64,000 bases of DNA from a virus, in the IMG/VR virus record IMGVR_UViG_3300005683_000016, positions 64,001-128,000 of that record. One strand, given 5' to 3'. Positions 1-64,000 of the stretch are shown here, one piece after another (within the stretch, counting starts at the first letter, position 1; each line of letters starts with the position of its first letter). Under the pieces are notes generated by a model, which ran no database searches, was not told the DNA's origin, and worked only from the letters and a program-made list of their open reading frames with translations. The position numbers and the translations under genes were made by a program.

Positions 1-201
1 GTCTTTAAGTACTTGAGCCTCTCTCTCATGTTCTTCAAAGTTCATATAAGGACTTTGTGGATCGTACATCCCCCAAATGTACATGAAGGGAAGAGTGTCT
101 CCTTGAAAGAACTCTAAGAGAGCATTAAATTCAGGTATGGCAAATATAGTCTCATCCAGAATTATTTTATTCTGACTGACCGTTAGTATTCTTGGAAGCA
201 T
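1..201 (-). CDS. Partial (runs off window) conserved phage protein, resembles crAss-like gene found next to terminase
   Basis: Manual translation MLPRILTVSQNKIILDETIFAIPEFNALL...FMYIWGMYDPQSPYMNF; YI..MYD..SPY motif recalled from crAss-like genomes. Confidence 0.5.
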   Translation of the reverse strand, partial: MLPRILTVSQNKIILDETIFAIPEFNALLEFFQGDTLPFMYIWGMYDPQSPYMNFEEHEREAQVLKD

Positions 202-625
202 TAACGGGAATTAGTTTAGTATGAACGGCTCCAAATTGCTCCAAAAGATTCATCCATTGAGTTTCGGTAGCCTTAATGTGATATTGCATAAATTCAGAAT
301 TGACACGAGAATAACAATCCACCACTACAATTTGGCATTCGTTATCTTCATCCCATTCTTCTACCCAATTAGAAAAAACTTTGTCACACAAGTTAAAGTT
401 CATTCTTTTGTAACCTGTTTTGTATTTAGGTTCTACAGGTCGCTTAAGATTTCCAGTTAAACCTAAACGAGATGCTTCTTCAAAGTCATTTTCATATTCT
501 TCTAAAGCCTCGTTGTATTCATCTATTTCTCTTTTGGTTATTTTACCACTTAGGATGTTCAGTTGTACAAAAATGTGATCATCCAAGACTTTAGTGATGT
601 CTGTGTTATTAACAGTATCCTGCAT
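167..625 (-). CDS. Hypothetical protein
   Basis: ORF track; likely start at internal ATG 625, overlapping end of upstream gene. Confidence 0.7.
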   Translation of the reverse strand: MQDTVNNTDITKVLDDHIFVQLNILSGKITKREIDEYNEALEEYENDFEEASRLGLTGNLKRPVEPKYKTGYKRMNFNLCDKVFSNWVEEWDEDNECQIVVVDCYSRVNSEFMQYHIKATETQWMNLLEQFGAVHTKLIPVNASKNTNGQSE

Positions 626-1355
626 TTGAATTAAATTCTGTTGGTGAATAATTAGATGTGTTTCTTCCTTGCCAGTTAGATCCCCATTTAGCATCGTGAG
701 ACTCTAAATGAATACCTACTATTTCAGGGATTAAAATTCGTTTTTCTCGTGACCATTGATTAGTAAAAACCAAATCACAGTGATCTGCTCCTACACAATC
801 ATTGGGGTATTCTTTGAATTGACTCTTGTGAGCAAGTTGAAAAAACCCTAAAGGTTTCCATCCTGTGAACTTTCCGTTTTCTCCCTGTTGTCCATAATAG
901 TGAGAGATTCTTGCTCCTACTTCATACTCAGAGAGATTCATCAACCAATTGTCTAAAATCAGGGAAGGGTTATTACAATAATTAAACCACTGCTCAAAAG
1001 ATTTTAAGTTAATTCGATCTGTACCATAAAGACACTCTTTGTCTAATTTAAGAGAATCCAGTACTCTTTTGGTAATGTTAGGTAAAGCAATGTCTACGTC
1101 TAAAAATAAAACCCAATCTGTTGAAGATTTTTCCAAACCTACGTTGATTCCGTTGAACTTTTTAAATGTATCTCCTTCGTAAAAAGCATCTGTTTGAACT
1201 ACAGTGTAACCTTGAGACAAGGCTATATTTTTAGTTTTGAAATCTTTAGTGTCAGTTACTATGATCCACTTGGAAAATAGTCCTTTGTTTGCTAATGCTG
1301 TCCAAGCGAAAAAATCTGAATAGTTTACACAGACACTAATTGCTGTAAGATTCAT
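609..1355 (-). CDS. Glycosyltransferase, GT-A fold (GT2-like)
   Basis: N-terminal strand ISVCVNY, FNGINVGL, DxD motif WVLFLDVD. Confidence 0.8.
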   Translation of the reverse strand: MNLTAISVCVNYSDFFAWTALANKGLFSKWIIVTDTKDFKTKNIALSQGYTVVQTDAFYEGDTFKKFNGINVGLEKSSTDWVLFLDVDIALPNITKRVLDSLKLDKECLYGTDRINLKSFEQWFNYCNNPSLILDNWLMNLSEYEVGARISHYYGQQGENGKFTGWKPLGFFQLAHKSQFKEYPNDCVGADHCDLVFTNQWSREKRILIPEIVGIHLESHDAKWGSNWQGRNTSNYSPTEFNSNAGYC

Positions 1356-1357
1356 AT

Positions 1358-1612
1358 TTAATTTTCAAACGTTATTAGTTGTGAAATTTGTGATGCGTAA
1401 TATGGCATTCTTGATAGTTTGATTATATCGTTTTTTTGTGCTTGAAGATGTACATATTGTTTACCAAATTCTTTTTGCACATTAATAATTACAAGAATGT
1501 CATCCTTTTGAAACATGTTAGAGATCAATACTCTTTGAAATCCTAATAAACTCAAAATGTGTATTACTTTATCTTCAGATAACCCAATCCATTCTGTTAA
1601 GTAATTATCCAT
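1358..1612 (-). CDS. Hypothetical protein
   Basis: ORF in tightly packed operon. Confidence 0.6.
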   Translation of the reverse strand: MDNYLTEWIGLSEDKVIHILSLLGFQRVLISNMFQKDDILVIINVQKEFGKQYVHLQAQKNDIIKLSRMPYYASQISQLITFEN

Positions 1613-2351
1613 TCTTCTTTTTAAAGTGATTAAGTAAAGTGTGAACTTCTTTTTTTAGATAGTCTATAGGGTAGTCTTGGGTATTTATTACTTTTCCATT
1701 CTCCATAATAAGATGTTCTATTACCATTTCTCCAGGTTTCATTTCAGGGTTAGATCTAAGTAGCAAATAAAGATAAAGTGAAAGTTGTAAAGAATAATGA
1801 TTAAAGTTACAATCTTCAAGGTGGCTAAGAGGTGGAGACATTTTTTTATATGTCCCGTCCCAAGACTTAAATCCTCGCATAACTATTTTTTCAGAAGTCT
1901 TGTAATCATATATATTAATAGTATTGTTTATTACCTCTATTCTATCGGCTTGCCCTGCTACTTTATAGTAAAGATCAAAGATTAATTTCTCTATATAAAT
2001 AGTATTGTTGTCAAGTTTTAATGATGTCGCACATTTATTATTACAATCATTAGCACTGTCCCATTTGATTAAAAGTTCACAATTATCTTTTGTAATTTTA
2101 CCAAGGGATTTATAGAAATTCTCTTTTTCAAGATGAACAGCAGTGCCTTGAATCTGACTGTTAAGTTTTTTATCAGCCCATTCTTTCAGTAATTCTTCCT
2201 TACTAATACCAATTTTTTTGGCCTTTTTTTCTGCTTCTAAGTCCCAATTTACAATTGGTTTTACTGTGTTTATTAATGAAGTACATGAAGTAAGTATTGT
2301 GTTTGTAGTTGTTTCTCTGTATGTATGGGTATTTTCAATAAATTCAACCAT
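1605..2351 (-). CDS. PD-(D/E)XK exonuclease (RecB/Cas4-like)
   Basis: GTAVH, E, AGQAD, IYDYKT, YSLQLSLY motifs. Confidence 0.85.
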   Translation of the reverse strand: MVEFIENTHTYRETTTNTILTSCTSLINTVKPIVNWDLEAEKKAKKIGISKEELLKEWADKKLNSQIQGTAVHLEKENFYKSLGKITKDNCELLIKWDSANDCNNKCATSLKLDNNTIYIEKLIFDLYYKVAGQADRIEVINNTINIYDYKTSEKIVMRGFKSWDGTYKKMSPPLSHLEDCNFNHYSLQLSLYLYLLLRSNPEMKPGEMVIEHLIMENGKVINTQDYPIDYLKKEVHTLLNHFKKKNG

Positions 2352-2353
2352 TT

Positions 2354-3109
2354 TTAAATATATTTAAAATAATATTTATTTACACGATAACCAAGGTTAA
2401 TTGATTTTTCAATTCCTCTTCTTAATATATTTAAATCTTCTACTGCATATTTTATAGAAAAATAACACATAATAGGAGTTTTATTTAAATCCATACATAA
2501 AATCCTTTTTCCATATAAAAAGGCAGTATTCCAGCGAAAAGGATTTATTTTATCTCCCTTATATTCTTTATACCATCTAAACCCGGCAGATGTTTTTGTT
2601 CTAAGTGAAATACGTTTGTTTAGTATTTTAACTGCGTCTGAATGACTTTCCCACTTTTTTATGAAATCACCTGCTAAACTATATTGATATATAGGAATTT
2701 TTGTGTGAGATTTGTCTCTAAACTTTGTATTTTTTAATTTTTTGTATTTTTCAATATCTATTTTTACTCCCTTCAAACTGTCTCCACCATTTGTTAAATT
2801 TGCAAGAATTCCTGTTTTATTATCTATTCTACCATAAAGTTTAATAAATTCGATTTCCTTTTGTAAAATAAACTCATAATCATTGGACTCTAATATTATT
2901 TCTACTCTGTAGTCATTGTTATTTTTTTTAACAATCTTTTTCCAAAGATCTGATTTATTGTATAAAGAGTGTGCTCTCGTATATTCTGATTTAAAATACG
3001 CATGTTTTATCTTTTTGAAAGATTTTGTACCTACTCCAATATAAAAGGGAGTTCCTTTATCTAATCTAATATGCCGATAAAGGTAATATTTGCCAATGTC
3101 TGTTATCAT
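2354..3109 (-). CDS. Free-standing GIY-YIG homing endonuclease with NUMOD1-like repeats
   Basis: YYLYRH...FYIGVG, E..FI, LANLTNGG; IYQYSLAGDFIKKWES. Confidence 0.8.
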   Translation of the reverse strand: MITDIGKYYLYRHIRLDKGTPFYIGVGTKSFKKIKHAYFKSEYTRAHSLYNKSDLWKKIVKKNNNDYRVEIILESNDYEFILQKEIEFIKLYGRIDNKTGILANLTNGGDSLKGVKIDIEKYKKLKNTKFRDKSHTKIPIYQYSLAGDFIKKWESHSDAVKILNKRISLRTKTSAGFRWYKEYKGDKINPFRWNTAFLYGKRILCMDLNKTPIMCYFSIKYAVEDLNILRRGIEKSINLGYRVNKYYFKYI

Positions 3110-3119
3110 TATTTTTTTA

Positions 3120-3302
3120 TTATTTATTATTTACCAAAACTTCCTCCTTAGTTATTCCTCTTTCTTTAGCCTTCTTAGTTGCTATACCATCAGAATCAAA
3201 AGGTTGTTTAACCAATTCAAGAAGTTTAGATACTGAGGTAAAAGAGATTTCGGAATTATTTTGTAAAACATACTGGTGTGATTCTGGAATAAAAATGATC
3301 AT
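3120..3302 (-). pseudogene. Orphaned N-terminal fragment paralogous to the PD-(D/E)XK exonuclease
   Basis: FIPESHQY/TSVSKLL/KKAKERGITKEEVL aligns with FIENTHTY/TSCTSLI/KKAKKIGISKEELL of 1605..2351. Confidence 0.7.
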
Positions 3303-3655
3303 TTCTTAGTTTTAGTGTATATTAAAATTGAATCTATTCGATCTATTATGTATTGGTCGTTTGATAAATAAGTTTGATCAGTCGTTTCCTTTTGAAACTC
3401 TATTCCTAAATTATAAGCCCTTTCAACTTGAAAAGAAACTGATTTAGAAAGCATATAATAAGCAAACATATAACCTATTAAAGCCCCTCCTATTAAGAAT
3501 AAGAGTTGGGATTGATGAGGTTTAGTATTTGATTGCTCTCCATACCTTTTATTGTAACCGTATTTAATTCCAAGGCCAAAGGTAAGAAATAAAAGTAATA
3601 TTACTGTTAAGCCAGAAATAACAATTAAGAATAGGTCAGGGTTTAAGTTCTCCAT
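3299..3655 (-). CDS. Membrane protein (2 TM)
   Basis: Two hydrophobic segments. Confidence 0.6.
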   Translation of the reverse strand: MENLNPDLFLIVISGLTVILLLFLTFGLGIKYGYNKRYGEQSNTKPHQSQLLFLIGGALIGYMFAYYMLSKSVSFQVERAYNLGIEFQKETTDQTYLSNDQYIIDRIDSILIYTKTKK

Positions 3656-3932
3656 TTACTTTGAGTTTTTCTGTTTGACCGTTGTCAAATTCAAGAGTTA
3701 AAGAAGCACCAAAATATCCAGTCTGACCTGTTTTATCTACTGTCATAGAAACTTCAAAAGGAACTCCGGGATAAACTTCAGTGGGAGTTACTGAAGAAGT
3801 ACAAGTACAACTTTTTAGCACTTTCGTAATTCTGACGTTTGAGTGTCCATTATTAACTCCTTTGAAAATGTGAGTATAAGGAGTTTTATTAGAGATAGAA
3901 ATTCTTACGGTAGGTTGTTCAAACACTATCAT
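3636..3932 (-). CDS. DUF1573-like Ig-fold protein
   Basis: F..VNNG...VRITKVLKSCTCTS....V.PG pattern typical of Bacteroidota DUF1573. Confidence 0.6.
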   Translation of the reverse strand: MIVFEQPTVRISISNKTPYTHIFKGVNNGHSNVRITKVLKSCTCTSSVTPTEVYPGVPFEVSMTVDKTGQTGYFGASLTLEFDNGQTEKLKVNGELKP

Positions 3933-3938
3933 ATTTAA

Positions 3939-4163
3939 TTAAAGTTCAATTGATTTAATTATACGTTCAAGGCTTTCTTTTGAATCTGGTTTACCATGAT
4001 ATAAAACGTTAGCAGAATCATCATAGATTAATAAAATGTTTTCTATACAATCTAAAGAAAGAGTTAAGATTTTTGTAGGTGTTTCTTTCTGGTAGTCTAG
4101 ATATTTACCTGACGCGTTGATTTGTTGGAGTCCTAAAGATTCTAAATCATCTTGTGTTATCAT
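3939..4163 (-). CDS. Hypothetical protein
   Basis: ORF in operon. Confidence 0.6.
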   Translation of the reverse strand: MITQDDLESLGLQQINASGKYLDYQKETPTKILTLSLDCIENILLIYDDSANVLYHGKPDSKESLERIIKSIEL

Positions 4164-4536
4164 GTTGTTTAAATTTTAATATGTCTTTTTCTGTTAGAAA
4201 CTGATATTCATTTAAAGATCCTGGAACAGGTACAAAAAATAAAGCCTCGTAAGAACCATTGTCATATAGAGAAAAAGATGCGTTTACATACTCTATAACC
4301 AATTCATCGTTGTATTTATACGCAATCGTTCCTTTTGTATAAATTTTTGTAAGAAGTACAGGCTCATTTACTATCGAATCCCCAGGATTAAATCCTATTA
4401 TTGTAAGTAGTCCTGATGTGTCATGCATCAAAGTTACATCAGGGCCTGATATTATTTGATTCCAATTTGGAGTTTGCGCTTTACTGATAATAGTACTCAG
4501 TAAACTAAGCAGGAAAAAGAATGTCTTTACGTTCAT
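4147..4536 (-). CDS. Secreted hypothetical protein
   Basis: Signal peptide ending SKA-Q. Confidence 0.6.
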   Translation of the reverse strand: MNVKTFFFLLSLLSTIISKAQTPNWNQIISGPDVTLMHDTSGLLTIIGFNPGDSIVNEPVLLTKIYTKGTIAYKYNDELVIEYVNASFSLYDNGSYEALFFVPVPGSLNEYQFLTEKDILKFKQHDNTR

Positions 4537-4559
4537 ATAATTTTTGATTAATTATGTTT

Positions 4560-5705
4560 TTAGTAATATTGTTTTAGTTGTTCGCCTTGATAAGCGTAAG
4601 TAAAAATATAATCATCTGCTTTTTTAGTTTTTCCTATTACATTACTCCTTACCTTAGACCCTTTAACACCAAACTCTCTTGCAGCACTTTGAGTTGAGAC
4701 ACACGATTTGATATAAAGTTTTGTTACAGCATCATACACAAACGTAGTCTTAGCGGTTTTTGGTAAATTAGAGTTATAAAAACCCACAGTTCCTTCTCCG
4801 CCTTTTGTGAGGTTACTTAATGTACCTAACTTGTTACTCTTTTGTCCATATAAGGCAATGAATTCAATTTCTTTCTTTTTTATAAACGCATAATTATCAG
4901 ATTCCATGATAATTTCTACTTGATATACACCGTTGTTTTTATTGACTATATCATTCCATATTTTGTTTCTCTTTCCTTTTGTAAAGGCTCTTTTATAGTC
5001 ATTTGAGTAACATTCAAGGCTATATGTATAATTAATTTTTTTACCAATTCCTATATAAAATACTTCATTTTTGTCAGGGCGAATATGTCGATATAAATAA
5101 TATTCTCCATTTTCCATTTCATAATTACCTTCAACTTTATGTATTTCCAAGTTAGACAATTTTGGAACATATCTATTCAGAGTCTTTCTTTGTATATTTA
5201 TGTTTTCATCTTGTCCTTCACGGATATAGAAACCAAAACAAGTACCGTTTGTTTTTAAACACTGAGTAACTGAAGAACAGGTACAATTTAAATAAATTCT
5301 ACACTGTTTGACTGACGTAAATGTTTTTTCTTTAATTCCATTTTTATTATAAATACTAATAATTTTTCGTTTTTCTTTCCTTTCATAAGGAAGTATAGAT
5401 ACTCCTTCAAATTTATCTTTCCAAATAAAACCTCCTATACTTTTTTTATTTTTTAAACCGCCTACTTTTATATTAAGTATTTTCTTAACGTCTGACCTTT
5501 TTTCCCAATACTTAATAAACGTTCCGTCTAAACCATACTGATAAACATCTTTGCTCCATACATCTATACAAGTCCATCTTGGATTTTTTGTTTTTAGTCT
5601 TTCTGAGGCTTTTGGATTAGACCTGCCTTTAGAAACACGTCCGTCTTTATTTGGATTATTCAACTTCATCCTTTCTGAAAGTTTCTTTCTCTGTTCGTTT
5701 GTCAT
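4560..5705 (-). CDS. GIY-YIG homing endonuclease with N-terminal NUMOD repeats
   Basis: N-terminal RKKLSERMKLNNP and VYQYGLDGTFIKYW; internal YYLYRHIR...FYIGIG, LSNLTKGGEG. Confidence 0.8.
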   Translation of the reverse strand: MTNEQRKKLSERMKLNNPNKDGRVSKGRSNPKASERLKTKNPRWTCIDVWSKDVYQYGLDGTFIKYWEKRSDVKKILNIKVGGLKNKKSIGGFIWKDKFEGVSILPYERKEKRKIISIYNKNGIKEKTFTSVKQCRIYLNCTCSSVTQCLKTNGTCFGFYIREGQDENINIQRKTLNRYVPKLSNLEIHKVEGNYEMENGEYYLYRHIRPDKNEVFYIGIGKKINYTYSLECYSNDYKRAFTKGKRNKIWNDIVNKNNGVYQVEIIMESDNYAFIKKKEIEFIALYGQKSNKLGTLSNLTKGGEGTVGFYNSNLPKTAKTTFVYDAVTKLYIKSCVSTQSAAREFGVKGSKVRSNVIGKTKKADDYIFTYAYQGEQLKQYY

Positions 5706-5991
5706 AGTGATTTAAATTTTTCCATTCTTCTTTTGAAAGCATTTTACCATAACAAGGAGGGTCGTTTTCACAAGCATCGTCACTTAGAAATTTTTCAGGG
5801 GTGGAACAGCCACAATGTTTACATTCTCCTAACTCCAAGCATTCTTTAGCCATCTCACATCTATAAATAAACTGTTCTTCAATGTGAGCAGGAAGAGCAC
5901 CTGGATATATTTCTTTTAGTAAGGTTCTATAGTGTCCTTGAATAAATCCTTTAATGTTCTTTAGTGTAAAATTTTTTGATGTAATCTTCAT
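5656..5991 (-). CDS. Cys-rich zinc-binding phage protein
   Basis: CLELGECKHCGC...C...CY. Confidence 0.6.
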   Translation of the reverse strand: MKITSKNFTLKNIKGFIQGHYRTLLKEIYPGALPAHIEEQFIYRCEMAKECLELGECKHCGCSTPEKFLSDDACENDPPCYGKMLSKEEWKNLNHYDKRTEKETFRKDEVE

Positions 5992-6400
5992 AATCTTCTT
6001 TTAATAGGAATTTTAAAATTTCATCCTTTCTTGAATCAGAGTTGTGTTTGTCGTAATATTCAGTCTTTCTTATTACTGTTTGTTTTCTTTTTTCAGACTT
6101 TATCCTCGGTCTTGTTTTTGCAAACTCTAAAAGGGATTCGAGATTGGTTTTCTTCTCTTCTAACTTAGGTAAGGGATTAGACCTTAATTTTTTGTTGATT
6201 TTATTAATCTCTCGTTGGACTAAGTTTTCAGAAAGTACAAACGTTCCCCATAATGATGCTATTTCTGGTTTAGATGGAGTTTGAATTTGTTTTAAAAGAG
6301 ACTCCCAATAAATATCTACCAACTCTTTGATTAAGTCTGAATTTTTCTCTGGATATTTATCTATGAGATTTTGAATAACATCTTCTGTTTTTAGTACCAT
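5951..6400 (-). CDS. HU/IHF-like DNA-binding protein
   Basis: Two N-terminal helices followed by I..LWGTF; basic C-terminus. Confidence 0.55.
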   Translation of the reverse strand: MVLKTEDVIQNLIDKYPEKNSDLIKELVDIYWESLLKQIQTPSKPEIASLWGTFVLSENLVQREINKINKKLRSNPLPKLEEKKTNLESLLEFAKTRPRIKSEKRKQTVIRKTEYYDKHNSDSRKDEILKFLLKEDYEDYIKKFYTKEH

Positions 6401-6401
6401 T

Positions 6402-6779
6402 TTATTTACGATAATACTTGTGATAAACTTCGTCTGAGTTGGGGTCGAGAGTAACTATAGAAATTTGAATAAAATCTTCCGTTAGAAGTTTGATGTTCGG
6501 GTTTAAAGTAAGAGTGTATTTACCCTTTTCTATTTGAGTTTTAATAATATATCCTCTTTGGACTAAAGAGGAGATAGCGTTAGTTACTGATTTGGGATGA
6601 GTGAAGATTCTATCAGTTAATAATAGGTGTTGAGAATCTATCCCGTGAATATAAATATACGCTAAAATAGTGATGTCTGTTTGAGACAGAGTAGGAAGTC
6701 CACCATTAATAATGTTGTTTAGTTGAAACCGATAGAACTCGATTGGTGATAGTTTGTATTCTCTTTTTATTTTCTGCAT
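6402..6779 (-). CDS. Winged-helix DNA-binding protein
   Basis: LSQTDITILAYI...SVTNAISSLVQRGYIIK. Confidence 0.55.
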   Translation of the reverse strand: MQKIKREYKLSPIEFYRFQLNNIINGGLPTLSQTDITILAYIYIHGIDSQHLLLTDRIFTHPKSVTNAISSLVQRGYIIKTQIEKGKYTLTLNPNIKLLTEDFIQISIVTLDPNSDEVYHKYYRK

Positions 6780-6784
6780 ATATC

Positions 6785-7066
6785 TTAGAAGTAGTCTTGT
6801 TTGTTTTTACGTTGAGTCTTAAGTGCTTTTTTAGTCTTGGAGTCTACGTTAAGAATGTTTAAGTCTTCAGCAGAGAACAAGATTCTAACCATGTTTACAT
6901 TAAATTTAGTAGAAAGGTGTTCTGCTTGTTTTAGGTTAAGGTTCCATTTTTTTCTTTTAATCTCGCTTAGAACATAAGTATAGGTGAGATCTTTTTCGAG
7001 GGCTTGATTAATAAGAGTATCTAAATCTTGCATTTTGTTATTTTTAATTTGGATAAAGTAAATCAA
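6785..7066 (-). CDS. Hypothetical protein
   Basis: ORF in operon. Confidence 0.55.
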   Translation of the reverse strand: MIYFIQIKNNKMQDLDTLINQALEKDLTYTYVLSEIKRKKWNLNLKQAEHLSTKFNVNMVRILFSAEDLNILNVDSKTKKALKTQRKNKQDYF

Positions 7067-7322
7067 TGTATTCTACGTTATTTCCCAAGATGTCTGTTTC
7101 ATCATCTTCTTCTTTTAGTTCTGCTATGATAGGACAAAGATAAGGTAAGTCTGATTTAGGAAAGTCTGAGTAGAGATAGTTCATTAAATAATGAGCGTCT
7201 TTGTAAGACTTGGATAAAATATCTTGTGCCATAACTGCTATTTTTAAATCTTTGGTGGGACTCCACCAACCTATCTGAATAGCGTATTTATAGTAACCGT
7301 TTACTTGAATTGGGTTTTCCAT
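7044..7322 (-). CDS. Hypothetical protein
   Basis: ORF track; internal ATG (MENPIQ) overlapping upstream gene. Confidence 0.55.
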   Translation of the reverse strand: MENPIQVNGYYKYAIQIGWWSPTKDLKIAVMAQDILSKSYKDAHYLMNYLYSDFPKSDLPYLCPIIAELKEEDDETDILGNNVEYIDLLYPN

Positions 7323-7671
7323 CTGTTTTATTAAGAGCCTGTTGAAAAATATAACTTGATAGATAGGCAAGAGGTTCGTCATTTCCTCTTTGAATCCCTA
7401 CTCCTACTTCACCGAGAATCCAATTGGCGGCGTGGATACATTCGTGATGTAGATGTTGAAGAAAAGTCTTGTTTCTTTCTAAGAGAATTATAGCAGATTG
7501 ATAACTACTGTATTCATTTGGGAGCAGGGTAAGTGCTCCAAACTTTGACATATCAAGGTCTACTTTTGTTTTTAATAACTTTTCGCATTCTTCTTTAGAT
7601 TCTTGAAGAGTTTTATTAACAAAAAAATATACCGTGTACGGATAAATATGACATTTTACATTAAAATTCAT
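7288..7671 (-). CDS. Zincin-like (HEXXH) small phage protein
   Basis: HHECIHAA...NDEPLAYL. Confidence 0.65.
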   Translation of the reverse strand: MNFNVKCHIYPYTVYFFVNKTLQESKEECEKLLKTKVDLDMSKFGALTLLPNEYSSYQSAIILLERNKTFLQHLHHECIHAANWILGEVGVGIQRGNDEPLAYLSSYIFQQALNKTDGKPNSSKRLL

Positions 7672-7987
7672 TAGATAGTTGTTTTGCTTTCTCTTCTAAC
7701 TCGATTAACAGTAGAGGAGATATATTAGTTTTTAACAGATCAAGAAGGATTTCATTGTAAGACTTTTTAGTTTTTAAGTAGTTAATTCGAGACTGTATTT
7801 GTTGTTTGAGAATGATTTGAAGTTTTCTTGCTGACTTGGTTTTAGAGTCAGGAACCCTTTCTATGGCTATAGAGAGGGTGATTAGATTTTCTTCCACTTT
7901 AAGAAGCCACTCTTTTAGTTTAAAGATGTCGTACTCTTTATTGACATCTTCGGTTGAAATGTTTAGAAATTTATTATAGATGTTCAT
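7661..7987 (-). CDS. Hypothetical coiled-coil protein
   Basis: ORF in operon. Confidence 0.6.
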   Translation of the reverse strand: MNIYNKFLNISTEDVNKEYDIFKLKEWLLKVEENLITLSIAIERVPDSKTKSARKLQIILKQQIQSRINYLKTKKSYNEILLDLLKTNISPLLLIELEEKAKQLSNEF

Positions 7988-8001
7988 TCTATGGGTTTAG
8001 A

Positions 8002-8460
8002 TTAACAGTTAGGACACTCCACTTCTAAAATGTATTTTAACATTTTATCTCTTTCAGATTGGGATCGTTTCCAAACATAACGAGGATTAACTCTGTATAG
8101 TCCAGTAGCAACTCTAATGACAATTCCTTTCTTTGTAAGTGTGGTTAAACAGTTATTAATAGTCTGAATATGTAAGGTGGAGGATTTTGCAATCTCTTCT
8201 TTAACGTATAGAGGAAGAGCAATTTTATTCTCACCATCACACATCATGGATAAATGAAGAAGGAGACGAGACTCTGCTAAAGAGAGTTTATCTATAATAC
8301 CATTGATTGAGTAGTAGAGTTGATAGAATTCTTTTTCGTTATTAACGAGAATTGTTCTGGATTTAGAATCAGATTTAGTTTCTATTAATTCTCCTGTCTC
8401 TGAATCTATAACTTGTAGAGACTCTTTGGTTGTTTCTACTTTTTTTAGATAGGGTTTCAT
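8002..8460 (-). CDS. RepL-family (wHTH) replication/maintenance protein
   Basis: VIDSETGEL, TINNCLTTLTKKGIVIR...GLYRVNPRYVWK. Confidence 0.75.
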   Translation of the reverse strand: MKPYLKKVETTKESLQVIDSETGELIETKSDSKSRTILVNNEKEFYQLYYSINGIIDKLSLAESRLLLHLSMMCDGENKIALPLYVKEEIAKSSTLHIQTINNCLTTLTKKGIVIRVATGLYRVNPRYVWKRSQSERDKMLKYILEVECPNC

Positions 8461-8495
8461 TACTTATTTAGAGTAGTTAAATTACTTGAACGATG

Positions 8496-8503
8496 CAAAT
8501 ATA
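8496..8503 (-). promoter_or_regulatory. Bacteroidota primary-sigma -7 element (TATATTTG) for repL operon
   Basis: Matches TAnnTTTG about 35 nt upstream of ATG. Confidence 0.6.
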
Positions 8504-8563
8504 AGTAATGAAATTAATTTTACAAAGTAATCTTAGGTATATTTTTCGTAAAATCACTAAATC

Positions 8564-8623
8564 ATTACTTGGGAAAGTAATCCCGTATAGTCTGAGACAT
8601 AATGGGATTACTTGGGAAAGTAA
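8564..8623. repeat. Two 17-bp direct repeats ATTACTTGGGAAAGTAA (43-bp period)
   Basis: Exact copies at 8564-8580 and 8607-8623; each is an imperfect palindrome. Confidence 0.9.
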
Positions 8624-8729
8624 CCCTAACACTGCTTTTACAGAGACAGATATTTGGTTGTCAGTTAGTTAAAACAATTTTCCCCGTATTTGTTCTTATA
8701 TATGTATTACACCTATTTTTCTAACTAAA

Positions 8730-9941
8730 TTACAAAACGTGTTTAACCGTTTTAAACTTAAGACCTTTGTAATGTTTTTTACCTTCGTAAAGAACCTTTT
8801 CGATTGCTTTTCTTTTGAACTCTGGATGTTTAGATATAAAATCATTGATGGAAGGATATTCAGTTTCGGTATCTCCATTTATTACAATTAGTTTTACTTT
8901 AGGCGCATTTGATGTATTTACCCTAAACTTAACTGACTCTAATTTATCTTCATAAGCAAAAGGATATTGAAGAGTGGGAAGTCCTTTACATAAAATAGTC
9001 CGCAAAGAACTTTCGTTTAAATCGTGCTCTATAAGTAAATGCTTAACCGAAGCATATCTTTTTAAAATATTTTTATCTTGATCTATGTGAAGAACGTTGG
9101 TGGTTTTTTTTCTTATTGTATATAGTTCATTAGGATCATATTCTTTTTCTGGAACAAAGATTAATCCTTTAGTAGATCGCTGTCCTTCTTTACCATATAG
9201 AATTCTTTCTAAAGCATTTACAGATACTTGGGGATAAGTGTCTCTAATCTCTTTAGGAGAAGTAAAGGTTTTAATTATTTCTGAAGAATCAGGTTTGATC
9301 TGGAAAATGTTTCCTAATGAAGTAAAAAGTTGAACTTCAAATTCTTCTTTAGTGACTATTCTATAAGGGTTGAGAAAAAGATATACGTCTTTCACTAAAC
9401 CTGTTTCTTTAGATGTTAAGATTATTTTGAGTTTATTGTTACTCTTTCTATCTAAGAAAATAGAATGAGTGTCTTTGAATTTTAAAGTACGTTCTATAAT
9501 ATTGGTTTTAATAGAATCTTCTATGCCATCGAGTGTTTTTAACTTTGAATAATGTTCAAAGTTTTTCTCAGACATTCTCTTCTGCTTACGTTCTCTTTCT
9601 TGTATATGCCATTCTGCATTAAAAGTACCCTGGATAGCCGATTGAAAATTATACCCCCCACCCACTTTTAAGGACTCATAATAATCCATCCAGTAATCTT
9701 CTCTTTCGTTTAAGAGAGATTTATTATTAGGGTCAATAAGTTCTAATATCCTAAACACAAATGCTTGTTCTCCATACTTATTCCAAGAAGATTGTAAATA
9801 AGTATTACCGTGTATTCCTTTTCTTAGAGAAGATCTATGTTGTGACCACCTCGAAGTAATATTTACACTTTGACCAATGTAACGTTTGTTGTTTTCTAAA
9901 TTAAGAATTTCGTAGATACCTGATTTTGCTTTGTGTGTCAT
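8730..9941 (-). CDS. GIY-YIG homing endonuclease
   Basis: SGIYEI...RYIGQS..ITSRWSQH; likely start MTHK at 9941. Confidence 0.85.
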   Translation of the reverse strand: MTHKAKSGIYEILNLENNKRYIGQSVNITSRWSQHRSSLRKGIHGNTYLQSSWNKYGEQAFVFRILELIDPNNKSLLNEREDYWMDYYESLKVGGGYNFQSAIQGTFNAEWHIQERERKQKRMSEKNFEHYSKLKTLDGIEDSIKTNIIERTLKFKDTHSIFLDRKSNNKLKIILTSKETGLVKDVYLFLNPYRIVTKEEFEVQLFTSLGNIFQIKPDSSEIIKTFTSPKEIRDTYPQVSVNALERILYGKEGQRSTKGLIFVPEKEYDPNELYTIRKKTTNVLHIDQDKNILKRYASVKHLLIEHDLNESSLRTILCKGLPTLQYPFAYEDKLESVKFRVNTSNAPKVKLIVINGDTETEYPSINDFISKHPEFKRKAIEKVLYEGKKHYKGLKFKTVKHVL

Positions 9942-10114
9942 GTTATATGTTTTTGATTGCGGGGGTAAAGGTACAAAAAAATAAGAAGGGTGTATGGATT
10001 TTAACATTTTGTTATGCTTGTAAGATAGCATAAGTTTAGCCTCATCCCCCTCACCCATCCTCAATTTGATCTCCTACGCCCCCTATGGGTTATTTGGAGA
10101 TCATATTTTTTCAC

Positions 10115-10468
10115 ATGAAAATTTCCAGCAACATGGCTGCTAAAAATGAAAAGTGGAATGTCCTCACTCGTGGTGAAGTGTTCCAAAAACCAATCCTGTC
10201 AGTAAAACCTGTTGAAGTCAACGGTGTTCCCAAATACGTCATCAATGAGATGTATTGGAGCACTGTAAGGCCCGCAGAAGATGTGGCCTTTGTATGTCTT
10301 CAGCATGTCACTTTGGAACGCGGTGAAGGTGACAAGAAGGAAACACAGACTACGGTCAATGTGGTGTCCTACGCACGTCAATCCGCACAGATGTCCGTGC
10401 AGGACAAAATCAAGACCATCACAGAAAATCCCGATGTTGCAATGGCTCTTGCAACCCTTTTGAAATAG
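10115..10468 (+). CDS. Hypothetical protein, first gene of plus-strand block
   Basis: Higher GC than flanks, followed by strong terminator. Confidence 0.7.
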   Translation: MKISSNMAAKNEKWNVLTRGEVFQKPILSVKPVEVNGVPKYVINEMYWSTVRPAEDVAFVCLQHVTLERGEGDKKETQTTVNVVSYARQSAQMSVQDKIKTITENPDVAMALATLLK

Positions 10469-10491
10469 GAGGTAATCCGGGATTAGATCTC

Positions 10492-10535
10492 ACCTTCGTC
10501 CTGTCGTACAATCGTATGATGGGACGAAGGTTTTT
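10492..10535 (+). terminator. Intrinsic terminator
   Basis: ACCTTCGTCC...GGACGAAGGT stem followed by T tract. Confidence 0.8.
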
Positions 10536-10560
10536 ATTTACCTATATTATATATAGGTGT

Positions 10561-10613
10561 AACTGTCCAGAGATATGTATCTCTGCTGATGAGTCCTAAA
10601 GGACGAAACAGTT
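10561..10613 (+). ncRNA. Hammerhead ribozyme, type III
   Basis: Stem III AACTG/CAGTT, GUC cleavage triplet (C10567), stem I CAGAGATA/TATCTCTG, CTGATGA, stem II GTCC-TAAA-GGAC, GAAA. Confidence 0.92.
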
Positions 10614-10741
10614 TTATTTACTATTGGACATCATTAAGGTGCTCCGATAGTATTTAGACCAGAAGGATGGTTTATTAATAATCATTTAATGGTCTTAGTT
10701 ACTTAATTAAGTAAATAGTACAATTAATATTGGTATCAAGC

Positions 10742-11155
10742 CTATTTGTTGTAGTATTGTAATATCTTTTGAATATGAGATATAAACTCATCTATTGTGT
10801 GAGTATATTTCATCATGTTACAGGTATTACAAGAAGGTTGCACATTTTCAAGAGTATATCCTTTTTTAGAATCCACTCGATCAAGACAGTTTGCTTTATC
10901 TCCACAATAAACACAAGGAGTATTTAGCAATGTATCTATTTGATCAACTGTTAAGGAGAACTCAATTCCTTTTCTATTTGCTCGTTTAATATAACCTTCT
11001 GCTTTTCTTTCAGCAGGTGTAAGGTCTTTTAAAGGTTTATTACGAGACGAAATAGATTTAGGTTTTTTCTTTTTCTTGATTTCATGTTGTTGTAACTGCT
11101 GTTTTAATTCAGCAAGTTCTAAAGCAAGTTCGTATCCAGTTTTAATCTGTATCAT
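10742..11155 (-). CDS. HNH (His-Me finger) endonuclease
   Basis: CVYCG...LDRVDSKKGYTLENVQPSCNTCNMMK; TACCTTTG -7 element at 11161-11168 supports start at 11155. Confidence 0.8.
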   Translation of the reverse strand: MIQIKTGYELALELAELKQQLQQHEIKKKKKPKSISSRNKPLKDLTPAERKAEGYIKRANRKGIEFSLTVDQIDTLLNTPCVYCGDKANCLDRVDSKKGYTLENVQPSCNTCNMMKYTHTIDEFISHIQKILQYYNK

Positions 11156-11735
11156 AAATACAAAGGTAATGTTTAAACTGGAATTATCCAAATATAATTT
11201 GATCTCCACGCTGGAGGTTGTGTCATATTGAACCCATAAAAACATGGGTTGACCAAATTATATATTTTGAACTGTTCATTAACTCATCATACCATGACAC
11301 TCATTTTGAATCCGTCAGGTTCCCTGTCCACTGCTGGTGGATATGATTGGGACAAAAAGTAATGAGTAAAACCTTTCTAACAGTCAAGGGTGATTTGTGA
11401 GAGACTGTTATTTTAGTTTTCATTTGGTTAATATTATCTATTTGTTTGGTTAACTGTTTGTTAATTTAAACAAGTGATTTAACCAAGTGGTTAACTGTAA
11501 GTCATTGATTGTCAGGGGTAAATAAGAACACAAACCCCAACAAAATAGCAACAAATCCTCTCAAATATTCAAGAGAGGACAACTATAGAAGTAATAAGCA
11601 AATATTCGGTGCCCAATCGGTGCATCAAGAGATGGTACTCTCCAGTAAAACTCTACGCTGTTCTCAGACTCACCACCTGAAGCAATGCAGATATGGAAGA
11701 ATTAACAATTTTTTCATTTGTAAAATCAAAAAATT

Positions 11736-12068
11736 ATGATACTACTTGGGAAGAGAATTAACCAGACCAACCACCGTCTTGATACGTGGTTGAATGAAAA
11801 CCAGATCCAAAAAGCCATCAATAATGGTGGTAAAGTAGATCTTGGGCCTTGTACGATTGAAATCATCAACAACAATCTCGCTCGTGCTACTTATGAAGAC
11901 GGTGGTTACGAAGAGTATTCGTTTGTTCGTAAGATGTGGGCAGTCTACTTTAATGTAGATGGAATAATGCCCAAATTCTTTTCAACTTCAGAAAAGGCAG
12001 TAGATTTCTTTATATCGGATAAGGAAACAAGTTTTCCGCTTCTTGGTATTCAAGAAATCTGGCGATAA
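11736..12068 (+). CDS. Hypothetical protein
   Basis: ORF with A-rich leader. Confidence 0.7.
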   Translation: MILLGKRINQTNHRLDTWLNENQIQKAINNGGKVDLGPCTIEIINNNLARATYEDGGYEEYSFVRKMWAVYFNVDGIMPKFFSTSEKAVDFFISDKETSFPLLGIQEIWR

Positions 12069-12173
12069 TAGTGGTGCAAATCAGGAGTAACAGTTAAGTT
12101 ACTCCTAATTGTTCTATTTTTTAGATAGGATTAGGCTCTTAGCAGCGCTCAAACCATTAAATAAGAAAAAAAA

Positions 12174-12587
12174 ATGCTTTACCTATTCAACACTACAATC
12201 ATGCCTAATGAAGGCGTGTTTGTAAATCGCAAAGTATCCAAAGAACAAGCCTGGGAGATTATTGCAAACGCACCAGCGTTTACATCTGCGTTGGGCCATC
12301 AAGGCTCAGCAGATGTATTTAATGCTGTGTTTCCAACATTTGAAGTATCTGTAAATCGCATCCAAGCACAAATGCAACCCAAAGATGAGGCAGTATGTCT
12401 CAAAGTGTTGGGTCGTCTTCCAGAAGGACAAATCCTTTCTCTTGAACAATTGCAAGAGATTGGTTTCGAATTTTTCCATGTCCAAATGGTCATGGGAATT
12501 ACAGAAAACCCAATCGCATTTACTTGCGAGATGGGAGGGTCAAAAAACGAAAAAACATTCACCGCGTTTGGTGAGTGTAAATTTTAA
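12174..12587 (+). CDS. acrIII-1: DUF1874/YddF family viral ring nuclease (anti-type III CRISPR)
   Basis: MLYLFN, SALGHQGSA (GH motif), VNRIQ, RLPEGQILSLEQL. Confidence 0.85.
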   Translation: MLYLFNTTIMPNEGVFVNRKVSKEQAWEIIANAPAFTSALGHQGSADVFNAVFPTFEVSVNRIQAQMQPKDEAVCLKVLGRLPEGQILSLEQLQEIGFEFFHVQMVMGITENPIAFTCEMGGSKNEKTFTAFGECKF

Positions 12588-12598
12588 AAAAAACTATT

Positions 12599-12838
12599 AT
12601 GAAAAAACTTTTGCATCCAGTTACCCTTTTCCTGATCGGATATGTAATATCCGTGATTTGGATTTTTTGGGGCACTCCAGTTCCTAAATACTTTAATTGG
12701 CTTCCATTTGGAAACGCCAATGCTGGTATTTTCGTTATTGGAGGAACGGTTCTGATTGCAGCAATAGGAATATTGCTGTTGTTTACAGGATTTAAATATG
12801 TTGATTGGTACGAAAAAAAATATCAATCAAAAGATTAA
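12599..12838 (+). CDS. Small membrane protein (2 TM)
   Basis: Hydrophobic segments. Confidence 0.65.
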   Translation: MKKLLHPVTLFLIGYVISVIWIFWGTPVPKYFNWLPFGNANAGIFVIGGTVLIAAIGILLLFTGFKYVDWYEKKYQSKD

Positions 12839-12911
12839 ACAAATCTACCACGACTGTTAAATGCGCCAGAGGGCTAACAGGTGAAAAGGTAATGCGTAAT
12901 TCAAAGATTTA

Positions 12912-12919
12912 TATCTTTG
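12912..12919 (+). promoter_or_regulatory. Bacteroidota -7 element TATCTTTG
   Basis: Consensus match about 48 nt upstream of ATG 12967. Confidence 0.5.
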
Positions 12920-12966
12920 ACGCGGTAATTTGTTTATTTTAATAAATAAAAAAAAAACAAAAAATT

Positions 12967-13599
12967 ATGAAAAATAAAAAAATCCTGTCTATTGATGCCG
13001 AAACCGATGGACTTTGGGGCAATCCGTTTGTAGTTGCCGCTATCGTATATGAGTGGCAACCAGAAAAATTCATCCCAGGTATGGATCGTGGTGTAGATGG
13101 GTACAGACCTGAACACATCCTTCAAGGATATTGGAAAGAAACCAACAAAATTCTGTTAAAACTACCTGATACAGTGGTTTCTAACCAATGGGTAATCGAG
13201 AACGTATTACCTACATTGAGCAATATCCGCCAACACTCTGGCGGTGCTGGTAGTGAATATGTGAACCATACTCACGAATCTTATGAAGACATGCTGCGTG
13301 ATTTTGCAGCATTTTATCTTGCTCACAAACAAAATGCAGATTGCATCTGCCACATGGGCTACATTGTAGAGGCCCATTTGTTTCGGGAAATGCACCACCT
13401 TGGTCACATAGGAGAATGGGATGCACCATACCCGTTGCTTGATGTGTCAGGCAATCTCCAGCAAGTTGGAGAAGATCCTACAAGTGTAGATAATTATGCT
13501 AAAAAACATCGGTTACCAATCACGGATTATGGTTCAACCCATAATCCCCTGTACGACTGCGAAGTTGCCGCCAAAGTGTATATGCACTTAACACGGTAA
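12967..13599 (+). CDS. DEDDh 3'-5' exonuclease (DnaQ-like)
   Basis: ILSIDAETDG (Exo I), HNPLYD (Exo III). Confidence 0.8.
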   Translation: MKNKKILSIDAETDGLWGNPFVVAAIVYEWQPEKFIPGMDRGVDGYRPEHILQGYWKETNKILLKLPDTVVSNQWVIENVLPTLSNIRQHSGGAGSEYVNHTHESYEDMLRDFAAFYLAHKQNADCICHMGYIVEAHLFREMHHLGHIGEWDAPYPLLDVSGNLQQVGEDPTSVDNYAKKHRLPITDYGSTHNPLYDCEVAAKVYMHLTR

Positions 13600-13604
13600 A
13601 CAAT

Positions 13605-14150
13605 CAAAATCAAAAGTGAAGTGAAATATATCCATAATGTAATAGACGGTAAGCAGTCCGTTGAGCATATTTGGTTAATCGTGAATGTACTATGTACAAT
13701 GCGAGTATTAAGACCTTTAACGGGTTGCAAGGAGATAATATAATTATCAAATTGTAGGACGGCTTTTGATTTTTTTTAATAAGATTACGGTGAGAATCCG
13801 TCTCTCAGCAAAGTAGTAATACTTGAACTAATAGAGAGTGTAATAAGATGTTCAGTAGCGAAGAAATTAATTTTTCTTAGCGAGAATGGAGAAATCCTCT
13901 GAAGTTATTACAGATAACCATGTGGGGCTTATGTCTTGAAATTCTTAAAAAGTGGCGCACTTTTTATTAATAAGTTATAATTCTGTATTAGTACAGCGTA
14001 ACTTAGATTATCAAGCATTAGTGCAGACTTAAAAATCATGGAGTGGTACGACCTCAACTCGTATAATCTTTGTTGCAGATATTGATGAAAACATGAAAAG
14101 ATGTTCTGAGAGTCTTTTAAAAAGGTATCAAAAAGCAAAAGAAATTTTAT
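13605..14150 (+). ncRNA. Large structured RNA (unit 1; possibly ROOL-like)
   Basis: No credible ORF; stems 13609-17/13762-70, 13839-46/13905-12, T-loop-like ACGG-TGAGAAT-CCGT, GGA-GAAA-TCC. Confidence 0.55.
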
Positions 14151-14160
14151 TAAAAATATA

Positions 14161-14595
14161 AAACATTCACTCCGTAAAGTCTCAGTCTTTAACAGGACTC
14201 ATCACAATTCCTTTAACGTAACATAAGTTGGTGGAACAACAGGCTTAGGTCTGTCTCACAAGTATGGTGGAAGTTTGGTTGGTAAAGACAGGAGATAATG
14301 TAATCCGAAAGGATTGGCAGCAGATGGACATTGTGTTCTTAGAACATAAATAGGTCAATACAAGATGAACAGATTAAATGCTGTTATGCTTGGACGTTTC
14401 CTTATCTGCCTTTTCAAGGTAACACTTTCAAACCAGTAATGGTGAGATAATGAAGAGTATACATGTGGCAAAAGTGTTCCAGTAAGAGCATACCCACCTG
14501 ACAGGGTAATTCCAGTTTCCAAATTGTATAAGGAAACAAACGGGTTAGGATATAATTGTGCAGACGCCCTAATAGTTAGGCTAAGGGTGTAACAA
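14161..14595 (+). ncRNA. Unassigned structured RNA, copy A (~435 nt)
   Basis: Shares five core blocks and compensatory pairs with 15238-15678. Confidence 0.75.
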
Positions 14596-15231
14596 CTCCC
14601 AATCATTGGGTTAAATGGTAGTTATCAGTTACTTTAACTGATTTAGTTTACCTGTTTGTATAAATTTAACAGGAGTTCTTGTACATACAAGTGTTGTTAC
14701 TTTTTCCAGCAGTCAGAAAAAAGCGTGTAATCTACGAGATAAGATTAACCTACTGTACTTAGGTTTGAGGGTAGTTCCATGTACAACATTGAACCGAAAG
14801 GTATCATGTAAGCCCTTAAGTGGGATAAATTGAGTTAAATTGTGTTAGGTTGAAAATATACCTGTAAGAAATAATACATTTTTCGCATTTGTGAGATTTG
14901 TTAAGGTTCTTCCACAATAATATCCTACACTCAACGATGGCAGCCGGGTTGGAACCCACAGTAGATAAATAACTATACTCTTTTAGGGAGTGAAGTCAGT
15001 GTAGTTTTACTGAAAAAGTTAGTATTTATTAGACTGTTTAATAGGCGTTTTGTATATTGTAAAGTTGAATTTGTATCATAGAGAATCTGTGGGTGGATTT
15101 GCCTAATGTTAGGTGAGAGTAAGTTCGATCCTTACCGTTGATATAAATTTAACAGATATACAATCCTATACTATATAAGTCTGATCAACTTATGTAGTAA
15201 TTGTGCGACCCACATTATTGTGGGTGACATT
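14596..15231 (+). ncRNA. Unassigned large structured RNA (unit C) with embedded tRNA-like domain
   Basis: Many stems; T arm GTAAG-TTCGATC-CTTAC stacked on TCAACG/CGTTGA; shared 3' motif. Confidence 0.55.
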
Positions 15232-15237
15232 TTTTAA

Positions 15238-15678
15238 AAACATCCACTCTGTAAAGTCTTGTAATTCGCGGAAGGTTTAACCAAATATTCTCTCTTTGGG
15301 GATAAAAAAGGTGAGAATCCTTTTTCTGTGTATAGACAGGAGATGATGTAAACCAATAATATGGTTTGGCAGCAGATGGACATTGTTATTTCTTAAATGA
15401 ACTAATAAATAGGTTACTGTTCAACTTATATAAGTTGAAAGAGATTTCCTTATCTGCCTCTTCACGTTAATAGCGTTCAAGATACACTATGACCGTTGTG
15501 AAATTCAACAGGAACTACTGATTCTATACCAATCAGAGTAGTGTACATCCAGTAATGGTGAGATAATGAAGAGTATACTAAGGGTAGTCCGTAATTCAGA
15601 AATGAATTAGAGTGGGAAAATAGACTTATAAAAATCCTACCTTAGTAATTGTGCGGCATCCCAAGTGGATGCAACATT
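15238..15678 (+). ncRNA. Unassigned structured RNA, copy B (~440 nt)
   Basis: Paralogue of copy A. Confidence 0.75.
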
Positions 15679-15689
15679 TATTAACAAAA

Positions 15690-15723
15690 TTTTAACTTTT
15701 AACTTTTAACTTTTAACTTTTAA
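15690..15723. repeat. Tandem repeat (TTTTAAC) x ~4.9
   Basis: Seen directly. Confidence 0.95.
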
Positions 15724-15736
15724 AATTGTAACGGAC

Positions 15737-16114
15737 ATGCAATTTACATTAGATCACAAAGTAGGAACAAACTATGTAACTGTCACTTTAAGTGGAAAAG
15801 TATCTCCACTTATATGGTGTGAGTTTTTCACAAAACTCCAATATCTTGGAGGAAAACAAGCAGTAGAAGGACAGTCGGATATTTGGCTGTTACCTACTTT
15901 TGTTACATCACAAGTCATTGAAGAAATCATCCATAACACATGTTTCGTGTGTGGTGGATTGATGAAAGATTCTACTGCATTTTTGAATGACTGTGTATCA
16001 TTCGATGATTTTGGTAATGATGCTGGACAACGAGGTACAACACAATCACGTGTTGGAGAAGCAAAACAAGTCAAAGTTCGCAAGTGCTCTTCTTGCGGAC
16101 ACTCACACACTTAA
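15737..16114 (+). CDS. Zinc-ribbon protein
   Basis: CFVCGG...CSSCGH. Confidence 0.65.
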   Translation: MQFTLDHKVGTNYVTVTLSGKVSPLIWCEFFTKLQYLGGKQAVEGQSDIWLLPTFVTSQVIEEIIHNTCFVCGGLMKDSTAFLNDCVSFDDFGNDAGQRGTTQSRVGEAKQVKVRKCSSCGHSHT

Positions 16115-16120
16115 AAACAA

Positions 16121-16283
16121 AACAGGTGTAAGGGGGTGGAACCTTACTTTAAATGCTACCAACATTGGTTGGCCTCCAGGCATGGATGGGTCTAAAGTTC
16201 TTAAAGAACAGGGGTGAATAATGCTTAGAAGTCTGTTAAAAGACAACTTATAGTAGAATATCTCCCATGAAGGCATTACTGTT
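16121..16283 (+). ncRNA. Candidate multi-stem structured RNA
   Basis: Nested stems AACAG/CTGTT, GTAAGG/CCTTAC, AATGC/GCATT, CATGG/CCATG, GTTCT/AGAAC; GC above background. Confidence 0.4.
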
Positions 16284-16300
16284 TTTAAAACAAGCAAACT

Positions 16301-16468
16301 ATGAACAAGATATTGGGAGCATTTAATATAACACGAGAGTATGATGGACGTGAAGTAGACTATATTGGATTTTTATCTTGTACAGACGGAGAATGGGTCG
16401 GATCAGGAGAATCTACATGTATACGATATGTAGAATGGTTGATCCACACCAATCAGATTCCAAATTAA
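16301..16468 (+). CDS. Small hypothetical protein (55 aa)
   Basis: Manual translation MNKILGAFNITREYDG...; below ORF-track cutoff. Confidence 0.55.
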   Translation: MNKILGAFNITREYDGREVDYIGFLSCTDGEWVGSGESTCIRYVEWLIHTNQIPN

Positions 16469-16482
16469 AAAAACAATAAAAT

Positions 16483-16866
16483 ATGAATCAACCAATCATT
16501 TTCAACAAAAATAACCCAACAGAAAAATACATTATTACCGAAAAATGGGAGTTTAACCCCAACGGTATAACCGTCTTTGATATGGAAGTTGGAGGAATCA
16601 CAGATAACGGATTTTACCATTTTTCAGAAATCGAAAATTGGAAAAATTTAGTTAAGCAGGATTTAAAACCTAAAGTCGTAGAAGCAATTCAATCACAAAA
16701 CCTTGAAAAGGTATTATCGTTGCTTCATTTTATGTCAGATAACGGTGTATTATATCAAGGAAGATATAACGCTCTAAAGAAACAGTATACTATGGGCATG
16801 ATTGAATCCTCAGAATATACAAGAGGAATTGCTCAAATAGGTTACGACATTTTGAAAAAATTTTAA
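16483..16866 (+). CDS. Protein with C-terminal EAD11-like (effector-associated) domain
   Basis: VVEAIQSQNLEKVLSLL...LYQGRYNALKKQYTMGMIESSEY...AQIGYDIL. Confidence 0.6.
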   Translation: MNQPIIFNKNNPTEKYIITEKWEFNPNGITVFDMEVGGITDNGFYHFSEIENWKNLVKQDLKPKVVEAIQSQNLEKVLSLLHFMSDNGVLYQGRYNALKKQYTMGMIESSEYTRGIAQIGYDILKKF

Positions 16867-16944
16867 AAACCATTGTTAAACACCCACCCCAAAATTCCAA
16901 ATGATTTATTAGTTATTGAGGAGCGGGTTTATTAAAAAAATTGT

Positions 16945-17379
16945 ATGAAAATACCAGAACAATTTATCAATAAAAATCAACTTAAAAACCTTCCTATAGG
17001 TGCTATAGGCTATGCTGTTCCTTGGGTAATGTGGGTAGATATGGAAGGGAATGCTTTTCTTAATGAGAATTACGATTTACACCCTTCAAAAGGAGGTACA
17101 GTAAATCTTCAGATTACAAAAGTACCTGAAGGATATGTTGTGCATTTAGATAAATTCAGGTATTATGACAGAGAATATACTTGGACAAAACAAGAAAGTC
17201 CAGGATTTGCTTCCCCAAACGAAGTTTGCTATGGTAGAGTAGTTGCTTTTTCAGATAAAGAATATCAAGCATTGCAAAAAGATCCTGAGAGAATTAGGAA
17301 TCTTATTAACGAATGTATTCTTAACGAGAATTATGAACAAGCAAGAGAGTACCAAAACATTCTCGATCAATTGAATTAA
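16945..17379 (+). CDS. Hypothetical protein with C-terminal UVR (UvrB/C) motif
   Basis: LINECILNENYEQAREYQNILDQL. Confidence 0.6.
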   Translation: MKIPEQFINKNQLKNLPIGAIGYAVPWVMWVDMEGNAFLNENYDLHPSKGGTVNLQITKVPEGYVVHLDKFRYYDREYTWTKQESPGFASPNEVCYGRVVAFSDKEYQALQKDPERIRNLINECILNENYEQAREYQNILDQLN

Positions 17380-17386
17380 CTGGTTT

Positions 17387-17472
17387 GCTCCTGTGGCGAA
17401 ATTGGCAGCACGCTGCGGTCTTAAACACCGTTGGAGAAATCCGTAAGGGTTCAAGTCCCTTCAGGAGCACCA
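17387..17472 (+). tRNA. tRNA-Leu (TAA)
   Basis: GCTCCTG/CAGGAGC acceptor, anticodon loop CTTAAAC, long variable arm, TTCAAGT T loop, encoded CCA. Confidence 0.9.
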
Positions 17473-17606
17473 AACATTATTTTATGAACATTTACAACCG
17501 CATCAGAAAACGTACATCTTGGAAAACCAAATTAAAAGTTTGGGTCAAGATGCGTATTTTATTAATTTATAATTACTTTAAACAATGAGAACTTAGAACT
17601 TATAAA

Positions 17607-17694
17607 GGCCCCGTAACACATCATCGTTCTAAGGTGACGCTTAAAAGAGTGTAATTGGAAACAGCGTTTGGGAGTTCGAGTCTCTCCGGGGTCA
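17607..17694 (+). tRNA. Atypical tRNA-like gene with no D arm (apparent anticodon TCT, Arg)
   Basis: GGCCCCG/CGGGGTC acceptor, GGGAG-TTCGAGT-CTCTC T arm, TCATC/GGTGA stem with 7-nt loop GTTCTAA; only 7 nt where the D arm belongs. Confidence 0.6.
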
Positions 17695-17707
17695 CGCTAT
17701 TTGTTTT

Positions 17708-17739
17708 ATCCGTTTGTTGTAAAATGAACGGATTTTTTT
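17708..17739 (+). terminator. Intrinsic terminator after tRNA genes
   Basis: ATCCGTT...AACGGAT followed by T tract. Confidence 0.75.
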
Positions 17740-17760
17740 GTTTTACAAACATCAGATTAA

Positions 17761-18006
17761 ATGAACAATTCTCAATTTGCAATCCTCCTATTAATTATAG
17801 TAGGAGGGTTGTTTTTCTTTCTCACAAAGCATCGTTCAGAAGATGCTGAACTCAAAATCGCCAAGGAAGTACTTGGCTCTGACAAAAGAATGTGGAATCT
17901 ATTTAATGTTTCCTATTCTAATTATAAACGTGGCAAAATAGTAGCACTTCTTGTTGCTGCTATCTTTGCTATTATCGTTGTATATGTAATTTTACCTGCA
18001 AAATAG
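17761..18006 (+). CDS. Small membrane protein
   Basis: Two hydrophobic segments. Confidence 0.6.
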   Translation: MNNSQFAILLLIIVGGLFFFLTKHRSEDAELKIAKEVLGSDKRMWNLFNVSYSNYKRGKIVALLVAAIFAIIVVYVILPAK

Positions 18007-18016
18007 AAAATATGAA

Positions 18017-18832
18017 ATGAATAAAGTAAGTCGTCAAATCAGTTACGTTCCTGTTGTATACAGGAATAAAGAAATCAAAATCAAATTAATCCCATCAATA
18101 ACTCTATTGGTGGGATTTTTTATTTTATCTATAGGATGTGGAAAGGCATTGTTTTCTACTCATACAGTAATTAAAGAAGCAGTTCCTTATAAAGTGGTGG
18201 AACGAGATACTGTTATCAAAACAGTAACCAAAATTAAAGTAGTAGAAAAACCAGATCCTCTTAGCAAGAGAATTGTTAGGGATTTTACTAAAAGTTACAA
18301 AAGCCTCCCAATTGAGAATAAAAATACTGCTGCTAAGTATAAAGGATATACTCCTTACCAAATTATGATGTGGCACTTAAAAGCACACGAAAGTTTTAGA
18401 CCTCATCAATATCCTGATGGAGATTATCCTTCTAAAGGATTCGGTTTAAATCTTAGTCCAGAACACATTGCGTGGGCCAAATCTCAATTAGGATTTCATC
18501 CTAAAAAAAGAGACTGGACATTTGAAGAGGGTCAGAAATTGTTAATTGCGTACTGTAAAGAACATACGCTCGACCCACTTAGGAAACAATATCCTAAATT
18601 AAATCAGTTTCAAATTGTTGCTTATGCTTGTCATAAATACAACACAGGTAACACAAGAAACTTTGGATTTTGTTGTGGAGGTAAGTCTACAAAAATGAGA
18701 TGTGGAAGGAAAAGTAAAGCACATCATGCTCGTAGAGTATTTGAAGTGCAATTATTTAACGGAACATTACCTGCTTCTAAGATTGAAGCAGATCGTGTTA
18801 AAGCAATAAATCTACAACAAACATATCAATAA
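18017..18832 (+). CDS. Membrane-anchored lysozyme-like protein (GH24-like)
   Basis: TM segment; LKAHESFRPHQYPDGDYPSKGFG, YN.G, RRVFEVQLF. Confidence 0.6.
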   Translation: MNKVSRQISYVPVVYRNKEIKIKLIPSITLLVGFFILSIGCGKALFSTHTVIKEAVPYKVVERDTVIKTVTKIKVVEKPDPLSKRIVRDFTKSYKSLPIENKNTAAKYKGYTPYQIMMWHLKAHESFRPHQYPDGDYPSKGFGLNLSPEHIAWAKSQLGFHPKKRDWTFEEGQKLLIAYCKEHTLDPLRKQYPKLNQFQIVAYACHKYNTGNTRNFGFCCGGKSTKMRCGRKSKAHHARRVFEVQLFNGTLPASKIEADRVKAINLQQTYQ

Positions 18833-19376
18833 TATTATGGGAGGAATCGAAGTATTTGAATTTGAAGGAAATATGAAACTTGTTTATAAAGTGGCATTAT
18901 ATTTTCCTCAAGACATAACCGCTTTAAATGAAATGGCAACCAATTTAGAAAAAATAGCACAGTGGAACGGGTTTGTTCTGAAAAGTACTGTACAAGTAAA
19001 CTATGGTGTCAAACCTCGTAGAGATGGTTTAATTACTCTGTATATAGACGTAGAATATAAAGAAAATCATCCTTTTAGAACCACTACTTCTTTGTTAGGA
19101 TGAAAATTTTTCTTATATTAAGTGTTATTGGTATCTGTTTATGGGAATCTTATTCACCTCTCCCTGATTTTAGTAAGAAAGAGTTCGAATATTATTATCC
19201 CATTTGTTCACAATTTAAATCAAACGTACCTGTATCTATTTTGATTCTTTACAAGATTCAATCTAAAGATCAGGTACGTTTGTTTAAGAAAAAACATTTA
19301 CTTAGATCAAAATCTTTAAAGGACTGGATTCAATATATGAATCTTTCTGACGAAGAAATTGAAAAATTACTAAAAT

Positions 19377-19961
19377 ATGAGAATTACGAAAACAGTCTTC
19401 GTAGTCGTAGTTCTTCTATTAGGATATACCGTTAACTCTTATACTGTTGAGTTGGGTTCTCCTCGAATAGAAGAACCTGAAACAATCGAAGAGAAATACA
19501 AAGTGATACAAGAATGGAGTCACGGGCTAAAAGAAAAAGGATTGATTTCGATTAGTCCTGATTCTTTTGCTAAGGCTGCAATTATTGTAATGTGGTGCGA
19601 AAGTAGACTTGAAACTAAATCTCAAGATAAGTTGGGAAGTCAAGGATTAAATCAACTGCTTCCTTCTACAAGAAAGTTGATTGGTGCTCCTAATGATATT
19701 CGAAATAAATCATTTAGAGAACATCTTGAATACTTTGAGGCCTACCTTGTATTAACTGGAAAGAGCAATCAAATCGAGTGTAGTATAGATCTCCACGCAC
19801 TTAATTTTGCACCATCAAGATTTCACAAAGAAGTGTTTTGCAAGACTTCTAAAGGGTTAAAGGCCCTTGACAAGAATCAAGACGGTGTAATCAGTCGTCA
19901 AGATTTACACTTGTTTCAACAAAAGAAAATTATAAAAAATTCTTTTTTAAAATCTCTATAA
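19377..19961 (+). CDS. Lytic transglycosylase-like (SLT) protein
   Basis: MWCESRL...GSQGLNQL; C-terminal LDKNQDGVIS. Confidence 0.6.
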   Translation: MRITKTVFVVVVLLLGYTVNSYTVELGSPRIEEPETIEEKYKVIQEWSHGLKEKGLISISPDSFAKAAIIVMWCESRLETKSQDKLGSQGLNQLLPSTRKLIGAPNDIRNKSFREHLEYFEAYLVLTGKSNQIECSIDLHALNFAPSRFHKEVFCKTSKGLKALDKNQDGVISRQDLHLFQQKKIIKNSFLKSL

Positions 19962-20475
19962 CAAACCAAATGGAAAGGCCCGTAGCATATTAATAACTAC
20001 ATTAAAGGTCAGGAAAAATGACAATAGAAGAAAAAGTTCAGTTTCTTAAGTCTTATACAAATGAAGCATGGTATTATGAATACATGCTACAAAATGAAAA
20101 AGACGAGAAAAGAAAAGAGTTGATCATCAAAAAAATTAACGACACTTATGCGTATATTGTCGCACAAGATTCTAACTTACACCAACTATGAAGTACAGTT
20201 TTTTAACTAAGATACAAGTCTATCTTGTGTCTCTATTTTCAATCTTTAAATTGTTTAAAAAATGACTATCCTTACAATAATACTACTTATAGCAGGTATA
20301 ATTGGTTTGTTTGGAGGACTCCTTTCTTTCCTCGGTATATTTGATTATACCGATGATTGACCCACACTATTGTCACCTATCAAAAGCAAGGAACGATAAT
20401 GATGGTAGTAGGTTTTATTCTACTAATATTATCGTTTGGAAATATTTATCACTAATCTTGTTTAATTTAATTAAT

Positions 20476-20835
20476 ATGAAACGTATTTTTAGTATCGTCT
20501 TTTTTTTGACAGTGTGGTTTACCTGTCAGAGTCAAAATTTTAGTTTGGTTTCCCCATCATTCCAAGATGAACCTCTTGTAATGATTGATAACAACGGAGA
20601 GTTTTTGTTTGAAAAACCTTACCAAACTTCAAACAGTGAGTATCTTCCGTACACTCGAATTGTACATCAAAATAATGAGATCGAGATCAACCTTGGTGGT
20701 AGTTATGTAATGTGTATTTCATTGACAGAAGACTGTCAGTGGATTTCCAAATATGATCTCTACCAAGATTGGAATTGGATTGAAGGGTTTGTTTTCGTAA
20801 TCGCGGAAGATGTTATTATGTATGGAAAAGATTAA
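20476..20835 (+). CDS. Secreted hypothetical protein
   Basis: Signal peptide MKRIFSIVFFL. Confidence 0.6.
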   Translation: MKRIFSIVFFLTVWFTCQSQNFSLVSPSFQDEPLVMIDNNGEFLFEKPYQTSNSEYLPYTRIVHQNNEIEINLGGSYVMCISLTEDCQWISKYDLYQDWNWIEGFVFVIAEDVIMYGKD

Positions 20836-21036
20836 TGCTTTAACAGCAATGAAAGCAATAACAGCCATAGTATGTGTATTGTATACTTTGGCTTATTTCG
20901 AAGAAGGATGGACAATTCTACAGTTGGTAGAAAAAGTTCTCTCTTCTTTGTGTGTAATATGGGTGTCATATTCGCTTGGTTGGTTCCAAGCGATGTCGCA
21001 GATAAAATAAATTTTTTCATGTGAATAATTTTGTTG

Positions 21037-21068
21037 AACCTCCTTGATGAAAATCAAGGAGGTTTTTT
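21037..21068 (+). terminator. Intrinsic terminator
   Basis: AACCTCCTTGAT-GAAA-ATCAAGGAGGTT followed by T tract. Confidence 0.85.
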
Positions 21069-21101
21069 CTTTTGAACTTTTCACTTTTAAATAGTATAAA
21101 A

Positions 21102-21473
21102 ATGTTCTTTGTAGTTAAAGTAAACATGTTTAACGGTACTACCGACAATCCTGCTCGTCCTGACAAAAACGGACTTTATCCAGTGCTTTTGACCTCTTAT
21201 AACGGTACAATTCCTTCTAACACAAGAGTTATCGCAGGTACAGTTGCACATAGGGCTGGGCTGGAACCTGGTAAAAACTTTGCAATCCAATTGACTAAAA
21301 CGAGTGTTGATCCTCAATACGGAGATCGGTATCAAATTGATGTAATCGGTGAAGTAACTACACTGGAAATTGTTACCAAGATTCGTGAATTTGGTCAAGG
21401 TCAGGTTCAAGTTGCTCCCGGAGTAAAATCTGAAACACGGGTGTTGGATACCGTAACAGTTGAAGAAGACTAA
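21102..21473 (+). CDS. Phage hypothetical protein
   Basis: ORF with acidic tail; downstream hairpin 21493-21514. Confidence 0.7.
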   Translation: MFFVVKVNMFNGTTDNPARPDKNGLYPVLLTSYNGTIPSNTRVIAGTVAHRAGLEPGKNFAIQLTKTSVDPQYGDRYQIDVIGEVTTLEIVTKIREFGQGQVQVAPGVKSETRVLDTVTVEED

Positions 21474-21527
21474 TTTAATTTCTAATTTAACCGGGAGGAG
21501 GTAACACTCCTCCCAAAACTTTCTTAT

Positions 21528-22031
21528 ATGATAATGACACCTATGAGCAAAGTACTGCTCAATCTTTTGGTATCTCATCAATACTTTATTAAAAAGGGAA
21601 AAACCGAGGCTGCTAAGTTTGTAGAGTCGCAAATCCTTGCTTTCTATAATAGTAAATGCGGAGAAATTTCCAGCCAAGTATATTGGCTTGAAACTGAAGG
21701 GTATATCTTGAGAGATGGGAAGATCACTAAAAAAGGACGGCAGGTAATTGCACCTGTTGAGCAAGTGATTCAACAAGAGTCTTTTCTTGATACTCTTTAC
21801 GAACTTCCATCAAACACTTTGATTAAATTGATGTCCGATGTCCTCACAATTTCAGCAGATAGAATTCGAGAAGAAGGGATTGAGATTGTAAGTCAAGACT
21901 GCGTAGATGCCCTTAATAATATGAACGAAGTGTACAACCGTTGTATCACTCCGTTTGTACTTGACGACAGTGTTGTAGAAGACGAAGATATGTTCCATGA
22001 AGAAGTTGTCACTCAACTGCAAATGGCATAG
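21528..22031 (+). CDS. Hypothetical protein
   Basis: ORF track. Confidence 0.7.
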   Translation: MIMTPMSKVLLNLLVSHQYFIKKGKTEAAKFVESQILAFYNSKCGEISSQVYWLETEGYILRDGKITKKGRQVIAPVEQVIQQESFLDTLYELPSNTLIKLMSDVLTISADRIREEGIEIVSQDCVDALNNMNEVYNRCITPFVLDDSVVEDEDMFHEEVVTQLQMA

Positions 22032-22053
22032 GGTTATTTTGGTGAAAATTGAT

Positions 22054-22091
22054 AGGAAGGTAAGTAGCAATATTTACCTTCCTTATTTTTT
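22054..22091 (+). terminator. Intrinsic terminator
   Basis: AGGAAGGTAAGTA-GCAA-TATTTACCTTCCT followed by T tract. Confidence 0.85.
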
Positions 22092-22109
22092 AATTTCTAA
22101 AACAAAAAA

Positions 22110-22475
22110 ATGAAATATATCATTTTTCTATTATTTTTGCCTCTTACCTTAAGAAGTCAAAATACGACTTCTTATGAGTCCTACTTTCAGACTATTACTG
22201 ACAACGAATCTGTAAACATCTATCACGTTAAAATGGTAATTAAAGTGACAGATGATTACGTAGAAGTTCTTAGTGATGTAGAAAGCGAGTTTATGTCACT
22301 TGCTAAAGTTGAAGTAGAATGGCAATTAGGAACAGGATTTTTAATGTCTGCTAATAAAGAACATACTGTGTTCTATTATCCTAAAATTAATAAACTTGTA
22401 ATTATCAATTTAAACAATCAAACAGAAAGTATATTTTATGGAAATATCCCAAAGTCCGTTGAAATCTCAAAATAA
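22110..22475 (+). CDS. Secreted hypothetical protein
   Basis: Signal peptide. Confidence 0.6.
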   Translation: MKYIIFLLFLPLTLRSQNTTSYESYFQTITDNESVNIYHVKMVIKVTDDYVEVLSDVESEFMSLAKVEVEWQLGTGFLMSANKEHTVFYYPKINKLVIINLNNQTESIFYGNIPKSVEISK

Positions 22476-22619
22476 TAAATTTAGAATTTATTAAAAATTG
22501 TCATACTTTTGTTCTGCTTTTGTAATATCAGTAACACAAAATAATAATTATATAGCCACACTCAAGGTATTACCAGGCTGGTATTACAAAAGCACTTGAG
22601 ATGTGGCTTTTTATTTATT

Positions 22620-23561
22620 ATGAAGATTAAAAGTTGGACAGTAGAACAGTTAAAGTTATTAAAAAATCATTATGCGGACTCTAATATAAGTATAAAGGAG
22701 TTAAGCAAACTCATTGGTAGATCAGAACAGGCTATTATCCAAAAGGCTTGTAAATTAAAAATTCATAGATTTAGTCAAATTAAGGATAGTAGTATAGAAT
22801 TTTTAAAAAATAATTATCATAATTTACAAATACCTCATAAAATCTTTGAAGCAGAGATTGGAAGGAGTTGGCCCACCATATTACTGCTTGCAAAAAGTTT
22901 AGGATTAAAGCGGACTATTTCTTATACACCCAACTCTAATTATTTTAATAGTATTGACTGTTGGGAAAAATCTTACATAATAGGATTATTTTGGGCTGAT
23001 GCGCATAATAGTATTATAGAAAATAGAATTTCAATAGGATTACAGGAGCAAGATAAGCATATTCTCGAATCAATCAATAATATCATACAAAAAGATACAC
23101 CTTTAATGTTTAAACCTGGTAGAATAGCGAAAGGTTATAGACAAAAAAGTAAAAATCAATATGTTCTTAGAATAAGAGACAAAACAATTTCTCAGAAACT
23201 GTTAGAATATGGAATGACTTCGAATAAAACTAAAACTTTAAAATTTCCAACTTGTATCCCTGATCAATTTCTTTCTGCTTTTATCTTAGGTTATTTTGAT
23301 GGAGATGGGTGTATTTATTTAGGTAAGAAATGTAGTAATAAAGTATCTATTTGTGGGACTCTAAGTATGTTAACGGAAATAAAGAGGATATTAATTGAAA
23401 ACTGTAATGTATCTGATGTTAAAATCAGACAAGTAGGAAATATATACGACATTGCTTGGAGTAAAAAAGAAGATTTAAAAAATATTAGAAGTTTTTTATA
23501 CTCAAATGCTACTTTATATTTACAACGAAAATATAATAAATTTCATTCTATAGAAAATTAA
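22620..23561 (+). CDS. LAGLIDADG homing endonuclease (two-motif)
   Basis: SYIIGLFWADAH and FILGYFDGDGC; own TACTTTTG element at 22504-22511. Confidence 0.85.
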   Translation: MKIKSWTVEQLKLLKNHYADSNISIKELSKLIGRSEQAIIQKACKLKIHRFSQIKDSSIEFLKNNYHNLQIPHKIFEAEIGRSWPTILLLAKSLGLKRTISYTPNSNYFNSIDCWEKSYIIGLFWADAHNSIIENRISIGLQEQDKHILESINNIIQKDTPLMFKPGRIAKGYRQKSKNQYVLRIRDKTISQKLLEYGMTSNKTKTLKFPTCIPDQFLSAFILGYFDGDGCIYLGKKCSNKVSICGTLSMLTEIKRILIENCNVSDVKIRQVGNIYDIAWSKKEDLKNIRSFLYSNATLYLQRKYNKFHSIEN

Positions 23562-23565
23562 CTAT

Positions 23566-24288
23566 ATGAATAATCTAATAACAATCAACGTTATCACATA
23601 TAATGAGTCTGTAATGATTCAGTTTTTTATTGACCATTACAGAAAAATGTTTCCTGATTGCAGAATCAGAGTATACGATAATTATTCTACAGATAATACG
23701 GTAGAGATTGCTTTAGCCAATAATTGCGAAGTAATACCTTATGATTCTGGTAATGAAATTAGAGATGATATTTATATTGATATAAAAAATAATTGTCACA
23801 AGTATTGTAATACTCCTTTTGTCTTTATTGGAGATTGTGACGAAATAGTATTTATAACTCAAGAACAGTTATTAAAAGAGCAAGAAAAAGGTACAACTGT
23901 TATTTCTTTTGAGGGGTGGAATATGATAACTATGAGTGATGATCCAGACATTATTGATTTAGATTTACATTGGGCCTCTCGTGCTTCGCAGTATGACAAA
24001 ATTTACATATACAATAGAGAAGAGATTTCTCATGTAAGTTATAGTGCGGGAGCACATTTTTGTGCTTTAACTGGTAATGTAAAATATAGTGAACACTTTT
24101 ATTTAATGTGTCATTTTAAAGCCCTTGGTTTAAATTATATGATTAATCGTCACACAGAATTCGGTAAGAGACTTAGTAAACAAAATTTAGTTGCTGGACA
24201 TGGTATACACTACCTTGATAGCGAACAACAGATTAGGAACAATTGGAAGTTTTATCAAACTCATCCAGATTTAGTTAAAGTGCTATGA
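23566..24288 (+). CDS. Glycosyltransferase family 2-like
   Basis: ITYNE, YDNYSTDNT, FIGDCDE. Confidence 0.85.
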   Translation: MNNLITINVITYNESVMIQFFIDHYRKMFPDCRIRVYDNYSTDNTVEIALANNCEVIPYDSGNEIRDDIYIDIKNNCHKYCNTPFVFIGDCDEIVFITQEQLLKEQEKGTTVISFEGWNMITMSDDPDIIDLDLHWASRASQYDKIYIYNREEISHVSYSAGAHFCALTGNVKYSEHFYLMCHFKALGLNYMINRHTEFGKRLSKQNLVAGHGIHYLDSEQQIRNNWKFYQTHPDLVKVL

Positions 24289-24932
24289 TAACTTTTTGTA
24301 TTACTTCTTGCGGAAGATGGAAATTACTCGAACAAACTTTAGATTCGTTTTTAAAGTTAAATATGTTTCCTATCGAGAAATTTATCCTCAATGAAGATAG
24401 TGGAGACACAGGAATTGTAAAGAGGATTTTGGATAAATATGGGGATAAATTTCACATTATTCGAAGTCCTAAAAACCAAGGACTACTTAAATCTGCTGAC
24501 AATCTAATGTCCTTGGTAGATACACCGTATGTATTTTGGGCAGAAGATGATTGGTTATTTCAAGGAAACTCTAATTTCATTCAGGAATCTTTGCAAATCT
24601 TATCTACAAGAGAAGACATTCATCAGGTATGGATAAGATCAGGTATTCCTAAAGACTGGCTTGAAACAGAGGATTTAGGAGGGTTTAGAATGGTTAAAGA
24701 TTGTCATTTTGGAGATTGGTGCGGATTTAGTTTCAATCCCGGTCTTCGAAGACTTAGAGATTACAAAATAATGTTTCCTCAAGGATATAATGCTTTAAAC
24801 ACTCATGGAACAAACTCTGCTCTTAATGAACACGAATGTAACCAAGTAGCATCTACTTTTGGTTACAGAGCAGCAATTTTAAACAATCCTTCTTGCCAAC
24901 ACATAGGAGAAGGTAAATCAACGTACAAATGA
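24285..24932 (+). CDS. Glycosyltransferase family 2-like
   Basis: ITSCGR, NEDSG, YVFWAEDDW, HIGEG. Confidence 0.85.
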   Translation: MITFCITSCGRWKLLEQTLDSFLKLNMFPIEKFILNEDSGDTGIVKRILDKYGDKFHIIRSPKNQGLLKSADNLMSLVDTPYVFWAEDDWLFQGNSNFIQESLQILSTREDIHQVWIRSGIPKDWLETEDLGGFRMVKDCHFGDWCGFSFNPGLRRLRDYKIMFPQGYNALNTHGTNSALNEHECNQVASTFGYRAAILNNPSCQHIGEGKSTYK

Positions 24933-25459
24933 TTGATATACATAATGCCTATGTAATGAAGCATGGAAACAAAGTCTGTATTGTTACTTTTATGGATGCA
25001 GATAGATTTCCTGTTAATTTTAGTCACGGGTTTGTAGAATGTACTACTCAGACAAATATTTATTCAAATATGCTTCCATACATTACAGTTAATGTAGACA
25101 CTTTAATTGATGCAGATGAATGGGGACTTAAAACAGATGGAATGCCGTGTAAAGGAGCAGGTCTTATTGGAATTGTTACCCGTGCGTTATTTTATATGAA
25201 ACGAGTAAAAGGATTTCTTGGAGGAATTTTGTATGAAGAAAAAATTATCAATATGATTGATACAAATATCAAAGAGTTTTGTCGGGTAGTAATTCGAATA
25301 AATGAGATAAATGAATACTTAGATAAAGAAAAAGAATCTTTTTATGACGGAAGACACTCATTTGAAGAGGTTTATTCAAATTCGATTAATGAATTAAAAG
25401 ATTTACAAAAAGAGTTTCTTTTTGTATTTACAGTGCTTAAAATAAAGACAGCAAATTAA
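24929..25459 (+). CDS. Hypothetical protein
   Basis: ORF in operon. Confidence 0.65.
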   Translation: MIDIHNAYVMKHGNKVCIVTFMDADRFPVNFSHGFVECTTQTNIYSNMLPYITVNVDTLIDADEWGLKTDGMPCKGAGLIGIVTRALFYMKRVKGFLGGILYEEKIINMIDTNIKEFCRVVIRINEINEYLDKEKESFYDGRHSFEEVYSNSINELKDLQKEFLFVFTVLKIKTAN

Positions 25460-25815
25460 TGACTGAATTAAAATTTTATAGATACGACTCTGTAGAATAT
25501 GCTTCATTAGACTTTGATGGAGACGCTATAGTTCCTCCTTTTCCAAATCCTACAATAGAATTGCGTACATTTGATCTATTTAAAGAAACTTCAAAAGGAT
25601 ATTGGATTATTTCAAGTGGTTTAAAATTTTTCTCTCGATACAAGAAATGGGTATCTAAAACTGCTAAAAAAAGATATGCTTATCCTTCTAAAAAAGAAGC
25701 ATTGAACAGTTTTATTAAACGAAATCAAAGAAGATTAGAAATACTTGAAAGACAACTTGAATTGTGTAAGGCAAACTTAGCAAAAGCAGAACTCATAAAA
25801 ACGGACGATAATTAA
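25459..25815 (+). CDS. Hypothetical phage protein
   Basis: KETSKGYWI...KWVSK..KKRYAYP pattern. Confidence 0.65.
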   Translation: MTELKFYRYDSVEYASLDFDGDAIVPPFPNPTIELRTFDLFKETSKGYWIISSGLKFFSRYKKWVSKTAKKRYAYPSKKEALNSFIKRNQRRLEILERQLELCKANLAKAELIKTDDN

Positions 25816-26022
25816 TGTTTAAAGTAAAAATCTATTATGAAAAATGAGCAATAAAAAAATATTTATTATTCTATTTATAACCCTACTTGTAATAGGACTC
25901 TGGTTTGTTCCTTTACTTGGATTTAAAGTTGTTTACGGTACATGGGGATTACTGTATGTTCCTATTTTTATAATTAATATGATGTGGTTTTCATACCTAA
26001 CAGAAGTCTTAAAGCAAGTAGA

Positions 26023-26973
26023 ATGAAAGATAAACGAGTATTAGTTACTGGAATAGGATCTATAGGATCTGAGGTTGTTCGACAAATTTGTTTTAATGGA
26101 GCAGATACTGTTATTCTATTTGATAGAAACGAGGAGAAAATCTTTTACCTTGAAAGAGAGATCAATAAAGACTATCCTAATATCAAAGTAATCCCTCGAA
26201 TAGGATCAATTACTGACAAGAAGAGAGTGGATATGATATTTGAGGAAACTCGGCCTCAAATAGTTATTCACACAGCAGCAATGAAACACGTTCCCCTTTG
26301 TGAGGAAAACCCTCACGAATGTATTATTAATAACGTAGGAGGAACTAAAAACTTAGTTGAAGTTTCAGTTAAATACAATGTGGAGCAATTCTTTTTCATC
26401 TCTACAGATAAGGCAGTGCAACCCATATCTGTAATGGGTATGAGTAAACGGTTATGTGAGTTATTTATTATGTCTATTTGGGACAGATACTTAACTAAAT
26501 TTACTATTGTAAGATTTGGTAATGTATATGGATCAAGTGGTAGTGTAATTGAAATATTTAAAAAACAACTTCCCACAGGAGTTCTTACAGTAACTCATCC
26601 AGAAATGGAACGTTACTTTATTAGTGTAGAAGAAGCAGTTTACAAGTTGATTAGAATTAAAGAGTCTGGACTATATGTTCTCAATATGGGAAAACCAGTA
26701 AATATTTTCAATCTTGCTAATCAACTAATAGAAGCATCTGGTAAACCCTGTAAAATAGAAATTACTGGAATAAGGCCCGGTGAAAAACTTAAAGAAAAAC
26801 TTTTGTATAATTATGAAGTTTCCAACAATAATAAAGATGTAATGCGAATAGCAAACACATATCCTTTTAATAAAGGAGATGATTATTTAAACATCTGTCT
26901 TCTAATAAATGATTGTGATAATATGAGTAAAGAAAACCTATTGATTGAAATAGACGAGATTATCAATGGATAA
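26023..26973 (+). CDS. UDP-GlcNAc 4,6-dehydratase-like (CapD/PglF, extended SDR)
   Basis: VLVTGIGSIGSE, HTAAMKHVP, ISTDKAV, VRFGNVYGSSGSV, RPGEKL. Confidence 0.9.
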   Translation: MKDKRVLVTGIGSIGSEVVRQICFNGADTVILFDRNEEKIFYLEREINKDYPNIKVIPRIGSITDKKRVDMIFEETRPQIVIHTAAMKHVPLCEENPHECIINNVGGTKNLVEVSVKYNVEQFFFISTDKAVQPISVMGMSKRLCELFIMSIWDRYLTKFTIVRFGNVYGSSGSVIEIFKKQLPTGVLTVTHPEMERYFISVEEAVYKLIRIKESGLYVLNMGKPVNIFNLANQLIEASGKPCKIEITGIRPGEKLKEKLLYNYEVSNNNKDVMRIANTYPFNKGDDYLNICLLINDCDNMSKENLLIEIDEIING

Positions 26974-27110
26974 AGAAATTTTAATTCTGGCTGAAAGATT
27001 AGCAACAGTGACCCAACGTGTATTATCTGCTAATATATGTAACTTAAGTTACAGATTATTTGAATTAGAACAAGCATTAAACGAATACAATAAAATAATA
27101 GAAATAAGTA

Positions 27111-27683
27111 ATGAAAGCAAAAATCAGTAAAACTGGATATTGGGAAGGAGATAAAGCCCATATTCACCATGCGCATTCTAAAGAATTGGCAGAGTACATT
27201 ACCACTATTTTACGAGGTGCAGAAAACGATCCTATTTATGATTTAGGTTGTGGACAAGGATATTATCTTAAACACCTTGAAGACAACGGGTTTAAATATC
27301 TCCTCGGATTTGAGGGAGAAGTTCCTGCTAAAAAATTCTTTATCAATATTATTCAGCAAGATCTTGCTCAAGACTTAGATATTCCTGTTAAAGGACATGT
27401 CATTTGTCTTGAAGTTCTTGAGCATATTCCTCAAGAATATGAAAAAAAAGTCGTTAACAACATTAAAGATGCAATAGGATTAGATTGTCTGTTAATTCTT
27501 TCTTGGGCTGTAGAAGGTCAAGAGGGTTATGGACACGTTAACTGTCGTAACAATGATTATGTTATTGATTTGTTTGAGCGTAAAGGATTTAAATACTTAC
27601 CCTATCTTTCTAACAAAGCACGAGAATCAGTAGGTGATGATACTCCTTGGTTTCGTAACACTCTAATGATTTTTAAAAAATGA
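27111..27683 (+). CDS. Class I SAM-dependent methyltransferase
   Basis: YDLGCGQG, CLEVLEHI, GYGHVN. Confidence 0.85.
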   Translation: MKAKISKTGYWEGDKAHIHHAHSKELAEYITTILRGAENDPIYDLGCGQGYYLKHLEDNGFKYLLGFEGEVPAKKFFINIIQQDLAQDLDIPVKGHVICLEVLEHIPQEYEKKVVNNIKDAIGLDCLLILSWAVEGQEGYGHVNCRNNDYVIDLFERKGFKYLPYLSNKARESVGDDTPWFRNTLMIFKK

Positions 27684-28267
27684 GATATTTAGCAAGACTG
27701 TTTAAGTTTCATTGGATGCTTTTTAGAAAGCATAATAAAAGCATCTGGAGTAGGGAGAGTGTTTCGGAGTTGAACATACCTATTCCTTGGTATACTTATG
27801 GAGCCATTTACTTCTTAATGAGGATAAATGCCGAGAATATATTTGAATACGGCTGTGGAAACTCTACTCTTTTTTGGAGTAAAAGATGTAAAAATCTTTA
27901 CTTTGTAGAGCACGATTCCAAATGGTTTGAAAAAATCATAGAAAAGTGTCCAAAAAACGTAGAGGGATACGAAACCTCTAATTTGAGTGTGGCTTATCCA
28001 AACTCGATCTCTATACCAGAGAAAAAGTTTGACATGATAATAATTGACGGAGAAGAAAGAATGAGATGTGCAGCGGTCTGTATTCCTTACCTTTCTGAAA
28101 ATGGAGTAATCGTTCTTGACAACTCCGACAGATTTCTCGAAGTATCTTTTTTCCTACAAGGAGAAGGATTTGTAGAAATTCCTTTTAAGGGTATTGGGCC
28201 TATCAATGAGTATGAGTGGACTACCAGTGTGTTTGTTAAGAACCTTAATTTATGGAAGATAGCATAA
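27680..28267 (+). CDS. Class I SAM-dependent methyltransferase
   Basis: IFEYGCGNST, VEHD, FDMIIIDG, VLDNS. Confidence 0.85.
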   Translation: MRYLARLFKFHWMLFRKHNKSIWSRESVSELNIPIPWYTYGAIYFLMRINAENIFEYGCGNSTLFWSKRCKNLYFVEHDSKWFEKIIEKCPKNVEGYETSNLSVAYPNSISIPEKKFDMIIIDGEERMRCAAVCIPYLSENGVIVLDNSDRFLEVSFFLQGEGFVEIPFKGIGPINEYEWTTSVFVKNLNLWKIA

Positions 28268-28268
28268 T

Positions 28269-29912
28269 ATGTACAGAATTCTTGCTATAGGAAAGATGAA
28301 AGGAGGTTCGGTTTATCACAGACTGAACCTTCTAAAGTATTCTAACTATTCGGTAGACTTTGTTGATCAAATGGATATACAACTGGTTCAAAAGTATGAC
28401 CTTTTGTATATCCGTCAAAGTAATGTAAAGGCTGCTACTTTAAGTATGTGGCAGTCTTTGTTTGGACTTAAGATAATTGTAGATAGGGACGATTCTTTTA
28501 TTATTCCTAAAGATTACCCTAACAAACACTTGTTTAAAGATCAAGAAGATCTCAAAGATTTACTTAGAGTAGCAGATTGTGTAACTACTACTACGGAGTT
28601 CTTAAAGAAAGAATTCTTAGAATACAACGAGAACGTACAAGTGATTCCTAATCGAATCCCTTATGGGAGGGAACAGTTTCAGATTAACCCTGAAACCAAA
28701 GAGCAATTTATGTCTCGTAAGATTCGAGTAGGATTGGTGGGATCATTCTATCACCATCAAGATTGGTTTTCAATTAAGGGTTGGTTGATGACCCTTACGC
28801 GAAATCAGTGGTTTCGAGAAAATTGTGAGTTTTTGTTGTGTGGATATGACGAATCTACCAAACTATTCTGGAAAGATCTTGAATCTTTGGGAAGATTAGT
28901 TAACGCAAGAAAAGATGTTACTGACTATATAAGTCTTTATAACAATCTGGACATAATTCTCTGCCCTCTTAAAGATAATCACTTTAACAGAGCCAAGTCT
29001 TCACTTAGAATAATGGAGGCAGGAGTTTCTAACTCTTTGTGTCTATTGAGTCCTTTATACAAAGAGAAGGGAGATTTTCCTGACTGTGGACACATTTACA
29101 TTAACGAAGAGAAAGAATGGTTTACCAAAACTCTTGAAGTCTGTCAGAATAAAGAGTTGTTGTGGAACCTAAAGAGCGAAACTGGTGTAAAAGCAAGGGA
29201 AGTCCTTTTTACTAATACAATAGAATTGAGAGATTCTCTTATTGACTTTGTTATTTATCTTCCAAAAGATGAAATAACCAACAACCTTTACACTATCAGA
29301 TATTCTCAAGAACAACCTTATGAGTACATCCCCGTACTCAATAAGATCAAAACCGTTGAACAAAAGAGTTGGAGATTTGAGTACAATATTATCATCAACT
29401 TAATCAATGATGTTGATAATAACAAACAATGGACAGGGTTTTTCTCTTGGAAGTTTCCTATCAAGACTCATCTTTTTAGAAAGAAGGTAGAGAAAATCTT
29501 AGATGAGAAATACGACTGTATCAATTTTTGTAGACCTTTAAAAGATCCTTACTTAAAGTTTACAGAAAGAGCACATCCTGGATTTATGAATCTTTTTAAA
29601 TTGATTTGTAAAGACTTGAACCTTCCTGTGAGTGAACCTAAGAACATAATTTATTCTAATTTTTTTGTACTTAAAACTCCATTATATAAAAGGTACGTCC
29701 AAGAAGTTTTAATTCCTGCTCTCTATCTCTTAGAAGGTAAGTATTGGAACTGGGCAAACAAAGATGCTCAGTATAAATCAGGACTTCCTTCCGATAAACT
29801 TAAAATGTACACAGGGTTAGAATATTATAATTTTGTAACTTTTATCTGTGAACGTCTTATAGGACAGTGGATTGAGAAAAATAATATCAAAACATTAAAC
29901 TGTTTTAAATGA
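28269..29912 (+). CDS. GT-B fold glycosyltransferase fused to a second domain
   Basis: VDRDD, VTTTTEFL, PLKDNHFNRAKSSLRIME; C-terminal SNFFV...FICER domain. Confidence 0.75.
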   Translation: MYRILAIGKMKGGSVYHRLNLLKYSNYSVDFVDQMDIQLVQKYDLLYIRQSNVKAATLSMWQSLFGLKIIVDRDDSFIIPKDYPNKHLFKDQEDLKDLLRVADCVTTTTEFLKKEFLEYNENVQVIPNRIPYGREQFQINPETKEQFMSRKIRVGLVGSFYHHQDWFSIKGWLMTLTRNQWFRENCEFLLCGYDESTKLFWKDLESLGRLVNARKDVTDYISLYNNLDIILCPLKDNHFNRAKSSLRIMEAGVSNSLCLLSPLYKEKGDFPDCGHIYINEEKEWFTKTLEVCQNKELLWNLKSETGVKAREVLFTNTIELRDSLIDFVIYLPKDEITNNLYTIRYSQEQPYEYIPVLNKIKTVEQKSWRFEYNIIINLINDVDNNKQWTGFFSWKFPIKTHLFRKKVEKILDEKYDCINFCRPLKDPYLKFTERAHPGFMNLFKLICKDLNLPVSEPKNIIYSNFFVLKTPLYKRYVQEVLIPALYLLEGKYWNWANKDAQYKSGLPSDKLKMYTGLEYYNFVTFICERLIGQWIEKNNIKTLNCFK

Positions 29913-30062
29913 TAGGTAAATATACTGATGTTGAGTTTACATCTATATGTCAAAAAGCACCTTGGTATCATATAGATTACATTAAAAAAACTGCTGTTGT
30001 TCAATATGGGAAAAACACTTTAAACTATTATAAACAAGAATCGGATTATAATTGGACTAATT

Positions 30063-30527
30063 ATGCGTGTAGAACAAAGTAAATTTACTATAAAAAAGAT
30101 AATTGAAGAGTTAGAAAAAAGACCCACCTTTTATCAGAAAAAAAAATTTTTAAAAGAACACAATTTTAAAATTTATCAAGGTTATAGTAGAGCAGTTATT
30201 CAGGTAAGTAAACATAAGGTTTTAAAAATAGCAAAAGACAACGAAGATGTTTTTCAGAATAGACAAGAAGTAGAAAATTGGGTTTACGGTACTAAAAAAC
30301 AACGCAAATATTTAGCAACAATTTATAGTTATGATAATAATTATAAATGGTTACTTATGGAGAAAGTAAAACCTTGTAAACGCAGTACTTCGGAAAAACT
30401 TATAAGAGAAAATAATAACTTACATAACATTTTTTGGCATGAATTAGACGCAGACCCTTGGGAAACAGTGCGTCAATGTGGTTTTAACAAAAGAGGAAAA
30501 CTAAAAGTATATGATTACGGTTATTAA
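30063..30527 (+). CDS. Protein-kinase-like fold protein (atypical catalytic loop)
   Basis: GYSRAV, VLKIA, QN..E, WLLMEKV, YDYG. Confidence 0.6.
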   Translation: MRVEQSKFTIKKIIEELEKRPTFYQKKKFLKEHNFKIYQGYSRAVIQVSKHKVLKIAKDNEDVFQNRQEVENWVYGTKKQRKYLATIYSYDNNYKWLLMEKVKPCKRSTSEKLIRENNNLHNIFWHELDADPWETVRQCGFNKRGKLKVYDYGY

Positions 30528-30773
30528 CTAACATATTAAACTGTTTTAAATGATTGAACAAAAATTAGATTTTGAGCGCATCACTTTTTCTGATGAATTC
30601 AACACAGAAATAGCTGTTGGAATTGATTACCTTAGTAAAGAGGCTGAATTCATAACATCCAAAACGACATATAGAATACCTACTCACACAGGTACAATCT
30701 TAGCATTTAAACAAGAAATATCATTACTTTTAGTAGTAATCAAAACTGTTGAACAAAAATTAAATAATGTAGA

Positions 30774-31253
30774 ATGAAAAAACTTTTCTTTTTAGTATTG
30801 CTCGTACCTTTTATTTCGTGTCAACCAGATACGATTTCTCGTCAAGTTGTAGTTCCTGCTACTCTTGAAACAGTTAAAACCCATCAAGAAGGGTTTAACG
30901 TAGTAACCACTCTACAACTTCTTAAAGATAGTGTATCTGTTTGGAGTAACTGTAAGATCGTTCAAGATGAGGTTATGTCTGATAAGACAGACTTCATTCA
31001 TAAAGTAGATCGTACAGTATGCTCTAAGTACGAAGGAATTTATTACGCTTACAAAGGTGTTCTTATTGCTGAAATGAACGGTACTCAGACTCCTTTGGAA
31101 ATCGTATTTATTTCCAAGTCCTTGCTCGGTAAAGAAGATTTGATTGATGACGGTATCGGAACTTATGTTAAAGTTCGTGCTGTTCAAGATTTTGAACTAA
31201 CAAATTGGCCTTCTAATACCAGTGATAAAATCTTTGTATATGAAGAAAATTAA
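30774..31253 (+). CDS. Lipoprotein
   Basis: Lipobox FISC. Confidence 0.65.
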   Translation: MKKLFFLVLLVPFISCQPDTISRQVVVPATLETVKTHQEGFNVVTTLQLLKDSVSVWSNCKIVQDEVMSDKTDFIHKVDRTVCSKYEGIYYAYKGVLIAEMNGTQTPLEIVFISKSLLGKEDLIDDGIGTYVKVRAVQDFELTNWPSNTSDKIFVYEEN

Positions 31254-31433
31254 TTGGTTAAGAGTAAGTGCTTGGTGTATTGGATTGCTGTTGGTAGGAA
31301 TTTATATCAATGGCTGCACCAAGAAATACAAAGCAGAGAAAGAGCATCAAACTATTGATGCTAAAAAAGCATACAGAATTACTATTAAAAGGGCTATGAA
31401 TATGGCTCGAAAATAAAAAACAATTTTAATCCG

Positions 31434-33362
31434 ATGAAGAAACAGTTAATTGATATAGAGGTGTTTAGAAATTATTTCCTTTTAGGAATTAAAGATTACA
31501 ACACCAAACAATTAATAAGCATTGAGGTTTCTCCTTGGAAAGACGAGCGAGAAACCTTAATTAACTGGTTAAATACCAACAATGGATTTGTGATCTCATT
31601 TAACGGGATACATTATGATAACATGGTTCTTGCTTATATAAAGCAAGATTGGGATTTAATCAAATATCTGGATGCAGAAAATTTTTGCAATCAAATTAAA
31701 ATATTTTCTGATAAAGTAATTAATTCAGATTCTTATTGGGAAGAACTTAAGCCTTATAAGTATGTATTTTCTAAGCAATGGACAGATATAGACCTATATT
31801 TATATTGGGCACAGATGCTTAGAATGAGTAAAAAAATATCTCTTAAAGGTTTAGGAATTCAAATGGGTTATCCTGTTGTAATGGAACTTCCTTACGAACC
31901 AGAAACAATTCTAACTCAATCAGAATCTGAAGAGATTAAAATTTATAACCTTCAACACGATTTAGGTATTCTTGATTTACTTACTCTTCAATTTGAAGGT
32001 AAAGGTAGTATACCTCTTGGGGCATTAGGAACCATTCAGTTAAGACACCAAGTAGTTAAAGATTATAAAATTAACGCTTGGTCTATGGATGGGCCAAAAA
32101 TAGCATCTGAAACTCTCCTTGATACTTATTGTAAAATCACCAAAAAAGACAAACAAGAAGTAAGAAGGTTAAGATTTGATAGACCCACAATAAAATTTCG
32201 AGATATTTTAACAGATATTAATCCTGAGTTTCAAGCACCTGAATTTAAACAAGTGTATGAAAAGTGGTTAAATGCTGTTGATACTTTTAGTACAGAATTT
32301 ATTACAGGTACAAAAAATCATCCAATAAAAATTTCTGTTGGTGTAGGTGGAATACACAGTATAAACAAGAACGAAATATACGAATCCAATGACGAGTATA
32401 TTATTGTTACTGACGATATATCTGCTATGTATCCAACTAATATTGAAAACTGGAAAGCATTTAGATTTTCTGAAGTATTAGAAACTTATGTAGGATTTAA
32501 ACACAAACGAATACATGAGTCAAAACCCGGAATGAAAAAATACCCTAAAGGATCTCCAGAATGGACAGATTTTTATCAAAAAGATTTGTTCTTTAAACTT
32601 GTGTTAAATGGAACATCAGGATTAATTGACATGGAACACTCATGGTTATATAATCCTCCAGGTATAATGAAAGTAAGATGTGGGGGTCAATTAATTTTAA
32701 TGTACTTGATAGAACAATGTATTATTAATAACATTGATGTTATTAGCACAAACACGGACGGAGTAGAAGTAAAAGTTAAAAAATCAGACTTTGACCTCTA
32801 CTTGTCTTTAGTAAAAAAAACTGAAGAAAAATTCAACGTTACCTTTGAAAGAGAAATCTATAAAAAAATCATTTATAGTAACGTTAATAACTATCTGGCA
32901 GTATTAGAAAATGGATCTCTAAAGAAAAAAGGTCATTTTGTTACCTTACCAGAGTTAGGTAACTCAGTAGACTTTCTTGTTATACCCAAATGTCTCGAAC
33001 TCTATTTTACTAAAGGAATAAAACCAGAAGAAGTTCTTGATGATCCAGTTAAATACAATTTACACATTTATGATTTTTGTGCTGCTTTTAAATGTTCTAA
33101 GCAATATACAGTATTGTGGAACAACCAAAAGCAACAAAGACTAAACCGTTTCTATGTAAAGAAAAACGCTCCCTATTTATATAAACTAAAAAACACTAAA
33201 GATAAACCAGACAACATGTTAAAAGGATGGGGAGTCCAACTTTATAACAACCATGTAGAACAATCGTTTGAAAATTATCAAATAAATAAAACCTTTTATC
33301 TTTCTAAGATTAATGAGATAATTGGAGATTTAGAACATCACAATCAACTACAACTATTTTAA
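31434..33362 (+). CDS. polB: Family B DNA polymerase
   Basis: DIE, FNGIHYD, DISAMYP, KLVLNGTSG, NTDG. Confidence 0.92.
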   Translation: MKKQLIDIEVFRNYFLLGIKDYNTKQLISIEVSPWKDERETLINWLNTNNGFVISFNGIHYDNMVLAYIKQDWDLIKYLDAENFCNQIKIFSDKVINSDSYWEELKPYKYVFSKQWTDIDLYLYWAQMLRMSKKISLKGLGIQMGYPVVMELPYEPETILTQSESEEIKIYNLQHDLGILDLLTLQFEGKGSIPLGALGTIQLRHQVVKDYKINAWSMDGPKIASETLLDTYCKITKKDKQEVRRLRFDRPTIKFRDILTDINPEFQAPEFKQVYEKWLNAVDTFSTEFITGTKNHPIKISVGVGGIHSINKNEIYESNDEYIIVTDDISAMYPTNIENWKAFRFSEVLETYVGFKHKRIHESKPGMKKYPKGSPEWTDFYQKDLFFKLVLNGTSGLIDMEHSWLYNPPGIMKVRCGGQLILMYLIEQCIINNIDVISTNTDGVEVKVKKSDFDLYLSLVKKTEEKFNVTFEREIYKKIIYSNVNNYLAVLENGSLKKKGHFVTLPELGNSVDFLVIPKCLELYFTKGIKPEEVLDDPVKYNLHIYDFCAAFKCSKQYTVLWNNQKQQRLNRFYVKKNAPYLYKLKNTKDKPDNMLKGWGVQLYNNHVEQSFENYQINKTFYLSKINEIIGDLEHHNQLQLF

Positions 33363-33539
33363 TGAAAAAAGAAACTAAATTCAGAGATTCTCTTCAACAT
33401 GAAGAAAGTAAAATAGTCTATGATGTCTTAATGGAGCACATAAACGAACTTAAAGATGAAGTTACTCTCTTAAAACTAAAAATCGCTTTAGGTAGTCAAT
33501 ATGAAATAGTAAAGCATAACTTTCAAACTACCATGTAAT

Positions 33540-35014
33540 ATGAAAATAATAGATATTTCAAAGTTTACAGATACTACTACAGTAGCAGAGATTAAAGAAC
33601 ATATTAAATTAGAAGAAAAAGAAAAAAGTAAACAAGAAAAAGAGCATCAAGAACTTTTAGATTCTTTTATAGGAAAATATATATTTTGCAATCACAACGG
33701 AACTCACGGGTTTGTAACTAAACTTACAGAATGGAATAGAGAACATGATATGATCTCAATTACTAACAGTGGGTTTCATTACGAAAAAGGTTCAGTAAGT
33801 CAAAATTGGATAGATAGTATTAAAGTAATCACAGAGGAACAATATCTTGAAGTAGACCGACTTGCTCAAGAAGTTAAAAAATTAAGAAATAGTATAACAC
33901 TTTTTAACAAATAATAAATGGCACAAATAAAATATTTTGACAAAACCCTTGATGAGATATTGGAAATTATTTCTGATATTAATGAAGAACTCCAAACGTG
34001 GCTTATTACACCAGATGACTGGTTTTTAGGATTATCTTGTGAGTTTAATGAATGGTGGGCTTCTATTAAATTTCAGGATGTTGAACTTTTTAACACTGAA
34101 GTAGATGAGAGGAAATACCTTGGTGAAGAAATTGATGACTATGAGGATTTGAAAGATTGTATTAAAAGAGTTCTAAAGGAAAAATTTGCATATTACTCTC
34201 AGTTTAAAATTTAAACAAAATGAATGTTGAAAAACTCATAGAAAGCGATGAGTATTTTAAAGGTTGTTCTTCTTTGATGCTACTTATCAAAAAAGACATT
34301 ATTGAATTTGCAAAAGCCTATGCCAAACAAATGTGTGACAAGCAACGCAAGATTTGTAGTGACAGATTTTGTGACTACAAGAAACTTGACACACACGACA
34401 TTTATATTCCAGATATTATCAGTAACTCACCTTATCCAGAAGAATTAAATATATAACAATGTATAAAGAACAAGAAATTAACGATCTAAGAGAAGTTCTT
34501 CTTCAAAAAGGAATAGTAACAGAGGAAGACCTTATTACTTACCTTAATGTGAGTTCTGTCAAAGACCGAATGGTTCTTACTTACTTAGAACTTACTCGTC
34601 TTTTAGGAGAACGAACAGGTTTCAGTATCGGTCAATCTTTTTTAAGAACTAAAGTTCAAAACGTATTAGATGAAGAATAATTACGCTAAAGTAAAAGACC
34701 TGTCTCCAGATAAAGTGATTCATCTAACTAATACAATGATTCGTGCATGTAGACTGAAAGATCAGTCTCTATATGTACTTAGTCATAAGTTTGAAAAGGA
34801 AGGAAAAATCTGGTTTAAAGGATTTATTTGTTTACCCGATCAACTCTTACAAACTGCTTATTGGTGTGAACAAGTCTTGGTGAACAAAAGTATTATCTTA
34901 GATTTTACTTCTTCTATTAACGTTCCCGTTCTAAAAGGAGGAGTTGATTGTATAATGAATCCTAATAGAGTAGGATTTGGTAATCAGAAGTTGTTAAAAA
35001 CTTATGCTGAATGA
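33540..35014 (+). other. Run of five small hypothetical CDSs (33540, 33918, 34220, 34459, 34670)
   Basis: Tightly packed ORFs, no recognisable motifs. Confidence 0.6.
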
Positions 35015-35295
35015 CACGATTTGAATATGCACAAGAAGTGGCTATGCTTAGTGATAGGTATAGCCACTTTCTTTTAGATCTGGTTCCGAGATTCGGGAAA
35101 AGTTTAATATGTACAGAGTTGATTAAGAGATGGAATCCTGAAAAGATTCTAATCTTAAGTGGAGCAAATTCTACTAATAGTCAGTGGATTGAAAATCTTG
35201 AAAAATATAATCCTGATCTTCTTGAGATCACTGACATCTATTGTTATCAGTCTGCCCACAAACTTGAGGACATATATGATGTAATTTGTTTGGAT
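35011..35295 (+). CDS. SF2 (DEAD-box) helicase, exon 1
   Basis: PRFGKS Walker A; ends VICLD at U of P1. Confidence 0.85.
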
Positions 35296-36333
35296 AAGTT
35301 GCTTTGTCCAATTAAAACCTATTTAACTCAGGGAAACTCCTAATGGTTTATATACCAACTTTTCATAGTAATATAGAAAAGGGCTGAACTAACTACTCAG
35401 ATATGGTAAAAAGTGTAAACATAGATGTAAATCTTAATGGACAATCCTGATCCAAGCGTCTTTAAAGAAAGATGAAGGAGCAACGACTATCCCGGAAGGG
35501 AGTACACTTAATAATTTAAGTGGAAAAGGTAGGAATTTTATATACGCAAAACTTATTTTTGCATCTTAATATAAAACTTAAGATGCAATGAAAAATTATC
35601 AAATTTATTGTTTAAAAGATCCTATATCACTTGAAATACGATATATAGGAGTAACACAACGTTCTTTAAAAGAAAGGTTTTATCAACATTTATGGGAATC
35701 TAAAAACTTAAACGGTACTCATAAAAGACATTGGATTAAAACTCTTCTTTCTGAAAAATTAAAACCTATTATTGAAACAATTGAATATTGTAGTGAAGAT
35801 ACATGGGAAGAGAGAGAACAATATTGGATTTCTCAATACAAAAATCTTACTAATACTAAAGAAGGAGGAACTGGTGTAGTAATAAATAGAGAAATATCTT
35901 CTGTAGAAAGAAGTGCGGCTGCTCATAAAAAACAAATTTGTCAATTAGATCACCAAGGTAAATTTATAAGATTTTGGGACAGTGTGGCCGATGCTGCCAG
36001 AGGACTTAATTCGAAAAAAGATGCTATTTACAGAGCCATTAGGAAACTAAATAACTCTGCGGTGGGCTTTTGTTGGTGTTACCCGCATGAATTAGAAACT
36101 TTTATATCAAAAGTAAAAAATAAAGAAGATCTAATTAGTAATTTTCAAAAAACATACAAGGTGAAAATTATTGACTATGATGGTATTGAACATTACTTTG
36201 ATTCAGCAACAAAAGCAGCAAATCATTTTAAATGTAACGTTTCTTTTATCTCTATGTTACTATCAGGTATAAGAAAATCTAAAAAAATTTTTTTAATCGA
36301 GCGTATATAAAATTAAGATATAGTCTACTGTAG
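35296..36333 (+). mobile_element. Group I intron (IA2-type) with GIY-YIG ORF in P8
   Basis: P1 TTGGAT/GTCCAA with U-G, P10 TGCTTT/GAAGCA, P7 GACTAT/ATAGTC, P7.1, P7.2, P8 AATTTTATATACGC/GCGTATATAAAATT, terminal G; splicing restores D|EAD in frame. Confidence 0.9.
35588..36310 (+). CDS. Intron-encoded GIY-YIG homing endonuclease
   Basis: YQIYCL...IRYIGVT, LTNTKEGG, NUMOD1-like repeats. Confidence 0.85.
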   Translation: MKNYQIYCLKDPISLEIRYIGVTQRSLKERFYQHLWESKNLNGTHKRHWIKTLLSEKLKPIIETIEYCSEDTWEEREQYWISQYKNLTNTKEGGTGVVINREISSVERSAAAHKKQICQLDHQGKFIRFWDSVADAARGLNSKKDAIYRAIRKLNNSAVGFCWCYPHELETFISKVKNKEDLISNFQKTYKVKIIDYDGIEHYFDSATKAANHFKCNVSFISMLLSGIRKSKKIFLIERI

Positions 36334-37284
36334 GAAGCAGACCTTCTTACGACAAATAGATTAGACTATCTCAAAGAGTTAAATCCAAGGCATTGGATTG
36401 GAATGAGTGGAACTCTTGAGGAAGAGCATATAGACTTCTTCAGGTTCTTAACTAAAGGAAAATTCTACCATGCTAAAGTTGAGTTTGAACAAGCAGTTGA
36501 ATGGGGAATATTACCTGCTCCCAAGATTTATTCGGTGAGTCTTCAAATGGACAACACTAAAAGGTATCTTTTATTTGAGAAAGGGAAGGACAAGAAAAAA
36601 AAGAATCTTATCGTTCCTTTTAATGAGAGATGGACTGCTTTTAAGGACAAATCTAAAAATGCTCTGATTCAGTGTACTGAATTAGAATACCATCAGTTGA
36701 TTTGCGAAGAGTTCGAAAAGTGGAAAGGATTCGAATCCGAGTTTGAACTCCCTTACAACGAAAGAAGCGAGTTTATTAGGATGATGCAAACCAAGGGATT
36801 TAATCAAGTCACTTGTCGAGACAAAAAAATGAGAATAGGCAATGACAGAAAGAAGTTTTTTGCAAACATCAAAAACAGATGGTTCACTAAACTTTATACG
36901 CAGTTACCTAAAGGGTCACGGGTGTTGGTTTTCTGCAATGATATTGCACAGGCAGAACTCCTTAACAAAGAGTTCAGTGTGCATTCCAAGAATGATTCAG
37001 AAACCAACGAAAGTCTTATTGAGAGATTTAACAACAAAGAGATTAACGTCTTACACAGCGTTAATTCTTTAGCACGAGGAGTGGATTTTGTAGATGTGGA
37101 CTATTTGATTATAGTTCAGTCTTCTATGAAACAAGGTACTCAGATTCAAAAGTTTGCAAGGAGCGGTCTTAGTATTGCTCCCAAGACTATTCTGATGTAC
37201 TATCCACAGACTCAAGATGAGAAATACGTTAATAAATTTTTAGAACAGTTTAAACCAGAATGGATAATCAGGAAAACACTGTAA
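36334..37284 (+). CDS. SF2 helicase, exon 2
   Basis: EADLL...IGMSGT (motif III), VLVFC, LARGVD; in frame with ATG 36403. Confidence 0.85.
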   Translation, partial: EADLLTTNRLDYLKELNPRHWIGMSGTLEEEHIDFFRFLTKGKFYHAKVEFEQAVEWGILPAPKIYSVSLQMDNTKRYLLFEKGKDKKKKNLIVPFNERWTAFKDKSKNALIQCTELEYHQLICEEFEKWKGFESEFELPYNERSEFIRMMQTKGFNQVTCRDKKMRIGNDRKKFFANIKNRWFTKLYTQLPKGSRVLVFCNDIAQAELLNKEFSVHSKNDSETNESLIERFNNKEINVLHSVNSLARGVDFVDVDYLIIVQSSMKQGTQIQKFARSGLSIAPKTILMYYPQTQDEKYVNKFLEQFKPEWIIRKTL

Positions 37285-39582
37285 TTTTATATCCGTGTAT
37301 TATAGGATTTAAACAATTTTTCTCCACTTCTCCTGCGCACTGGTGCAGGCTGCAAAACGGCACTTATTCTGCAAAAGTAACTGATCTTCAATATGGGTAT
37401 ATTACTATTGAAAACAAAGTAGGAGTGAAAGGTTTTACAATCAAATATTATTCTATTGTTTATAACAACAACGATATACCTTACGATTTCAGTCACTATA
37501 TCAATGCTTTAGGAGAAATTACAGATTTAAATAGATTTCTAATAAAACATCCAGTAAGATCAATAAGTAATTTATATTCATAAAAACAGGTAGATGGAAA
37601 CATTTGACAGATACAATGAAAAAGGAAAGTCAGGAACAAGGATTATCGAAGTGAGTAAGTGTTGGGATTGTCCTTTTGCAAATTTTTCAAGGGGGCTTGG
37701 GTTTGGATTCTTTGTGACTTGTAAACTCACAGACAAAGATTATCACTTTGATGACAATGGTATCCACTTTTCAACACCACACGATTGTCCTTTAGAATTA
37801 AAAGAAGATTATTTAAAAGAAAATGACTTGGAACTACAGAATAGCAACTAAAATTGTAAAACCCGAAAACTCTAAAATGTATCCAACCGGATGGAGAGAG
37901 TTTTTAATTATAGAATGTTATTATGAAAACGGAATACCTACCTCTTATGTCGAAAGAAATCCTGTAGGTGGGTGGGAAGATATTAATGATCTAACAAATA
38001 CAATAAAAAAACTTTACGAGACAATTAATAAATACAAACCAATTATTGACTTAGATAACTTTCCGCATGAATTTACTGAAACTACTAATAGTTAGTCTAT
38101 TATTCTCTTCGTGTGTCATTTCTCAACCTAAATATCGGTTTTACTACTCTCCTTCAATGGAGAAGAAAATAGGTATTCAAGGTTATTGTAAAGTAGGAAA
38201 CAAAGTGTTTCCTGCAACACACATTATCGAACATAAATTAATTAGAAAAGATGCTCTCTTAGTAGGAGAGTCAGATACAATTTTTTATAATTACGATAAA
38301 ACAAAAGTAATATGGTCAAAATAGGAACATTTTATATTGATGAAGATTCAGGCGATGTTTATTTAACAAGTCAAGTTTCAGAAAATAACTTACTTTTTAT
38401 AAACATTAAATCAGCAAACAGGTATTCTGATTTTTCAATCAGACCTAACGAAGATCCTCCTAAAGAGTTTAAAAAGTTTTTTGGTGAAATTAGTATTCAA
38501 GTATATCAAAATGAAACTACAATTAAAATTGTAGAAGACAATTTTGAAGAAGTCCTTAAAGAAAAATACGCTCAAGGAATTACAAGAGATGAGATTCGTA
38601 AACTTTTAAAAGAATATCGAAAGGATGAACACCCAAACGTTTAATACTAAAGAAGAATTCTTTTTAGACATGCTTGAGTTTTATACTCAAGACACAGATA
38701 GAAGGTGTATTGATGAAAATGACAACTGTCTTTATTATTTTGAAGGTAAAGAAGGATGTGCCATCGGTAGATTTTTAGATAAAAAAGTTGCTCAAGATCT
38801 TGATGATGGAGAGTTAAAAATTCAAACTGCTATAAATAGAAATGTTGCAGGTATTCCCGAATGGATGCTCGGTCTTGAAGCAGTCTTTTTACAAGACATA
38901 CAACTATTCCATGATCAAGATATATATTGGGATTTAACGAACAAAACATTGTCTAATGAAGGAAAACAACAAGTTGAAAAAATTTTAAGAGATTACGATA
39001 TTAGTGAAGAAAAATTTAAAAATATATTGAATGAATGTAAACGAAGAATTTAAAGACTTATGTAAAGAAAATGAAATCCCTCTTAGTGAGGGATTTGTAT
39101 TTGGTATTTTTATAGATTTCAAAGATATTGTACCTGGACTGGAATCTTTAATTTGGAAAGATGATAATGGTGAAGGAATACTTAATTATGAAAGGTATCA
39201 ACCTCTTCAGATCAATCTTTGTACTACCAATCCTGAAACCTTAAAACCTGAACTTAAAGTACCTTTGTTCGGCGGAGTTGTGGACGGGGAGTATGAGATT
39301 TTTATCACTTCCGTCGTAGAACAAATTGGTTCTACAATTAAAGGAAAAGAAACCTCTTATTCATTATTTACAAAAGAAGGTATTGAAAAAAACTGTTTTT
39401 ATAAAGTAAAAAACAGTATTGAAAACTTTGACTTAAATCGTTTGGTTAAAAGTATTGTCCTTTATTATGGACAGACCATGATGGCCAAACAATTGGGTAA
39501 TTATCTTAGAAGTGAGGAATGTTTAATTAACTATAAAACACTTCAAGAAGAAAATTATGGAAGACTTCTTAATAAGGGTTGA
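37260..39582 (+). other. Run of seven hypothetical CDSs (37260, 37594, 37823, 38067, 38312, 38625, 39031)
   Basis: Overlapping start/stop packing. Confidence 0.6.
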
Positions 39583-40690
39583 AGAAGGAAGGAAAGGCTT
39601 GAATGAAGGATTACTTACTGATCCTCCAATATTTTCAGAGGCGATTAACAACATTCAAAAAAAAATGATTTATGTTGTATTTGCAGCACCTAAAGCATTT
39701 AAGACTAAGTTTGTAGACTCTTTCTTTGTCCTTCACCCTTTCTTGAAAAACCCAAACAAAAACATTGAATGGGATTACTTTAGTTTTGAAATAGACAGAA
39801 TAAATAAAGTTGCAGATTGGATTGCCTTTTTCTTTTGGACAGATTATAAAATAAAATATAGTTCAAATCACATTTTATTTAGAGGAATACATAAAGTTAA
39901 AGATGAACATCTTAAACTTATGGATGAAATTCTTACAAAAAGAATTATTCCTTTGATGGGAAATTATAATGCTAAAGGAGAGAAAACAAGTCAAGGTAAA
40001 CTTAATTTTGTGGAAGATAGAGAAAATCCCACAGGGGTCAGAAATTATCTTTTGTCTAAAATTAAAGCAGAAGGAGAGATGGTTTATGAAGATTATGAAA
40101 TGGAGGAAGAAGGTAAAACAGTAAAGAAAAAAAGACTTACTGGATTTCACCATTCTAATCCTGAAAAGTACAGAATCGTAATAACTGATCACATCAGGAA
40201 ACTAAAGAGAGAAAGAGGCTTTACTATGAAAGAGAATATGGACAAATATTCTGACTACCAGGTTAGTTTAAGAAACATATTTGGATACACATTTGTAAAT
40301 ATCGTTCACTCTAATAGAGCAATATCGGACACTTCCAGAGTTTCTTTGAACGAAGGTAAATATCTAACTCCCCACTTAGACGATATAAAAGATTCTGGCA
40401 ATATAGGTGAAGATTTATCAGTAGCAATTTCTTTGCTTAATCCTGAAGCATATAAGATTAGAAATCACTTTGACTACAATGTTGCTGAATGGCAAGGTAT
40501 GTATAGAAGCCTTCATTTAATTGCTTCAAGAGATACTGAAGCACCTAAAGACATGGCTTTAATTGGAGATGGTGCTAATAATTTTTTTAAGGCTCTTCCG
40601 TCTCCTACTGATAGAGAGGAACTAATCAAGTTTAAGAAGATGTTTAGTGCGTACAGAGCGCTTCCTTTTGGAGAAGTATTTAATGTGTAG
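39557..40690 (+). CDS. Replicative helicase, DnaB-like
   Basis: AAPKAFKT (divergent Walker A), YFSFE, ITDH, DIKDSGNIGED. Confidence 0.75.
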   Translation: MEDFLIRVEEGRKGLNEGLLTDPPIFSEAINNIQKKMIYVVFAAPKAFKTKFVDSFFVLHPFLKNPNKNIEWDYFSFEIDRINKVADWIAFFFWTDYKIKYSSNHILFRGIHKVKDEHLKLMDEILTKRIIPLMGNYNAKGEKTSQGKLNFVEDRENPTGVRNYLLSKIKAEGEMVYEDYEMEEEGKTVKKKRLTGFHHSNPEKYRIVITDHIRKLKRERGFTMKENMDKYSDYQVSLRNIFGYTFVNIVHSNRAISDTSRVSLNEGKYLTPHLDDIKDSGNIGEDLSVAISLLNPEAYKIRNHFDYNVAEWQGMYRSLHLIASRDTEAPKDMALIGDGANNFFKALPSPTDREELIKFKKMFSAYRALPFGEVFNV

Positions 40691-41119
40691 ATTATGAGTG
40701 GCGAAACGATTGGAATGATATTATAGATTTACACTTTAATAGAAACTCATCCGATGGAATTGCTGCCATTCATACAAGTTGTTGGGATGGTGAAATTCCA
40801 AAAAAACAAAGTGAAGACGACCCTGAACAAGGACGGGGTAAAATAAAAAGGGCTAAATCAAAAATCAGTTTTCATAAATTTTATAAAACAATAGAAAAAT
40901 GATACCTTACCCTGAAAATAAACCAACAGATTATGGAATGTATGAAGTCCAACTATCTGACAATTCTATTACAATAGGAAAATGGAATGGATGTGGATGG
41001 GTCAATCCAAGATTTAATACCACTGTGGTTAAATTTAATCCTCATCGAAAAGACAATCCTGTTCAGATATGGACATTTGATAAAGTAACTAAACAATTAA
41101 TAAAAATATAAAATATACA

Positions 41120-41809
41120 ATGTTTCAAAAAGCAGAAAGAGGAACACGAGTTCCTAAAATTCTTTTAACTGGCCCTGCTGGTGCTGGTAAAACAAAAAGT
41201 GCTCTTTATCTAATGCAGGGTCTTATAGGTAAGGGGAAAATTGCATTGGTGGATTCTGAGAACAACTCAGCAACTATTTATGCAAACGAGTTTGATTTTC
41301 TACATGCCAATATTCCTCCAGAAAAACAACATATCAACGGGTATATTGAATTTATGGTAGAAGCATTTAATGCTGGTGTTGACGGACTTGTTATTGACTC
41401 TATTAGTCCTGCTTGGGACAATCTTGTTGCTCTTGCAAATAATATGCAGGGAAATTCTTTTACAAATTGGGGTAAATTGACTCCGCTACAGAAATTGTTT
41501 GGTCAAAAAATTGTGGGTTTTCCCAAACCTTTGATCTGTACGGCTCGAAGTAAGCAATCTTATGTTCTTGAAGCAAACGCTCAAGGTAAAATGGTTCCTA
41601 AAAAAGTAGGACTTGAGGTTGTACAGGGAAAAGACATTGACTATGAATTTGACATTGTGTTTGCAATAGATCAATCTACTCATAATGCTAAGATTGATAA
41701 ATGTCGTTATACGGAAATTGAGACTTACTTTGCTGAACGTGGTGGAGAAGTAAAACTTTCTGTAGAATTGGGAGAATTTATCAATAAAGTTCTTAAATCC
41801 AATGGATAA
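41120..41809 (+). CDS. AAA ATPase (Sak4/AAA_24-like)
   Basis: GPAGAGKT, IALVDSE, VIDSIS, YEFD. Confidence 0.85.
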   Translation: MFQKAERGTRVPKILLTGPAGAGKTKSALYLMQGLIGKGKIALVDSENNSATIYANEFDFLHANIPPEKQHINGYIEFMVEAFNAGVDGLVIDSISPAWDNLVALANNMQGNSFTNWGKLTPLQKLFGQKIVGFPKPLICTARSKQSYVLEANAQGKMVPKKVGLEVVQGKDIDYEFDIVFAIDQSTHNAKIDKCRYTEIETYFAERGGEVKLSVELGEFINKVLKSNG

Positions 41810-42023
41810 AGTTTATGTAGTCTTTAATATTAACGGAGATATTATAGGTGTTGCTAATTCTTATTAAAACCTATACAATGACTTGGGAAGAATATCTCGA
41901 AATAAAGAACCTCCTAACTCAATGGGAGTTAGAAGACGAATTTAGTTATCAATCAGACAAATTAGATAAAGAACAAAACATTTTTGAATATTAAAATTAA
42001 AACTGATTATTAATCACAACAAA

Positions 42024-42380
42024 ATGGCACAATTTAAATTTAGTCAAGAAGCAAAACAAATTTTTATTGATTGTTACAACAATCCAGAAATTCCCTCTAT
42101 TAATCTTCACAAAGAAATTACCCTTAAACTTCACGAAGAAGGATTTCTTCAACCCGATGTAGAACTGTCTAAAGACCTTGTAAGGGAGGCTTTGGAGAAT
42201 AAGTTAGGATTAGTTTATCGTAAACGTCCTCGTAAAAAATCTGAAGAAATTTCAATTTCTTTTGAAGGGGATGAGGTAACAGTTGTTGATACTGAAGAAG
42301 TAGAAGAACTGGATGACGTAGAAGATACACAACCTCAAGTTTGGGAACCTCGTCAAGAACCTGTAAAATTTGAATTTTAA
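42024..42380 (+). CDS. Hypothetical protein, acidic tail
   Basis: ORF track. Confidence 0.65.
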   Translation: MAQFKFSQEAKQIFIDCYNNPEIPSINLHKEITLKLHEEGFLQPDVELSKDLVREALENKLGLVYRKRPRKKSEEISISFEGDEVTVVDTEEVEELDDVEDTQPQVWEPRQEPVKFEF

Positions 42381-42423
42381 AAAAATAACTAATTTATATA
42401 ATTATTAACAATAATAACAATTT

Positions 42424-43104
42424 ATGCAAGAACAACAACAGAATCAACAACAGAGTATGATGGATGTTTTCACTTCTACTGGTGGAAGCAAAACAATTTT
42501 TAAGTTTGGACTTAACGAAGGAGTTAAGATCAAAGAGTGGACTATTAATCACGGTGCTGATAACAGCGCTTTGAAAGTAGTTTATTCTAAACCTAATCCT
42601 GGTGAAGAAGGCTCTACAATTATTCAATTTATGAACTTCCCTAAACCCAAAATGGGGGAGACAGCAGTAAATCCTGTTGCAATTACTACCTTTCTGAATC
42701 AAATTCGTAGTTTGGTGGGTCAGTTTGCAAATGTCGCAGATATTAAGGCTGCTGAAAATCAAGGTGCTGTACTTGCTTGTCAAGAACTTAAAATTGACAC
42801 TATCGCACAAATTACTCAAAGTATGTCTATGTGTCACCAAGCCCTTGCTACAATTCTTCGTAGTATGTTTCAACTGGCTGAAACCAAGGGACTTTATCAA
42901 CTTGAAGGAAGTCTTGTTCTTGGTTACAATAAAAATGGATACCTAACACCTCCTAATTGGGGTGAGGGTGGAGTTTGGAGTTCTCCCTTTTATATTGGTG
43001 GGATTCCTGTTGTTCCTGCTGCAAGTGAAAAGTTTCTTCATGTGCGTCCTGTAAAACAATCTGCTACACAACCTGCTGAAACTACATCTACTCCAGGATG
43101 GTAG
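42424..43104 (+). CDS. Putative ssDNA-binding protein
   Basis: Position between ATPase and primase; low-complexity tail ending in W. Confidence 0.4.
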   Translation: MQEQQQNQQQSMMDVFTSTGGSKTIFKFGLNEGVKIKEWTINHGADNSALKVVYSKPNPGEEGSTIIQFMNFPKPKMGETAVNPVAITTFLNQIRSLVGQFANVADIKAAENQGAVLACQELKIDTIAQITQSMSMCHQALATILRSMFQLAETKGLYQLEGSLVLGYNKNGYLTPPNWGEGGVWSSPFYIGGIPVVPAASEKFLHVRPVKQSATQPAETTSTPGW

Positions 43105-43551
43105 AGTATAACTAATTAACCTTTAACACAGCCCTAAATAGGATCACAAGCAGGACATGTACTGATAGCCTAACTTGTGTTAAGGTAGAGTGGCGATCTA
43201 TCCCGGCTGTATTTTTTTTAACTATTATGGATACACCAATGTTAAAAAAACTTAGAGAGTATTTAAGGATTACTCCTAAAAAACAAAAGGAGCAAGATTG
43301 GAAAGAGGTTAAGGAGATGGGATTAAAAGGTGTTACCGCAGAAGAACTTATTAATAACACTTATTTTAGGTTAGTGTGGTGTTTTGTAAATGACGAAAAA
43401 AATATTTATTACGGGACACCTATAAAAAACAGTTGGTATGGAACTCCTGATGTATATGGTAATACATCACTCTTAGAAATGTGGAGAACACAATGTGAAA
43501 TTGCAAACAAACAATACCCTCATTTAAAACATTGGATTGAACTTGTAAATA

Positions 43552-44487
43552 ATGCTTGATGAATTCAGGTATATCCCTTATCAGGAACTACTACTAAAAA
43601 TAGATCAGTTTCAAGTCTGGAGGTATCTAATAGGTAATATAGAGATTGGAGATTTTTTTTTAAATCCCTTTAGGAATGATCGTTCTAAAGGGAGTTGTTG
43701 TCTTTATTGGACAGGAGAAGTCCTTAGATTAAAGGACTTCGCTGATACTTCTACTGATAAGATGGACTGTATCCGAGGATATATGAGAATGTATCCAAAT
43801 TTAAGTTGGAATCAAGTATGTTCCAATTTGATTAATCTTACTATTCCAAAGTTAACTACTTCTTCTTACAAAATACTTCCAGGAATAGTAAAGACTGAAT
43901 ACGAACTATTTTACAAAGAATGGACAAACGATTTAGAATATTGGATTAATAGAGGTGTGACAATAGATCAACTCAATCGAAAGGAAACTTTAGTTAAGCC
44001 TATAAATGGTTTTATCCAAAAAGGAAAATTTACTCAAGAGACTCATTTTAATGATCTTGTTTTTGTATATCATTTTGATACTCGAATTAAAATCTATTTT
44101 CCTACTCGATCAAAACCAAGGTTTATAGGTAATGCTAAAGGATCAGACTTGTGGCATCTTAGAAGAGGATCTGATACACTGGTAATTCAAAAGTCTCACA
44201 AAGATTTTCTTATACTTGAGAATCTTTGTGACTACGATTTATTAGTAACTCAAAATGAAACTCCTGTTCTTTCTTCAGATACGATGTTTGATCTTGAAAC
44301 GTATAGTAAGGTCTTAATTTGGTACGATCCTGATCCAGCAGGAGTAGAGGGTGCTAACAAGTTAAAAAATCAGTTTATCTATACTCCTGTAAAGATTATT
44401 ACTTCTTCAGGAGGAAAAGATCTTGACGAAATGTATATAAATCATGGAGAAAAGTATTGTTTAAATTTTATAAAAAACAATCTATGA
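43552..44487 (+). CDS. DNA primase (TOPRIM)
   Basis: NPFRND, KDF, KSHKD, WYDPDPAG, KDLDE. Confidence 0.8.
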   Translation: MLDEFRYIPYQELLLKIDQFQVWRYLIGNIEIGDFFLNPFRNDRSKGSCCLYWTGEVLRLKDFADTSTDKMDCIRGYMRMYPNLSWNQVCSNLINLTIPKLTTSSYKILPGIVKTEYELFYKEWTNDLEYWINRGVTIDQLNRKETLVKPINGFIQKGKFTQETHFNDLVFVYHFDTRIKIYFPTRSKPRFIGNAKGSDLWHLRRGSDTLVIQKSHKDFLILENLCDYDLLVTQNETPVLSSDTMFDLETYSKVLIWYDPDPAGVEGANKLKNQFIYTPVKIITSSGGKDLDEMYINHGEKYCLNFIKNNL

Positions 44488-44622
44488 TAGAAATTTTAAA
44501 ATTCATGTTTAGTAATGTATGGATATTTTTTGGATGTTTGGTATTATGGATAAGTACATTAGTCATAATGTTTAAAGGTATAGAAGATATTATACTTGCT
44601 ATTAAACAACAACCAGAAGATT

Positions 44623-46116
44623 ATGACTGAAAAACAATTCAAATCAGAAGTAGAACAAGACTGTGCATATCTTGAAATTGATTTCACAGACGAAACTTAT
44701 TTATGTGCAAAATGTGGTTCACCAGATATTGATGGACAACAATGGGTAGGAGTAAACACGGGTTTTATAGGAGAAATTATCGACGAAGATGAAATTTGGT
44801 GTAACAACTGTGAACAAAAGGTGGAAATGGAGCAATATGCTACTTTTCTTAAAGAAAAATTGTATGAAAATTTGTAATTATGTTTAACCTCCCCCCTAAT
44901 AAAATCAAAACCGTGTTCATAGTATCAAAAGAAAAGGAAGATGGTTTTCTTTCTTTTATGTTTGATTTTGGACAAAGTTGGGTCGAAAGAGACTTTGACT
45001 TCTTATTTAAAAAATTAGAACCTCACGGAGTTCTATTATTGAGAGAAAATGACAGTAGATTATCAAAAGTTTTTCAAAAGTTGTATGATGTGGTTGGGGT
45101 TACTTATTATACTGTTGGTGCAGAGCACCTGCTTGGCACTTCCACAGTAGATCCCTTTATTCACAATTTATTTACCACAAGTAAGCAGTGGAAAGAGTTT
45201 GAACACTGCTTTAAAAACCAACATGGTATCACATTTAAACAACTATTAAATGAGTAAAGAAGAAAAATTTAGACAAGTTGTTGTCGAATGTATAAATCAA
45301 CAACTTCTTCCTTATGATTTAACTTACGACGATGTTAAAAAAGGAGGTCAAAAAGAGTTTATTAAAGTGTTTAAACCTAAACTAAATACTTTGTGGGGAT
45401 TTATCAAATACCCCACCTTTTATGAAAAAGTACCTTGGTATCAATATTACACTTTTAAGACCAAAGAACAGTTTGAAGATTGGAAAACTTTTTGTATCCT
45501 TAAAATAATGAAATGTGGATACACCAAAGCACAAGCAGAGTTTGAATTTTCTTGGCTTAATCTAAATTGGGGTTTAAAAGAAGAATACTTGTATGCCAAA
45601 GTTTAAAATTAACTGTACTGTTCTTGGTAAAGAATATAACGTAACTATAGAAGCAAAAGACTCTGCTGAAGCACAGCGTATATTGTTTCAAGAGATAGCA
45701 AAAGCAACTGTAATTAATTCTATACAAGAACAGACTTCCGAGAAATCTAAAGATTTTAATATTGGAGACATTTTTAACTTTTTAAAATGATAATTCACGA
45801 CAAACTAATTGAACCTTTTGTAATTGAGATTACAGAAGATCAGTATATTCTTAAAGAAATTAAACCTATAGATACTTCTCACCATAAGAGTAAGGGAGAA
45901 GAAGGAGAGAGGGAAGTTATTCATGGTTATTTTGTAGAGTTAAGTCCGATAGTTAAAAAAATTATCAGATTGAAACTCGCAAAAGAAGAGAGTGTAGTAA
46001 CTCTTAAGGAGTTTGCTACCAAGTGGGTAGATTTTTACATAAAGTTTAACGAATTATTTAATGATAAAGTATATCAAGGGGAATCTGATCCAGATGTTCA
46101 AGGAGAATCAATTTGA
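44623..46116 (+). other. Run of hypothetical CDSs (44623 Zn-finger, 44880, 45250, 45593, 45787)
   Basis: ORF track; CAKCGS...WCNNC in the first. Confidence 0.6.
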
Positions 46117-46549
46117 CTATCTCTTACATCAGTGTAATTGTTTTAATTCAGGAGTAGGTTTTGCTGGAGCACTTTTTAACGAGTATCCAGATACTAAACC
46201 TTTACCTCAGTATTCATACACACATGTTCGACTTGGTACAAACGATTACAAACCTACTCTGAACGGAATGATAGTGAATATGTTTTCACAATACAATCCC
46301 GGAGGCTGTACCGACACTGGTGTAGATTCTTTTCCTATCAGAATTAAAGCATTAGAATTATGTCTAAAGGAAATAAACGATTCAATAAGCGTATATGCAA
46401 AGATAGGAATGCCCTTAATTGCATCAGGAATTGCAGCAGATAAAGTAAACAAACAAGGTAAAACTGATTTAGAATACTTTTTACGTTATATTGCTCCGTT
46501 AGTAAACCATTGTTTACCCGATAGAGATATAACTGTAGTATACCTATAA
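46061..46549 (+). CDS. Macrodomain protein (ADP-ribose hydrolase-like)
   Basis: IKGNLI, HQCNCF..GVGFA, IVNMFSQY, MPLIASGIA. Confidence 0.75.
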   Translation: MIKYIKGNLIQMFKENQFDYLLHQCNCFNSGVGFAGALFNEYPDTKPLPQYSYTHVRLGTNDYKPTLNGMIVNMFSQYNPGGCTDTGVDSFPIRIKALELCLKEINDSISVYAKIGMPLIASGIAADKVNKQGKTDLEYFLRYIAPLVNHCLPDRDITVVYL

Positions 46550-46650
46550 ATTATGAACAGTTAAGTAGACTTACATAATTATAAAAATGTTTTTTGGTGC
46601 TAATATTGATATAAAGAAATTTCGCTTTATCTTTGCATCAAAACATTTTT

Positions 46651-47712
46651 ATGAGAGATTTAATTTTACAACTGTTAGTTTTAGAACATCACTGTCATCT
46701 GTATAAAACAGGTATATATAAAATAATAAACAAGAGAACTAATAAATTTTATATAGGATCTGCCAGTAGAGAAGGAAATAAAAAACCTTGTGATAATGGT
46801 TTTTATGCAAGATTCTATGAACATCTTTGCAGACTAAAGAAGAACAAGCACAATAGTATTTATTTACAAAGATCTTGGAATAAGTATAATATTCAAGATT
46901 GGAAAATAGAAATACTTGAAGTATGTGATAAGCAAGATTGCGTAATTAAAGAGCAATATTATCTAAATAACTTGTTATTTGCTGAAGAATTTATTAAAAG
47001 TAAAGGAAAGGATAGGAGATTCTTAAACTTAGGATACAATGTCAGCCCCTCTTCTATAAGACCTGTTAGAAATAGAAAAAATTATAAAAAAGTATATCAA
47101 TATGATTTAGAAGGAAACCTTATTAGAGGATGGGAATCTTTGACAAAGGCTGCTGAGTTTTACGACGACGTGTGTTCTAATATAATTAGAAGTTGTAAAA
47201 AAGGAACAACTTGTAAAGGATATAGATGGAAATATGAAAAAGAAAGAAAGTTAAAATTTTCAGATAAAAATCCAATTTATTTATTTTATGAAACTGGCGA
47301 GTTTTATAAATATTTTTCTTCTTATGAAGAAGTAATACATTATTTTAAAACTCAGTTTGATATTACGTTACAGAAACAAGTTATTAGAAAATCAATACGA
47401 GGACTTGTCAATATTTATAGAGGGTTTATTTGGAAAAACTCTAATACTATTACAGTAAAAGATGTAGAAAAAAACGCTATTGTGTTTAAAAACAAAAAAT
47501 TTGTTGGAGTCTACAGCACTTTAAAAACCCTAAGAAAATTAAACTTGATACCTCATTGTAATTGGAACATGGGGTATACTAATCACTATGGGTATATTAA
47601 AACAAAGTCAGGATATGAAGTTTTTAAAAGATGTTCCGTTGAGATTTATACAGATATAGAGAAATATTATGAACTATTACCAAACATTACAAAATCTGCA
47701 CGACTATCTTAA
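46651..47712 (+). CDS. GIY-YIG homing endonuclease
   Basis: TGIYKI...FYIGSA; VYQYDLEGNLI; TATCTTTG element at 46628-46635. Confidence 0.85.
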   Translation: MRDLILQLLVLEHHCHLYKTGIYKIINKRTNKFYIGSASREGNKKPCDNGFYARFYEHLCRLKKNKHNSIYLQRSWNKYNIQDWKIEILEVCDKQDCVIKEQYYLNNLLFAEEFIKSKGKDRRFLNLGYNVSPSSIRPVRNRKNYKKVYQYDLEGNLIRGWESLTKAAEFYDDVCSNIIRSCKKGTTCKGYRWKYEKERKLKFSDKNPIYLFYETGEFYKYFSSYEEVIHYFKTQFDITLQKQVIRKSIRGLVNIYRGFIWKNSNTITVKDVEKNAIVFKNKKFVGVYSTLKTLRKLNLIPHCNWNMGYTNHYGYIKTKSGYEVFKRCSVEIYTDIEKYYELLPNITKSARLS

Positions 47713-48724
47713 TAGTTCTGCAATTAATCAGTCTTTTTTAAAATTAGTATTATCTAACAGAGTAAACACAAAGTTTAAGGAAACTCCTTTACTTGCAATC
47801 GGCTCTTACGTGGACTGTCTTTTGACCTCACCTCATCTTAAAGAAGACCTGTTTATAGACGATCTTGATAAAAGACCTTCTGAAACCATCAGGGGGTTTT
47901 TGATTCAACTTAGAGATATTCTTTTGTCTACAGAATCTTCCATAGGAGAACTCAAGGATCACAAAGACTTAGTGATTCAAATTGCAAAAGACGCTAACTA
48001 CAATTCTAAATGGGGTGATGACGCCATTTGGAACGCTATTGAAAAGGATGGAAGTACTTATTGGGAATTTCTTCTTAAAAGTAATGGAAAATCAATCCTT
48101 ACTAAGGAGGAGAAAGAGTTATCTAACAGAGTAGTTAGTTTAACGTTAGACCATTATGTTACAGGAAAGTATTTTATTGAACAGCCCAATGTAGATAAGT
48201 ATTTTCAAAAAGACATTTATTGGACATATAATGGATTAAATTGTAAAGGTCTTATAGACTTACTTATTGTAGAGCACGAGACTAAATCCATCTATCTAAT
48301 AGATATTAAATCAACCACCGTCTCATCTATCGAGGAATGGTTTAGAGTTTGTAAGTCTAAAAACTATCCTTTTCAACTTGCTTTTTATAAGGAAGGAATT
48401 GAACAAAATTTTAACTTGGAAGGCTATACTGTTTATTGTAGATGGATGGTTCTTCCTTTAAAAGGAGAGATATTTAAACCTTGGATTATTCCCTGTACAG
48501 ATTTAATGTTAGAAGTAGGAAAATACGGCTATGAGGAGGAAAAGAAAATTTATGTTCAAGGGAGTAAGTATCTTTCTGATGTAAGTTATCCTGGTTATAA
48601 TACAGCGATAAATAACTACTTATGGGCTACACGAGCAGGATTAAAAGACTTTGACATCCTTTATGACACTGAGGGTGGAAAAATGGGTGAGTTTACAGCA
48701 GATCAGTATTTTATAACTAAATAA
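47669..48724 (+). CDS. PD-(D/E)XK exonuclease (Exo VIII/DUF3799-like)
   Basis: INQSFLK, GSYVD, CKGLIDLL, IDIKST, YPFQLAFY. Confidence 0.8.
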   Translation: MNYYQTLQNLHDYLNSSAINQSFLKLVLSNRVNTKFKETPLLAIGSYVDCLLTSPHLKEDLFIDDLDKRPSETIRGFLIQLRDILLSTESSIGELKDHKDLVIQIAKDANYNSKWGDDAIWNAIEKDGSTYWEFLLKSNGKSILTKEEKELSNRVVSLTLDHYVTGKYFIEQPNVDKYFQKDIYWTYNGLNCKGLIDLLIVEHETKSIYLIDIKSTTVSSIEEWFRVCKSKNYPFQLAFYKEGIEQNFNLEGYTVYCRWMVLPLKGEIFKPWIIPCTDLMLEVGKYGYEEEKKIYVQGSKYLSDVSYPGYNTAINNYLWATRAGLKDFDILYDTEGGKMGEFTADQYFITK

Positions 48725-48731
48725 AAAATGT

Positions 48732-49418
48732 GTGTATACGAGAAATCAGACCACTAAATACCTTTTACCATGTGTTAATACGTTTGGGTCAACTTTTTTC
48801 AAAGAGTTGGACTCATTAACTAATTACGCTCTTGGTCACACTATTCTCAGTAGTGCGACTCAAATAGGAATAGGAGACGCTCTTTATTTCCGAGCAAAGA
48901 AATTTCCCAAAAAAAGTCTTTTATTCATAGTCTTTGACACTTTAGGGCCTTACAATGACCATAAAAATTTCTACATAGATGTAAACAAGGGAAAGTTGAG
49001 ATTTCAAAACTTTCTTTCTTATGTAAGGAACACATCTTTTTATGTAGATGATTACTGGTTCAATAAAAACCAGCATTGTGTTGTATTTAATCTTGCAAAG
49101 TTTGAACACAGTTACAACATGTTCTTAAAGTCACGTTACTCTTTAATGTATACTTTAGAGCAGATTAAACAACTCCAAATTCCTGCCAAGATTAAAAAAA
49201 AAGATCGAGAATATGATGGAGGAGTATATACCGTGCTTACAAAAGGAAAGTCTGGTAAAACTTTTCTTAAATCTGTAGTAGAAGAAAAGTTTGGTGTTAC
49301 TGCCATTGCAGATAACCCACTGGAGTACGATATAAATTGGCTTCCTCAAGATGAGATTTTTTTATGGGAACTATTAGATGAACAAGAAAAACAAAAAATT
49401 TATGACCTTAAGTGTTAG
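48732..49418 (+). CDS. Hypothetical phage protein
   Basis: ORF track. Confidence 0.65.
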   Translation: MYTRNQTTKYLLPCVNTFGSTFFKELDSLTNYALGHTILSSATQIGIGDALYFRAKKFPKKSLLFIVFDTLGPYNDHKNFYIDVNKGKLRFQNFLSYVRNTSFYVDDYWFNKNQHCVVFNLAKFEHSYNMFLKSRYSLMYTLEQIKQLQIPAKIKKKDREYDGGVYTVLTKGKSGKTFLKSVVEEKFGVTAIADNPLEYDINWLPQDEIFLWELLDEQEKQKIYDLKC

Positions 49419-50019
49419 ACAAGAGATGGAAACTTCTACTAAATATTACAAGGTAGAGTTTTCTACTGGAGGTAAATCCTTCAAAGGAGTAGTTAAGTTC
49501 TATCCGGGAGATCGTTACTGGATAGGGATATTTCCAGATGGAAACAATTTTATGGTTCGTAAAGAACCTATTAGTCAATTTCTATTGGATCACGGAGAAG
49601 AAACCTACAAAGAAGTTTTCCAGCATCTGTGGGAAAAAGTTAAACTAAATATAGATGGACAAAATCCTAATAGTAATTAACAACGGAGTAGTAACGTCTA
49701 TAATTAAAAATTTTCAACCTGAAGTTGAAGCAATAATTATAGACTTGGATAACCGACAAGTAGGAGAAGAATACATCGAAAGAGTAAATGTTCCTACTAA
49801 TCTTGATCCTTACATCGAAGAATATATTAACTCATTAGAAATTCAAGAAGCATGACACTTACTAATGATTACGATTGGAACGTTTTTGTAACTCAAGTAA
49901 ATAATGATTTACTTAATTATATTCCTTTTAAAACACTTTTACAAATTTTTATCTAATTTTTTTCTAAATTGTTTTATGATAACATATAATTATGTATTTT
50001 TGCAGGAAATATATGATAT

Positions 50020-51012
50020 ATGTCAGAAACAATTTTCAAAGAAAAAGGAGTTTACAAAATAACATTTAGTCACTCTAACAAGTGTTACATAGGTTCTACA
50101 TATTCTTCACAGGGTTTTAAAAAACGATGGGATTGTCACTTACGAGACCTAAAAAGAGGAATCCATCATAATTCTCACTTACAGAATACCTACAACAAAT
50201 ATCCTAATTCTGTTATTATATTTGATGTTGTCGAATCTTTAGATACAGATTGTGAACATATTTTAAAAAGAGAAGAGTACTGGATTGATTATTACGACTC
50301 CGTAAAAAGCGGATATAATTTATCACCTCATGCTGATGATAGTAGAAGAATTTTAGAATTTGTACAAAAGGCTAAAAAGAGATTATTACAATATGATTTA
50401 GATGGAAACTTTATTAAGGAATGGGACTCGGTTACTGAAGCCCATAAATACGGATACATAGTGTCTTTTCGATCAAATCATTCGAAAAAAACAGGTATTT
50501 GTTTTACAAAAAATAGTCAGTGGATGAGATGGAGAAAGAATTATCCTTTAACAATACCTCCGTACGTTAATCCTGCAAATAAAAAAGTATTATGTTATAG
50601 AATTGATGGTTCTTTTTATAAAATTTATGAATCTCTTTCAGAATTTAGTGACGAGTGGAAAATAGATCATGGATTTTTAAGTCATCACATGTTAGGGAAA
50701 TCTCGATATGTACGAGAATTTGTGTTAAAACCGTTTACTGAAGATTACCCTTTATATATAGATCCTGTTTGCAGACAACACCCTTTTCAATTTCCTGTTC
50801 TTTTAGTGGAAAAAGAAACTAATAAACAGTCTTTGTTTTATTCATTAAATGAAGCAGTAAAAGAGAAGTTTAACAGACAGTTAATCTTAAAATCAATTAA
50901 CACTAACAAACCTTTTAAATGTAGAAGTCGAAACAACACGTTATTTTTTGCTCGAAAAATATCTTATCAAGAATACTTAACATTAAAGTATGAAAAAAAT
51001 AAAAAGCATTAG
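50020..51012 (+). CDS. GIY-YIG homing endonuclease
   Basis: KGVYKI...CYIGST, GYNL, QYDLDGNFIKEWDS; TATTTTTG element at 49995-50002. Confidence 0.85.
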   Translation: MSETIFKEKGVYKITFSHSNKCYIGSTYSSQGFKKRWDCHLRDLKRGIHHNSHLQNTYNKYPNSVIIFDVVESLDTDCEHILKREEYWIDYYDSVKSGYNLSPHADDSRRILEFVQKAKKRLLQYDLDGNFIKEWDSVTEAHKYGYIVSFRSNHSKKTGICFTKNSQWMRWRKNYPLTIPPYVNPANKKVLCYRIDGSFYKIYESLSEFSDEWKIDHGFLSHHMLGKSRYVREFVLKPFTEDYPLYIDPVCRQHPFQFPVLLVEKETNKQSLFYSLNEAVKEKFNRQLILKSINTNKPFKCRSRNNTLFFARKISYQEYLTLKYEKNKKH

Positions 51013-51724
51013 TAGATCCGAAGTTTTTTCTATTCCTATTCCAGAAAAAACAGACTCTTATTCTCCAATAGAAAATGGTTTTTTAATTTCAAAAATTATC
51101 GAAGAGTGTAGAAACAGAAATTGTGAAATTGTTAAAGAAGAATATGAAGCAGCATCTGGAGGAATGCAAGTTAAAATGAAATTCTTTATTCAACCCGAAT
51201 TGAATAATAATGGATTTCAAATATCGGTTTTGAATTCATATAACAAAACTATAGCAGCAAGAATGTGTGGTGGAATATTTGCCCATATTTGTTGGAATTT
51301 AAATTATATTGGAGAAATTACTGACTATAGAAAACATACAGGAGATGCTAAAGAGGATGTCCAAAATTTTATTACAAATGTGTTTGATAATCAACGTAAT
51401 AAGTTTATAAACGCACAAACTCTGGAAAACGCAATGAAAGTAGTTCCTCTCTCGAAGAGAGAACAAGCAGAATTAGCAGGTAGGATGTTGATTGATGAAG
51501 AAATAATTGCTATAAATCAATTAAGTCTGATTCAGAAGCAGATTAAATCTCCAGACTTTAAATACGATTTTAATAATGACAGTTTGTGGGGGTTATATAA
51601 CCACACAACTCACGCTATCAAAACAGAGCATCCAATGTTTTACCTACAAACTCAACAAGCCGTTCAAGAATTCTTTGTAGAAACCTACGAAGAAGTAACC
51701 CAAAACAAACTCATTCTTATCTAA
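50990..51724 (+). CDS. DUF932/DUF945-like protein
   Basis: YSPIEN, NSYNKT, C.N, RKHTG, LWGLYNHTT. Confidence 0.7.
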   Translation: MKKIKSISRSEVFSIPIPEKTDSYSPIENGFLISKIIEECRNRNCEIVKEEYEAASGGMQVKMKFFIQPELNNNGFQISVLNSYNKTIAARMCGGIFAHICWNLNYIGEITDYRKHTGDAKEDVQNFITNVFDNQRNKFINAQTLENAMKVVPLSKREQAELAGRMLIDEEIIAINQLSLIQKQIKSPDFKYDFNNDSLWGLYNHTTHAIKTEHPMFYLQTQQAVQEFFVETYEEVTQNKLILI

Positions 51725-53922
51725 TGATTGTAAACATAAATGGAGAAGCAGGGATTTCTAAAGGCACATTTAAAGATATAGATGTGTCTTTAGATATTCA
51801 AAGTCAAGAGAAACTCCTTTATCTATTAAGTCAAGGTCAGTATGAAACTCCTATCCATTCTTCTATTCGAGAAGTACTTGCTAACGCTTTGGACTCTCAT
51901 ATAGAAGCAGGTATTAATTCTTTGGAAAAACCTGTAATAGTTGATCTCGACTATTATAAGTTTTGGGTACAAGACTTTGGTGTGGGGATAGATGATGCTC
52001 GAATGGAGATAATCTCAAAATTCGGAGCATCTACCAAAGAACAATCTGCGGAGCAGTTTGGATGTTGGGGAATCGGATTCTTTACTCCTTTGAGTACTTC
52101 TTTGAGAAAATTTACTTGTGACTCTGCAAAGGATGGAATAAAAAGGTCTTGGTTAATTCAAAAAAACGGGTCTAAAACTCAAATTCTTAAAATCAACGAA
52201 GAACCTTCTGATGAGGAGAATAACACGATTATTACTATTCCTATCAATGATCGTAGAAGTTGGGAAAATGCTTTAGAAGAAACTGTACCTTATTTTAAAG
52301 GAGTATATTATCCTTCTCACTCTAATCTTAACAGTCGAGTTTTATTTGAAGGAAAGAATTTTATTATAGACAGTCATAGTTCCGTTAGAAGGTTTCATAT
52401 CGTATTGGATCAAGTAGTTTACAATATTGACCCCATAGACTTAGAATTACCTAATAACGAATTTCCAATAGGAATTAAGTTTGGACTTAACGAAGGATTG
52501 ATTCCTACTCCTTCAAGAGAAAAGATTATTCTCGATGACAATAGTATTGAGAAAATACGTCAAAGAGTTTCCGATGCTTTAGTAGAGTTGATGGAGTATT
52601 CTGATACTACTTTCAAAGATTATTTGTATTATGTTCACTTTTTTGATAAGAACAACATAACTTTTAAGTTTGGTGAATTTTCTATCAAATTAAGTAGGAA
52701 GATAATTAACTCTTTTTCAAAAACTTTAAATCTGGAATTTAAATCAAATATGGTTTTAAATCCAGTTTTAGATCAATTGAATCAGATAAAACTTGCTAAC
52801 ACTTGGGTTGCTGTCTTTCCTTGTGTAACAAAGTTTAATTCTTATTATCAAAGATTCGAATCAATCAATTATAATTATCACACTCTAACTATTTTCAAAG
52901 AAGTTGTTTTACTTGATATTCCTTTAACTACCAGACATAAGGAATTTTTTAAACAAAGAGGTAAAGAAACTTCTTTCTTAAAACATAATCCTATTACTTC
53001 TTTGAAAGGAAGAAGTTCTTTTTTCTCTTTCTTAGACCTTTCTGTAATTCCTAAAAAAAATTGGCGAGAAATTATTACGGAGTTTCGTAAAGAAGAACAA
53101 AAGATACTTAACAATTGGAAAAAGTTATCTGATTTTAAAGATGAGATGGACGTTTACTTTAGTTCAAAGAAAAAGACTGTCTCTAAAATTACTAATGTCA
53201 GAGAAGAAGTAGTGTTGAGACTTCCAATAGACGAGGCTTCTACTACTTATAACTTTAAGTTGATTCCTACAGGGTTTAAAGTAGATCAAATCCCTAAGGA
53301 CAAACTATATATTTACTCTTCAGACAGGACTGAAATAGATCAACTTCTTGACTTAATGAGAAATAGACCTAACATCAGTCCAACTCAAATAATCGAAAAG
53401 GATATTCCGAAAATCCAACACTTAAGTAATTTTATGGACTTTCAAACTTTTAAAAATGGAAAAACTCGATTTAGTAAAAATTGGGTTACAGCATACATTA
53501 TAAAAAAACAGATCAAAGAAAACAAAGCACTAACTAACGTTTTTGACTACAGTGCAAGTTGGAGAAATCCAGGATTGTGTATTCAAAACTCTACTATTTT
53601 TAAAAGAGGAGAACAATACAAACTAAAGTCTTCTCCTTTGTTAGAGAATATTTCAAATGTTTATAAATTTGTCGACAAGTGGTATAAGTCAGATGTAGAT
53701 GAAACATTTGTCAAATCTGTTGTTGATACTTATATCAGTTTAGGTCTAATCAATAAGCCTGTTTTAGATGAGTTTGAATACATTAAAAGTCAAATTCTAA
53801 AGTACGAAAAAATTTACGCTAAAGTAGACTTTGGCAGAGACATCGTTTATATGTTCGATCAATGGTATATCGCAAACAAGCAAAAAGAATTTTATAAAAA
53901 AAAAGTTAAAAAATGCAAATAA
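51724..53922 (+). CDS. rIIA-like protein with GHKL/HSP90-like ATPase
   Basis: IREVLANALDSH, QDFGVGI, ASTK, GCWGIG. Confidence 0.8.
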   Translation: MIVNINGEAGISKGTFKDIDVSLDIQSQEKLLYLLSQGQYETPIHSSIREVLANALDSHIEAGINSLEKPVIVDLDYYKFWVQDFGVGIDDARMEIISKFGASTKEQSAEQFGCWGIGFFTPLSTSLRKFTCDSAKDGIKRSWLIQKNGSKTQILKINEEPSDEENNTIITIPINDRRSWENALEETVPYFKGVYYPSHSNLNSRVLFEGKNFIIDSHSSVRRFHIVLDQVVYNIDPIDLELPNNEFPIGIKFGLNEGLIPTPSREKIILDDNSIEKIRQRVSDALVELMEYSDTTFKDYLYYVHFFDKNNITFKFGEFSIKLSRKIINSFSKTLNLEFKSNMVLNPVLDQLNQIKLANTWVAVFPCVTKFNSYYQRFESINYNYHTLTIFKEVVLLDIPLTTRHKEFFKQRGKETSFLKHNPITSLKGRSSFFSFLDLSVIPKKNWREIITEFRKEEQKILNNWKKLSDFKDEMDVYFSSKKKTVSKITNVREEVVLRLPIDEASTTYNFKLIPTGFKVDQIPKDKLYIYSSDRTEIDQLLDLMRNRPNISPTQIIEKDIPKIQHLSNFMDFQTFKNGKTRFSKNWVTAYIIKKQIKENKALTNVFDYSASWRNPGLCIQNSTIFKRGEQYKLKSSPLLENISNVYKFVDKWYKSDVDETFVKSVVDTYISLGLINKPVLDEFEYIKSQILKYEKIYAKVDFGRDIVYMFDQWYIANKQKEFYKKKVKKCK

Positions 53923-55085
53923 CATACAGTAACGGTTCAATTTTTATACGCTTTTCAAGTGGAAACACCCTCTTAGCACCTTGTACAAAAGCACTTGCTT
54001 CTGAAATTCTCGCTATAGATGAAAACGAAGTAGAAATAACTGCTCTTTTGTATCCAGACTTTAAAGAGGCTTTTGAAGATTACACAAAGAAGGCTACCGA
54101 AAATCAATTTCTTGAAACTTTAAATCACGAAAGGTTTGAGTTCAAGGAAGGAAAACTTTATCGTAAAGGAATTCCCCTTAGTATTCCTAAAGTTCTTGCT
54201 GATAAAATTCAAGAGGCTATTACTAATAATGACGAGAGAGAACTTTCCAAACTTGAAAAGTTTTGGGGATGGTCTTCCTTGATTCGTCATCCTGAATCTC
54301 GTGAGAGTCTTTTTCCTTTTATTCAGCGTCAGAAAATTCAACTCACTGATGGAGGTGAAATGATTACATACCGTCGTGTTCAGAAAAAAGAAAGCAGTAA
54401 TGTTGAACTGGTAAAGTTTATTACTGATACTTTTTATAAAAAGCGTGCTTCTAAAAAATCTACCAATGTAGATATTTGGGGATGTAGAGACAACAATAAT
54501 TTTAGTATTTCCTCAGACGGGTCTGAACATAACTCGCCTTATTATGTAGGTAATTTAAAAGAACTGTTTCATTCTATTGATACCCTTGACGGAAATAATT
54601 TTACCGACAACTACACTAAGAAAAAAACTTATGTCATAGGACAACCTGTTCCAATTATGAATCCTCAAGATGCTGATTGGAACATTAATGATATTTGTTC
54701 TAAAGGTTATCATTCCTCAGGAACCGCCTTTGCGTATGATGGTTTTGGAGACACTCCTATTGCTTGCATTGTGAACCCTCGACATGTAGTAGCGTGTGTC
54801 GAAAACTCTTACAAGATGAGATCTTTGACATTTACTCCTATTGCAATTCTTAATTCCGATTGTGAATGGCAAGATAATGAAGAAATTCAAAAAATTGTTT
54901 CTGAACATTACCAAACAAGTGTTGAAGAATTAGAAAGAGAACTTCAAAGTGCTACTTTTGAAGAGTGGAACGAAGGGCACACTCTTTTGAACGAGTTGAA
55001 AAAATTAGATATTAAAAGTATGTTCACTAACGTTAAGAACGTAGTAACACCGCCCAACCTTTCTAATAAAGTTATCAAACTTTAA
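53913..55085 (+). CDS. rIIB-like protein
   Basis: Follows rIIA; LFPFI..TDGG, CSKGYH, VNPRHVV. Confidence 0.7.
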   Translation: MQITYSNGSIFIRFSSGNTLLAPCTKALASEILAIDENEVEITALLYPDFKEAFEDYTKKATENQFLETLNHERFEFKEGKLYRKGIPLSIPKVLADKIQEAITNNDERELSKLEKFWGWSSLIRHPESRESLFPFIQRQKIQLTDGGEMITYRRVQKKESSNVELVKFITDTFYKKRASKKSTNVDIWGCRDNNNFSISSDGSEHNSPYYVGNLKELFHSIDTLDGNNFTDNYTKKKTYVIGQPVPIMNPQDADWNINDICSKGYHSSGTAFAYDGFGDTPIACIVNPRHVVACVENSYKMRSLTFTPIAILNSDCEWQDNEEIQKIVSEHYQTSVEELERELQSATFEEWNEGHTLLNELKKLDIKSMFTNVKNVVTPPNLSNKVIKL

Positions 55086-55089
55086 TTTA

Positions 55090-55656
55090 ATGTATAATCA
55101 AATCACGGAGACACTCGAAAGGGTGTCTCCTAATCTTTTTCAAGAAGGAATACAATGGTATTCCAGGGCTAATCAGTTTTGTTTGAATCTCTCTAATGAG
55201 TACAACGTTCCTTTAAGATACGTTACTGGGTTAACTTCTTTATTTTCTCCACTAAAGAGTTGGGAAATAAATAAACATATGGTTAAAGAATATCTTGAAT
55301 GCCAAGAGTGTAAAACTTTTTCTTATCAAAAAAAGAAGTCTGTAAAACTCTGGGCTAATGTAATATCTAACTTGGATGATGAGGAAGCACAAGACCGTTT
55401 CATTATGAAAACACTAAATGGGTTTAAAACAAAATCGTTCTATCACAATATAACCTATCCTTTGACTTCAGATAAAGTTACTTTAGATAGTCACATGTTA
55501 AAACTGGCTCCATATAAACATCTTACTCCAAAAAGATATTTAGATTACGAAAAAACTATTCAACGGATTGCAAAAGAAAGAAATCTTATCCCCAATCAAA
55601 TACAAGCAATTGTCTGGTTAAAACTTAAAGATGGAAATACAACTCAAAGGAAGTAA
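55090..55656 (+). CDS. Phage protein, possible HhH-glycosylase-like fold
   Basis: WY..A, LFSP..SW..N, KTKSFYHNI, VTLDSH, QIQAIVW. Confidence 0.45.
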   Translation: MYNQITETLERVSPNLFQEGIQWYSRANQFCLNLSNEYNVPLRYVTGLTSLFSPLKSWEINKHMVKEYLECQECKTFSYQKKKSVKLWANVISNLDDEEAQDRFIMKTLNGFKTKSFYHNITYPLTSDKVTLDSHMLKLAPYKHLTPKRYLDYEKTIQRIAKERNLIPNQIQAIVWLKLKDGNTTQRK

Positions 55657-56032
55657 ACAAACTTCTGAAGGACAACCGTATGCTAAATTTGATTTAAAAA
55701 AATTAAAAGAATGGTTGTCAGAACTTAAGGATGGTGAGGAGTTAGTAATTAGTGTAGCAGTTAAGCGTTCGTTAAGTCAAAACCGCACATTCCATCAGTG
55801 GTGTTCTATAATTGGAGAATATATGGGGGAGTCCCCTTCTATTGTTAAGCACTATCTTAAGTGTAAATTTTTAGGTTGTATTGAAGAAGAAATAGAGGGA
55901 CACGTTTATCAAATTCCACCAGAGACTTCTAAACTTAATAAAAAACAAATGTCGGACTTTATGCAACAAGTATATATCTTTGCTACCACAGAAATGGAAA
56001 TTAAACTACCTACCAACGATTTATTTAACTAA
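55631..56032 (+). CDS. NinB-like recombination protein
   Basis: KRSLSQN..FH, ETSKLNKKQMSDF. Confidence 0.65.
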   Translation: MEIQLKGSKQTSEGQPYAKFDLKKLKEWLSELKDGEELVISVAVKRSLSQNRTFHQWCSIIGEYMGESPSIVKHYLKCKFLGCIEEEIEGHVYQIPPETSKLNKKQMSDFMQQVYIFATTEMEIKLPTNDLFN

Positions 56033-56043
56033 ACTATATTTTA

Positions 56044-56397
56044 ATGAAATTTTTAAAAACAGTACATCAAGAAGAACGCTTTAAAGCAACCTATTACATT
56101 CCTGTAGAACCGAGCAACATTATGTATTTTACACATATTATTGCTCAAAAAATTGTTCAAGAAGGAGAAGAACAAGTTATCAAGGAAGATGAGTTTGTTA
56201 ATGTTGCTTTTGGAGCAGTAATTGAACAACCTTATCCTGTTAACCTCAAAGCAATGCGTAAGGTTAAACAAACCAAAACAGAAGAATTTTTTATTCTTGA
56301 AGATGTAAAGACTGCTAATCAGCCGATGATGCAGAAGATTGACGACAAGCAAGAAATTGAAGCCTTGTTGGAAAAACTTGAATCTAACTTGTTCTAA
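56044..56397 (+). CDS. Hypothetical protein
   Basis: ORF track. Confidence 0.65.
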   Translation: MKFLKTVHQEERFKATYYIPVEPSNIMYFTHIIAQKIVQEGEEQVIKEDEFVNVAFGAVIEQPYPVNLKAMRKVKQTKTEEFFILEDVKTANQPMMQKIDDKQEIEALLEKLESNLF

Positions 56398-57044
56398 TGC
56401 AGACTCGTCAGAAAAAACCTCCTCAACCTAAAATTTGTCAATGCTGTGGAAAACCGTTTCCAGCACTTTGGCGAACATTCACAATTGACGGAGTTAAAAA
56501 GAAGTGTTGTAAAGTTTGTTCAGACAAGGCTCTTAGATTAAAAGAGAAAGAAAAGAAAGAGAAGGTTAAAGTTAAAAAAAGGATTAAACGAGAACGAATT
56601 ACAGAGAAGAAGTTAGATACTGTCTTTTCTCGATTAGTTCGAAATATTTATCCTTATATGTGTCACTCTACTTTGGTTCCAGTAGAACCAAATGGTTCTC
56701 ACGCTGCACATTTAGTCTCCAGACGTGTAAGATGTGTAAGATTTGACTTACGGAACGTTTTTCCTACTCTTCCTGAAGAGAATATGTACAACAGTCTTCA
56801 TGTTATTCAATTAGCAAAAAGACTCAAAGAATACTATGGAATCGAGATAGACGAGTGGGAAGCAGTAACTAAACAAAGTTCTTGTAAACTCACTGAATAC
56901 GAAAGAAGAGAAATGTACGAAGTATTTAAATCGGGTTTAGATACTACTATGGATCTCAGAAGTAGATATTCAGGAGAAGAATTAAATAAGAGGTTAACCC
57001 AACTACGGTTGGAAATTATAGAAAAAACAAAAAAAGTTATGTAA
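56397..57044 (+). CDS. NinG/Rap-like endonuclease
   Basis: LDTVFSRLVR, HAAHLVSR, RFDLRNV. Confidence 0.65.
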   Translation: MQTRQKKPPQPKICQCCGKPFPALWRTFTIDGVKKKCCKVCSDKALRLKEKEKKEKVKVKKRIKRERITEKKLDTVFSRLVRNIYPYMCHSTLVPVEPNGSHAAHLVSRRVRCVRFDLRNVFPTLPEENMYNSLHVIQLAKRLKEYYGIEIDEWEAVTKQSSCKLTEYERREMYEVFKSGLDTTMDLRSRYSGEELNKRLTQLRLEIIEKTKKVM

Positions 57045-57607
57045 TGCTTACTCCAATAGTATTAATAGCGTTGGTTACAGCAGTAGTTTTCTTTTTTCGA
57101 TTTTACAAAGAAAAATGTTACTGTTATACTACTTCAGGTCTGGTCACAAGAAAGATAAAAGACCATTACACTATAATAATTAATGTTCACGAAGGTCTTT
57201 TCATGGAAGGCTCTGTAAGTAAAGAAGATTTCGATAAAATCCAAGTTGGAAGATTCTATACTTGTGAACTGATTTCTTGTGGAGAAAATGTTACTTTTCA
57301 TCAAATTAAATTGTAATTAATTAAATGAAAATTTTAGATCAAAGCATTGAGAATATAATTTCTGTAAGAGAGCAGGTTTTAGGTGAGTTAATTTCAAAAA
57401 TAGAAAAAAGACCAGCAGAATATTCTGATGCTAAAAATCTAATACTTGAACAAATACAATTAGATATTTTAACATCTACAACACGAGTCTTTTATAAAAA
57501 CATTTATCTTGGAAACATTATTGTTTCATTTGAAACAGCAAATGTTTCTTTTATCCCGTACACAGAATTAGACAATCCACATATAGAATTAAACAGGTTA
57601 ATATAAA

Positions 57608-58075
57608 ATGAATATTCAAAAAGACGTATATAAATGGCTTAAAGTAGCCGGAATTGAGCATCAAGATACTTTTGAACAACAGAAGTTAGGACTTGACCTT
57701 GTTGAGGAAGAAAAAGAAGAATTAGCCAACGCTATACTTTTTGGTGACAAACAAGAAATTCTCGACGCATGTGTTGATTTGTTTTGGGTAGTCACTAACA
57801 ACTTGGTTTTCAATGGAATAACTCTTGAGGAGTTTGAAGAATATGCTCAAAAGGTGAGTTACAGTAACTGGTCTAAATTCTGTATCTCAGAAGAAGATGC
57901 TATTAATACAGTTAAGGCTTATGCTGAAGGTACTCATCCTGACAAACCCGGACATCAAATTGAATGTTATTGGAAACAAGTGGGTAAACTCTACGTTATT
58001 TATCGAACAGAAGATAACAAGATTATGAAATCTATTTTTTACGAAACACCACAACAGGTTAATTACAATGTATAG
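57608..58075 (+). CDS. MazG-like NTP pyrophosphohydrolase
   Basis: LVEEEKEEL, EILDACVDL, SNWSK. Confidence 0.75.
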   Translation: MNIQKDVYKWLKVAGIEHQDTFEQQKLGLDLVEEEKEELANAILFGDKQEILDACVDLFWVVTNNLVFNGITLEEFEEYAQKVSYSNWSKFCISEEDAINTVKAYAEGTHPDKPGHQIECYWKQVGKLYVIYRTEDNKIMKSIFYETPQQVNYNV

Positions 58076-58326
58076 TTATGAAAACAGTTGATCTCTCAGA
58101 CATTTGTTTTACAGATATAGATGTAGAAGATATGGATTCTTTTCGTTTGTATCATGTTGCTTTTGTAAACAGACTCCGCAAAGAGTTTGGTAGTCTTAAT
58201 CAAGAAGTTGTTGATATTATCGACAACATTGAAGACGCTGATGATTACTCGGAGTTTACTTTACAAGTAGATAAACTTGATCTTTATTGTAGGCTTAATC
58301 ACATTCACTTAATTCTTTGCTTTTAA

Positions 58327-58623
58327 ATGGGAGAAAAGGAAATAGAAGGTAAAGTTTCTTACCAAGAAATAGATTGGAGATATATTACTATGATGGCCAA
58401 TCGGATGAATCAAAACAAAGTAAAATATGGTAAGGACAACTATAAACTTCCAATGGATATAGACCTTCTTAAAGATGCTTTGCTGAGACACACTATTGCT
58501 ATTCTACAACCTAAAGCAAACGATGAAGATTCTTTTGAAGATCATCTTGCAGCAATAGGATGTAATGCAATGATTATTAATTATCAAATTAAAAACAATA
58601 AAAATACAGATGATAGTCACTAA
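58327..58623 (+). CDS. dATP/dGTP diphosphohydrolase-like (DUF5664) protein
   Basis: KYGKDNYK, DALLRH, HLAAIGCNA. Confidence 0.7.
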   Translation: MGEKEIEGKVSYQEIDWRYITMMANRMNQNKVKYGKDNYKLPMDIDLLKDALLRHTIAILQPKANDEDSFEDHLAAIGCNAMIINYQIKNNKNTDDSH

Positions 58624-58787
58624 TGTAAACCTTGAGGACAGTAATAACACCGATTTAATGATAGCGTGTGATATAGATCGTAATTTCTATATTTCTATAG
58701 ACGACAGTACGAATTTTTATATTAAACCTTCTGAATGGGATTCTTTTATAGAAAAACTTCAACAAGCAAAAAAACTTTTACAACAAA

Positions 58788-59060
58788 ATGAAAGTAAAGA
58801 TCAATAATCAAGACTATTGGATCACCTTTAACTATAAGGTGAGTGGCCACGAATTGGCTCGTTCTAATTCAGTAATTACAAGGTGTGTAATTGAAACACG
58901 GGGTTTTTCTGAAATCACTTCTGGAGTTGCTGTATGTAATCTTGAACATGACAGGTTTGTTAAAGAAACAGGTCGTAAACTATCTTTAGCAAGAGCACTT
59001 AAGTTCTTTGATAGAGATACTCGTAAACTATTTTGGGACGCTTATCTAAATAGAAAGTGA
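58788..59060 (+). CDS. Small conserved phage protein (Gp49/DUF1876-like motif)
   Basis: GVAVC...DRFVKETGRKLSLARA. Confidence 0.55.
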   Translation: MKVKINNQDYWITFNYKVSGHELARSNSVITRCVIETRGFSEITSGVAVCNLEHDRFVKETGRKLSLARALKFFDRDTRKLFWDAYLNRK

Positions 59061-59323
59061 ACACTATTATAGGAGTTTTGTTAGTTTTCATTGTTCTTGC
59101 TATTCCTTTAGGGTGGTGGGAATACATTCACACAAAATATAAAAACAAATGAGTAATCAAAACAAAGTTTTCGACTTTCTTAAAGAAAATCCTAAGTACG
59201 GTTATCAGGCAAAATATATTGCTAAGAAACTGAAACTATCTCTTCAAGATGTCTACAATTGCAGATATGCAAAAAGTGCTGAAGTTTCTTCCTATAAAGT
59301 AGGAAAATCCGTATATTATATGT

Positions 59324-59899
59324 ATGAAACAAAAACTGATCAATTGGGTAATTAGTGGGTTATTAGGATTCCTTGGATGTCTATGGTTTACAGACAAAGG
59401 ATGTCTTTATGTACCACAAGAGTCTAAAATTATTGATAACACTTGGATTGAACACCACACAGATACTATTTATATACCTGTACCTGTAGAGGTTCCTAAG
59501 CCAAAAACAGTATATCAAACAGTATATAAAGACTCTATACCTAATTGGGTTTTTGATTTCACTATTGATTCCTTGGGAGATACTCTTGTTACTATTCCTT
59601 ATAATATGTACATAGACTCCATAGAAACTTCTGAATATAAATTTACTTATAGTGCAGAAGTTATGGGAGAACTTGTATCTTTGAACCCTGTAATTACTCT
59701 TTATCAAGATAGCACTGCGATTATTCGAGAGGAAAAAGTGTTTATTCCTAAAATTCCTGATTGGGGATTAACTGTCGGAGTTAGTAACAGATTAAACTTT
59801 TATACTGGTGTGAGTTACAAAGGTTGGGGATTAGGAACAGAGTATAATTTTAACAGAATTAATCAATTTTATATTACAAAAACTTTTAAACTAAATTAA
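59324..59899 (+). CDS. Membrane-anchored protein
   Basis: N-terminal TM, TDTIYIP-type segment, C-terminal beta strands. Confidence 0.55.
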   Translation: MKQKLINWVISGLLGFLGCLWFTDKGCLYVPQESKIIDNTWIEHHTDTIYIPVPVEVPKPKTVYQTVYKDSIPNWVFDFTIDSLGDTLVTIPYNMYIDSIETSEYKFTYSAEVMGELVSLNPVITLYQDSTAIIREEKVFIPKIPDWGLTVGVSNRLNFYTGVSYKGWGLGTEYNFNRINQFYITKTFKLN

Positions 59900-59911
59900 A
59901 TTAACTAAAAA

Positions 59912-60259
59912 ATGAAGTACTTTTATCTTTTTATTTTTCTACTCTTTACTTCTACTGTGTTTGCTCAAAGTGGTAAACCTGCTTCAACTCTTAAGTCTAC
60001 TACTTTACCTAAGGATTCTGTAGTATATATGACTCCTTCAGGGTTTGTGTTTGACACCATCCAAATCTATGCGGTTTTGGTAGATTTGAAAGCACCTCTT
60101 GGTGTAAGTTCTTATAACGTTATCAGCAAAAACTGGACTTACGAAGATGGTAAAAAACAACTTGCTGAACAATGGTTGGAAACAGGAGCAGGAGTAAAGA
60201 TTAATGAATGGCGTAAAAAACTGCTTTGGTATATTAACCGAGCAGATTGGAAAGATTAA
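59912..60259 (+). CDS. Secreted hypothetical protein
   Basis: Signal peptide VFA-Q. Confidence 0.6.
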   Translation: MKYFYLFIFLLFTSTVFAQSGKPASTLKSTTLPKDSVVYMTPSGFVFDTIQIYAVLVDLKAPLGVSSYNVISKNWTYEDGKKQLAEQWLETGAGVKINEWRKKLLWYINRADWKD

Positions 60260-60537
60260 TTCCATTGTCGAAGATGTGATTAGATACGCCCCTACCGATG
60301 CAATATTGGTAGGGGTTAATTTTTTTTTTTTTAGATCCTGTTCAATAGACATTAAAATGAAAAAAGACCTTGGATATTATCTTATAATATGGAGTTATCA
60401 ATTTGGAGTACTCGCTTTGTTTTTCTTGGTAACCACTTTGTTTGGAGATTTATATAAACCAGAAGCAGTATTCTGTAGTAGTGTTTCAGTTGTTTGCTAT
60501 GCAGCAACAGAAATCTTCATCTACTTTAAAGATAGAA

Positions 60538-61143
60538 ATGCAAAAAATACTACCGATTGAAGAATCTGCTTTTATTCTTAGTAGAACGTTTTCTGGAGTA
60601 ATGAATGGTTCTTTCTATGGAACAGAAGATTGGTTAGCACCAATAGGATTAGGATTTACCCTAATCTTTACTTGGATCAGTCTTAGACGTACTAAGAAAC
60701 AGAGAAAAAGAGCAGGAAAGAAAAACAACTTTCTTTGGTGGTTGTCCTTAATAGGATCTTTACTGAGTACCTTATGTGTATTTTTAGCATTTGTGTTTCC
60801 TCCTCTAATGTTTGATGTCCACTTATTTACTCTTTTAGCACAGACTTTTCAAACATTGGGAATGTTTCTTAATAACCCTAAAAAGTGGTGGAGATTGATC
60901 TTATTAGTAACTCCTGCTGTGTTTTTTCAAAAACTCTTTATTAATCTTTTGGGAGGAAATCCTTGGTATTATCAAGGAACTAATGTGAATTCAGGTGCTT
61001 ACTACTCAATATTCGGAATTAAAATTCCAAGGTTATTTAACGGAAACATGGGGTTCAGACTGGCCTTAACTGTGTTCAATCTAATAATTCTAATTTTTAG
61101 TTATCATGACAAAGGTTCTAAACCAACAGCAAAAAACTCCTGA
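60538..61143 (+). CDS. Multi-pass membrane protein
   Basis: Several TM segments; likely start MQKILP. Confidence 0.6.
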   Translation: MQKILPIEESAFILSRTFSGVMNGSFYGTEDWLAPIGLGFTLIFTWISLRRTKKQRKRAGKKNNFLWWLSLIGSLLSTLCVFLAFVFPPLMFDVHLFTLLAQTFQTLGMFLNNPKKWWRLILLVTPAVFFQKLFINLLGGNPWYYQGTNVNSGAYYSIFGIKIPRLFNGNMGFRLALTVFNLIILIFSYHDKGSKPTAKNS

Positions 61144-61244
61144 TTGGCTTGCTTATCTAATGCTAATTAGTCTGCTACTTTTTTTAGGTATCTCACGGTG
61201 TAATCAAGAGAAATTATTTAACAAGTTTGAAGAAAAGTATATTA

Positions 61245-61649
61245 ATGAATAAATGGGATCAACTATTTATAGACATTGCTATTAGAATGTCTAAAGAAAG
61301 TAAATCTAAAAGACTTCAAGTAGGTGCTGTTGCAGTTAAAAATAATCACATTCTTGTATGTTCTTATAACGGAACTGTTGCTCATTACGGTGATGAAGTC
61401 TTAGAGGATGAGAACGGTAATACTAAACCAGATGTACTTCACAGTGAAGAAAATCTTGTAGCACAAGCAGCAATACATGGTATTAGTTTAAAAGGTGCTA
61501 CGGTTTACTGCACCCATAACTGTTGTCGTCATTGTGCATCTGTTCTCGGACAAGTAGGTATTTCAGAATTTAAATATCTTGAAGAATATCGTGATCTTTC
61601 TGGAATAGAAAAACTTAAACAATATAACATTAAAGTAACAAAACTATGA
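61245..61649 (+). CDS. dCMP deaminase
   Basis: RLQVGAV, YNG, HSEEN, CRHC zinc motifs. Confidence 0.85.
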   Translation: MNKWDQLFIDIAIRMSKESKSKRLQVGAVAVKNNHILVCSYNGTVAHYGDEVLEDENGNTKPDVLHSEENLVAQAAIHGISLKGATVYCTHNCCRHCASVLGQVGISEFKYLEEYRDLSGIEKLKQYNIKVTKL

Positions 61650-62026
61650 ATCGAGATAGATTTAAATTTAGAGCGTGGGATCAAAGGTTGAAAAAAATAG
61701 TTTATCCTGACGTATTAACTCATAGTATTAATCTTGGGTTGTTTATACAAAAAGCATTTGACTTTACAACTGGTGATTTTTATTACCCGTTTGACAGTGA
61801 TCTTATTCTAATGCAGTCCACAGGACTTAAAGATTCTGAAGGAACACTTATTTACGAAGGGGATGTTATAGAAATAAACTATTGTTCCAAGCATTACACT
61901 GTTGTTTTTAGAGGAATAGGATTCTGGTTTGTAGATGAGGAAGATGATGGATTTGTATTCGTAACTCCTACTTATTTTATCAAAGTAATTGGAAATATTT
62001 ATGAAAATCCAAGCCTTAAACATTAG
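61646..62026 (+). CDS. YopX family protein
   Basis: FKFRAWD, LMQSTGLKD..G..IYEGD, VIGNIYENP. Confidence 0.9.
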   Translation: MNRDRFKFRAWDQRLKKIVYPDVLTHSINLGLFIQKAFDFTTGDFYYPFDSDLILMQSTGLKDSEGTLIYEGDVIEINYCSKHYTVVFRGIGFWFVDEEDDGFVFVTPTYFIKVIGNIYENPSLKH

Positions 62027-62465
62027 AAATAAAGTTGCATTTATCAACTCTTTAGACCTTACTCATATTCCTTCTAAAAATGTGGCCATTATAAAGAAAC
62101 TTCCTTGTAAAAAACATCAAGGATGTTCAAGAATAGTAATCTATCTAAATGATAAGTGGGTATTGAAAGTTGCTAAAAATGATTCAGGATTATACGACAA
62201 TTATTCAGAGTGGCTGACTTACAACCTATGTAACAAGTATGAAAGAAGATTTCTGTGTAAAGTATTAAAACTTGGGTCAGGTTATACGTGGATTATACAA
62301 GAAAGGGTTTTACATAAAAAAAGAAGAGAGATGAATCAATCACATAGAATCGCCAAAGATATAAAAAACAACGTTCAAAGTCTTCGTCATCGTAGTACCT
62401 TAGAATTGTCACAATTAGGTAAAACAAAAAACAGTAAATATTATAAAATTTACGACTATGCTTAA
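62001..62465 (+). CDS. Protein-kinase-like fold protein (paralogue of 30063)
   Basis: GCSRIV, VLKVAK, N..E, WIIQERV, IYDYA. Confidence 0.6.
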   Translation: MKIQALNIRNKVAFINSLDLTHIPSKNVAIIKKLPCKKHQGCSRIVIYLNDKWVLKVAKNDSGLYDNYSEWLTYNLCNKYERRFLCKVLKLGSGYTWIIQERVLHKKRREMNQSHRIAKDIKNNVQSLRHRSTLELSQLGKTKNSKYYKIYDYA

Positions 62466-62608
62466 TAAAGAGGAACTTATAAACGTTTTTGATGATTTTA
62501 TAAATGAAAATGGTTTATGGGATGTATTTATAGAGTACTTGAATAAGTTAGGTTATTCTGAAGAAGAAATTTATGAAATTGAAGATTTTTTAAATAAACT
62601 TTAAAACT

Positions 62609-63214
62609 ATGTTCAACGAAGTAAAATCAGCATTTGAATCTATCGTATCTCATCAAGGATACGCTACTACTTCTCAAATCTATAAGAAACTTACTCAAGA
62701 TGGAGTCAAAACAACTCCTTTTGAAGTAAGCCAAGTTCTTAAAGAGAATAAAGTTTACTATATTCCCGGATCAAATCCTCGTAAATGGAGCAAGATTCTA
62801 ACCTCTAAAAGTCAAATTAAAGCAGAGTTGGTAAACTTTGTGACCATGTGGGATCATAGTAAACCCATCACTACTAAAGTTGTACGAAAGTATCTTGAGG
62901 CTCTCAATGTGATTTATACTAAGAAAGAATTTGAATATACCTTTGGAGATTTCTTTGAATTTACTGGAATTTACAATCGGGAAAATCACAAACAATATCG
63001 TTATCGTAAACCAGAAACTCATTTCAGTGAGTCAAAGGGAGAAGTTATGGATATTAATGAGATGCACCCTGATCACATCTACAAGACAATTCAAAAGAAA
63101 TATCCTCATGTCCTTGTTAAGGACGCTTTCACCAGATCGTCAGAAATCTTTCAACTCCTAAAAGCCTATTTTATTTACGACATTAAGATGACGATTAAAA
63201 ACTGGTTAAAATAA
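62609..63214 (+). CDS. Hypothetical protein
   Basis: ORF track. Confidence 0.65.
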   Translation: MFNEVKSAFESIVSHQGYATTSQIYKKLTQDGVKTTPFEVSQVLKENKVYYIPGSNPRKWSKILTSKSQIKAELVNFVTMWDHSKPITTKVVRKYLEALNVIYTKKEFEYTFGDFFEFTGIYNRENHKQYRYRKPETHFSESKGEVMDINEMHPDHIYKTIQKKYPHVLVKDAFTRSSEIFQLLKAYFIYDIKMTIKNWLK

Positions 63215-64000
63215 ATGATAAAAGAGGTTTATAAGAAACCACAAATAAGAAAGTCTGGAAGAAGTTCTGATTACATTTCTCCTTCTTTTATTTACGGATG
63301 TTTATACAAATGTGCATATTGTTATTGTCAACGTTATACTGATGATATTTCTATTGGAACTAATGCAGATCAACTACTTACTTGTATTGATAAGCATGTT
63401 GCTTCCTTAGGAGAAAGGAAACCTAATCAAACTCACGATAAGTATTGGACTTATGATATAGGTTGTAACACAGATATTCCTTTAATGTGGAAATATTATG
63501 ATTGGTTGAAAGTGTTTGATTTTTTTAAAAATCATCCAAGAGCATTTGGTACATTTGCTACTAAACGTGTCAATCCACAACTCTTAGAGTATAATCCAGA
63601 TAGGAAACTCAGGATTAGGTTTAGTTTGATGCCACAACAGTTATCTTATTTGTTGGAACCTAATACATCCTTAATTCAAGATAGAATTAATGCTATTGAA
63701 GATTTCTATAAGGCTGGATACGACGTTCATGTAAACTTTTCCCCTGTCATTATTAACTCTGAAAGTAAAGAACTTTACAGAGAATTATTCCATCAACTTA
63801 ATTCTATTCCAGACTATCTTAAAGAGCATGTAAAAGCAGAAGTAATTATGCTTACACATAATGAAGGAAAGCACTTAAAGAATTTAGAAGCAGGAAGAAT
63901 AGAGGAGGAAGAGTTACTTTGGGTTCCAGAAAGACAAGAATCTAAAATTAGTTCTTATGGTAATGAAAATCTTCGATATAAACGAGAGTTGAAATACCAA
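63215..64000 (+). CDS. Spore photoproduct lyase-like radical SAM protein (partial)
   Basis: Manual translation MIKEVYKKPQIRKSGRSSDYISPSFIYGCLYKCAYCY; CxxxCxxC; FATK, RIRFSL, VHVNFSPV; runs off window. Confidence 0.8.
   Translation, partial: MIKEVYKKPQIRKSGRSSDYISPSFIYGCLYKCAYCYCQRYTDDISIGTNADQLLTCIDKHVASLGERKPNQTHDKYWTYDIGCNTDIPLMWKYYDWLKVFDFFKNHPRAFGTFATKRVNPQLLEYNPDRKLRIRFSLMPQQLSYLLEPNTSLIQDRINAIEDFYKAGYDVHVNFSPVIINSESKELYRELFHQLNSIPDYLKEHVKAEVIMLTHNEGKHLKNLEAGRIEEEELLWVPERQESKISSYGNENLRYKRELKYQ

Follow-up and report, generated by a model that had tools for sequence, protein, structure and literature searches.

Positions 13600-15730 of the window (the whole 64-kb stretch of DNA that was analysed, from a 142-kb phage) form an island of structured RNA genes with homologues in independent metagenomes, in which helices are kept by compensatory changes, and this bears out the initial annotation, which had seen a cluster of structured RNAs here. 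We think it on balance probable that these RNAs are read from the + strand, are made early in infection and act in trans in the manner of GOLLD and ROOL, and that the host of the phage belongs to the Saprospiraceae. We read the elements as RNA genes rather than coding sequence because no ORFs are found in three genetic codes and because a hatchet ribozyme scores above its Rfam cut-off; we place them on the + strand because the G-U pairs, the hatchet, a hammerhead, the tRNA and all of the flanking genes are on that strand.

The ORF-free stretch and its elements

The absence of a credible ORF from these 2.1 kb, as first claimed, holds under table 11, with TAG read as Q, and under table 4, and in none of these codes does a + strand ORF of at least 60 aa occur from 13599 to 15737. 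The only ORFs inside the stretch are three short ones on the minus strand (67-83 aa), and it is the sole internal gap of more than 400 nt in the window when ORFs of at least 60 aa on either strand are counted. All of the motifs quoted at the outset were found, namely GGTGAGAATCC at 13790 and 15309, TTCGATC at 15124, CTGATCA at 15181, and the GAAA and GTAA tetraloops, and GGTGAGA occurs five times in the 2.1-kb stretch vs nine times across the + strand of the full 142-kb genome. The neighbours likewise match the anti-defence or early setting that had been described, between AcrIII-1/exonuclease and EAD11/tRNA genes; the flanking genes are all on the + strand, as are the tRNA 1.7 kb downstream and the hammerhead 3 kb upstream (Table 1). 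The start context AAAATTGTAACGGA-ATG of the next gene is also present in two related loci, L005 and L073.

The division into four units stood as to its borders, since those placed at ~14150, ~14585 and ~15220 lie within some 15 nt of the homologue-derived 14158, 14597 and 15231/15235, but the count did not: instead of four comparable large RNAs we find five or six elements, comprising three new types plus a hatchet ribozyme. Unit 1 is a composite of element A0, a conserved hairpin module, the hatchet and an A/T-rich spacer, which possibly holds a promoter; unit 3 consists of two separate RNAs, here called E-type and C-type; and units 2 and 4 are paralogues, the two copies of the B-type RNA. 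The proposal that the RNAs belong to no recognised family holds for the B, C and E types, none of which matches any Rfam family, and fails for the part of unit 1 that is the Rfam hatchet. In relatives, the elements are often split by small ORFs (as in L054), which argues for independent modules and not for an obligate operon. A0 is a putative RNA with a fold z-score of -2.1; no homologue of it occurs in any fetched locus, and it contains AGGAGATAATATAAT, similar to the B-type junction (family D10). Single-sequence folding of the units gave z-scores of -1.0, -2.7 and -0.9, which are uninformative by themselves.

Table 1. Elements of the RNA island and neighbouring genes (positions in the window)
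Feature	Position	Strand	Basis or content
STIV_B116-like/AcrIII-1	12174-12587		neighbour of island
RNase H/exonuclease-like gene, 210 aa	stop at 13599	+	left border of ORF-free stretch
Element A0	13600-13785	+	predicted domain, putative RNA; 12-bp closing stem, 13606-13617 with 13762-13773
Hairpin module	13786-13857	+	ACGG-UGAGAAU-CCGU (13787-13801), then stem CUCUC/GAGAG (13802-13806 with 13834-13838)
Hatchet P0 hairpin	13858-13881	+	AAGAAA (13861-13866) pairs with UUUCUU (13873-13878), read from sequence
Hatchet ribozyme	13894-14041	+	RF02678, 67 bits (gathering cut-off 51), E 6e-13, full model 1-133
A/T-rich spacer	14042-14157	+	separates hatchet from B-type copy 1; no conserved structure, no homologue
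B-type copy 1	14158-14597	+	homologue segmentation; model R1, 166 bits; covariation
B-type copy 1, 5' parts			P1 CUCC 14170-14173; GUAAA 14174-14178; junction CAGGAGAUAAUGU 14289-14301; GGCA 14316-14319
B-type copy 1, 3' parts			CUUUUC 14410-14415; UUGUGC 14556-14561; terminal hairpin and tail 14562-14597
Cas13b protospacer 1	14432-14461	+	29/30 match; flanks 5' A, 3' CAT
Invariant 27-nt block, copy 1	14433-14459	+	
E-type RNA	14597-14787	+	five hairpins closed by AACUCCC/GGGUAGUU
C-type RNA	14786-15231	+	six homologues; compensatory changes in 20/41 predicted pairs
B-type copy 2	15235-15679	+	model R1, 96 bits
D-armless tRNA-like insert, 68 nt	15481-15548	+	within B-type copy 2
Cas13b protospacer 2	15548-15577	+	identical spacer; 28/30 match
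Invariant 27-nt block, copy 2	15549-15575	+	
Island end	15686-15736	+	five TTTTAAC repeats, then AAAATTGTAACGGA-ATG start context of next gene
Next gene after island	ATG at 15737	+	right border of ORF-free stretch
EAD11	16483-16866		neighbour of island
tRNA-Leu	17387-17472	+	neighbour of island

Conserved RNA types

Hatchet ribozymes are cleaved at the 5' edge of their motif, where C occupies position -1, and they usually have a P0 hairpin just upstream (PMC4604424). The ribozyme of the island scores above the family cut-off, has C at -1 and is preceded directly by a P0 hairpin, with a predicted scission at C13896/C13897 (AUC|C, 13894-13897), at the 5' edge of the motif; judged from its sequence, it appears to be a bona fide member. 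It shares with RF02678 the P1-P4 order, the conserved UGUGGGGC and GUGCAGAC strands and a phage-like setting beside other self-cleaving ribozymes, as reported for the class, but differs in a P4 insert of ~70 nt with two hairpins, in heading an array of large RNAs, and in a UGAGAAU hairpin that forms a separate module ~100 nt upstream. The loop of this module is the consensus P1 loop of hatchet, as seen in L065. L054 and L057 retain the module upstream of the hatchet core, and the stem that follows its hairpin covaries (CCCU/AGGG in both loci vs UCUC/GAGA here). With the hatchet on the + strand, at least one processing event, a predicted cleavage, is encoded for the + strand transcript, and the cut would leave a 2',3'-cyclic phosphate on the upstream RNA.

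The B-type RNA is known from ten distinct copies, located by exact-word scans and a model of the 3' half: the two in the island and those in L054, L056, L057, L058, L061, L065, L068/L005 and L073, that is, in seven more metagenome contigs and two viral contigs beyond the window. Its 5' P1/P2 hairpin domain leads into a multi-helix junction, about ten helices surround invariant junction strands, and peripheral domains are shuffled between members; the smallest member has 241 nt (L058 122-362, minus strand). A 27-nt block is identical in 10/10 copies, as are the junction strands, and AAURU near the 5' end pairs with the 3' tail AYAUU to close the junction. Within the 3' half, 98.4% of cells are paired, with double changes in 13 cells of 5 pairs, a level of covariation reached by 0/500 shuffles, and sliding the partner by 1-3 columns leaves 32-50% paired; the family comprises about ten loci of apparently one phage lineage, and kinship inflates these statistics. 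The stems that close the four variable domains and the terminal hairpin all vary in sequence among members and keep their complementarity. The long-range pair, spanning 200-600 nt, is AU in five copies, GC in five and unpaired in none, and it holds despite the shuffling of the modules between its strands across the AU and GC groups; the outer pairs of this helix fail in 4/10 copies, including copy 1 here. P6 (CUCUUC/GAAGAG), P8 (CCA/UGG), P1 and P2 show no change or a change in one strand only, and they stand as proposed helices.

Several other readings of the B-type sequence were rejected. Pairing of the 5' lead AACAUU with AAURU fits at the key base in 5-6 of 10 copies, vs 10/10 for the 3' tail. 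A hatchet-like 3' module was suggested by the common GUGCAGAC, but its AGAC sits in the covarying terminal hairpin and the P3-like pairing misfits. The triad-helix-bulge geometry (AGC-helix-bulge) of a centre like group II domain 5/U6 is not conserved (in L068, d4 reads GCCC/GGGC, and L056 and L065 have no bulge), nor are the frames downstream of an AUG within the invariant block, from which small peptides might have been read. As a general terminator in this phage, a hairpin followed by AACATT was found at 5/82 sites, the same as control hexamers, with no genome-wide enrichment.

The C-type RNA begins with a hairpin (ACAUU..GAAA..AUGU), then GGCAGC and a further hairpin, contains a cloverleaf-like subdomain with a T-arm-like GUAAG-UUCGAUC-CUUAC, and ends in AUUGUGC, a hairpin and ACAUU. 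The related C and B types have in common the 3' module UUGUGC-hairpin-ACAUU. The loop of hairpin X in the C-type RNA is the palindrome UGAUCA (15182-15187), and every member carries a self-complementary 4-6-mer at this place, with changing sequence. Homologues of the E-type RNA are found in L054 and L057, with compensatory changes in 6/48 predicted pairs.

A tRNA-like domain is nested in three B-type members (L054, L068 and L073). Its 7-bp acceptor stem covaries, the D-arm contains GG, the T-arm reads UUCGA(G/A)U, and there is a discriminator and a CCA that doubles as bases 1-3 of the invariant block. In these features the inserts resemble tRNAs and intron-bearing tRNAs, as does the C type in its cloverleaf-like subdomain, but in the inserts 58-78 nt replace the anticodon arm and the domain is internal to a larger RNA. 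Neither ARAGORN nor Rfam calls a tRNA in 13600-15730; the relatives' inserts receive no call from ARAGORN defaults or Rfam and no tmRNA call, and they are called as tRNAs only with introns allowed, with inconsistent anticodons.

No match, near or distant, was obtained by blastn among 50,697 phage records, and a synteny search based on the exonuclease retrieved four related phages, none with these RNAs or any Rfam match. The real hits among 43 loci in a scan for the block-2/block-3 motif pattern were known relatives only, and a pattern scan for further C-type RNAs gave three chance matches in coding DNA.

A Cas13b spacer against the B-type RNA

A Saprospiraceae genome (L076) carries a type VI-B (Cas13b) spacer that matches the B-type invariant block at 29/30 positions, which makes the Saprospiraceae the likely host. 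Its Cas13b scores 573 bits with NF038190, or 590 bits over an intact frame of 1132 aa, and the adjoining array has 16-17 repeats of 36 nt with spacers of 29-31 nt, as in type VI-B. Spacer 2 of this array is the reverse complement of the invariant block. On the + strand of L076, a Bacteroidota-type promoter (TTTG-N19-TATTTTTG) lies upstream of the array, and the repeat has a central U-run followed by GAAAGG (UUUGAAAGG), as in known Cas13b repeats; the degenerate repeats, at the promoter-proximal end, count against the array orientation so derived, and an identity with the PspCas13b repeat of 21/36, vs 17/36 in the other orientation, does not settle it. Read in this orientation, the polarity of the spacer points to a + strand transcript, an agreement that a single spacer would give by chance half the time.

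Model R1 matched none of 151 Saprospiraceae genomes, which indicates that the RNA is specific to phages. An RNA anti-CRISPR acting by repeat mimicry was rejected, since no sequence resembling the host's 36-nt Cas13b repeat occurs in the 142-kb phage genome at up to 12 mismatches.

Alternative explanations and known large RNAs

The absolute invariance of the junction strands, while the helices drift, is typical of a ribozyme core, and the B-type RNA (perhaps also the C-type) might itself be catalytic, for example cutting itself at or near the invariant CCA and so exposing a tRNA-like 3' end with a cyclic phosphate that a cREC-type enzyme would then resolve. The acceptor stem, discriminator and CCA abut the invariant block exactly in the tRNA-like members, the B-type RNA of L005 comes directly after a cREC_REC gene for cyclic-phosphate processing, and the RNA is found alongside hatchet, hammerhead and twister-like ribozymes. 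We nevertheless hold this unlikely: no ribozyme model resembles the 241-nt minimal member at E up to 10, the tRNA-like insert is missing from most members, no cREC was found in the window's own genome, and the Cas13b protospacer covers the putative cut site. A slightly more doubtful extension would make the B type a new class of ribozyme or tRNA-end-handling RNA with the C type as a self-dimerising partner and cREC-type enzymes resolving the cyclic phosphates; the invariant B-type core would hold a CCA end in cis (CCA-GUAA-UGG), and the RNA would process, protect or present tRNA-like 3' ends in the course of infection. If true, this would explain in concrete biological terms what the clustered self-cleaving ribozymes of phages are for. 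To the catalytic proposal we would give the same low credence as to the idea that the RNAs are decoys or sponges against RNA- or tRNA-directed host immunity, in one anti-defence cluster with AcrIII-1, with anticodon nucleases, Cas13 collateral cleavage or type III signalling as possible targets. The island does adjoin a STIV_B116/AcrIII-1 ring-nuclease homologue and an EAD11 protein, tRNA-like arms occur in the C-type and some B-type members, and the host lineage uses Cas13b with a spacer against the B-type RNA; however, a mimic of the Cas13b repeat is absent from the phage, members can do without the tRNA-like parts, the invariant multi-helix cores exceed the needs of a decoy, and the RNAs of relatives are not beside AcrIII-1.

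It seems improbable to us that the units spread between phage genomes as selfish, mobile RNA modules, intron-like or associated with homing and of no use to the phage: intact ORFs flank them, removing a unit restores no split gene, group I and group II models give no match, the units enclose no endonuclease gene, and a core so strictly conserved points to selection acting on the RNA itself, even though units occupy differing sites between differing small ORFs across phages, exchange peripheral domains, have AACAUU on both sides and lie in a region rich in homing-endonuclease genes, a NUMOD1 ORF overlapping the C-type start in L054. It is more improbable still that the conserved hairpins are merely cis-acting leaders, terminators or stabilisers of flanking mRNAs. 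Terminator-like hairpins followed by U-rich tracts do end units C and D, and a DUF805b cis-regulatory motif occurs in related loci, but multi-junction folds of 240-640 nt with invariant single strands, found beside unrelated genes in different phages and here in two full tandem copies, speak against such a role.

To our knowledge, large and intricately folded RNAs that lack an assigned function are rare, the main examples being GOLLD, ROOL, OLE and raiA. Each of these led to unexpected biology, the latest being RNA-only cages. The locus adds three unclassified RNA classes, and the 241-nt form is small enough for structural and biochemical work. The clustering of self-cleaving ribozymes in phage genomes has been a puzzle since 2015, and hammerhead and HDV-like 'theta' ribozymes are known to flank phage tRNAs. 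The hatchet resembles these in being a small ribozyme inside an array of non-coding RNAs whose ends it would define, but it adjoins large unclassified RNAs instead of tRNAs, and its cleavage is predicted. The physical link of the hatchet to large RNAs, in an array that needs defined ends, offers a testable answer to the clustering. That a Cas13b spacer against a non-coding phage RNA exists in nature suggests that RNA-guided immunity can profit from targeting abundant structured RNAs, and the spacer also supplies a test host, Saprospiraceae.

Under the preferred reading, the RNAs of the island would be made early in infection, with or beside the flanking + strand genes, and be released through ribozyme cleavage and hairpin or U-rich ends; by analogy with GOLLD and ROOL, they may then act in trans as compact folded particles. 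The GOLLD (RF01998) and ROOL (RF03087) models found no match at E up to 10 in 13400-15900 or in L058 110-375, so that the likeness is one of context only. Like GOLLD and ROOL, the RNAs are encoded by phages, reach lengths of hundreds of nucleotides, contain many helices and GNRA loops, combine a conserved part with variable ones, lie beside tRNA genes and are able to carry a tRNA or tRNA-like domain in a linker. They differ in being smaller, with a minimum of 241 nt and a different core, in their likely Bacteroidota (Saprospiraceae) host, and in having several types in tandem with a hatchet. GOLLD and ROOL form homo-oligomeric, RNA-only assemblies, of which the sole hint here is the covarying palindromic loops of the C-type RNA, through which the RNAs may self-associate. 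GOLLD and ROOL occur near tRNA islands, and tRNAs are sometimes found in the GOLLD linker (preprint 10.1101/2024.12.08.627333). The role of the RNAs described here is possibly tied to phage tRNAs or to the takeover of translation; tRNA genes lie just downstream of the RNAs in L059/L068, L061, L057 and the window.

An island of conserved RNA genes

The parent IMG/VR virus record is 142,038 bp long, and the window, its bases 64001-128000, is densely coding, with nearly all genes on the + strand from ~10 kb onward. The sole internal gap of more than 400 nt runs from the stop of a 210-aa RNase H/exonuclease-like gene at 13599 to an ATG at 15737. The initial annotation had described this stretch as free of credible ORFs; we find no + strand ORF of at least 60 aa in it (table 11, TAG=Q, or table 4), and all of the motifs quoted at that time are present. 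GGTGAGA occurs 5 times in the 2.1-kb island vs 9 times on the + strand of the entire genome. The neighbours are also as claimed, namely STIV_B116-like/AcrIII-1, EAD11 and tRNA-Leu(UAA). The island holds + strand RNA genes that are conserved and covary; one is a known ribozyme (hatchet), and three types are new to Rfam.

Rfam explains the hatchet alone; at a lenient threshold (E up to 10), 13400-15900 returned nothing else credible. Because the conserved C(-1) of the hatchet aligns to 13896, scission is predicted between 13896 and 13897. The ribozyme is preceded by a P0 hairpin, as in ~90% of hatchets (PMC4604424), and by the hairpin ACGG-UGAGAAU-CCGU with a further stem, a pair conserved ahead of the ribozyme in L054 and L057, two contigs with related loci; the UGAGAAU loop is the consensus P1 loop of the hatchet itself. 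Hatchets also occur in L065 (70 bits), L057 (42 bits) and L054 (32 bits), with DUF805b motifs (RF02914) in L054 and L057 and a sub-threshold twister-P1-like match (46 bits vs 67) in L054. The first element of the island, A0, is a predicted domain closed by a 12-bp stem (fold z = -2.1); none of the fetched loci contains a homologue, and A0 could be a degenerate or lineage-specific RNA. It contains AGGAGATAATATAAT, the B-type junction motif. A hammerhead lies 3.3 kb upstream of the hatchet, between a DUF4494-like and an endonuclease VII/HNH-like gene.

Coordinates of the RNAs and associated features
Feature	Sequence	Position	Strand	Details
Homing-endonuclease-type genes	window	2354-3109, 4560-5705, 8730-10064, 10742-11245, 22596-23561		
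Type III hammerhead ribozyme	window	10560-10614	+	49.7 bits vs cut-off 48.5
A0	window	13600-13785	+	186 nt
Hairpin and next stem	window	13786-13857		
Hatchet P0 hairpin	window	13858-13881		just upstream of ribozyme
Hatchet ribozyme	window	13894-14041	+	67 bits vs cut-off 51, full model
E-type RNA	window	14597-14787		
C-type RNA	window	14786-15231		
D-armless tRNA-like insert	window	15481-15548		68 nt, copy 2
TTTTAAC repeats, AAAATTGTAACGGAC-ATG	window	15686-15736	+	5 tandem repeats
tRNA-Leu(UAA)	window	17387-17490	+	tRNA itself 17387-17472, CCA encoded
Twister-P1-like/DUF805b matches	L054; L057	1583-1654, 3010-3046; 4667-4703 (-)		RNA-rich early regions
cREC_REC ORF	L005	4668-4985	-	PF20274, 86 bits
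tRNA with anticodon caaa	L061	2014-2088	+	ARAGORN
Type VI-B CRISPR-Cas13b locus	L076	3674-4765 and 4928-7999		15 spacers

The B-type RNA and its relatives

Repeat analysis revealed six blocks in the same order, including one of 30 identical nt, common to 14160-14600 and 15237-15680, the two B-type copies of the island. Similar sequences were found neither in 50,697 phage records nor in four phages related via the exonuclease gene; exact-word scans with the invariant block returned two IMG/VR contigs and seven further metagenome contigs from different projects. The ten distinct copies measure 241-639 nt, and R1, a model of the 3' half, recovers 10/10 at 90-190 bits. A search of 151 Saprospiraceae genomes with R1 was negative, so within that set the RNA appears specific to phages.

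The B-type RNA begins with the lead AACAUUY, the P1 5' strand CUCC, GUAAA and P2 (GUCU/AGAC), which bears the variable domain d2, followed by A, the P1 3' strand GGAG, AU and AAURU. Next come hairpin d3, GGCA, helix d4 with a large variable insert, CUCUUC, hairpin d5 (ACUC-GAAA-GAGU), UUCAA(UAU), an optional insert and the invariant 27-mer (CCA-GUAA-UGG at its start, GAAGAGUA at its end). Domain dX, (A)AUUGUGC-RR, hairpin dY and the tail A-AYAUU complete the molecule. From these sequences we propose a fold, with all pairs nested, that comprises a 5' hairpin domain and a multi-helix junction closed by AAURU/AYAUU.

In the R1 alignment 98.4% of cells are paired, compared with 32-50% in a control with the partner slid by 1-3 columns, and double changes occupy 13 cells in 5 pairs, a level reached by 0/500 shuffles. 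The closing stems of d2, d3, d4, dX and dY vary in sequence among members and keep their complementarity. At the centre of the long-range helix the pair is A-U in 5/10 copies, G-C in 5/10 and unpaired in 0, and this match holds despite the shuffling of the intervening domains across the A-U and G-C groups: copy 1 of the window has d2 in common with L068 and dX with L065, and d3 of L061 is d2 of L057. The outer pairs of this helix fail in 4/10 copies, copy 1 among them. P1, P2, P6 (CUCUUC/GAAGAG) and P8 (CCA/UGG) are candidate helices, in which invariance or one-sided changes are compatible with pairing.

The C-type RNA has five homologues (L054, L056, L057, L058 and L068), among which double changes keep 20/41 predicted pairs. 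It has in common with the B-type GGCAGC plus a hairpin and the 3' module AUUGUGC-hairpin-ACAUU, and R1 scores it weakly (17-19 bits); the two types may therefore be distantly related. The loop of C-type hairpin X always holds a self-complementary 4-6-mer of varying sequence (UGAUCA, GAUC, UGUACA, GUAC, GGCC), which random loops of that size do in 26-37% of cases; the pattern hints, modestly, at self-association through these loops. The E-type has homologues in L054 and L057, with compensatory changes in 6/48 predicted pairs.

A Cas13b spacer against the invariant block

A scan of 185,579 species genomes with an invariant 25-mer gave a single match, in L076, a contig of an uncultured Saprospiraceae MAG. 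The site is spacer 2 of an array with 36-nt repeats and 30-nt spacers that adjoins an intact cas13b (573-590 bits); the setting is chromosomal, with a PKD/T9SS protein as neighbour. Of the 30 nt of spacer 2, 29 agree with copy 1 (14432-14461) and 28 with copy 2 (15548-15577), and no other spacer of the array matches this phage family. The array is flanked on its other side by a VapB-like/PIN (VapC-like) pair.

As Cas13b cuts RNA, the spacer's polarity is important: it is antisense to the phage + strand when read along the + strand of L076. Reading that strand as crRNA agrees with an upstream promoter, TTTG-N19-TATTTTTG, of what we take to be the Bacteroidota type, and with the co-orientation of array and cas13b. 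The repeat then has a U-run at its centre and GAAAGG after it (UUUGAAAGG), like that of PspCas13b, in whose guide the repeat comes after the spacer (preprint 10.1101/2023.03.10.532141). Two points speak against this reading: it is the promoter-proximal end that carries the degenerate repeats, and identity to the PspCas13b repeat is just 21/36 vs 17/36 in the other orientation. On balance, the crRNA is probably antisense to the phage + strand. On that reading the spacer would imply a transcript of the phage + strand, and the match points to Saprospiraceae as the probable host.

Proposed release, analogies and neighbouring genes

The RNAs would be released from early transcripts, likely by the hatchet cut and by the terminator-like hairpins at which units C and D end, and would act in trans. 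GOLLD/ROOL offer the nearest parallel: these phage RNAs lie near tRNA islands, at times have a tRNA in a linker, and are reported to form RNA-only assemblies; model searches exclude the island RNAs from both families. A literature search found no description of the B-, C- or E-type RNAs, the unnamed motifs of a viral catalogue of ~10,000 candidates not being comparable.

Small + strand ORFs lie between the RNAs in L054, and for that reason we regard the RNAs as independent modules. Less likely readings are that the RNAs are plain cis elements, selfish mobile modules, a decoy for RNA- or tRNA-directed immunity, or a new ribozyme acting at CCA. In L054, L068 and L073, a tRNA-like insert of 159-168 nt separates UUCAA from CCA. 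Its acceptor stem of 7 bp covaries, its D-arm contains GG and its T-arm reads UUCGA(G/A)U. ARAGORN calls these inserts tRNAs only when introns of 58-78 nt are allowed, with anticodons that disagree, and the discriminator and CCA then fall together with the first bases of the invariant block.

L005 carries a cREC_REC ORF (cyclic-phosphate processing) immediately upstream of its B-type RNA; no cREC was found in the window's own genome. This ORF is without an ATG/GTG/TTG start near its N-terminus, and its last six codons overlap the B-type 5' end. Genomic hairpins followed by AACATT are not enriched genome-wide. The region seems highly mosaic, as numerous genes of homing-endonuclease type (NUMOD, GIY-YIG, endonuclease VII/HNH, LAGLIDADG) are found around the island. 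tRNA-Leu(UAA) is directly followed by AACATTATTTT and then GAACATTTAC; the AACAUU after it is the same as at the ends of the B, C and E units and ahead of B-type units. The AAAATTGTAACGGAC-ATG context also precedes the first gene past the RNA island in L005 and L073, and could serve as a conserved promoter or as a start signal for translation. tRNA genes lie directly downstream in L059/L068, L061 and L057. That of L061 with a four-base anticodon, directly after tRNA-Met and downstream of a B-type RNA, might be of the frameshift-suppressor type, or a miscall.

Follow-up and report, generated by a model that had tools for sequence, protein, structure and literature searches.

The window analyzed here comprises 64,000 nucleotides and corresponds to bases 64001–128000 of a 142-kb IMG/VR virus record that is complete by CheckV. 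The presence of rIIA, rIIB, a DNA polymerase and several GIY-YIG homing endonuclease genes in this genome marks it as a T4-like phage. A stretch of 2.1 kb between the end of one open reading frame (ORF) at 13599 and the start of the next at 15737 contains no credible ORF, either under table 11 or with TAG read as Q. It is occupied by a predicted Hatchet ribozyme and by large RNAs, which we call A, M and B. Coding under table 4 was considered and rejected, as it yields a single minus-strand frame only, without a counterpart in B.

The stretch is followed by a conserved 125-aa zinc-ribbon-like ORF (15737–16114) with two CxxC pairs and without a family match, which itself or through its homologues always lies downstream of the RNA cluster, and by a gene for an EAD11 domain protein (16483–16866, E 4.4e-08). 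The nearest canonical tRNA gene, a tRNA-Leu(UAA) on the plus strand at 17387–17472, is called by both ARAGORN (anticodon taa) and Rfam (match 17387–17469). On the upstream side lie a gene for a STIV B116-like protein (12174–12587, E 1.7e-20) and a type III hammerhead ribozyme on the plus strand (10560–10614), which scores 49.7 bits in Rfam, where the gathering score is 48.5. The hammerhead is flanked by two endonuclease genes on the minus strand and precedes the Hatchet ribozyme by 3.3 kb and A by 3.5 kb.

RNAs A, M and B and their relatives

RNA A spans 14161–14593 (433 nt) and RNA B 15238–15686 (449 nt), both on the plus strand and delimited by anchor segmentation and a pair table. The original prediction described five blocks common to the two in the same order; all five are present in their places, where shuffled sequences would be expected to give none. 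The perfect 30-mer recurs without a mismatch at 14433 and 15549 (2 matches, where shuffles give an expectation of 0.00) and TTGGCAGCAGATGGACATTGT stands at 14314 and 15366, again with none expected from shuffles, while the other blocks of A and B correspond to the repeat families D3, D5, D6 and D8. A sixth common block, TAATTGTGC, occurs at 14553 in A, at 15646 in B and at 15198 at the end of M (3 found against 0.52 expected), and this block followed by a hairpin forms the ending of all three RNAs. The phage genome contains exactly two copies of the A/B type, namely A and B themselves.

The two RNAs can be described part by part. In A, the 5' half consists of b1 (14161–14182), a first domain D1 of the alpha type (14183–14285), b2 (14286–14302), the hairpin H2 (14303–14315) and GGCAGC (14316–14321). 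The middle is formed by a central domain (14322–14409), the 5' strand of P5 (14410–14416), the segment J (14417–14432) and the invariant block b5 (14433–14460), and the 3' part by the 3' domain (14461–14553), AATTGTGC (14554–14561) and a terminal hairpin (14562–14590). B follows the same plan with b1 (15238–15259), a D1 of the beta type (15260–15333), b2 (15334–15350), H2 (15351–15367), GGCAGC (15368–15373), the central domain (15374–15457), the 5' strand of P5 (15458–15464), a J segment that includes a 66-nt three-way insert (15465–15548), b5 (15549–15576), the 3' domain (15577–15646), AATTGTGC (15647–15654) and the terminal hairpin (15656–15672), after which comes ACATTT.

Between the two, on the plus strand at ~14640–15232 with an uncertain 5' end, lies RNA M, which the first reading of the sequence had missed. 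Its layout runs from GGCAGC through a domain, a long-range helix, a junction and a hairpin to AUUGUGC (ATTGTGC in the DNA), a terminal hairpin and ACAUUU, with a T-arm-like hairpin at ~15110–15126. Within its 3' module 16 of the 25 predicted pairs show compensatory changes. With this module in common, M is best read from its sequence as a third, more distant paralogue of A and B, so that the order of the cluster becomes Hatchet, A, M, B.

Relatives were sought by pattern scans of IMG/VR, JGI/ENA metagenomes and GTDB genomes, followed by BLAST and a reading of each locus. At least four further A/B-type RNAs were recovered, in the loci L004, L021, L066 and L110, with three uncultured phage records and two metagenome contigs as sources; L009/L170 carries the L021-type RNA in a second virus record, and the metagenome contig L118 is identical to L021 where compared. 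Five further M-type homologues occur in L004, L021, L066, L110 and L150, and an M-type RNA lies upstream in every locus with an A/B-type RNA. The true relatives thus comprise at least the viral loci L004, L009/L170, L021 and L150 and the metagenomic loci L066, L110 and L118. Since a member count from metagenomes is a lower bound, the family is probably larger than the members listed. The six A/B-type members range in length from 362 to 611 nt. The 2.1-kb block had no blastn match among 50,697 phage records, and the exact 30-mer had none in IMG/VR, a scan from which the window's own record was possibly excluded. Other hits of shorter patterns were discarded as chance; these include 20-mer matches in a Chloroflexi MAG and in Desulfosarcina, as well as further places in the coding sequence of the phage genome that match the 3' module pattern or the GTGAGAATC loop.

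What surrounds the RNAs is partly constant. tRNA genes or tRNA-like elements are found downstream of the A/B-type RNA, and tRNA genes adjoin the cluster in every locus with enough flank (the window, L004, L021 and L110), whereas upstream of the unchanged RNA core the genes vary from locus to locus. Some of these elements are unusual. At 17607–17694 on the plus strand of the window there is an odd tRNA-like gene with a UCU anticodon-like loop, and similar genes with a CAU loop are found in L004 (~5440–5550, minus strand) and, downstream of the A/B-type RNA, in L066 and L110. They combine a good acceptor stem and T arm with a long extra arm but lack a normal D arm, and none of them, in the window, L004, L066 or L110, is called by ARAGORN; in those with the CAU loop the acceptor and anticodon stems covary between loci. 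In L066 (minus strand), M abuts the next A/B-type RNA without a spacer, and the ACAUUU tail of M is at the same time the 5' strand of P1 of its neighbor. This sharing suggests that the two RNAs are made there as one transcript.

A covarying fold with exchangeable domains

To describe the fold, the six A/B-type RNAs were cut at six invariant anchors and candidate helices were tabulated. The core begins with P1, formed by b1 with b2, and continues with P2, which closes D1, H2, P4, which closes the central domain, and P5, which closes a junction containing a short hairpin, a UUCAA strand and a CCA-GYAA-UGG hairpin with a GNRA loop. On the 3' side of this junction follow P6, closing the 3' domain, then AAUUGUGC and the terminal hairpin. 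The perfect 30-mer thereby resolves into the CCA-GYAA-UGG hairpin, the strand UGAGAUAA and the 3' strand of P5. Strictly invariant are the single-stranded junction nucleotides GUAAA, UUGGCA, UGAGAUAA and AAUUGUGC.

P4, P5, P6, H2 and the terminal hairpin keep their pairing by compensatory changes across the six RNAs. For P4 (GCAGAU/AUCUGC, GCCC/GGGC, GCAGAUAUAA/UUAUAUUUGC and ACAAC/GUUGU in different members), 94% of cells are paired, against 78% in shuffles (only 1 of 500 as high) and 27–50% with a slid partner, and three of six pairs change on both sides. P6 and the terminal hairpin together reach 92.8%, compared with 75.8% in shuffles (0 of 500) and 34–44% with a slid partner; here, 9 of 16 pairs change on both sides. 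Pairing amounts to 0.79–0.92 within a sequence and to 0.56–0.64 between sequences. In P5, CUYUUCA pairs with UGAARAG and the variable position appears as C-G, U-A, U.G or C.A across members, while H2 differs in every member, with unrelated sequences of 13–99 nt; it was judged from the anchored table, and its stem lengths differ between members. P2 (GUCU with AGAC) is invariant, and P1 (ACAUY-CA-CUCY with GGAG-AU-RAUGU) shows one clean exchange of U-A for C-G. The latter helix is imperfect in three members whose 5' block overlaps or abuts a preceding gene, which is an ORF in L004 and L021 and RNA M in L066.

Most of the base pairs that had been proposed from the two copies are borne out by the pair table: the compensatory change of CATT/AATG to CATC/GATG, the change of CTCC to CTCT against GGAG, and that of CTTTTCA to CTCTTCA against TGAAGAG. 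The pairing of GAC with GTC or GTT is lost in L004, which has GCC there. The broader proposal, that an invariant core with variable helices at its periphery defines a family of structured RNAs, is upheld by compensatory changes in several helices once four further members are included. Taken singly, the sequence of A has an unremarkable folding energy (z −1.39), and for B (z −2.48) the deviation is modest. The covariation set consists of six sequences, five of them distinct in the 3' half, all from related phages, so part of the sequence invariance could stem from gene conversion or from an ancestor shared not long ago. Only a plus-strand reading makes sense of the G.U pairs, the GNRA loops (GAAA, GUAA, GCAA) and a UUCGAAU T loop, which places the predicted RNA on that strand; the Hatchet ribozyme, the tRNA and the flanking ORFs are likewise encoded on it.

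How variable are the segments between the blocks? That they differ between A and B, as had been noted at the outset, is correct, yet they are conserved in other phages: the D1 of A recurs with 85–86% identity in L004 and L021 and that of B with 92% in L110, while L066 has a third type of D1. The mosaic is most evident in L004, where an A-like D1 (86%) and central domain (93%) are combined with a J segment, 3' domain and terminal hairpin that are 100% identical to those of L110, a locus whose own D1 is B-like (92%). An A-like 5' half joined to an L110-identical 3' half shows that the core serves as a scaffold for alternative folded domains that have been recombined. These alignments identify the peripheral domains as modules that phages have exchanged by recombination, namely D1, H2, the central domain, the J insert, the 3' domain and the terminal hairpin.

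The most variable position is the J slot, located between UUCAA and the GNRA hairpin, which is empty in four members and holds a three-way stem in B. L021 has a 166-nt domain in this slot with a perfect 7-bp acceptor-like stem, a D-like arm and a T arm (GAAGG-UUCGAAU-CCUUC) stacked directly on the acceptor-like stem; this domain is not called a tRNA by ARAGORN or by the tRNA model.

Apart from these modules, M offers an observation of its own. In 15045–15205, AUAUACAA can pair alternatively with the upstream UUGUAUAU (8 bp) or with AUUGUG downstream (6 bp). Six homologues retain each of these strands unchanged, so that M may be able to alternate between two structures.

Transcription, RNA ends and the probable host

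The Hatchet ribozyme is predicted on the plus strand at 13894–14041, 120 nt upstream of A, a model-based assignment that covers Rfam RF02678 over the full length of the model and scores 67 bits (gathering score 51, E 1.6e-11). Rfam searches did not find it at the other loci, so it is not a fixed partner of these RNAs. No promoter of the Bacteroidota type directly precedes A or B, the nearest one being at 12912, and terminator-like hairpins are present at the 3' ends of M and B. The 5' block reaches into the end of the upstream ORF in L021 and L110, an arrangement that would also fit a 3'-UTR element. We infer that A, M and B would be part of a longer plus-strand transcript that runs towards the tRNA genes and is co-transcribed with the upstream genes. 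Self-cleavage is the established behavior of the Hatchet class, and at this position it could free the RNA array from the upstream mRNA at the 5' edge of the array. At the other side, the terminal hairpins, terminator-like in M and B, may set or protect the 3' ends.

The surroundings of the Hatchet ribozyme contain a small recurrent element. A hairpin with the loop GGUGAGAAUCC, the sequence of the conserved P1 loop in the Hatchet consensus, is found at 13785–13802 upstream of the ribozyme, at 15306–15326 in the D1 of B, in L110, and at ~1740–1755 (minus strand) in L150 upstream of M. The P1 of the window's own Hatchet ribozyme is without this loop.

Can the host of the phage be named? A GTDB scan with a 20-mer of the invariant block gave a match in a contig of an uncultured Saprospiraceae bacterium (MAG, CAYZVM010000009.1). 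The matching sequence is a spacer of 30 nt, part of an array (~3670–4800) whose repeats are 36 nt long; the adjoining gene, from 4928 on, is the cas13b of this type VI-B locus (NF038190, E 1.2e-171; 1132-aa frame). The protospacer in A (14432–14461, plus strand) is identical to the spacer at 29 of 30 positions and the equivalent site in B (15548–15577, plus strand) at 28 of 30. On the strength of this Cas13b spacer, which is directed against the invariant block, we consider Saprospiraceae (Bacteroidota) to be the likely host group of this phage. The position of the protospacer is no evidence of enrichment, because the spacer was found by searching with the invariant block. None of the other spacers of this array matches this phage or any cultured phage, and no second informative array emerged from 400 Saprospiraceae genomes or from 150 genomes of the class.

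The orientation of the spacer is less clear-cut. Set beside the published repeat of PspCas13b, the position of the central U-run in the repeat of this array favors a spacer that is antisense to the plus-strand RNA, as do the published rules for the bases that flank Cas13b targets (5' not C; 3' NAN or NNA), whereas the placement of degenerate repeats far from cas13b favors the opposite direction of the crRNA. Taken together, a Cas13b crRNA antisense to the RNA is weakly favored. If it is antisense, the host would attack the transcript itself.

Known RNA classes and possible roles

To our knowledge, there are only a few large RNA classes in bacteria and phages that have elaborate conserved folds and a function that is unknown, among them OLE, GOLLD, ROOL, raiA and a few others. 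A, B and M resemble GOLLD and ROOL in kind only and belong to a previously undescribed family. In line with the original prediction, Rfam 15 contains no family that matches A, B or M. These RNAs stayed without a hit both at gathering score and with E up to 10 when the window and L004, L021, L066, L110, L009 and L150 were searched (the permissive search covered 13000–16500 of the window, with E up to 10 and permissive filters). The covariance models of GOLLD (RF01998) and ROOL (RF03087) also do not match A, B or M, even with E up to 10, so the analogy to these classes is one of context and size alone.

Within these bounds, several likenesses can be drawn. GOLLD and ROOL are phage RNAs found near tRNA islands, and the linker of GOLLD sometimes holds a tRNA (bioRxiv 10.1101/2024.12.08.627333). 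Like GOLLD, the A/B family is a large structured non-coding phage RNA beside tRNA genes with conserved and variable parts. The J slot of L021 may be compared with the variable GOLLD linker, although its tRNA-like domain is not called a tRNA by ARAGORN or the tRNA model. The family differs from GOLLD in its smaller size (362–611 nt against >800), its helix layout and its tandem paralogues. ROOL is similar in length (~0.5–0.6 kb), in its origin from phages or prophages and in its proximity to tRNA islands; in contrast to ROOL, no pseudoknots were identified in the A/B family, and the hosts differ, with Saprospiraceae phages on our side. Assembly into RNA-only multimeric nanocages is a feature of GOLLD and ROOL. 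The stable RNAs C and D of T4 are non-coding, ~120–140 nt long and encoded together with the tRNA genes of a T4-type phage. Compared by description only, they share the tRNA-cluster setting but are far shorter than A and B. The neighborhood further recalls phage loci with Hatchet, hammerhead or twister ribozymes, as a Hatchet and a type III hammerhead lie upstream of A; A, B and M themselves are none of the small ribozymes, and the related loci have no recognizable ribozyme.

On balance, we would read the cluster as a new family of stable, trans-acting structural phage RNAs, GOLLD- and ROOL-like in kind and carried by T4-like phages with Saprospiraceae as likely hosts, with A and B as paralogues and M as a distant third, and regard this reading as having about an even chance of being right. 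The released RNAs would then be stable, with a compact tertiary fold, possibly as a multimer or RNP, and their action during infection would be tied to tRNAs or translation rather than that of a guide or cis-regulator.

Several other explanations compete with this one. The invariant junction could direct the RNA to tRNAs of the phage or the host: two T-loops flanking a hairpin would dock the tRNA elbow, and the RNA would bind, sequester or process its targets. Double T-loops flanking a hairpin are found in the specificity domain of RNase P and at the distal end of T-box stem I, and the minimal T-loop pattern asks for U at position 1, a purine at 4 and A at 5. Both UUCAA and UGAGA, which lie before and after the CCA-GYAA-UGG hairpin and which may be T-loops flanking this conserved hairpin within the invariant 30-mer, fit the pattern. 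The tRNA-like domain of L021 sits exactly at this junction, and tRNA genes and odd tRNA-like genes are constant neighbors. The pentamers are, however, short and invariant and thus give no covariation signal, and the RNase P and T-box models do not match A, B or M; we hold this explanation to be rather unlikely. A new large ribozyme or intron-like element that cleaves, splices or circularizes itself, a catalytic role of the sort the original prediction had considered, would account for the strictly invariant junction nucleotides and for ACAUU-type motifs that recur at unit boundaries, and it would suit a phage rich in GIY-YIG homing endonuclease genes that also has Hatchet and hammerhead ribozymes. 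It is nevertheless quite unlikely: group I (RF00028), group II and small-ribozyme models match none of A, B and M at E up to 10, GNRA hairpins occur only with stems of 3–9 bp and without a two-base bulge, and the units interrupt no gene or tRNA, their flanks being intergenic DNA or ORF ends that vary between loci. Closely connected to both is the doubtful proposal that the invariant core is a center acting on tRNAs or tRNA-like RNAs, be it a double-T-loop platform or a new large ribozyme. If true, A, M and B would constitute a phage RNA machine that handles tRNAs during infection, a functional class undescribed for phages.

A decoy against RNA-directed immunity of the host, soaking up a nuclease such as an anticodon nuclease or interfering with Cas13, is suggested by the tRNA-like modules in their tRNA-island context, by the nearby EAD11-domain gene and by the Cas13b spacer, which means that the locus has been seen by host immunity. 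We judge it improbable, given that the block itself was the query that led to the spacer, whose position is therefore uninformative, and that the cluster bears no likeness to the Cas13b repeat (best local score 9–10 against a null mean of 10–11). A repeat-mimic RNA anti-CRISPR was discarded on the same grounds, as the best local alignments of the cluster with the host CRISPR repeat do not score above the genome-wide null. Are the RNAs perhaps cis-acting, as stabilizers or terminators in the 3' UTRs of upstream ORFs or as a leader of the 125-aa ORF? The overlap of 5' blocks with upstream ORF ends in L021 and L110, the terminator-like 3' hairpins and the ORF that always follows the cluster would agree with this, but three tandem multi-helix paralogues of 0.4–0.6 kb far exceed known bacterial cis-regulators, and the upstream genes vary by locus around a constant RNA core, which makes a cis-acting role decidedly improbable. 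Least of all do we expect a guide-carrying RNA whose variable segments target nucleic acids, an idea raised in the original prediction on the grounds that the segments between the blocks differ between A and B. These segments are 85–92% identical in other phages and fold into covarying hairpins, and no effector nuclease gene is adjacent. Their longest matches to the 142-kb phage genome are at most 16 nt, which is chance level, and a comparison of the whole cluster with the Saprospiraceae genome returns the CRISPR spacer only.

If A, M and B indeed form such a family of trans-acting structural RNAs, they would join classes each of which became a target of structural and functional work. Useful features in this respect are the three tandem paralogues in one phage, the domain swapping around an invariant core, a slot able to carry a tRNA-like domain, a predicted self-cleaving ribozyme on the 5' side and a Cas13b spacer against the most conserved block. 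With these, constructs for probing and cryo-EM can be defined, the Saprospiraceae emerge as the probable host group, and a connection of large phage RNAs with tRNA biology becomes testable.

A last observation concerns the terminal hairpin of A, whose loop is CUAAUAGUUAGGCUAAG and whose stem covaries. It recurs at ~3057–3102 on the minus strand of a contig from an otherwise unrelated 105-kb phage (L154, IMGVR_UViG_3300010167_000860), directly after a GIY-YIG-like ORF and followed by ACUCCG. The A-type terminal hairpin may thus be a free-standing module.

Follow-up and report, generated by a model that had tools for sequence, protein, structure and literature searches.

Effector-associated domains (EADs) were proposed in 2020–21 as bacterial counterparts of the Death, CARD, and pyrin adaptors, acting through a homotypic "EAD principle" formulated by Kaur, Burroughs, Iyer, and Aravind (PMC7159879; PMC8195603), and they may occupy either the N- or the C-terminal position in a polypeptide (PMC8195603). 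In the literature that we searched, we found neither an experimental test of the EAD adaptor role nor a phage copy of EAD11. A preliminary description of a stretch of viral DNA had pointed to a small gene with an EAD11-like C-terminus, and suggested that its product could serve as a decoy. The questions raised by this locus are whether the gene truly encodes an EAD11 domain, what kind of phage carries it and in which host, and what an adaptor domain without an effector would do there. Throughout, "the window" refers to the whole 64,000-nucleotide stretch of DNA that was analyzed, corresponding to bases 64001–128000 of a 142-kb IMG/VR record (IMGVR_UViG_3300005683_000016) that is rated complete by CheckV.

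Identification of an EAD11 domain in a small phage protein

The gene occupies window positions 16483–16866 on the plus strand, including the stop codon, as read from the ORF list and the sequence, and is translated from an ATG into a protein of 127 aa (P0001). When the protein was searched with hmmscan at a permissive threshold, a single Pfam family was returned, PF19964 (EAD11), with an E-value of 4.4e-8 and a score of 33.4 bits, which exceeds the curated cut-off of this family (26 bits). The match runs over residues 50–125 (16630–16857, plus strand) on profile positions 3–74 of 80 and ends 2 residues before the stop codon, which is a C-terminal position, and the EAD11 signature positions were retained in the alignment. 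The earlier proposal that the C-terminal ~70 aa fit EAD11 was thus upheld by the curated profile. A six-frame EAD11 search across the whole 142,038-bp phage record gave one match only (34.2 bits), and the same search brought none of 14 control genomes over the cut-off. Using phmmer, the phage protein found 20 distant matches besides itself among 1.84 billion representative proteins. Nearly all 20 carry Pfam EAD11 by hmmscan, mostly as the N-terminal domain of EAD11-TIR proteins, sometimes in EAD11-CHAT/caspase proteins, or as two to five tandem EAD11 copies. Both the phmmer matches and a profile built from host proteins only (55 bits; see below) agreed with the Pfam result, and at the level of sequence comparison the C-terminal domain of the phage protein was confirmed as a genuine EAD11, beyond chance resemblance.

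The remaining residues, 1–49 (16483–16629, plus strand), form an N-terminal module that is beta-rich in the AlphaFold2 prediction. As this module matches no Pfam, PHROG, or PADLOC family, the description of the EAD11 copy as effector-less was borne out. With the same three resources, we recognized no effector, signaling, or core-NTPase domain fused to the phage EAD11. Two PHROG families, phrog_2921 (E = 0.035) and phrog_30519 (E = 0.068), were considered for the protein and rejected as below significance.

Structural predictions were then compared across the two parts of the protein. The full-length AlphaFold2 model placed helices at residues 53–70, 74–84, 87–103, and 109–126 with high confidence, and a model of the EAD11 domain by itself, made from a 33-row alignment, reproduced the same four helices (pLDDT 85.3, pTM 0.70). 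The domain is therefore predicted to be a small four-helix bundle, all-alpha over residues 53–126, and it had no match to a catalytic family in Pfam. Foldseek searches with the phage EAD11 against the PDB and BFVD gave nothing at an E-value of 0.001 or better, and a wide VIA-align search gave generic up-down helical bundles only, the best of them the CheA HPt domain (Z = 7.8). Among the listed Foldseek and VIA-align matches, death-fold entries were absent, and the top ones were four-helix bundles with Z ≤7.8. For the N-terminal module, AlphaFold2 predicted strands at residues 5–7, 15–25, 28–40, and 43–46 with pLDDT of 43–57, and no signal peptide or membrane segment was visible in residues 1–49. 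The structural neighbors of this low-confidence model in the Atlas were small Sm/LSM-like barrels (TM 0.55–0.68), with DUF6561 also among them, and we regard the Sm/LSM-like barrel resemblance of the model as a weak lead. The sole sequence echo of the N-terminal part was between residues 33–55 and P0014, a small protein described below; a DUF551-like N-terminus of P0014 was rejected, being a by-eye likeness without Pfam support. Finally, when a complex of host EAD11 (A5) with phage EAD11 (A4) was predicted, the score was 0.00 on two occasions, the mark being 0.32; this prediction, which covered the one pair only, speaks neither for nor against binding.

The source genome is assigned to the crAss-like phages

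We next considered the genome that carries the gene. That the gene is phage-encoded, as the preliminary description had it, was substantiated by a crAss-like large terminase and DNA polymerase, together with rIIA/rIIB, in the same genome. The large terminase yielded 117 matches, all apparently from crAss-like phages, at 24–27% identity, and the hosts named among these matches were Bacteroidota only (Bacteroides, Flavobacterium). The DNA polymerase was also closest to those of crAss-like phages, at 27–29% identity. The window encodes the DNA polymerase, rIIA, and rIIB along with GIY-YIG and LAGLIDADG homing endonucleases, and giant ORFs, 3464 and 3512 aa long, lie on the minus-strand arm. The genome thus shows the features by which crAss-like membership is recognized: the affinity of its terminase and polymerase, its structural and replication arms, and its giant structural-arm proteins. 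Judged by this gene content, it is a crAss-like phage. The sequencing runs that contained DNA of the phage were bioreactor sludge, sludge, and anaerobic-digester metagenomes, and no RNA data were listed among them.

On the plus-strand arm, the EAD11 gene is situated ~15 kb upstream of the polymerase gene, in surroundings of small ORFs, non-coding RNA, and a tRNA. The rIIA- and rIIB-like genes are found at 51724–55085 (plus strand), ~35 kb from the EAD11 gene. Two matches to self-cleaving ribozymes were seen in an ORF-poor stretch upstream of the EAD11 gene, one to the Hatchet ribozyme at 13894–14041 (plus strand; 67 bits against an Rfam cut-off of 51) and one to the type III hammerhead ribozyme at 10560–10614 (plus strand; 49.7 bits against an Rfam cut-off of 48.5). 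An ORF at 12174–12587 (plus strand) matched the Pfam STIV_B116-like family (E = 1.7e-20), which was first seen in an archaeal virus. ORFs at 25984–26973 and 28269–29912, and others in the 20–64 kb portion of the window, may act in the modification of DNA or nucleotides. Their candidate products are a nucleotide-sugar epimerase/dehydratase, glycosyltransferases, a dCMP deaminase, and a methyltransferase, as well as the N-terminal domain of a dATP/dGTP diphosphohydrolase and a spore-photoproduct-lyase-like protein; the cluster hints that the phage genome may be hypermodified. No NAD-rescue or other anti-TIR genes were found among 56 further ORFs of the window.

Cellular relatives are linked to effectors in Bacteroidota

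To place the phage domain among cellular proteins, we scanned one genome per prokaryotic species using a pattern together with tblastn; the pattern was derived from the same subfamily, and the scan is hence biased towards it. The 38 closest cellular loci were all in MAGs of Saprospiraceae, Lewinellaceae, Saprospirales, Chitinophagales, or unclassified Bacteroidota (38 of 38). Identity of the phage EAD11 to these loci was mostly 34–47% over residues ~60–125, and reached 56% in shorter best segments. EAD11-TIR proteins of ~280 aa accounted for 32 of the 35 full ORFs scanned, and two of the 35 carried CHAT. Within the host-only alignment (A5), the N-terminal EAD11 of the TIR proteins had a mean column identity of 74%.

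Five genomes of relatives were then examined for their EAD11 repertoire, and each held 19–23 EAD11 matches, in agreement with the earlier statement that the domain is common in filamentous Bacteroidota. The partner domains in this five-genome set were Trypsin_2 (in one case with TIR), SIR2_2, an nSTAND1 NTPase, FGE-sulfatase (FGS), TIR, caspase, and LamG. The preliminary description had linked the domain to ternary conflict systems, of the vWA-MoxR type; the NTPase partner seen fused to EAD11 in these genomes was nSTAND1. At the domain level, the partner modules resemble known defense effector modules, namely ThsB-like or SAVED-TIR, CHAT, and protease modules. The TIR-linked EAD11 subtype was present in exactly one copy in each of the five genomes, at 131–135 bits, with other paralogs at ≤31 bits. 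Across wider samples, the subtype was rare and patchily distributed: 2 of 401 genomes carried it phylum-wide, as did 14 of 201 genomes in a family sample, only two of these 14 exceeding 140 bits.

We also asked where the phage domain falls within this repertoire. On a profile built from host TIR-linked EAD11 only, the phage domain scored 55 bits (E = 1e-17), higher than on the general Pfam model, and the other EAD11 paralogs tested from the five genomes scored ≤35 bits. Repeats of tandem-EAD11 proteins spanned 18–89 bits on the TIR-linked profile, from below to above the phage domain. The phage domain retained 17 of the 34 host columns with ≥90% conservation (I69, E75, L78, L81, L90, R94, K99, Q101, Y102, M104, G105, I107, E111, R114, Q118, Y121, and L124), whereas at host-invariant positions Y112 replaces W, G120 replaces N, Q72 replaces G, and Y91 replaces L, among other changes. 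A maximum-likelihood tree of 54 EAD11 domains over 76 columns put the phage domain in a polytomy near the tandem repeats, where its placement was not settled. By these profile and column comparisons, we consider the phage domain a member of the TIR-linked/tandem-repeat EAD11 group; we do not claim descent from a TIR gene.

Bacterial proteins made of EAD11 only also exist, with two to five tandem repeats (P0002, P0003, and P0009), and the start of P0009 (186 aa) is signal-peptide-like. The genes for P0002 and P0003 are neighbors in a Bacteroidota genome (L050:8911–11449), with DarT-Macro and a type IIG restriction-modification gene no more than a few kb away. In one Lewinellaceae MAG (G002), the EAD11-TIR ortholog is seen as a ~131-aa frame without TIR (L022:5992–6387, the same locus as L084), representing either an adaptor-only protein that occurs naturally or a truncation. 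P0014 (136 aa; L010:287–918, on a 1.1-kb Logan contig) is built like the phage protein, with EAD11 preceded by a short N-terminal module. The ORF after it encodes 72 aa resembling the N-terminus of P0010, and the two may constitute a pair of small EAD11-type proteins, viral or cellular.

The EAD11 gene occupies a variable slot

The surroundings of the gene were compared with one related phage fragment, IMGVR_UViG_3300033066_000941 (L100), which is the sole comparison for this slot. Upstream, a 125-aa ORF (15737–16114, plus strand) is conserved, with 54% identity to the frame at L100:509–757. Downstream, a 144-aa ORF (16945–17379, plus strand) is conserved with 62% identity over 143 aa (L100:6001–6435), and a tRNA-Leu(TAA) lies directly downstream of it (17387–17472, plus strand; called by ARAGORN and matching the Rfam tRNA model at 52.5 bits). 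Between these flanks, the slot measures 0.8 kb here and consists of the EAD11 gene and a companion ORF of 55 aa (16301–16468, plus strand), taken from the ORF list, for which there was no family match and no L100 counterpart. The L100 slot holds 5.2 kb of unrelated cargo, without EAD11. This cargo includes three to four tRNAs (tRNA-Met, tRNA-Leu, tRNA-Ile, and tRNA-Arg), an HNH-like ORF, and small membrane/lipoprotein-like ORFs. The interval (L100:509–6435; window 15737–17379) looks like a cargo hotspot and, as its flanks are conserved in L100 but its content differs, the EAD11 gene is variable accessory cargo. Variable slots are a typical location of host-interaction genes. Just upstream of the ORF at 15737 is a perfect (TTTTAAC)x5 tandem repeat (15687–15723), and repeats much like it occur in ~40 of 401 genomes of the searched order, often several per genome. 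Promoter scans, for both the sigma-70 and the Bacteroidota type, yielded no more than would be expected by chance.

The EAD11 gene has a GC content of 31.8%, like other genes of the phage, whose genome is 33.6% GC, and this phage-like composition indicates a gene that has been maintained and was not freshly captured. The gene is a singleton in every collection searched. Its product showed no paralogy with neighboring genes, and no orthologs were found among 5.8 billion clustered proteins in a word-indexed search for proteins of near or greater length. No phage relatives of the gene were found by tblastn against INPHARED or, separately, by megablast of the region, and a profile-pattern scan found it in no other IMG/VR viral contigs. 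Eight IMG/VR candidates (L002–L009) were rejected as spurious; they are 1186-aa tape-measure-like proteins that have only a short YNALKKQY-type motif in common.

A probable host among Saprospiraceae-type Bacteroidota

The preliminary description had also seen in the domain a hint of a Saprospiraceae-like host. From the crAss-like lineage of the phage, for which the named hosts are Bacteroidota, together with the sludge habitat and the taxonomy of the closest EAD11 relatives, we infer that the host is of Saprospiraceae type within the Bacteroidota. The part of the suggestion that stood was the affinity of the domain itself, with all of its closest relatives in this group; two further lines weigh against the host assignment. 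A search of 401 genomes of the order found no spacer-type match to window positions 10000–29999, matches being judged by sequence alone; the DNA matches obtained were mostly the simple repeat (TTTTAAC)n and short matches of 72–97%, including conserved epimerase and tRNA segments. The GC content of the phage is 33.6%, against 43–58% at the EAD11 loci of the relatives. As crAss-like phages can be well below the GC of their hosts, this gap weakens the host assignment but does not exclude it.

Possible functions of the phage EAD11 protein

The reading that we tentatively prefer, though at somewhat under an even chance, is that the phage protein is an adaptor-only decoy that would block a host EAD11 network. 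On this model, a small cytoplasmic phage protein, with a beta-rich head of ~49 residues and a four-helix EAD11 but no effector, would dock during infection by EAD11-EAD11 contact onto an EAD11-wired network of the host. Such a network would be composed of EAD11-nSTAND1 NTPase sensors and of EAD11-TIR, trypsin, SIR2, caspase, or FGS effectors. The effector-less phage domain would occupy docking sites or cap assemblies, and recruitment or oligomerization of effectors would thereby be prevented. The decoy reading draws on the identity of the domain, on the phage and slot context, and on the precedent of the phage protein pCARD (see below), and we count in its favor that the domain is a true EAD11, that no second domain was detected beside it, that its four-helix fold is confidently modeled, that its relatives are effector-linked, that the slot is variable, that its GC is phage-like, and that the phage lineage and the sludge habitat suit the proposed host. 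A bolder version, in which a single 15-kDa phage protein would jam the hub adaptor common to ~20 effectors and sensors and so disable the whole recruitment network, seems to us rather doubtful.

Several points weigh against a decoy. Homotypic EAD docking is itself a computational prediction (PMC7159879; PMC8195603). The probable host assignment is weakened by the lack of spacer-type matches in the 401 genomes searched and by the GC gap. The phage domain is diverged in sequence, with 34–47% identity set against a host family mean of 74%. Effector-less EAD11 proteins are found in bacteria, one with a signal-peptide-like start, which implies that EAD11 is not always an intracellular effector tag. 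Because the gene is a singleton, selection on it is not measurable, and the real function may be carried by the N-terminal 49 residues.

This last point leads to an explanation in which the EAD11-type module is a self-association domain or scaffold for an N-terminal beta activity, unrelated to host conflict, so that its similarity to host domains reflects shared ancestry only. Bacterial effector-less EAD11-only or tandem proteins (P0002, P0003, P0004, P0007, and P0009) would fit such a role, as would the signal-peptide-like start of P0009, the generic nature of the up-down four-helix fold (with CheA HPt as the best VIA match), the divergence of the phage domain at host-invariant positions, and the short YNALKKQY-type helix-turn motif shared with tape-measure proteins. 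The match, however, covers the whole domain and lies above the curated cut-off, and the nearest relatives are both taxonomically narrow and effector-linked. Further, the pattern scan found no other IMG/VR contig with the domain, which disfavors a common phage building block. We judge a scaffold unlikely, but well worth keeping in mind. The distinct N-terminal part could instead be the target-binding half of a hijacking or bridging adaptor, whose EAD11 would recruit a host protease, TIR, or SIR2 protein to that target, or would trigger suicide upon superinfection by a competing phage. The two-module architecture is compatible with this, P0014 is a distant small relative of the same layout, and the EAD11 partners in hosts are diverse enzymes that might be redirected. 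Yet the N-terminal module is short, its model is of low confidence, it has no detectable relatives, and it shows no sign of a ligand; activated TIR, SIR2, or protease effectors of the host would, moreover, normally harm a lytic phage. A bridging role is improbable in our estimation.

It is also conceivable that the gene does nothing: it could be a remnant, decaying or neutral, of an EAD11-TIR gene that was captured from a host and lost its TIR part, functionless now or unexpressed. Its status as a singleton without orthologs and the turnover of the slot between related phages are in keeping with a remnant, and the TIR-less ~131-aa frame of the same subtype in one Lewinellaceae genome (L022/L084) indicates that truncation happens. 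Against this, the frame is intact, residues of the hydrophobic core and the signature persist, in 17 of 34 conserved columns, and the model is confident. The GC content is fully ameliorated to that of the phage, which speaks for long residence under at least weak selection. In addition, EAD11 here is C-terminal, behind a new N-terminal module, but is N-terminal in EAD11-TIR, so that the gene is not a simple 5′ fragment. We give a remnant the smallest probability of the explanations considered, and an adaptor-only decoy remains the one with which we continue.

Comparison with known systems

The phage domain resembles the EAD11 family in its near-full profile match, in being a small all-helical non-enzymatic domain, and in its terminal position. 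It differs from the family in being phage-encoded, present as a single copy in its genome, unfused, and diverged at host-invariant positions. Compared with the EAD-coupled systems of Kaur et al., the phage record has one unfused copy, whereas the genomes of relatives have 19–23 copies, including EAD11-nSTAND1, matching the described architecture. Bacterial tandem or EAD11-only proteins (P0002, P0003, P0004, P0009, P0018, and the L022 frame) share with the phage protein their effector-less state and broad subtype, but are cellular, often have multiple repeats, and in one case look secreted.

The closest functional precedent is pCARD, a 141-aa CARD-only protein of Acinetobacter phage 133, which lowers gasdermin cleavage and gives phage partial protection against CARD-dependent defense; RIIB is a trigger of CARD-dependent systems, and the pCARD gene adjoins rIIAB (bioRxiv 10.1101/2023.05.28.542683). 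Wein et al. liken pCARD to the pyrin-only proteins of poxviruses (bioRxiv 10.1101/2023.05.28.542683). Like pCARD, the protein described here is small (127 aa against 141 aa), carries a predicted host immune adaptor domain without an effector, and belongs to a large lytic-type phage with rIIA/rIIB. The two differ in fold, CARD being a death fold and EAD11 a predicted four-helix bundle, and in position, as rIIAB is adjacent in the one case and ~35 kb away in the other. Inhibition has been demonstrated for pCARD, whereas for the phage EAD11 it is a proposal.

Herpesviruses and poxviruses encode vFLIPs, which are DED-only adaptor decoys. Poxvirus pyrin-only proteins and vFLIPs are comparable in that a virus copy of a homotypic domain, without an enzyme, poisons an assembly; these pyrin-only and DED-only decoys are eukaryotic death folds, however, and are unrelated to EAD11 in sequence and, as far as can be detected, in structure. 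A further parallel is AcrIB4, which is proposed to replace Cas11 through subunit mimicry (bioRxiv 10.1101/2025.06.06.658234). Here, too, a phage homologue of a host defense component is proposed to take the place of that component, but the target is CRISPR Cascade and not a STAND/EAD effector-recruitment network.

That a virus encodes EAD11 without an effector speaks, on independent evolutionary grounds, for the domain as a site of conflict between host and virus. Should the phage EAD11 prove to bind host EAD11-TIR or EAD11-nSTAND1 and block their activity, this would reveal both a role of EAD11 and a phage counter-strategy. If no host EAD11 is bound, the finding would come down to a further case of a domain spread by horizontal transfer. 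Jamming of the hub, should it prove true, would give EAD-wired STAND systems their first inhibitor and open the so far purely computational "EAD principle" to experiment for the first time. The adaptor-only decoy strategy would then reach beyond death folds, to a predicted four-helix bundle, and would include crAss-like phages from the environment whose hosts are filamentous Bacteroidota. Adaptor-only inhibitors of viral origin are already known in pCARD and in the pyrin-only and DED-only proteins; EAD11 is predicted to have a different fold, and the networks concerned are those of nSTAND1, TIR, SIR2, and protease proteins.
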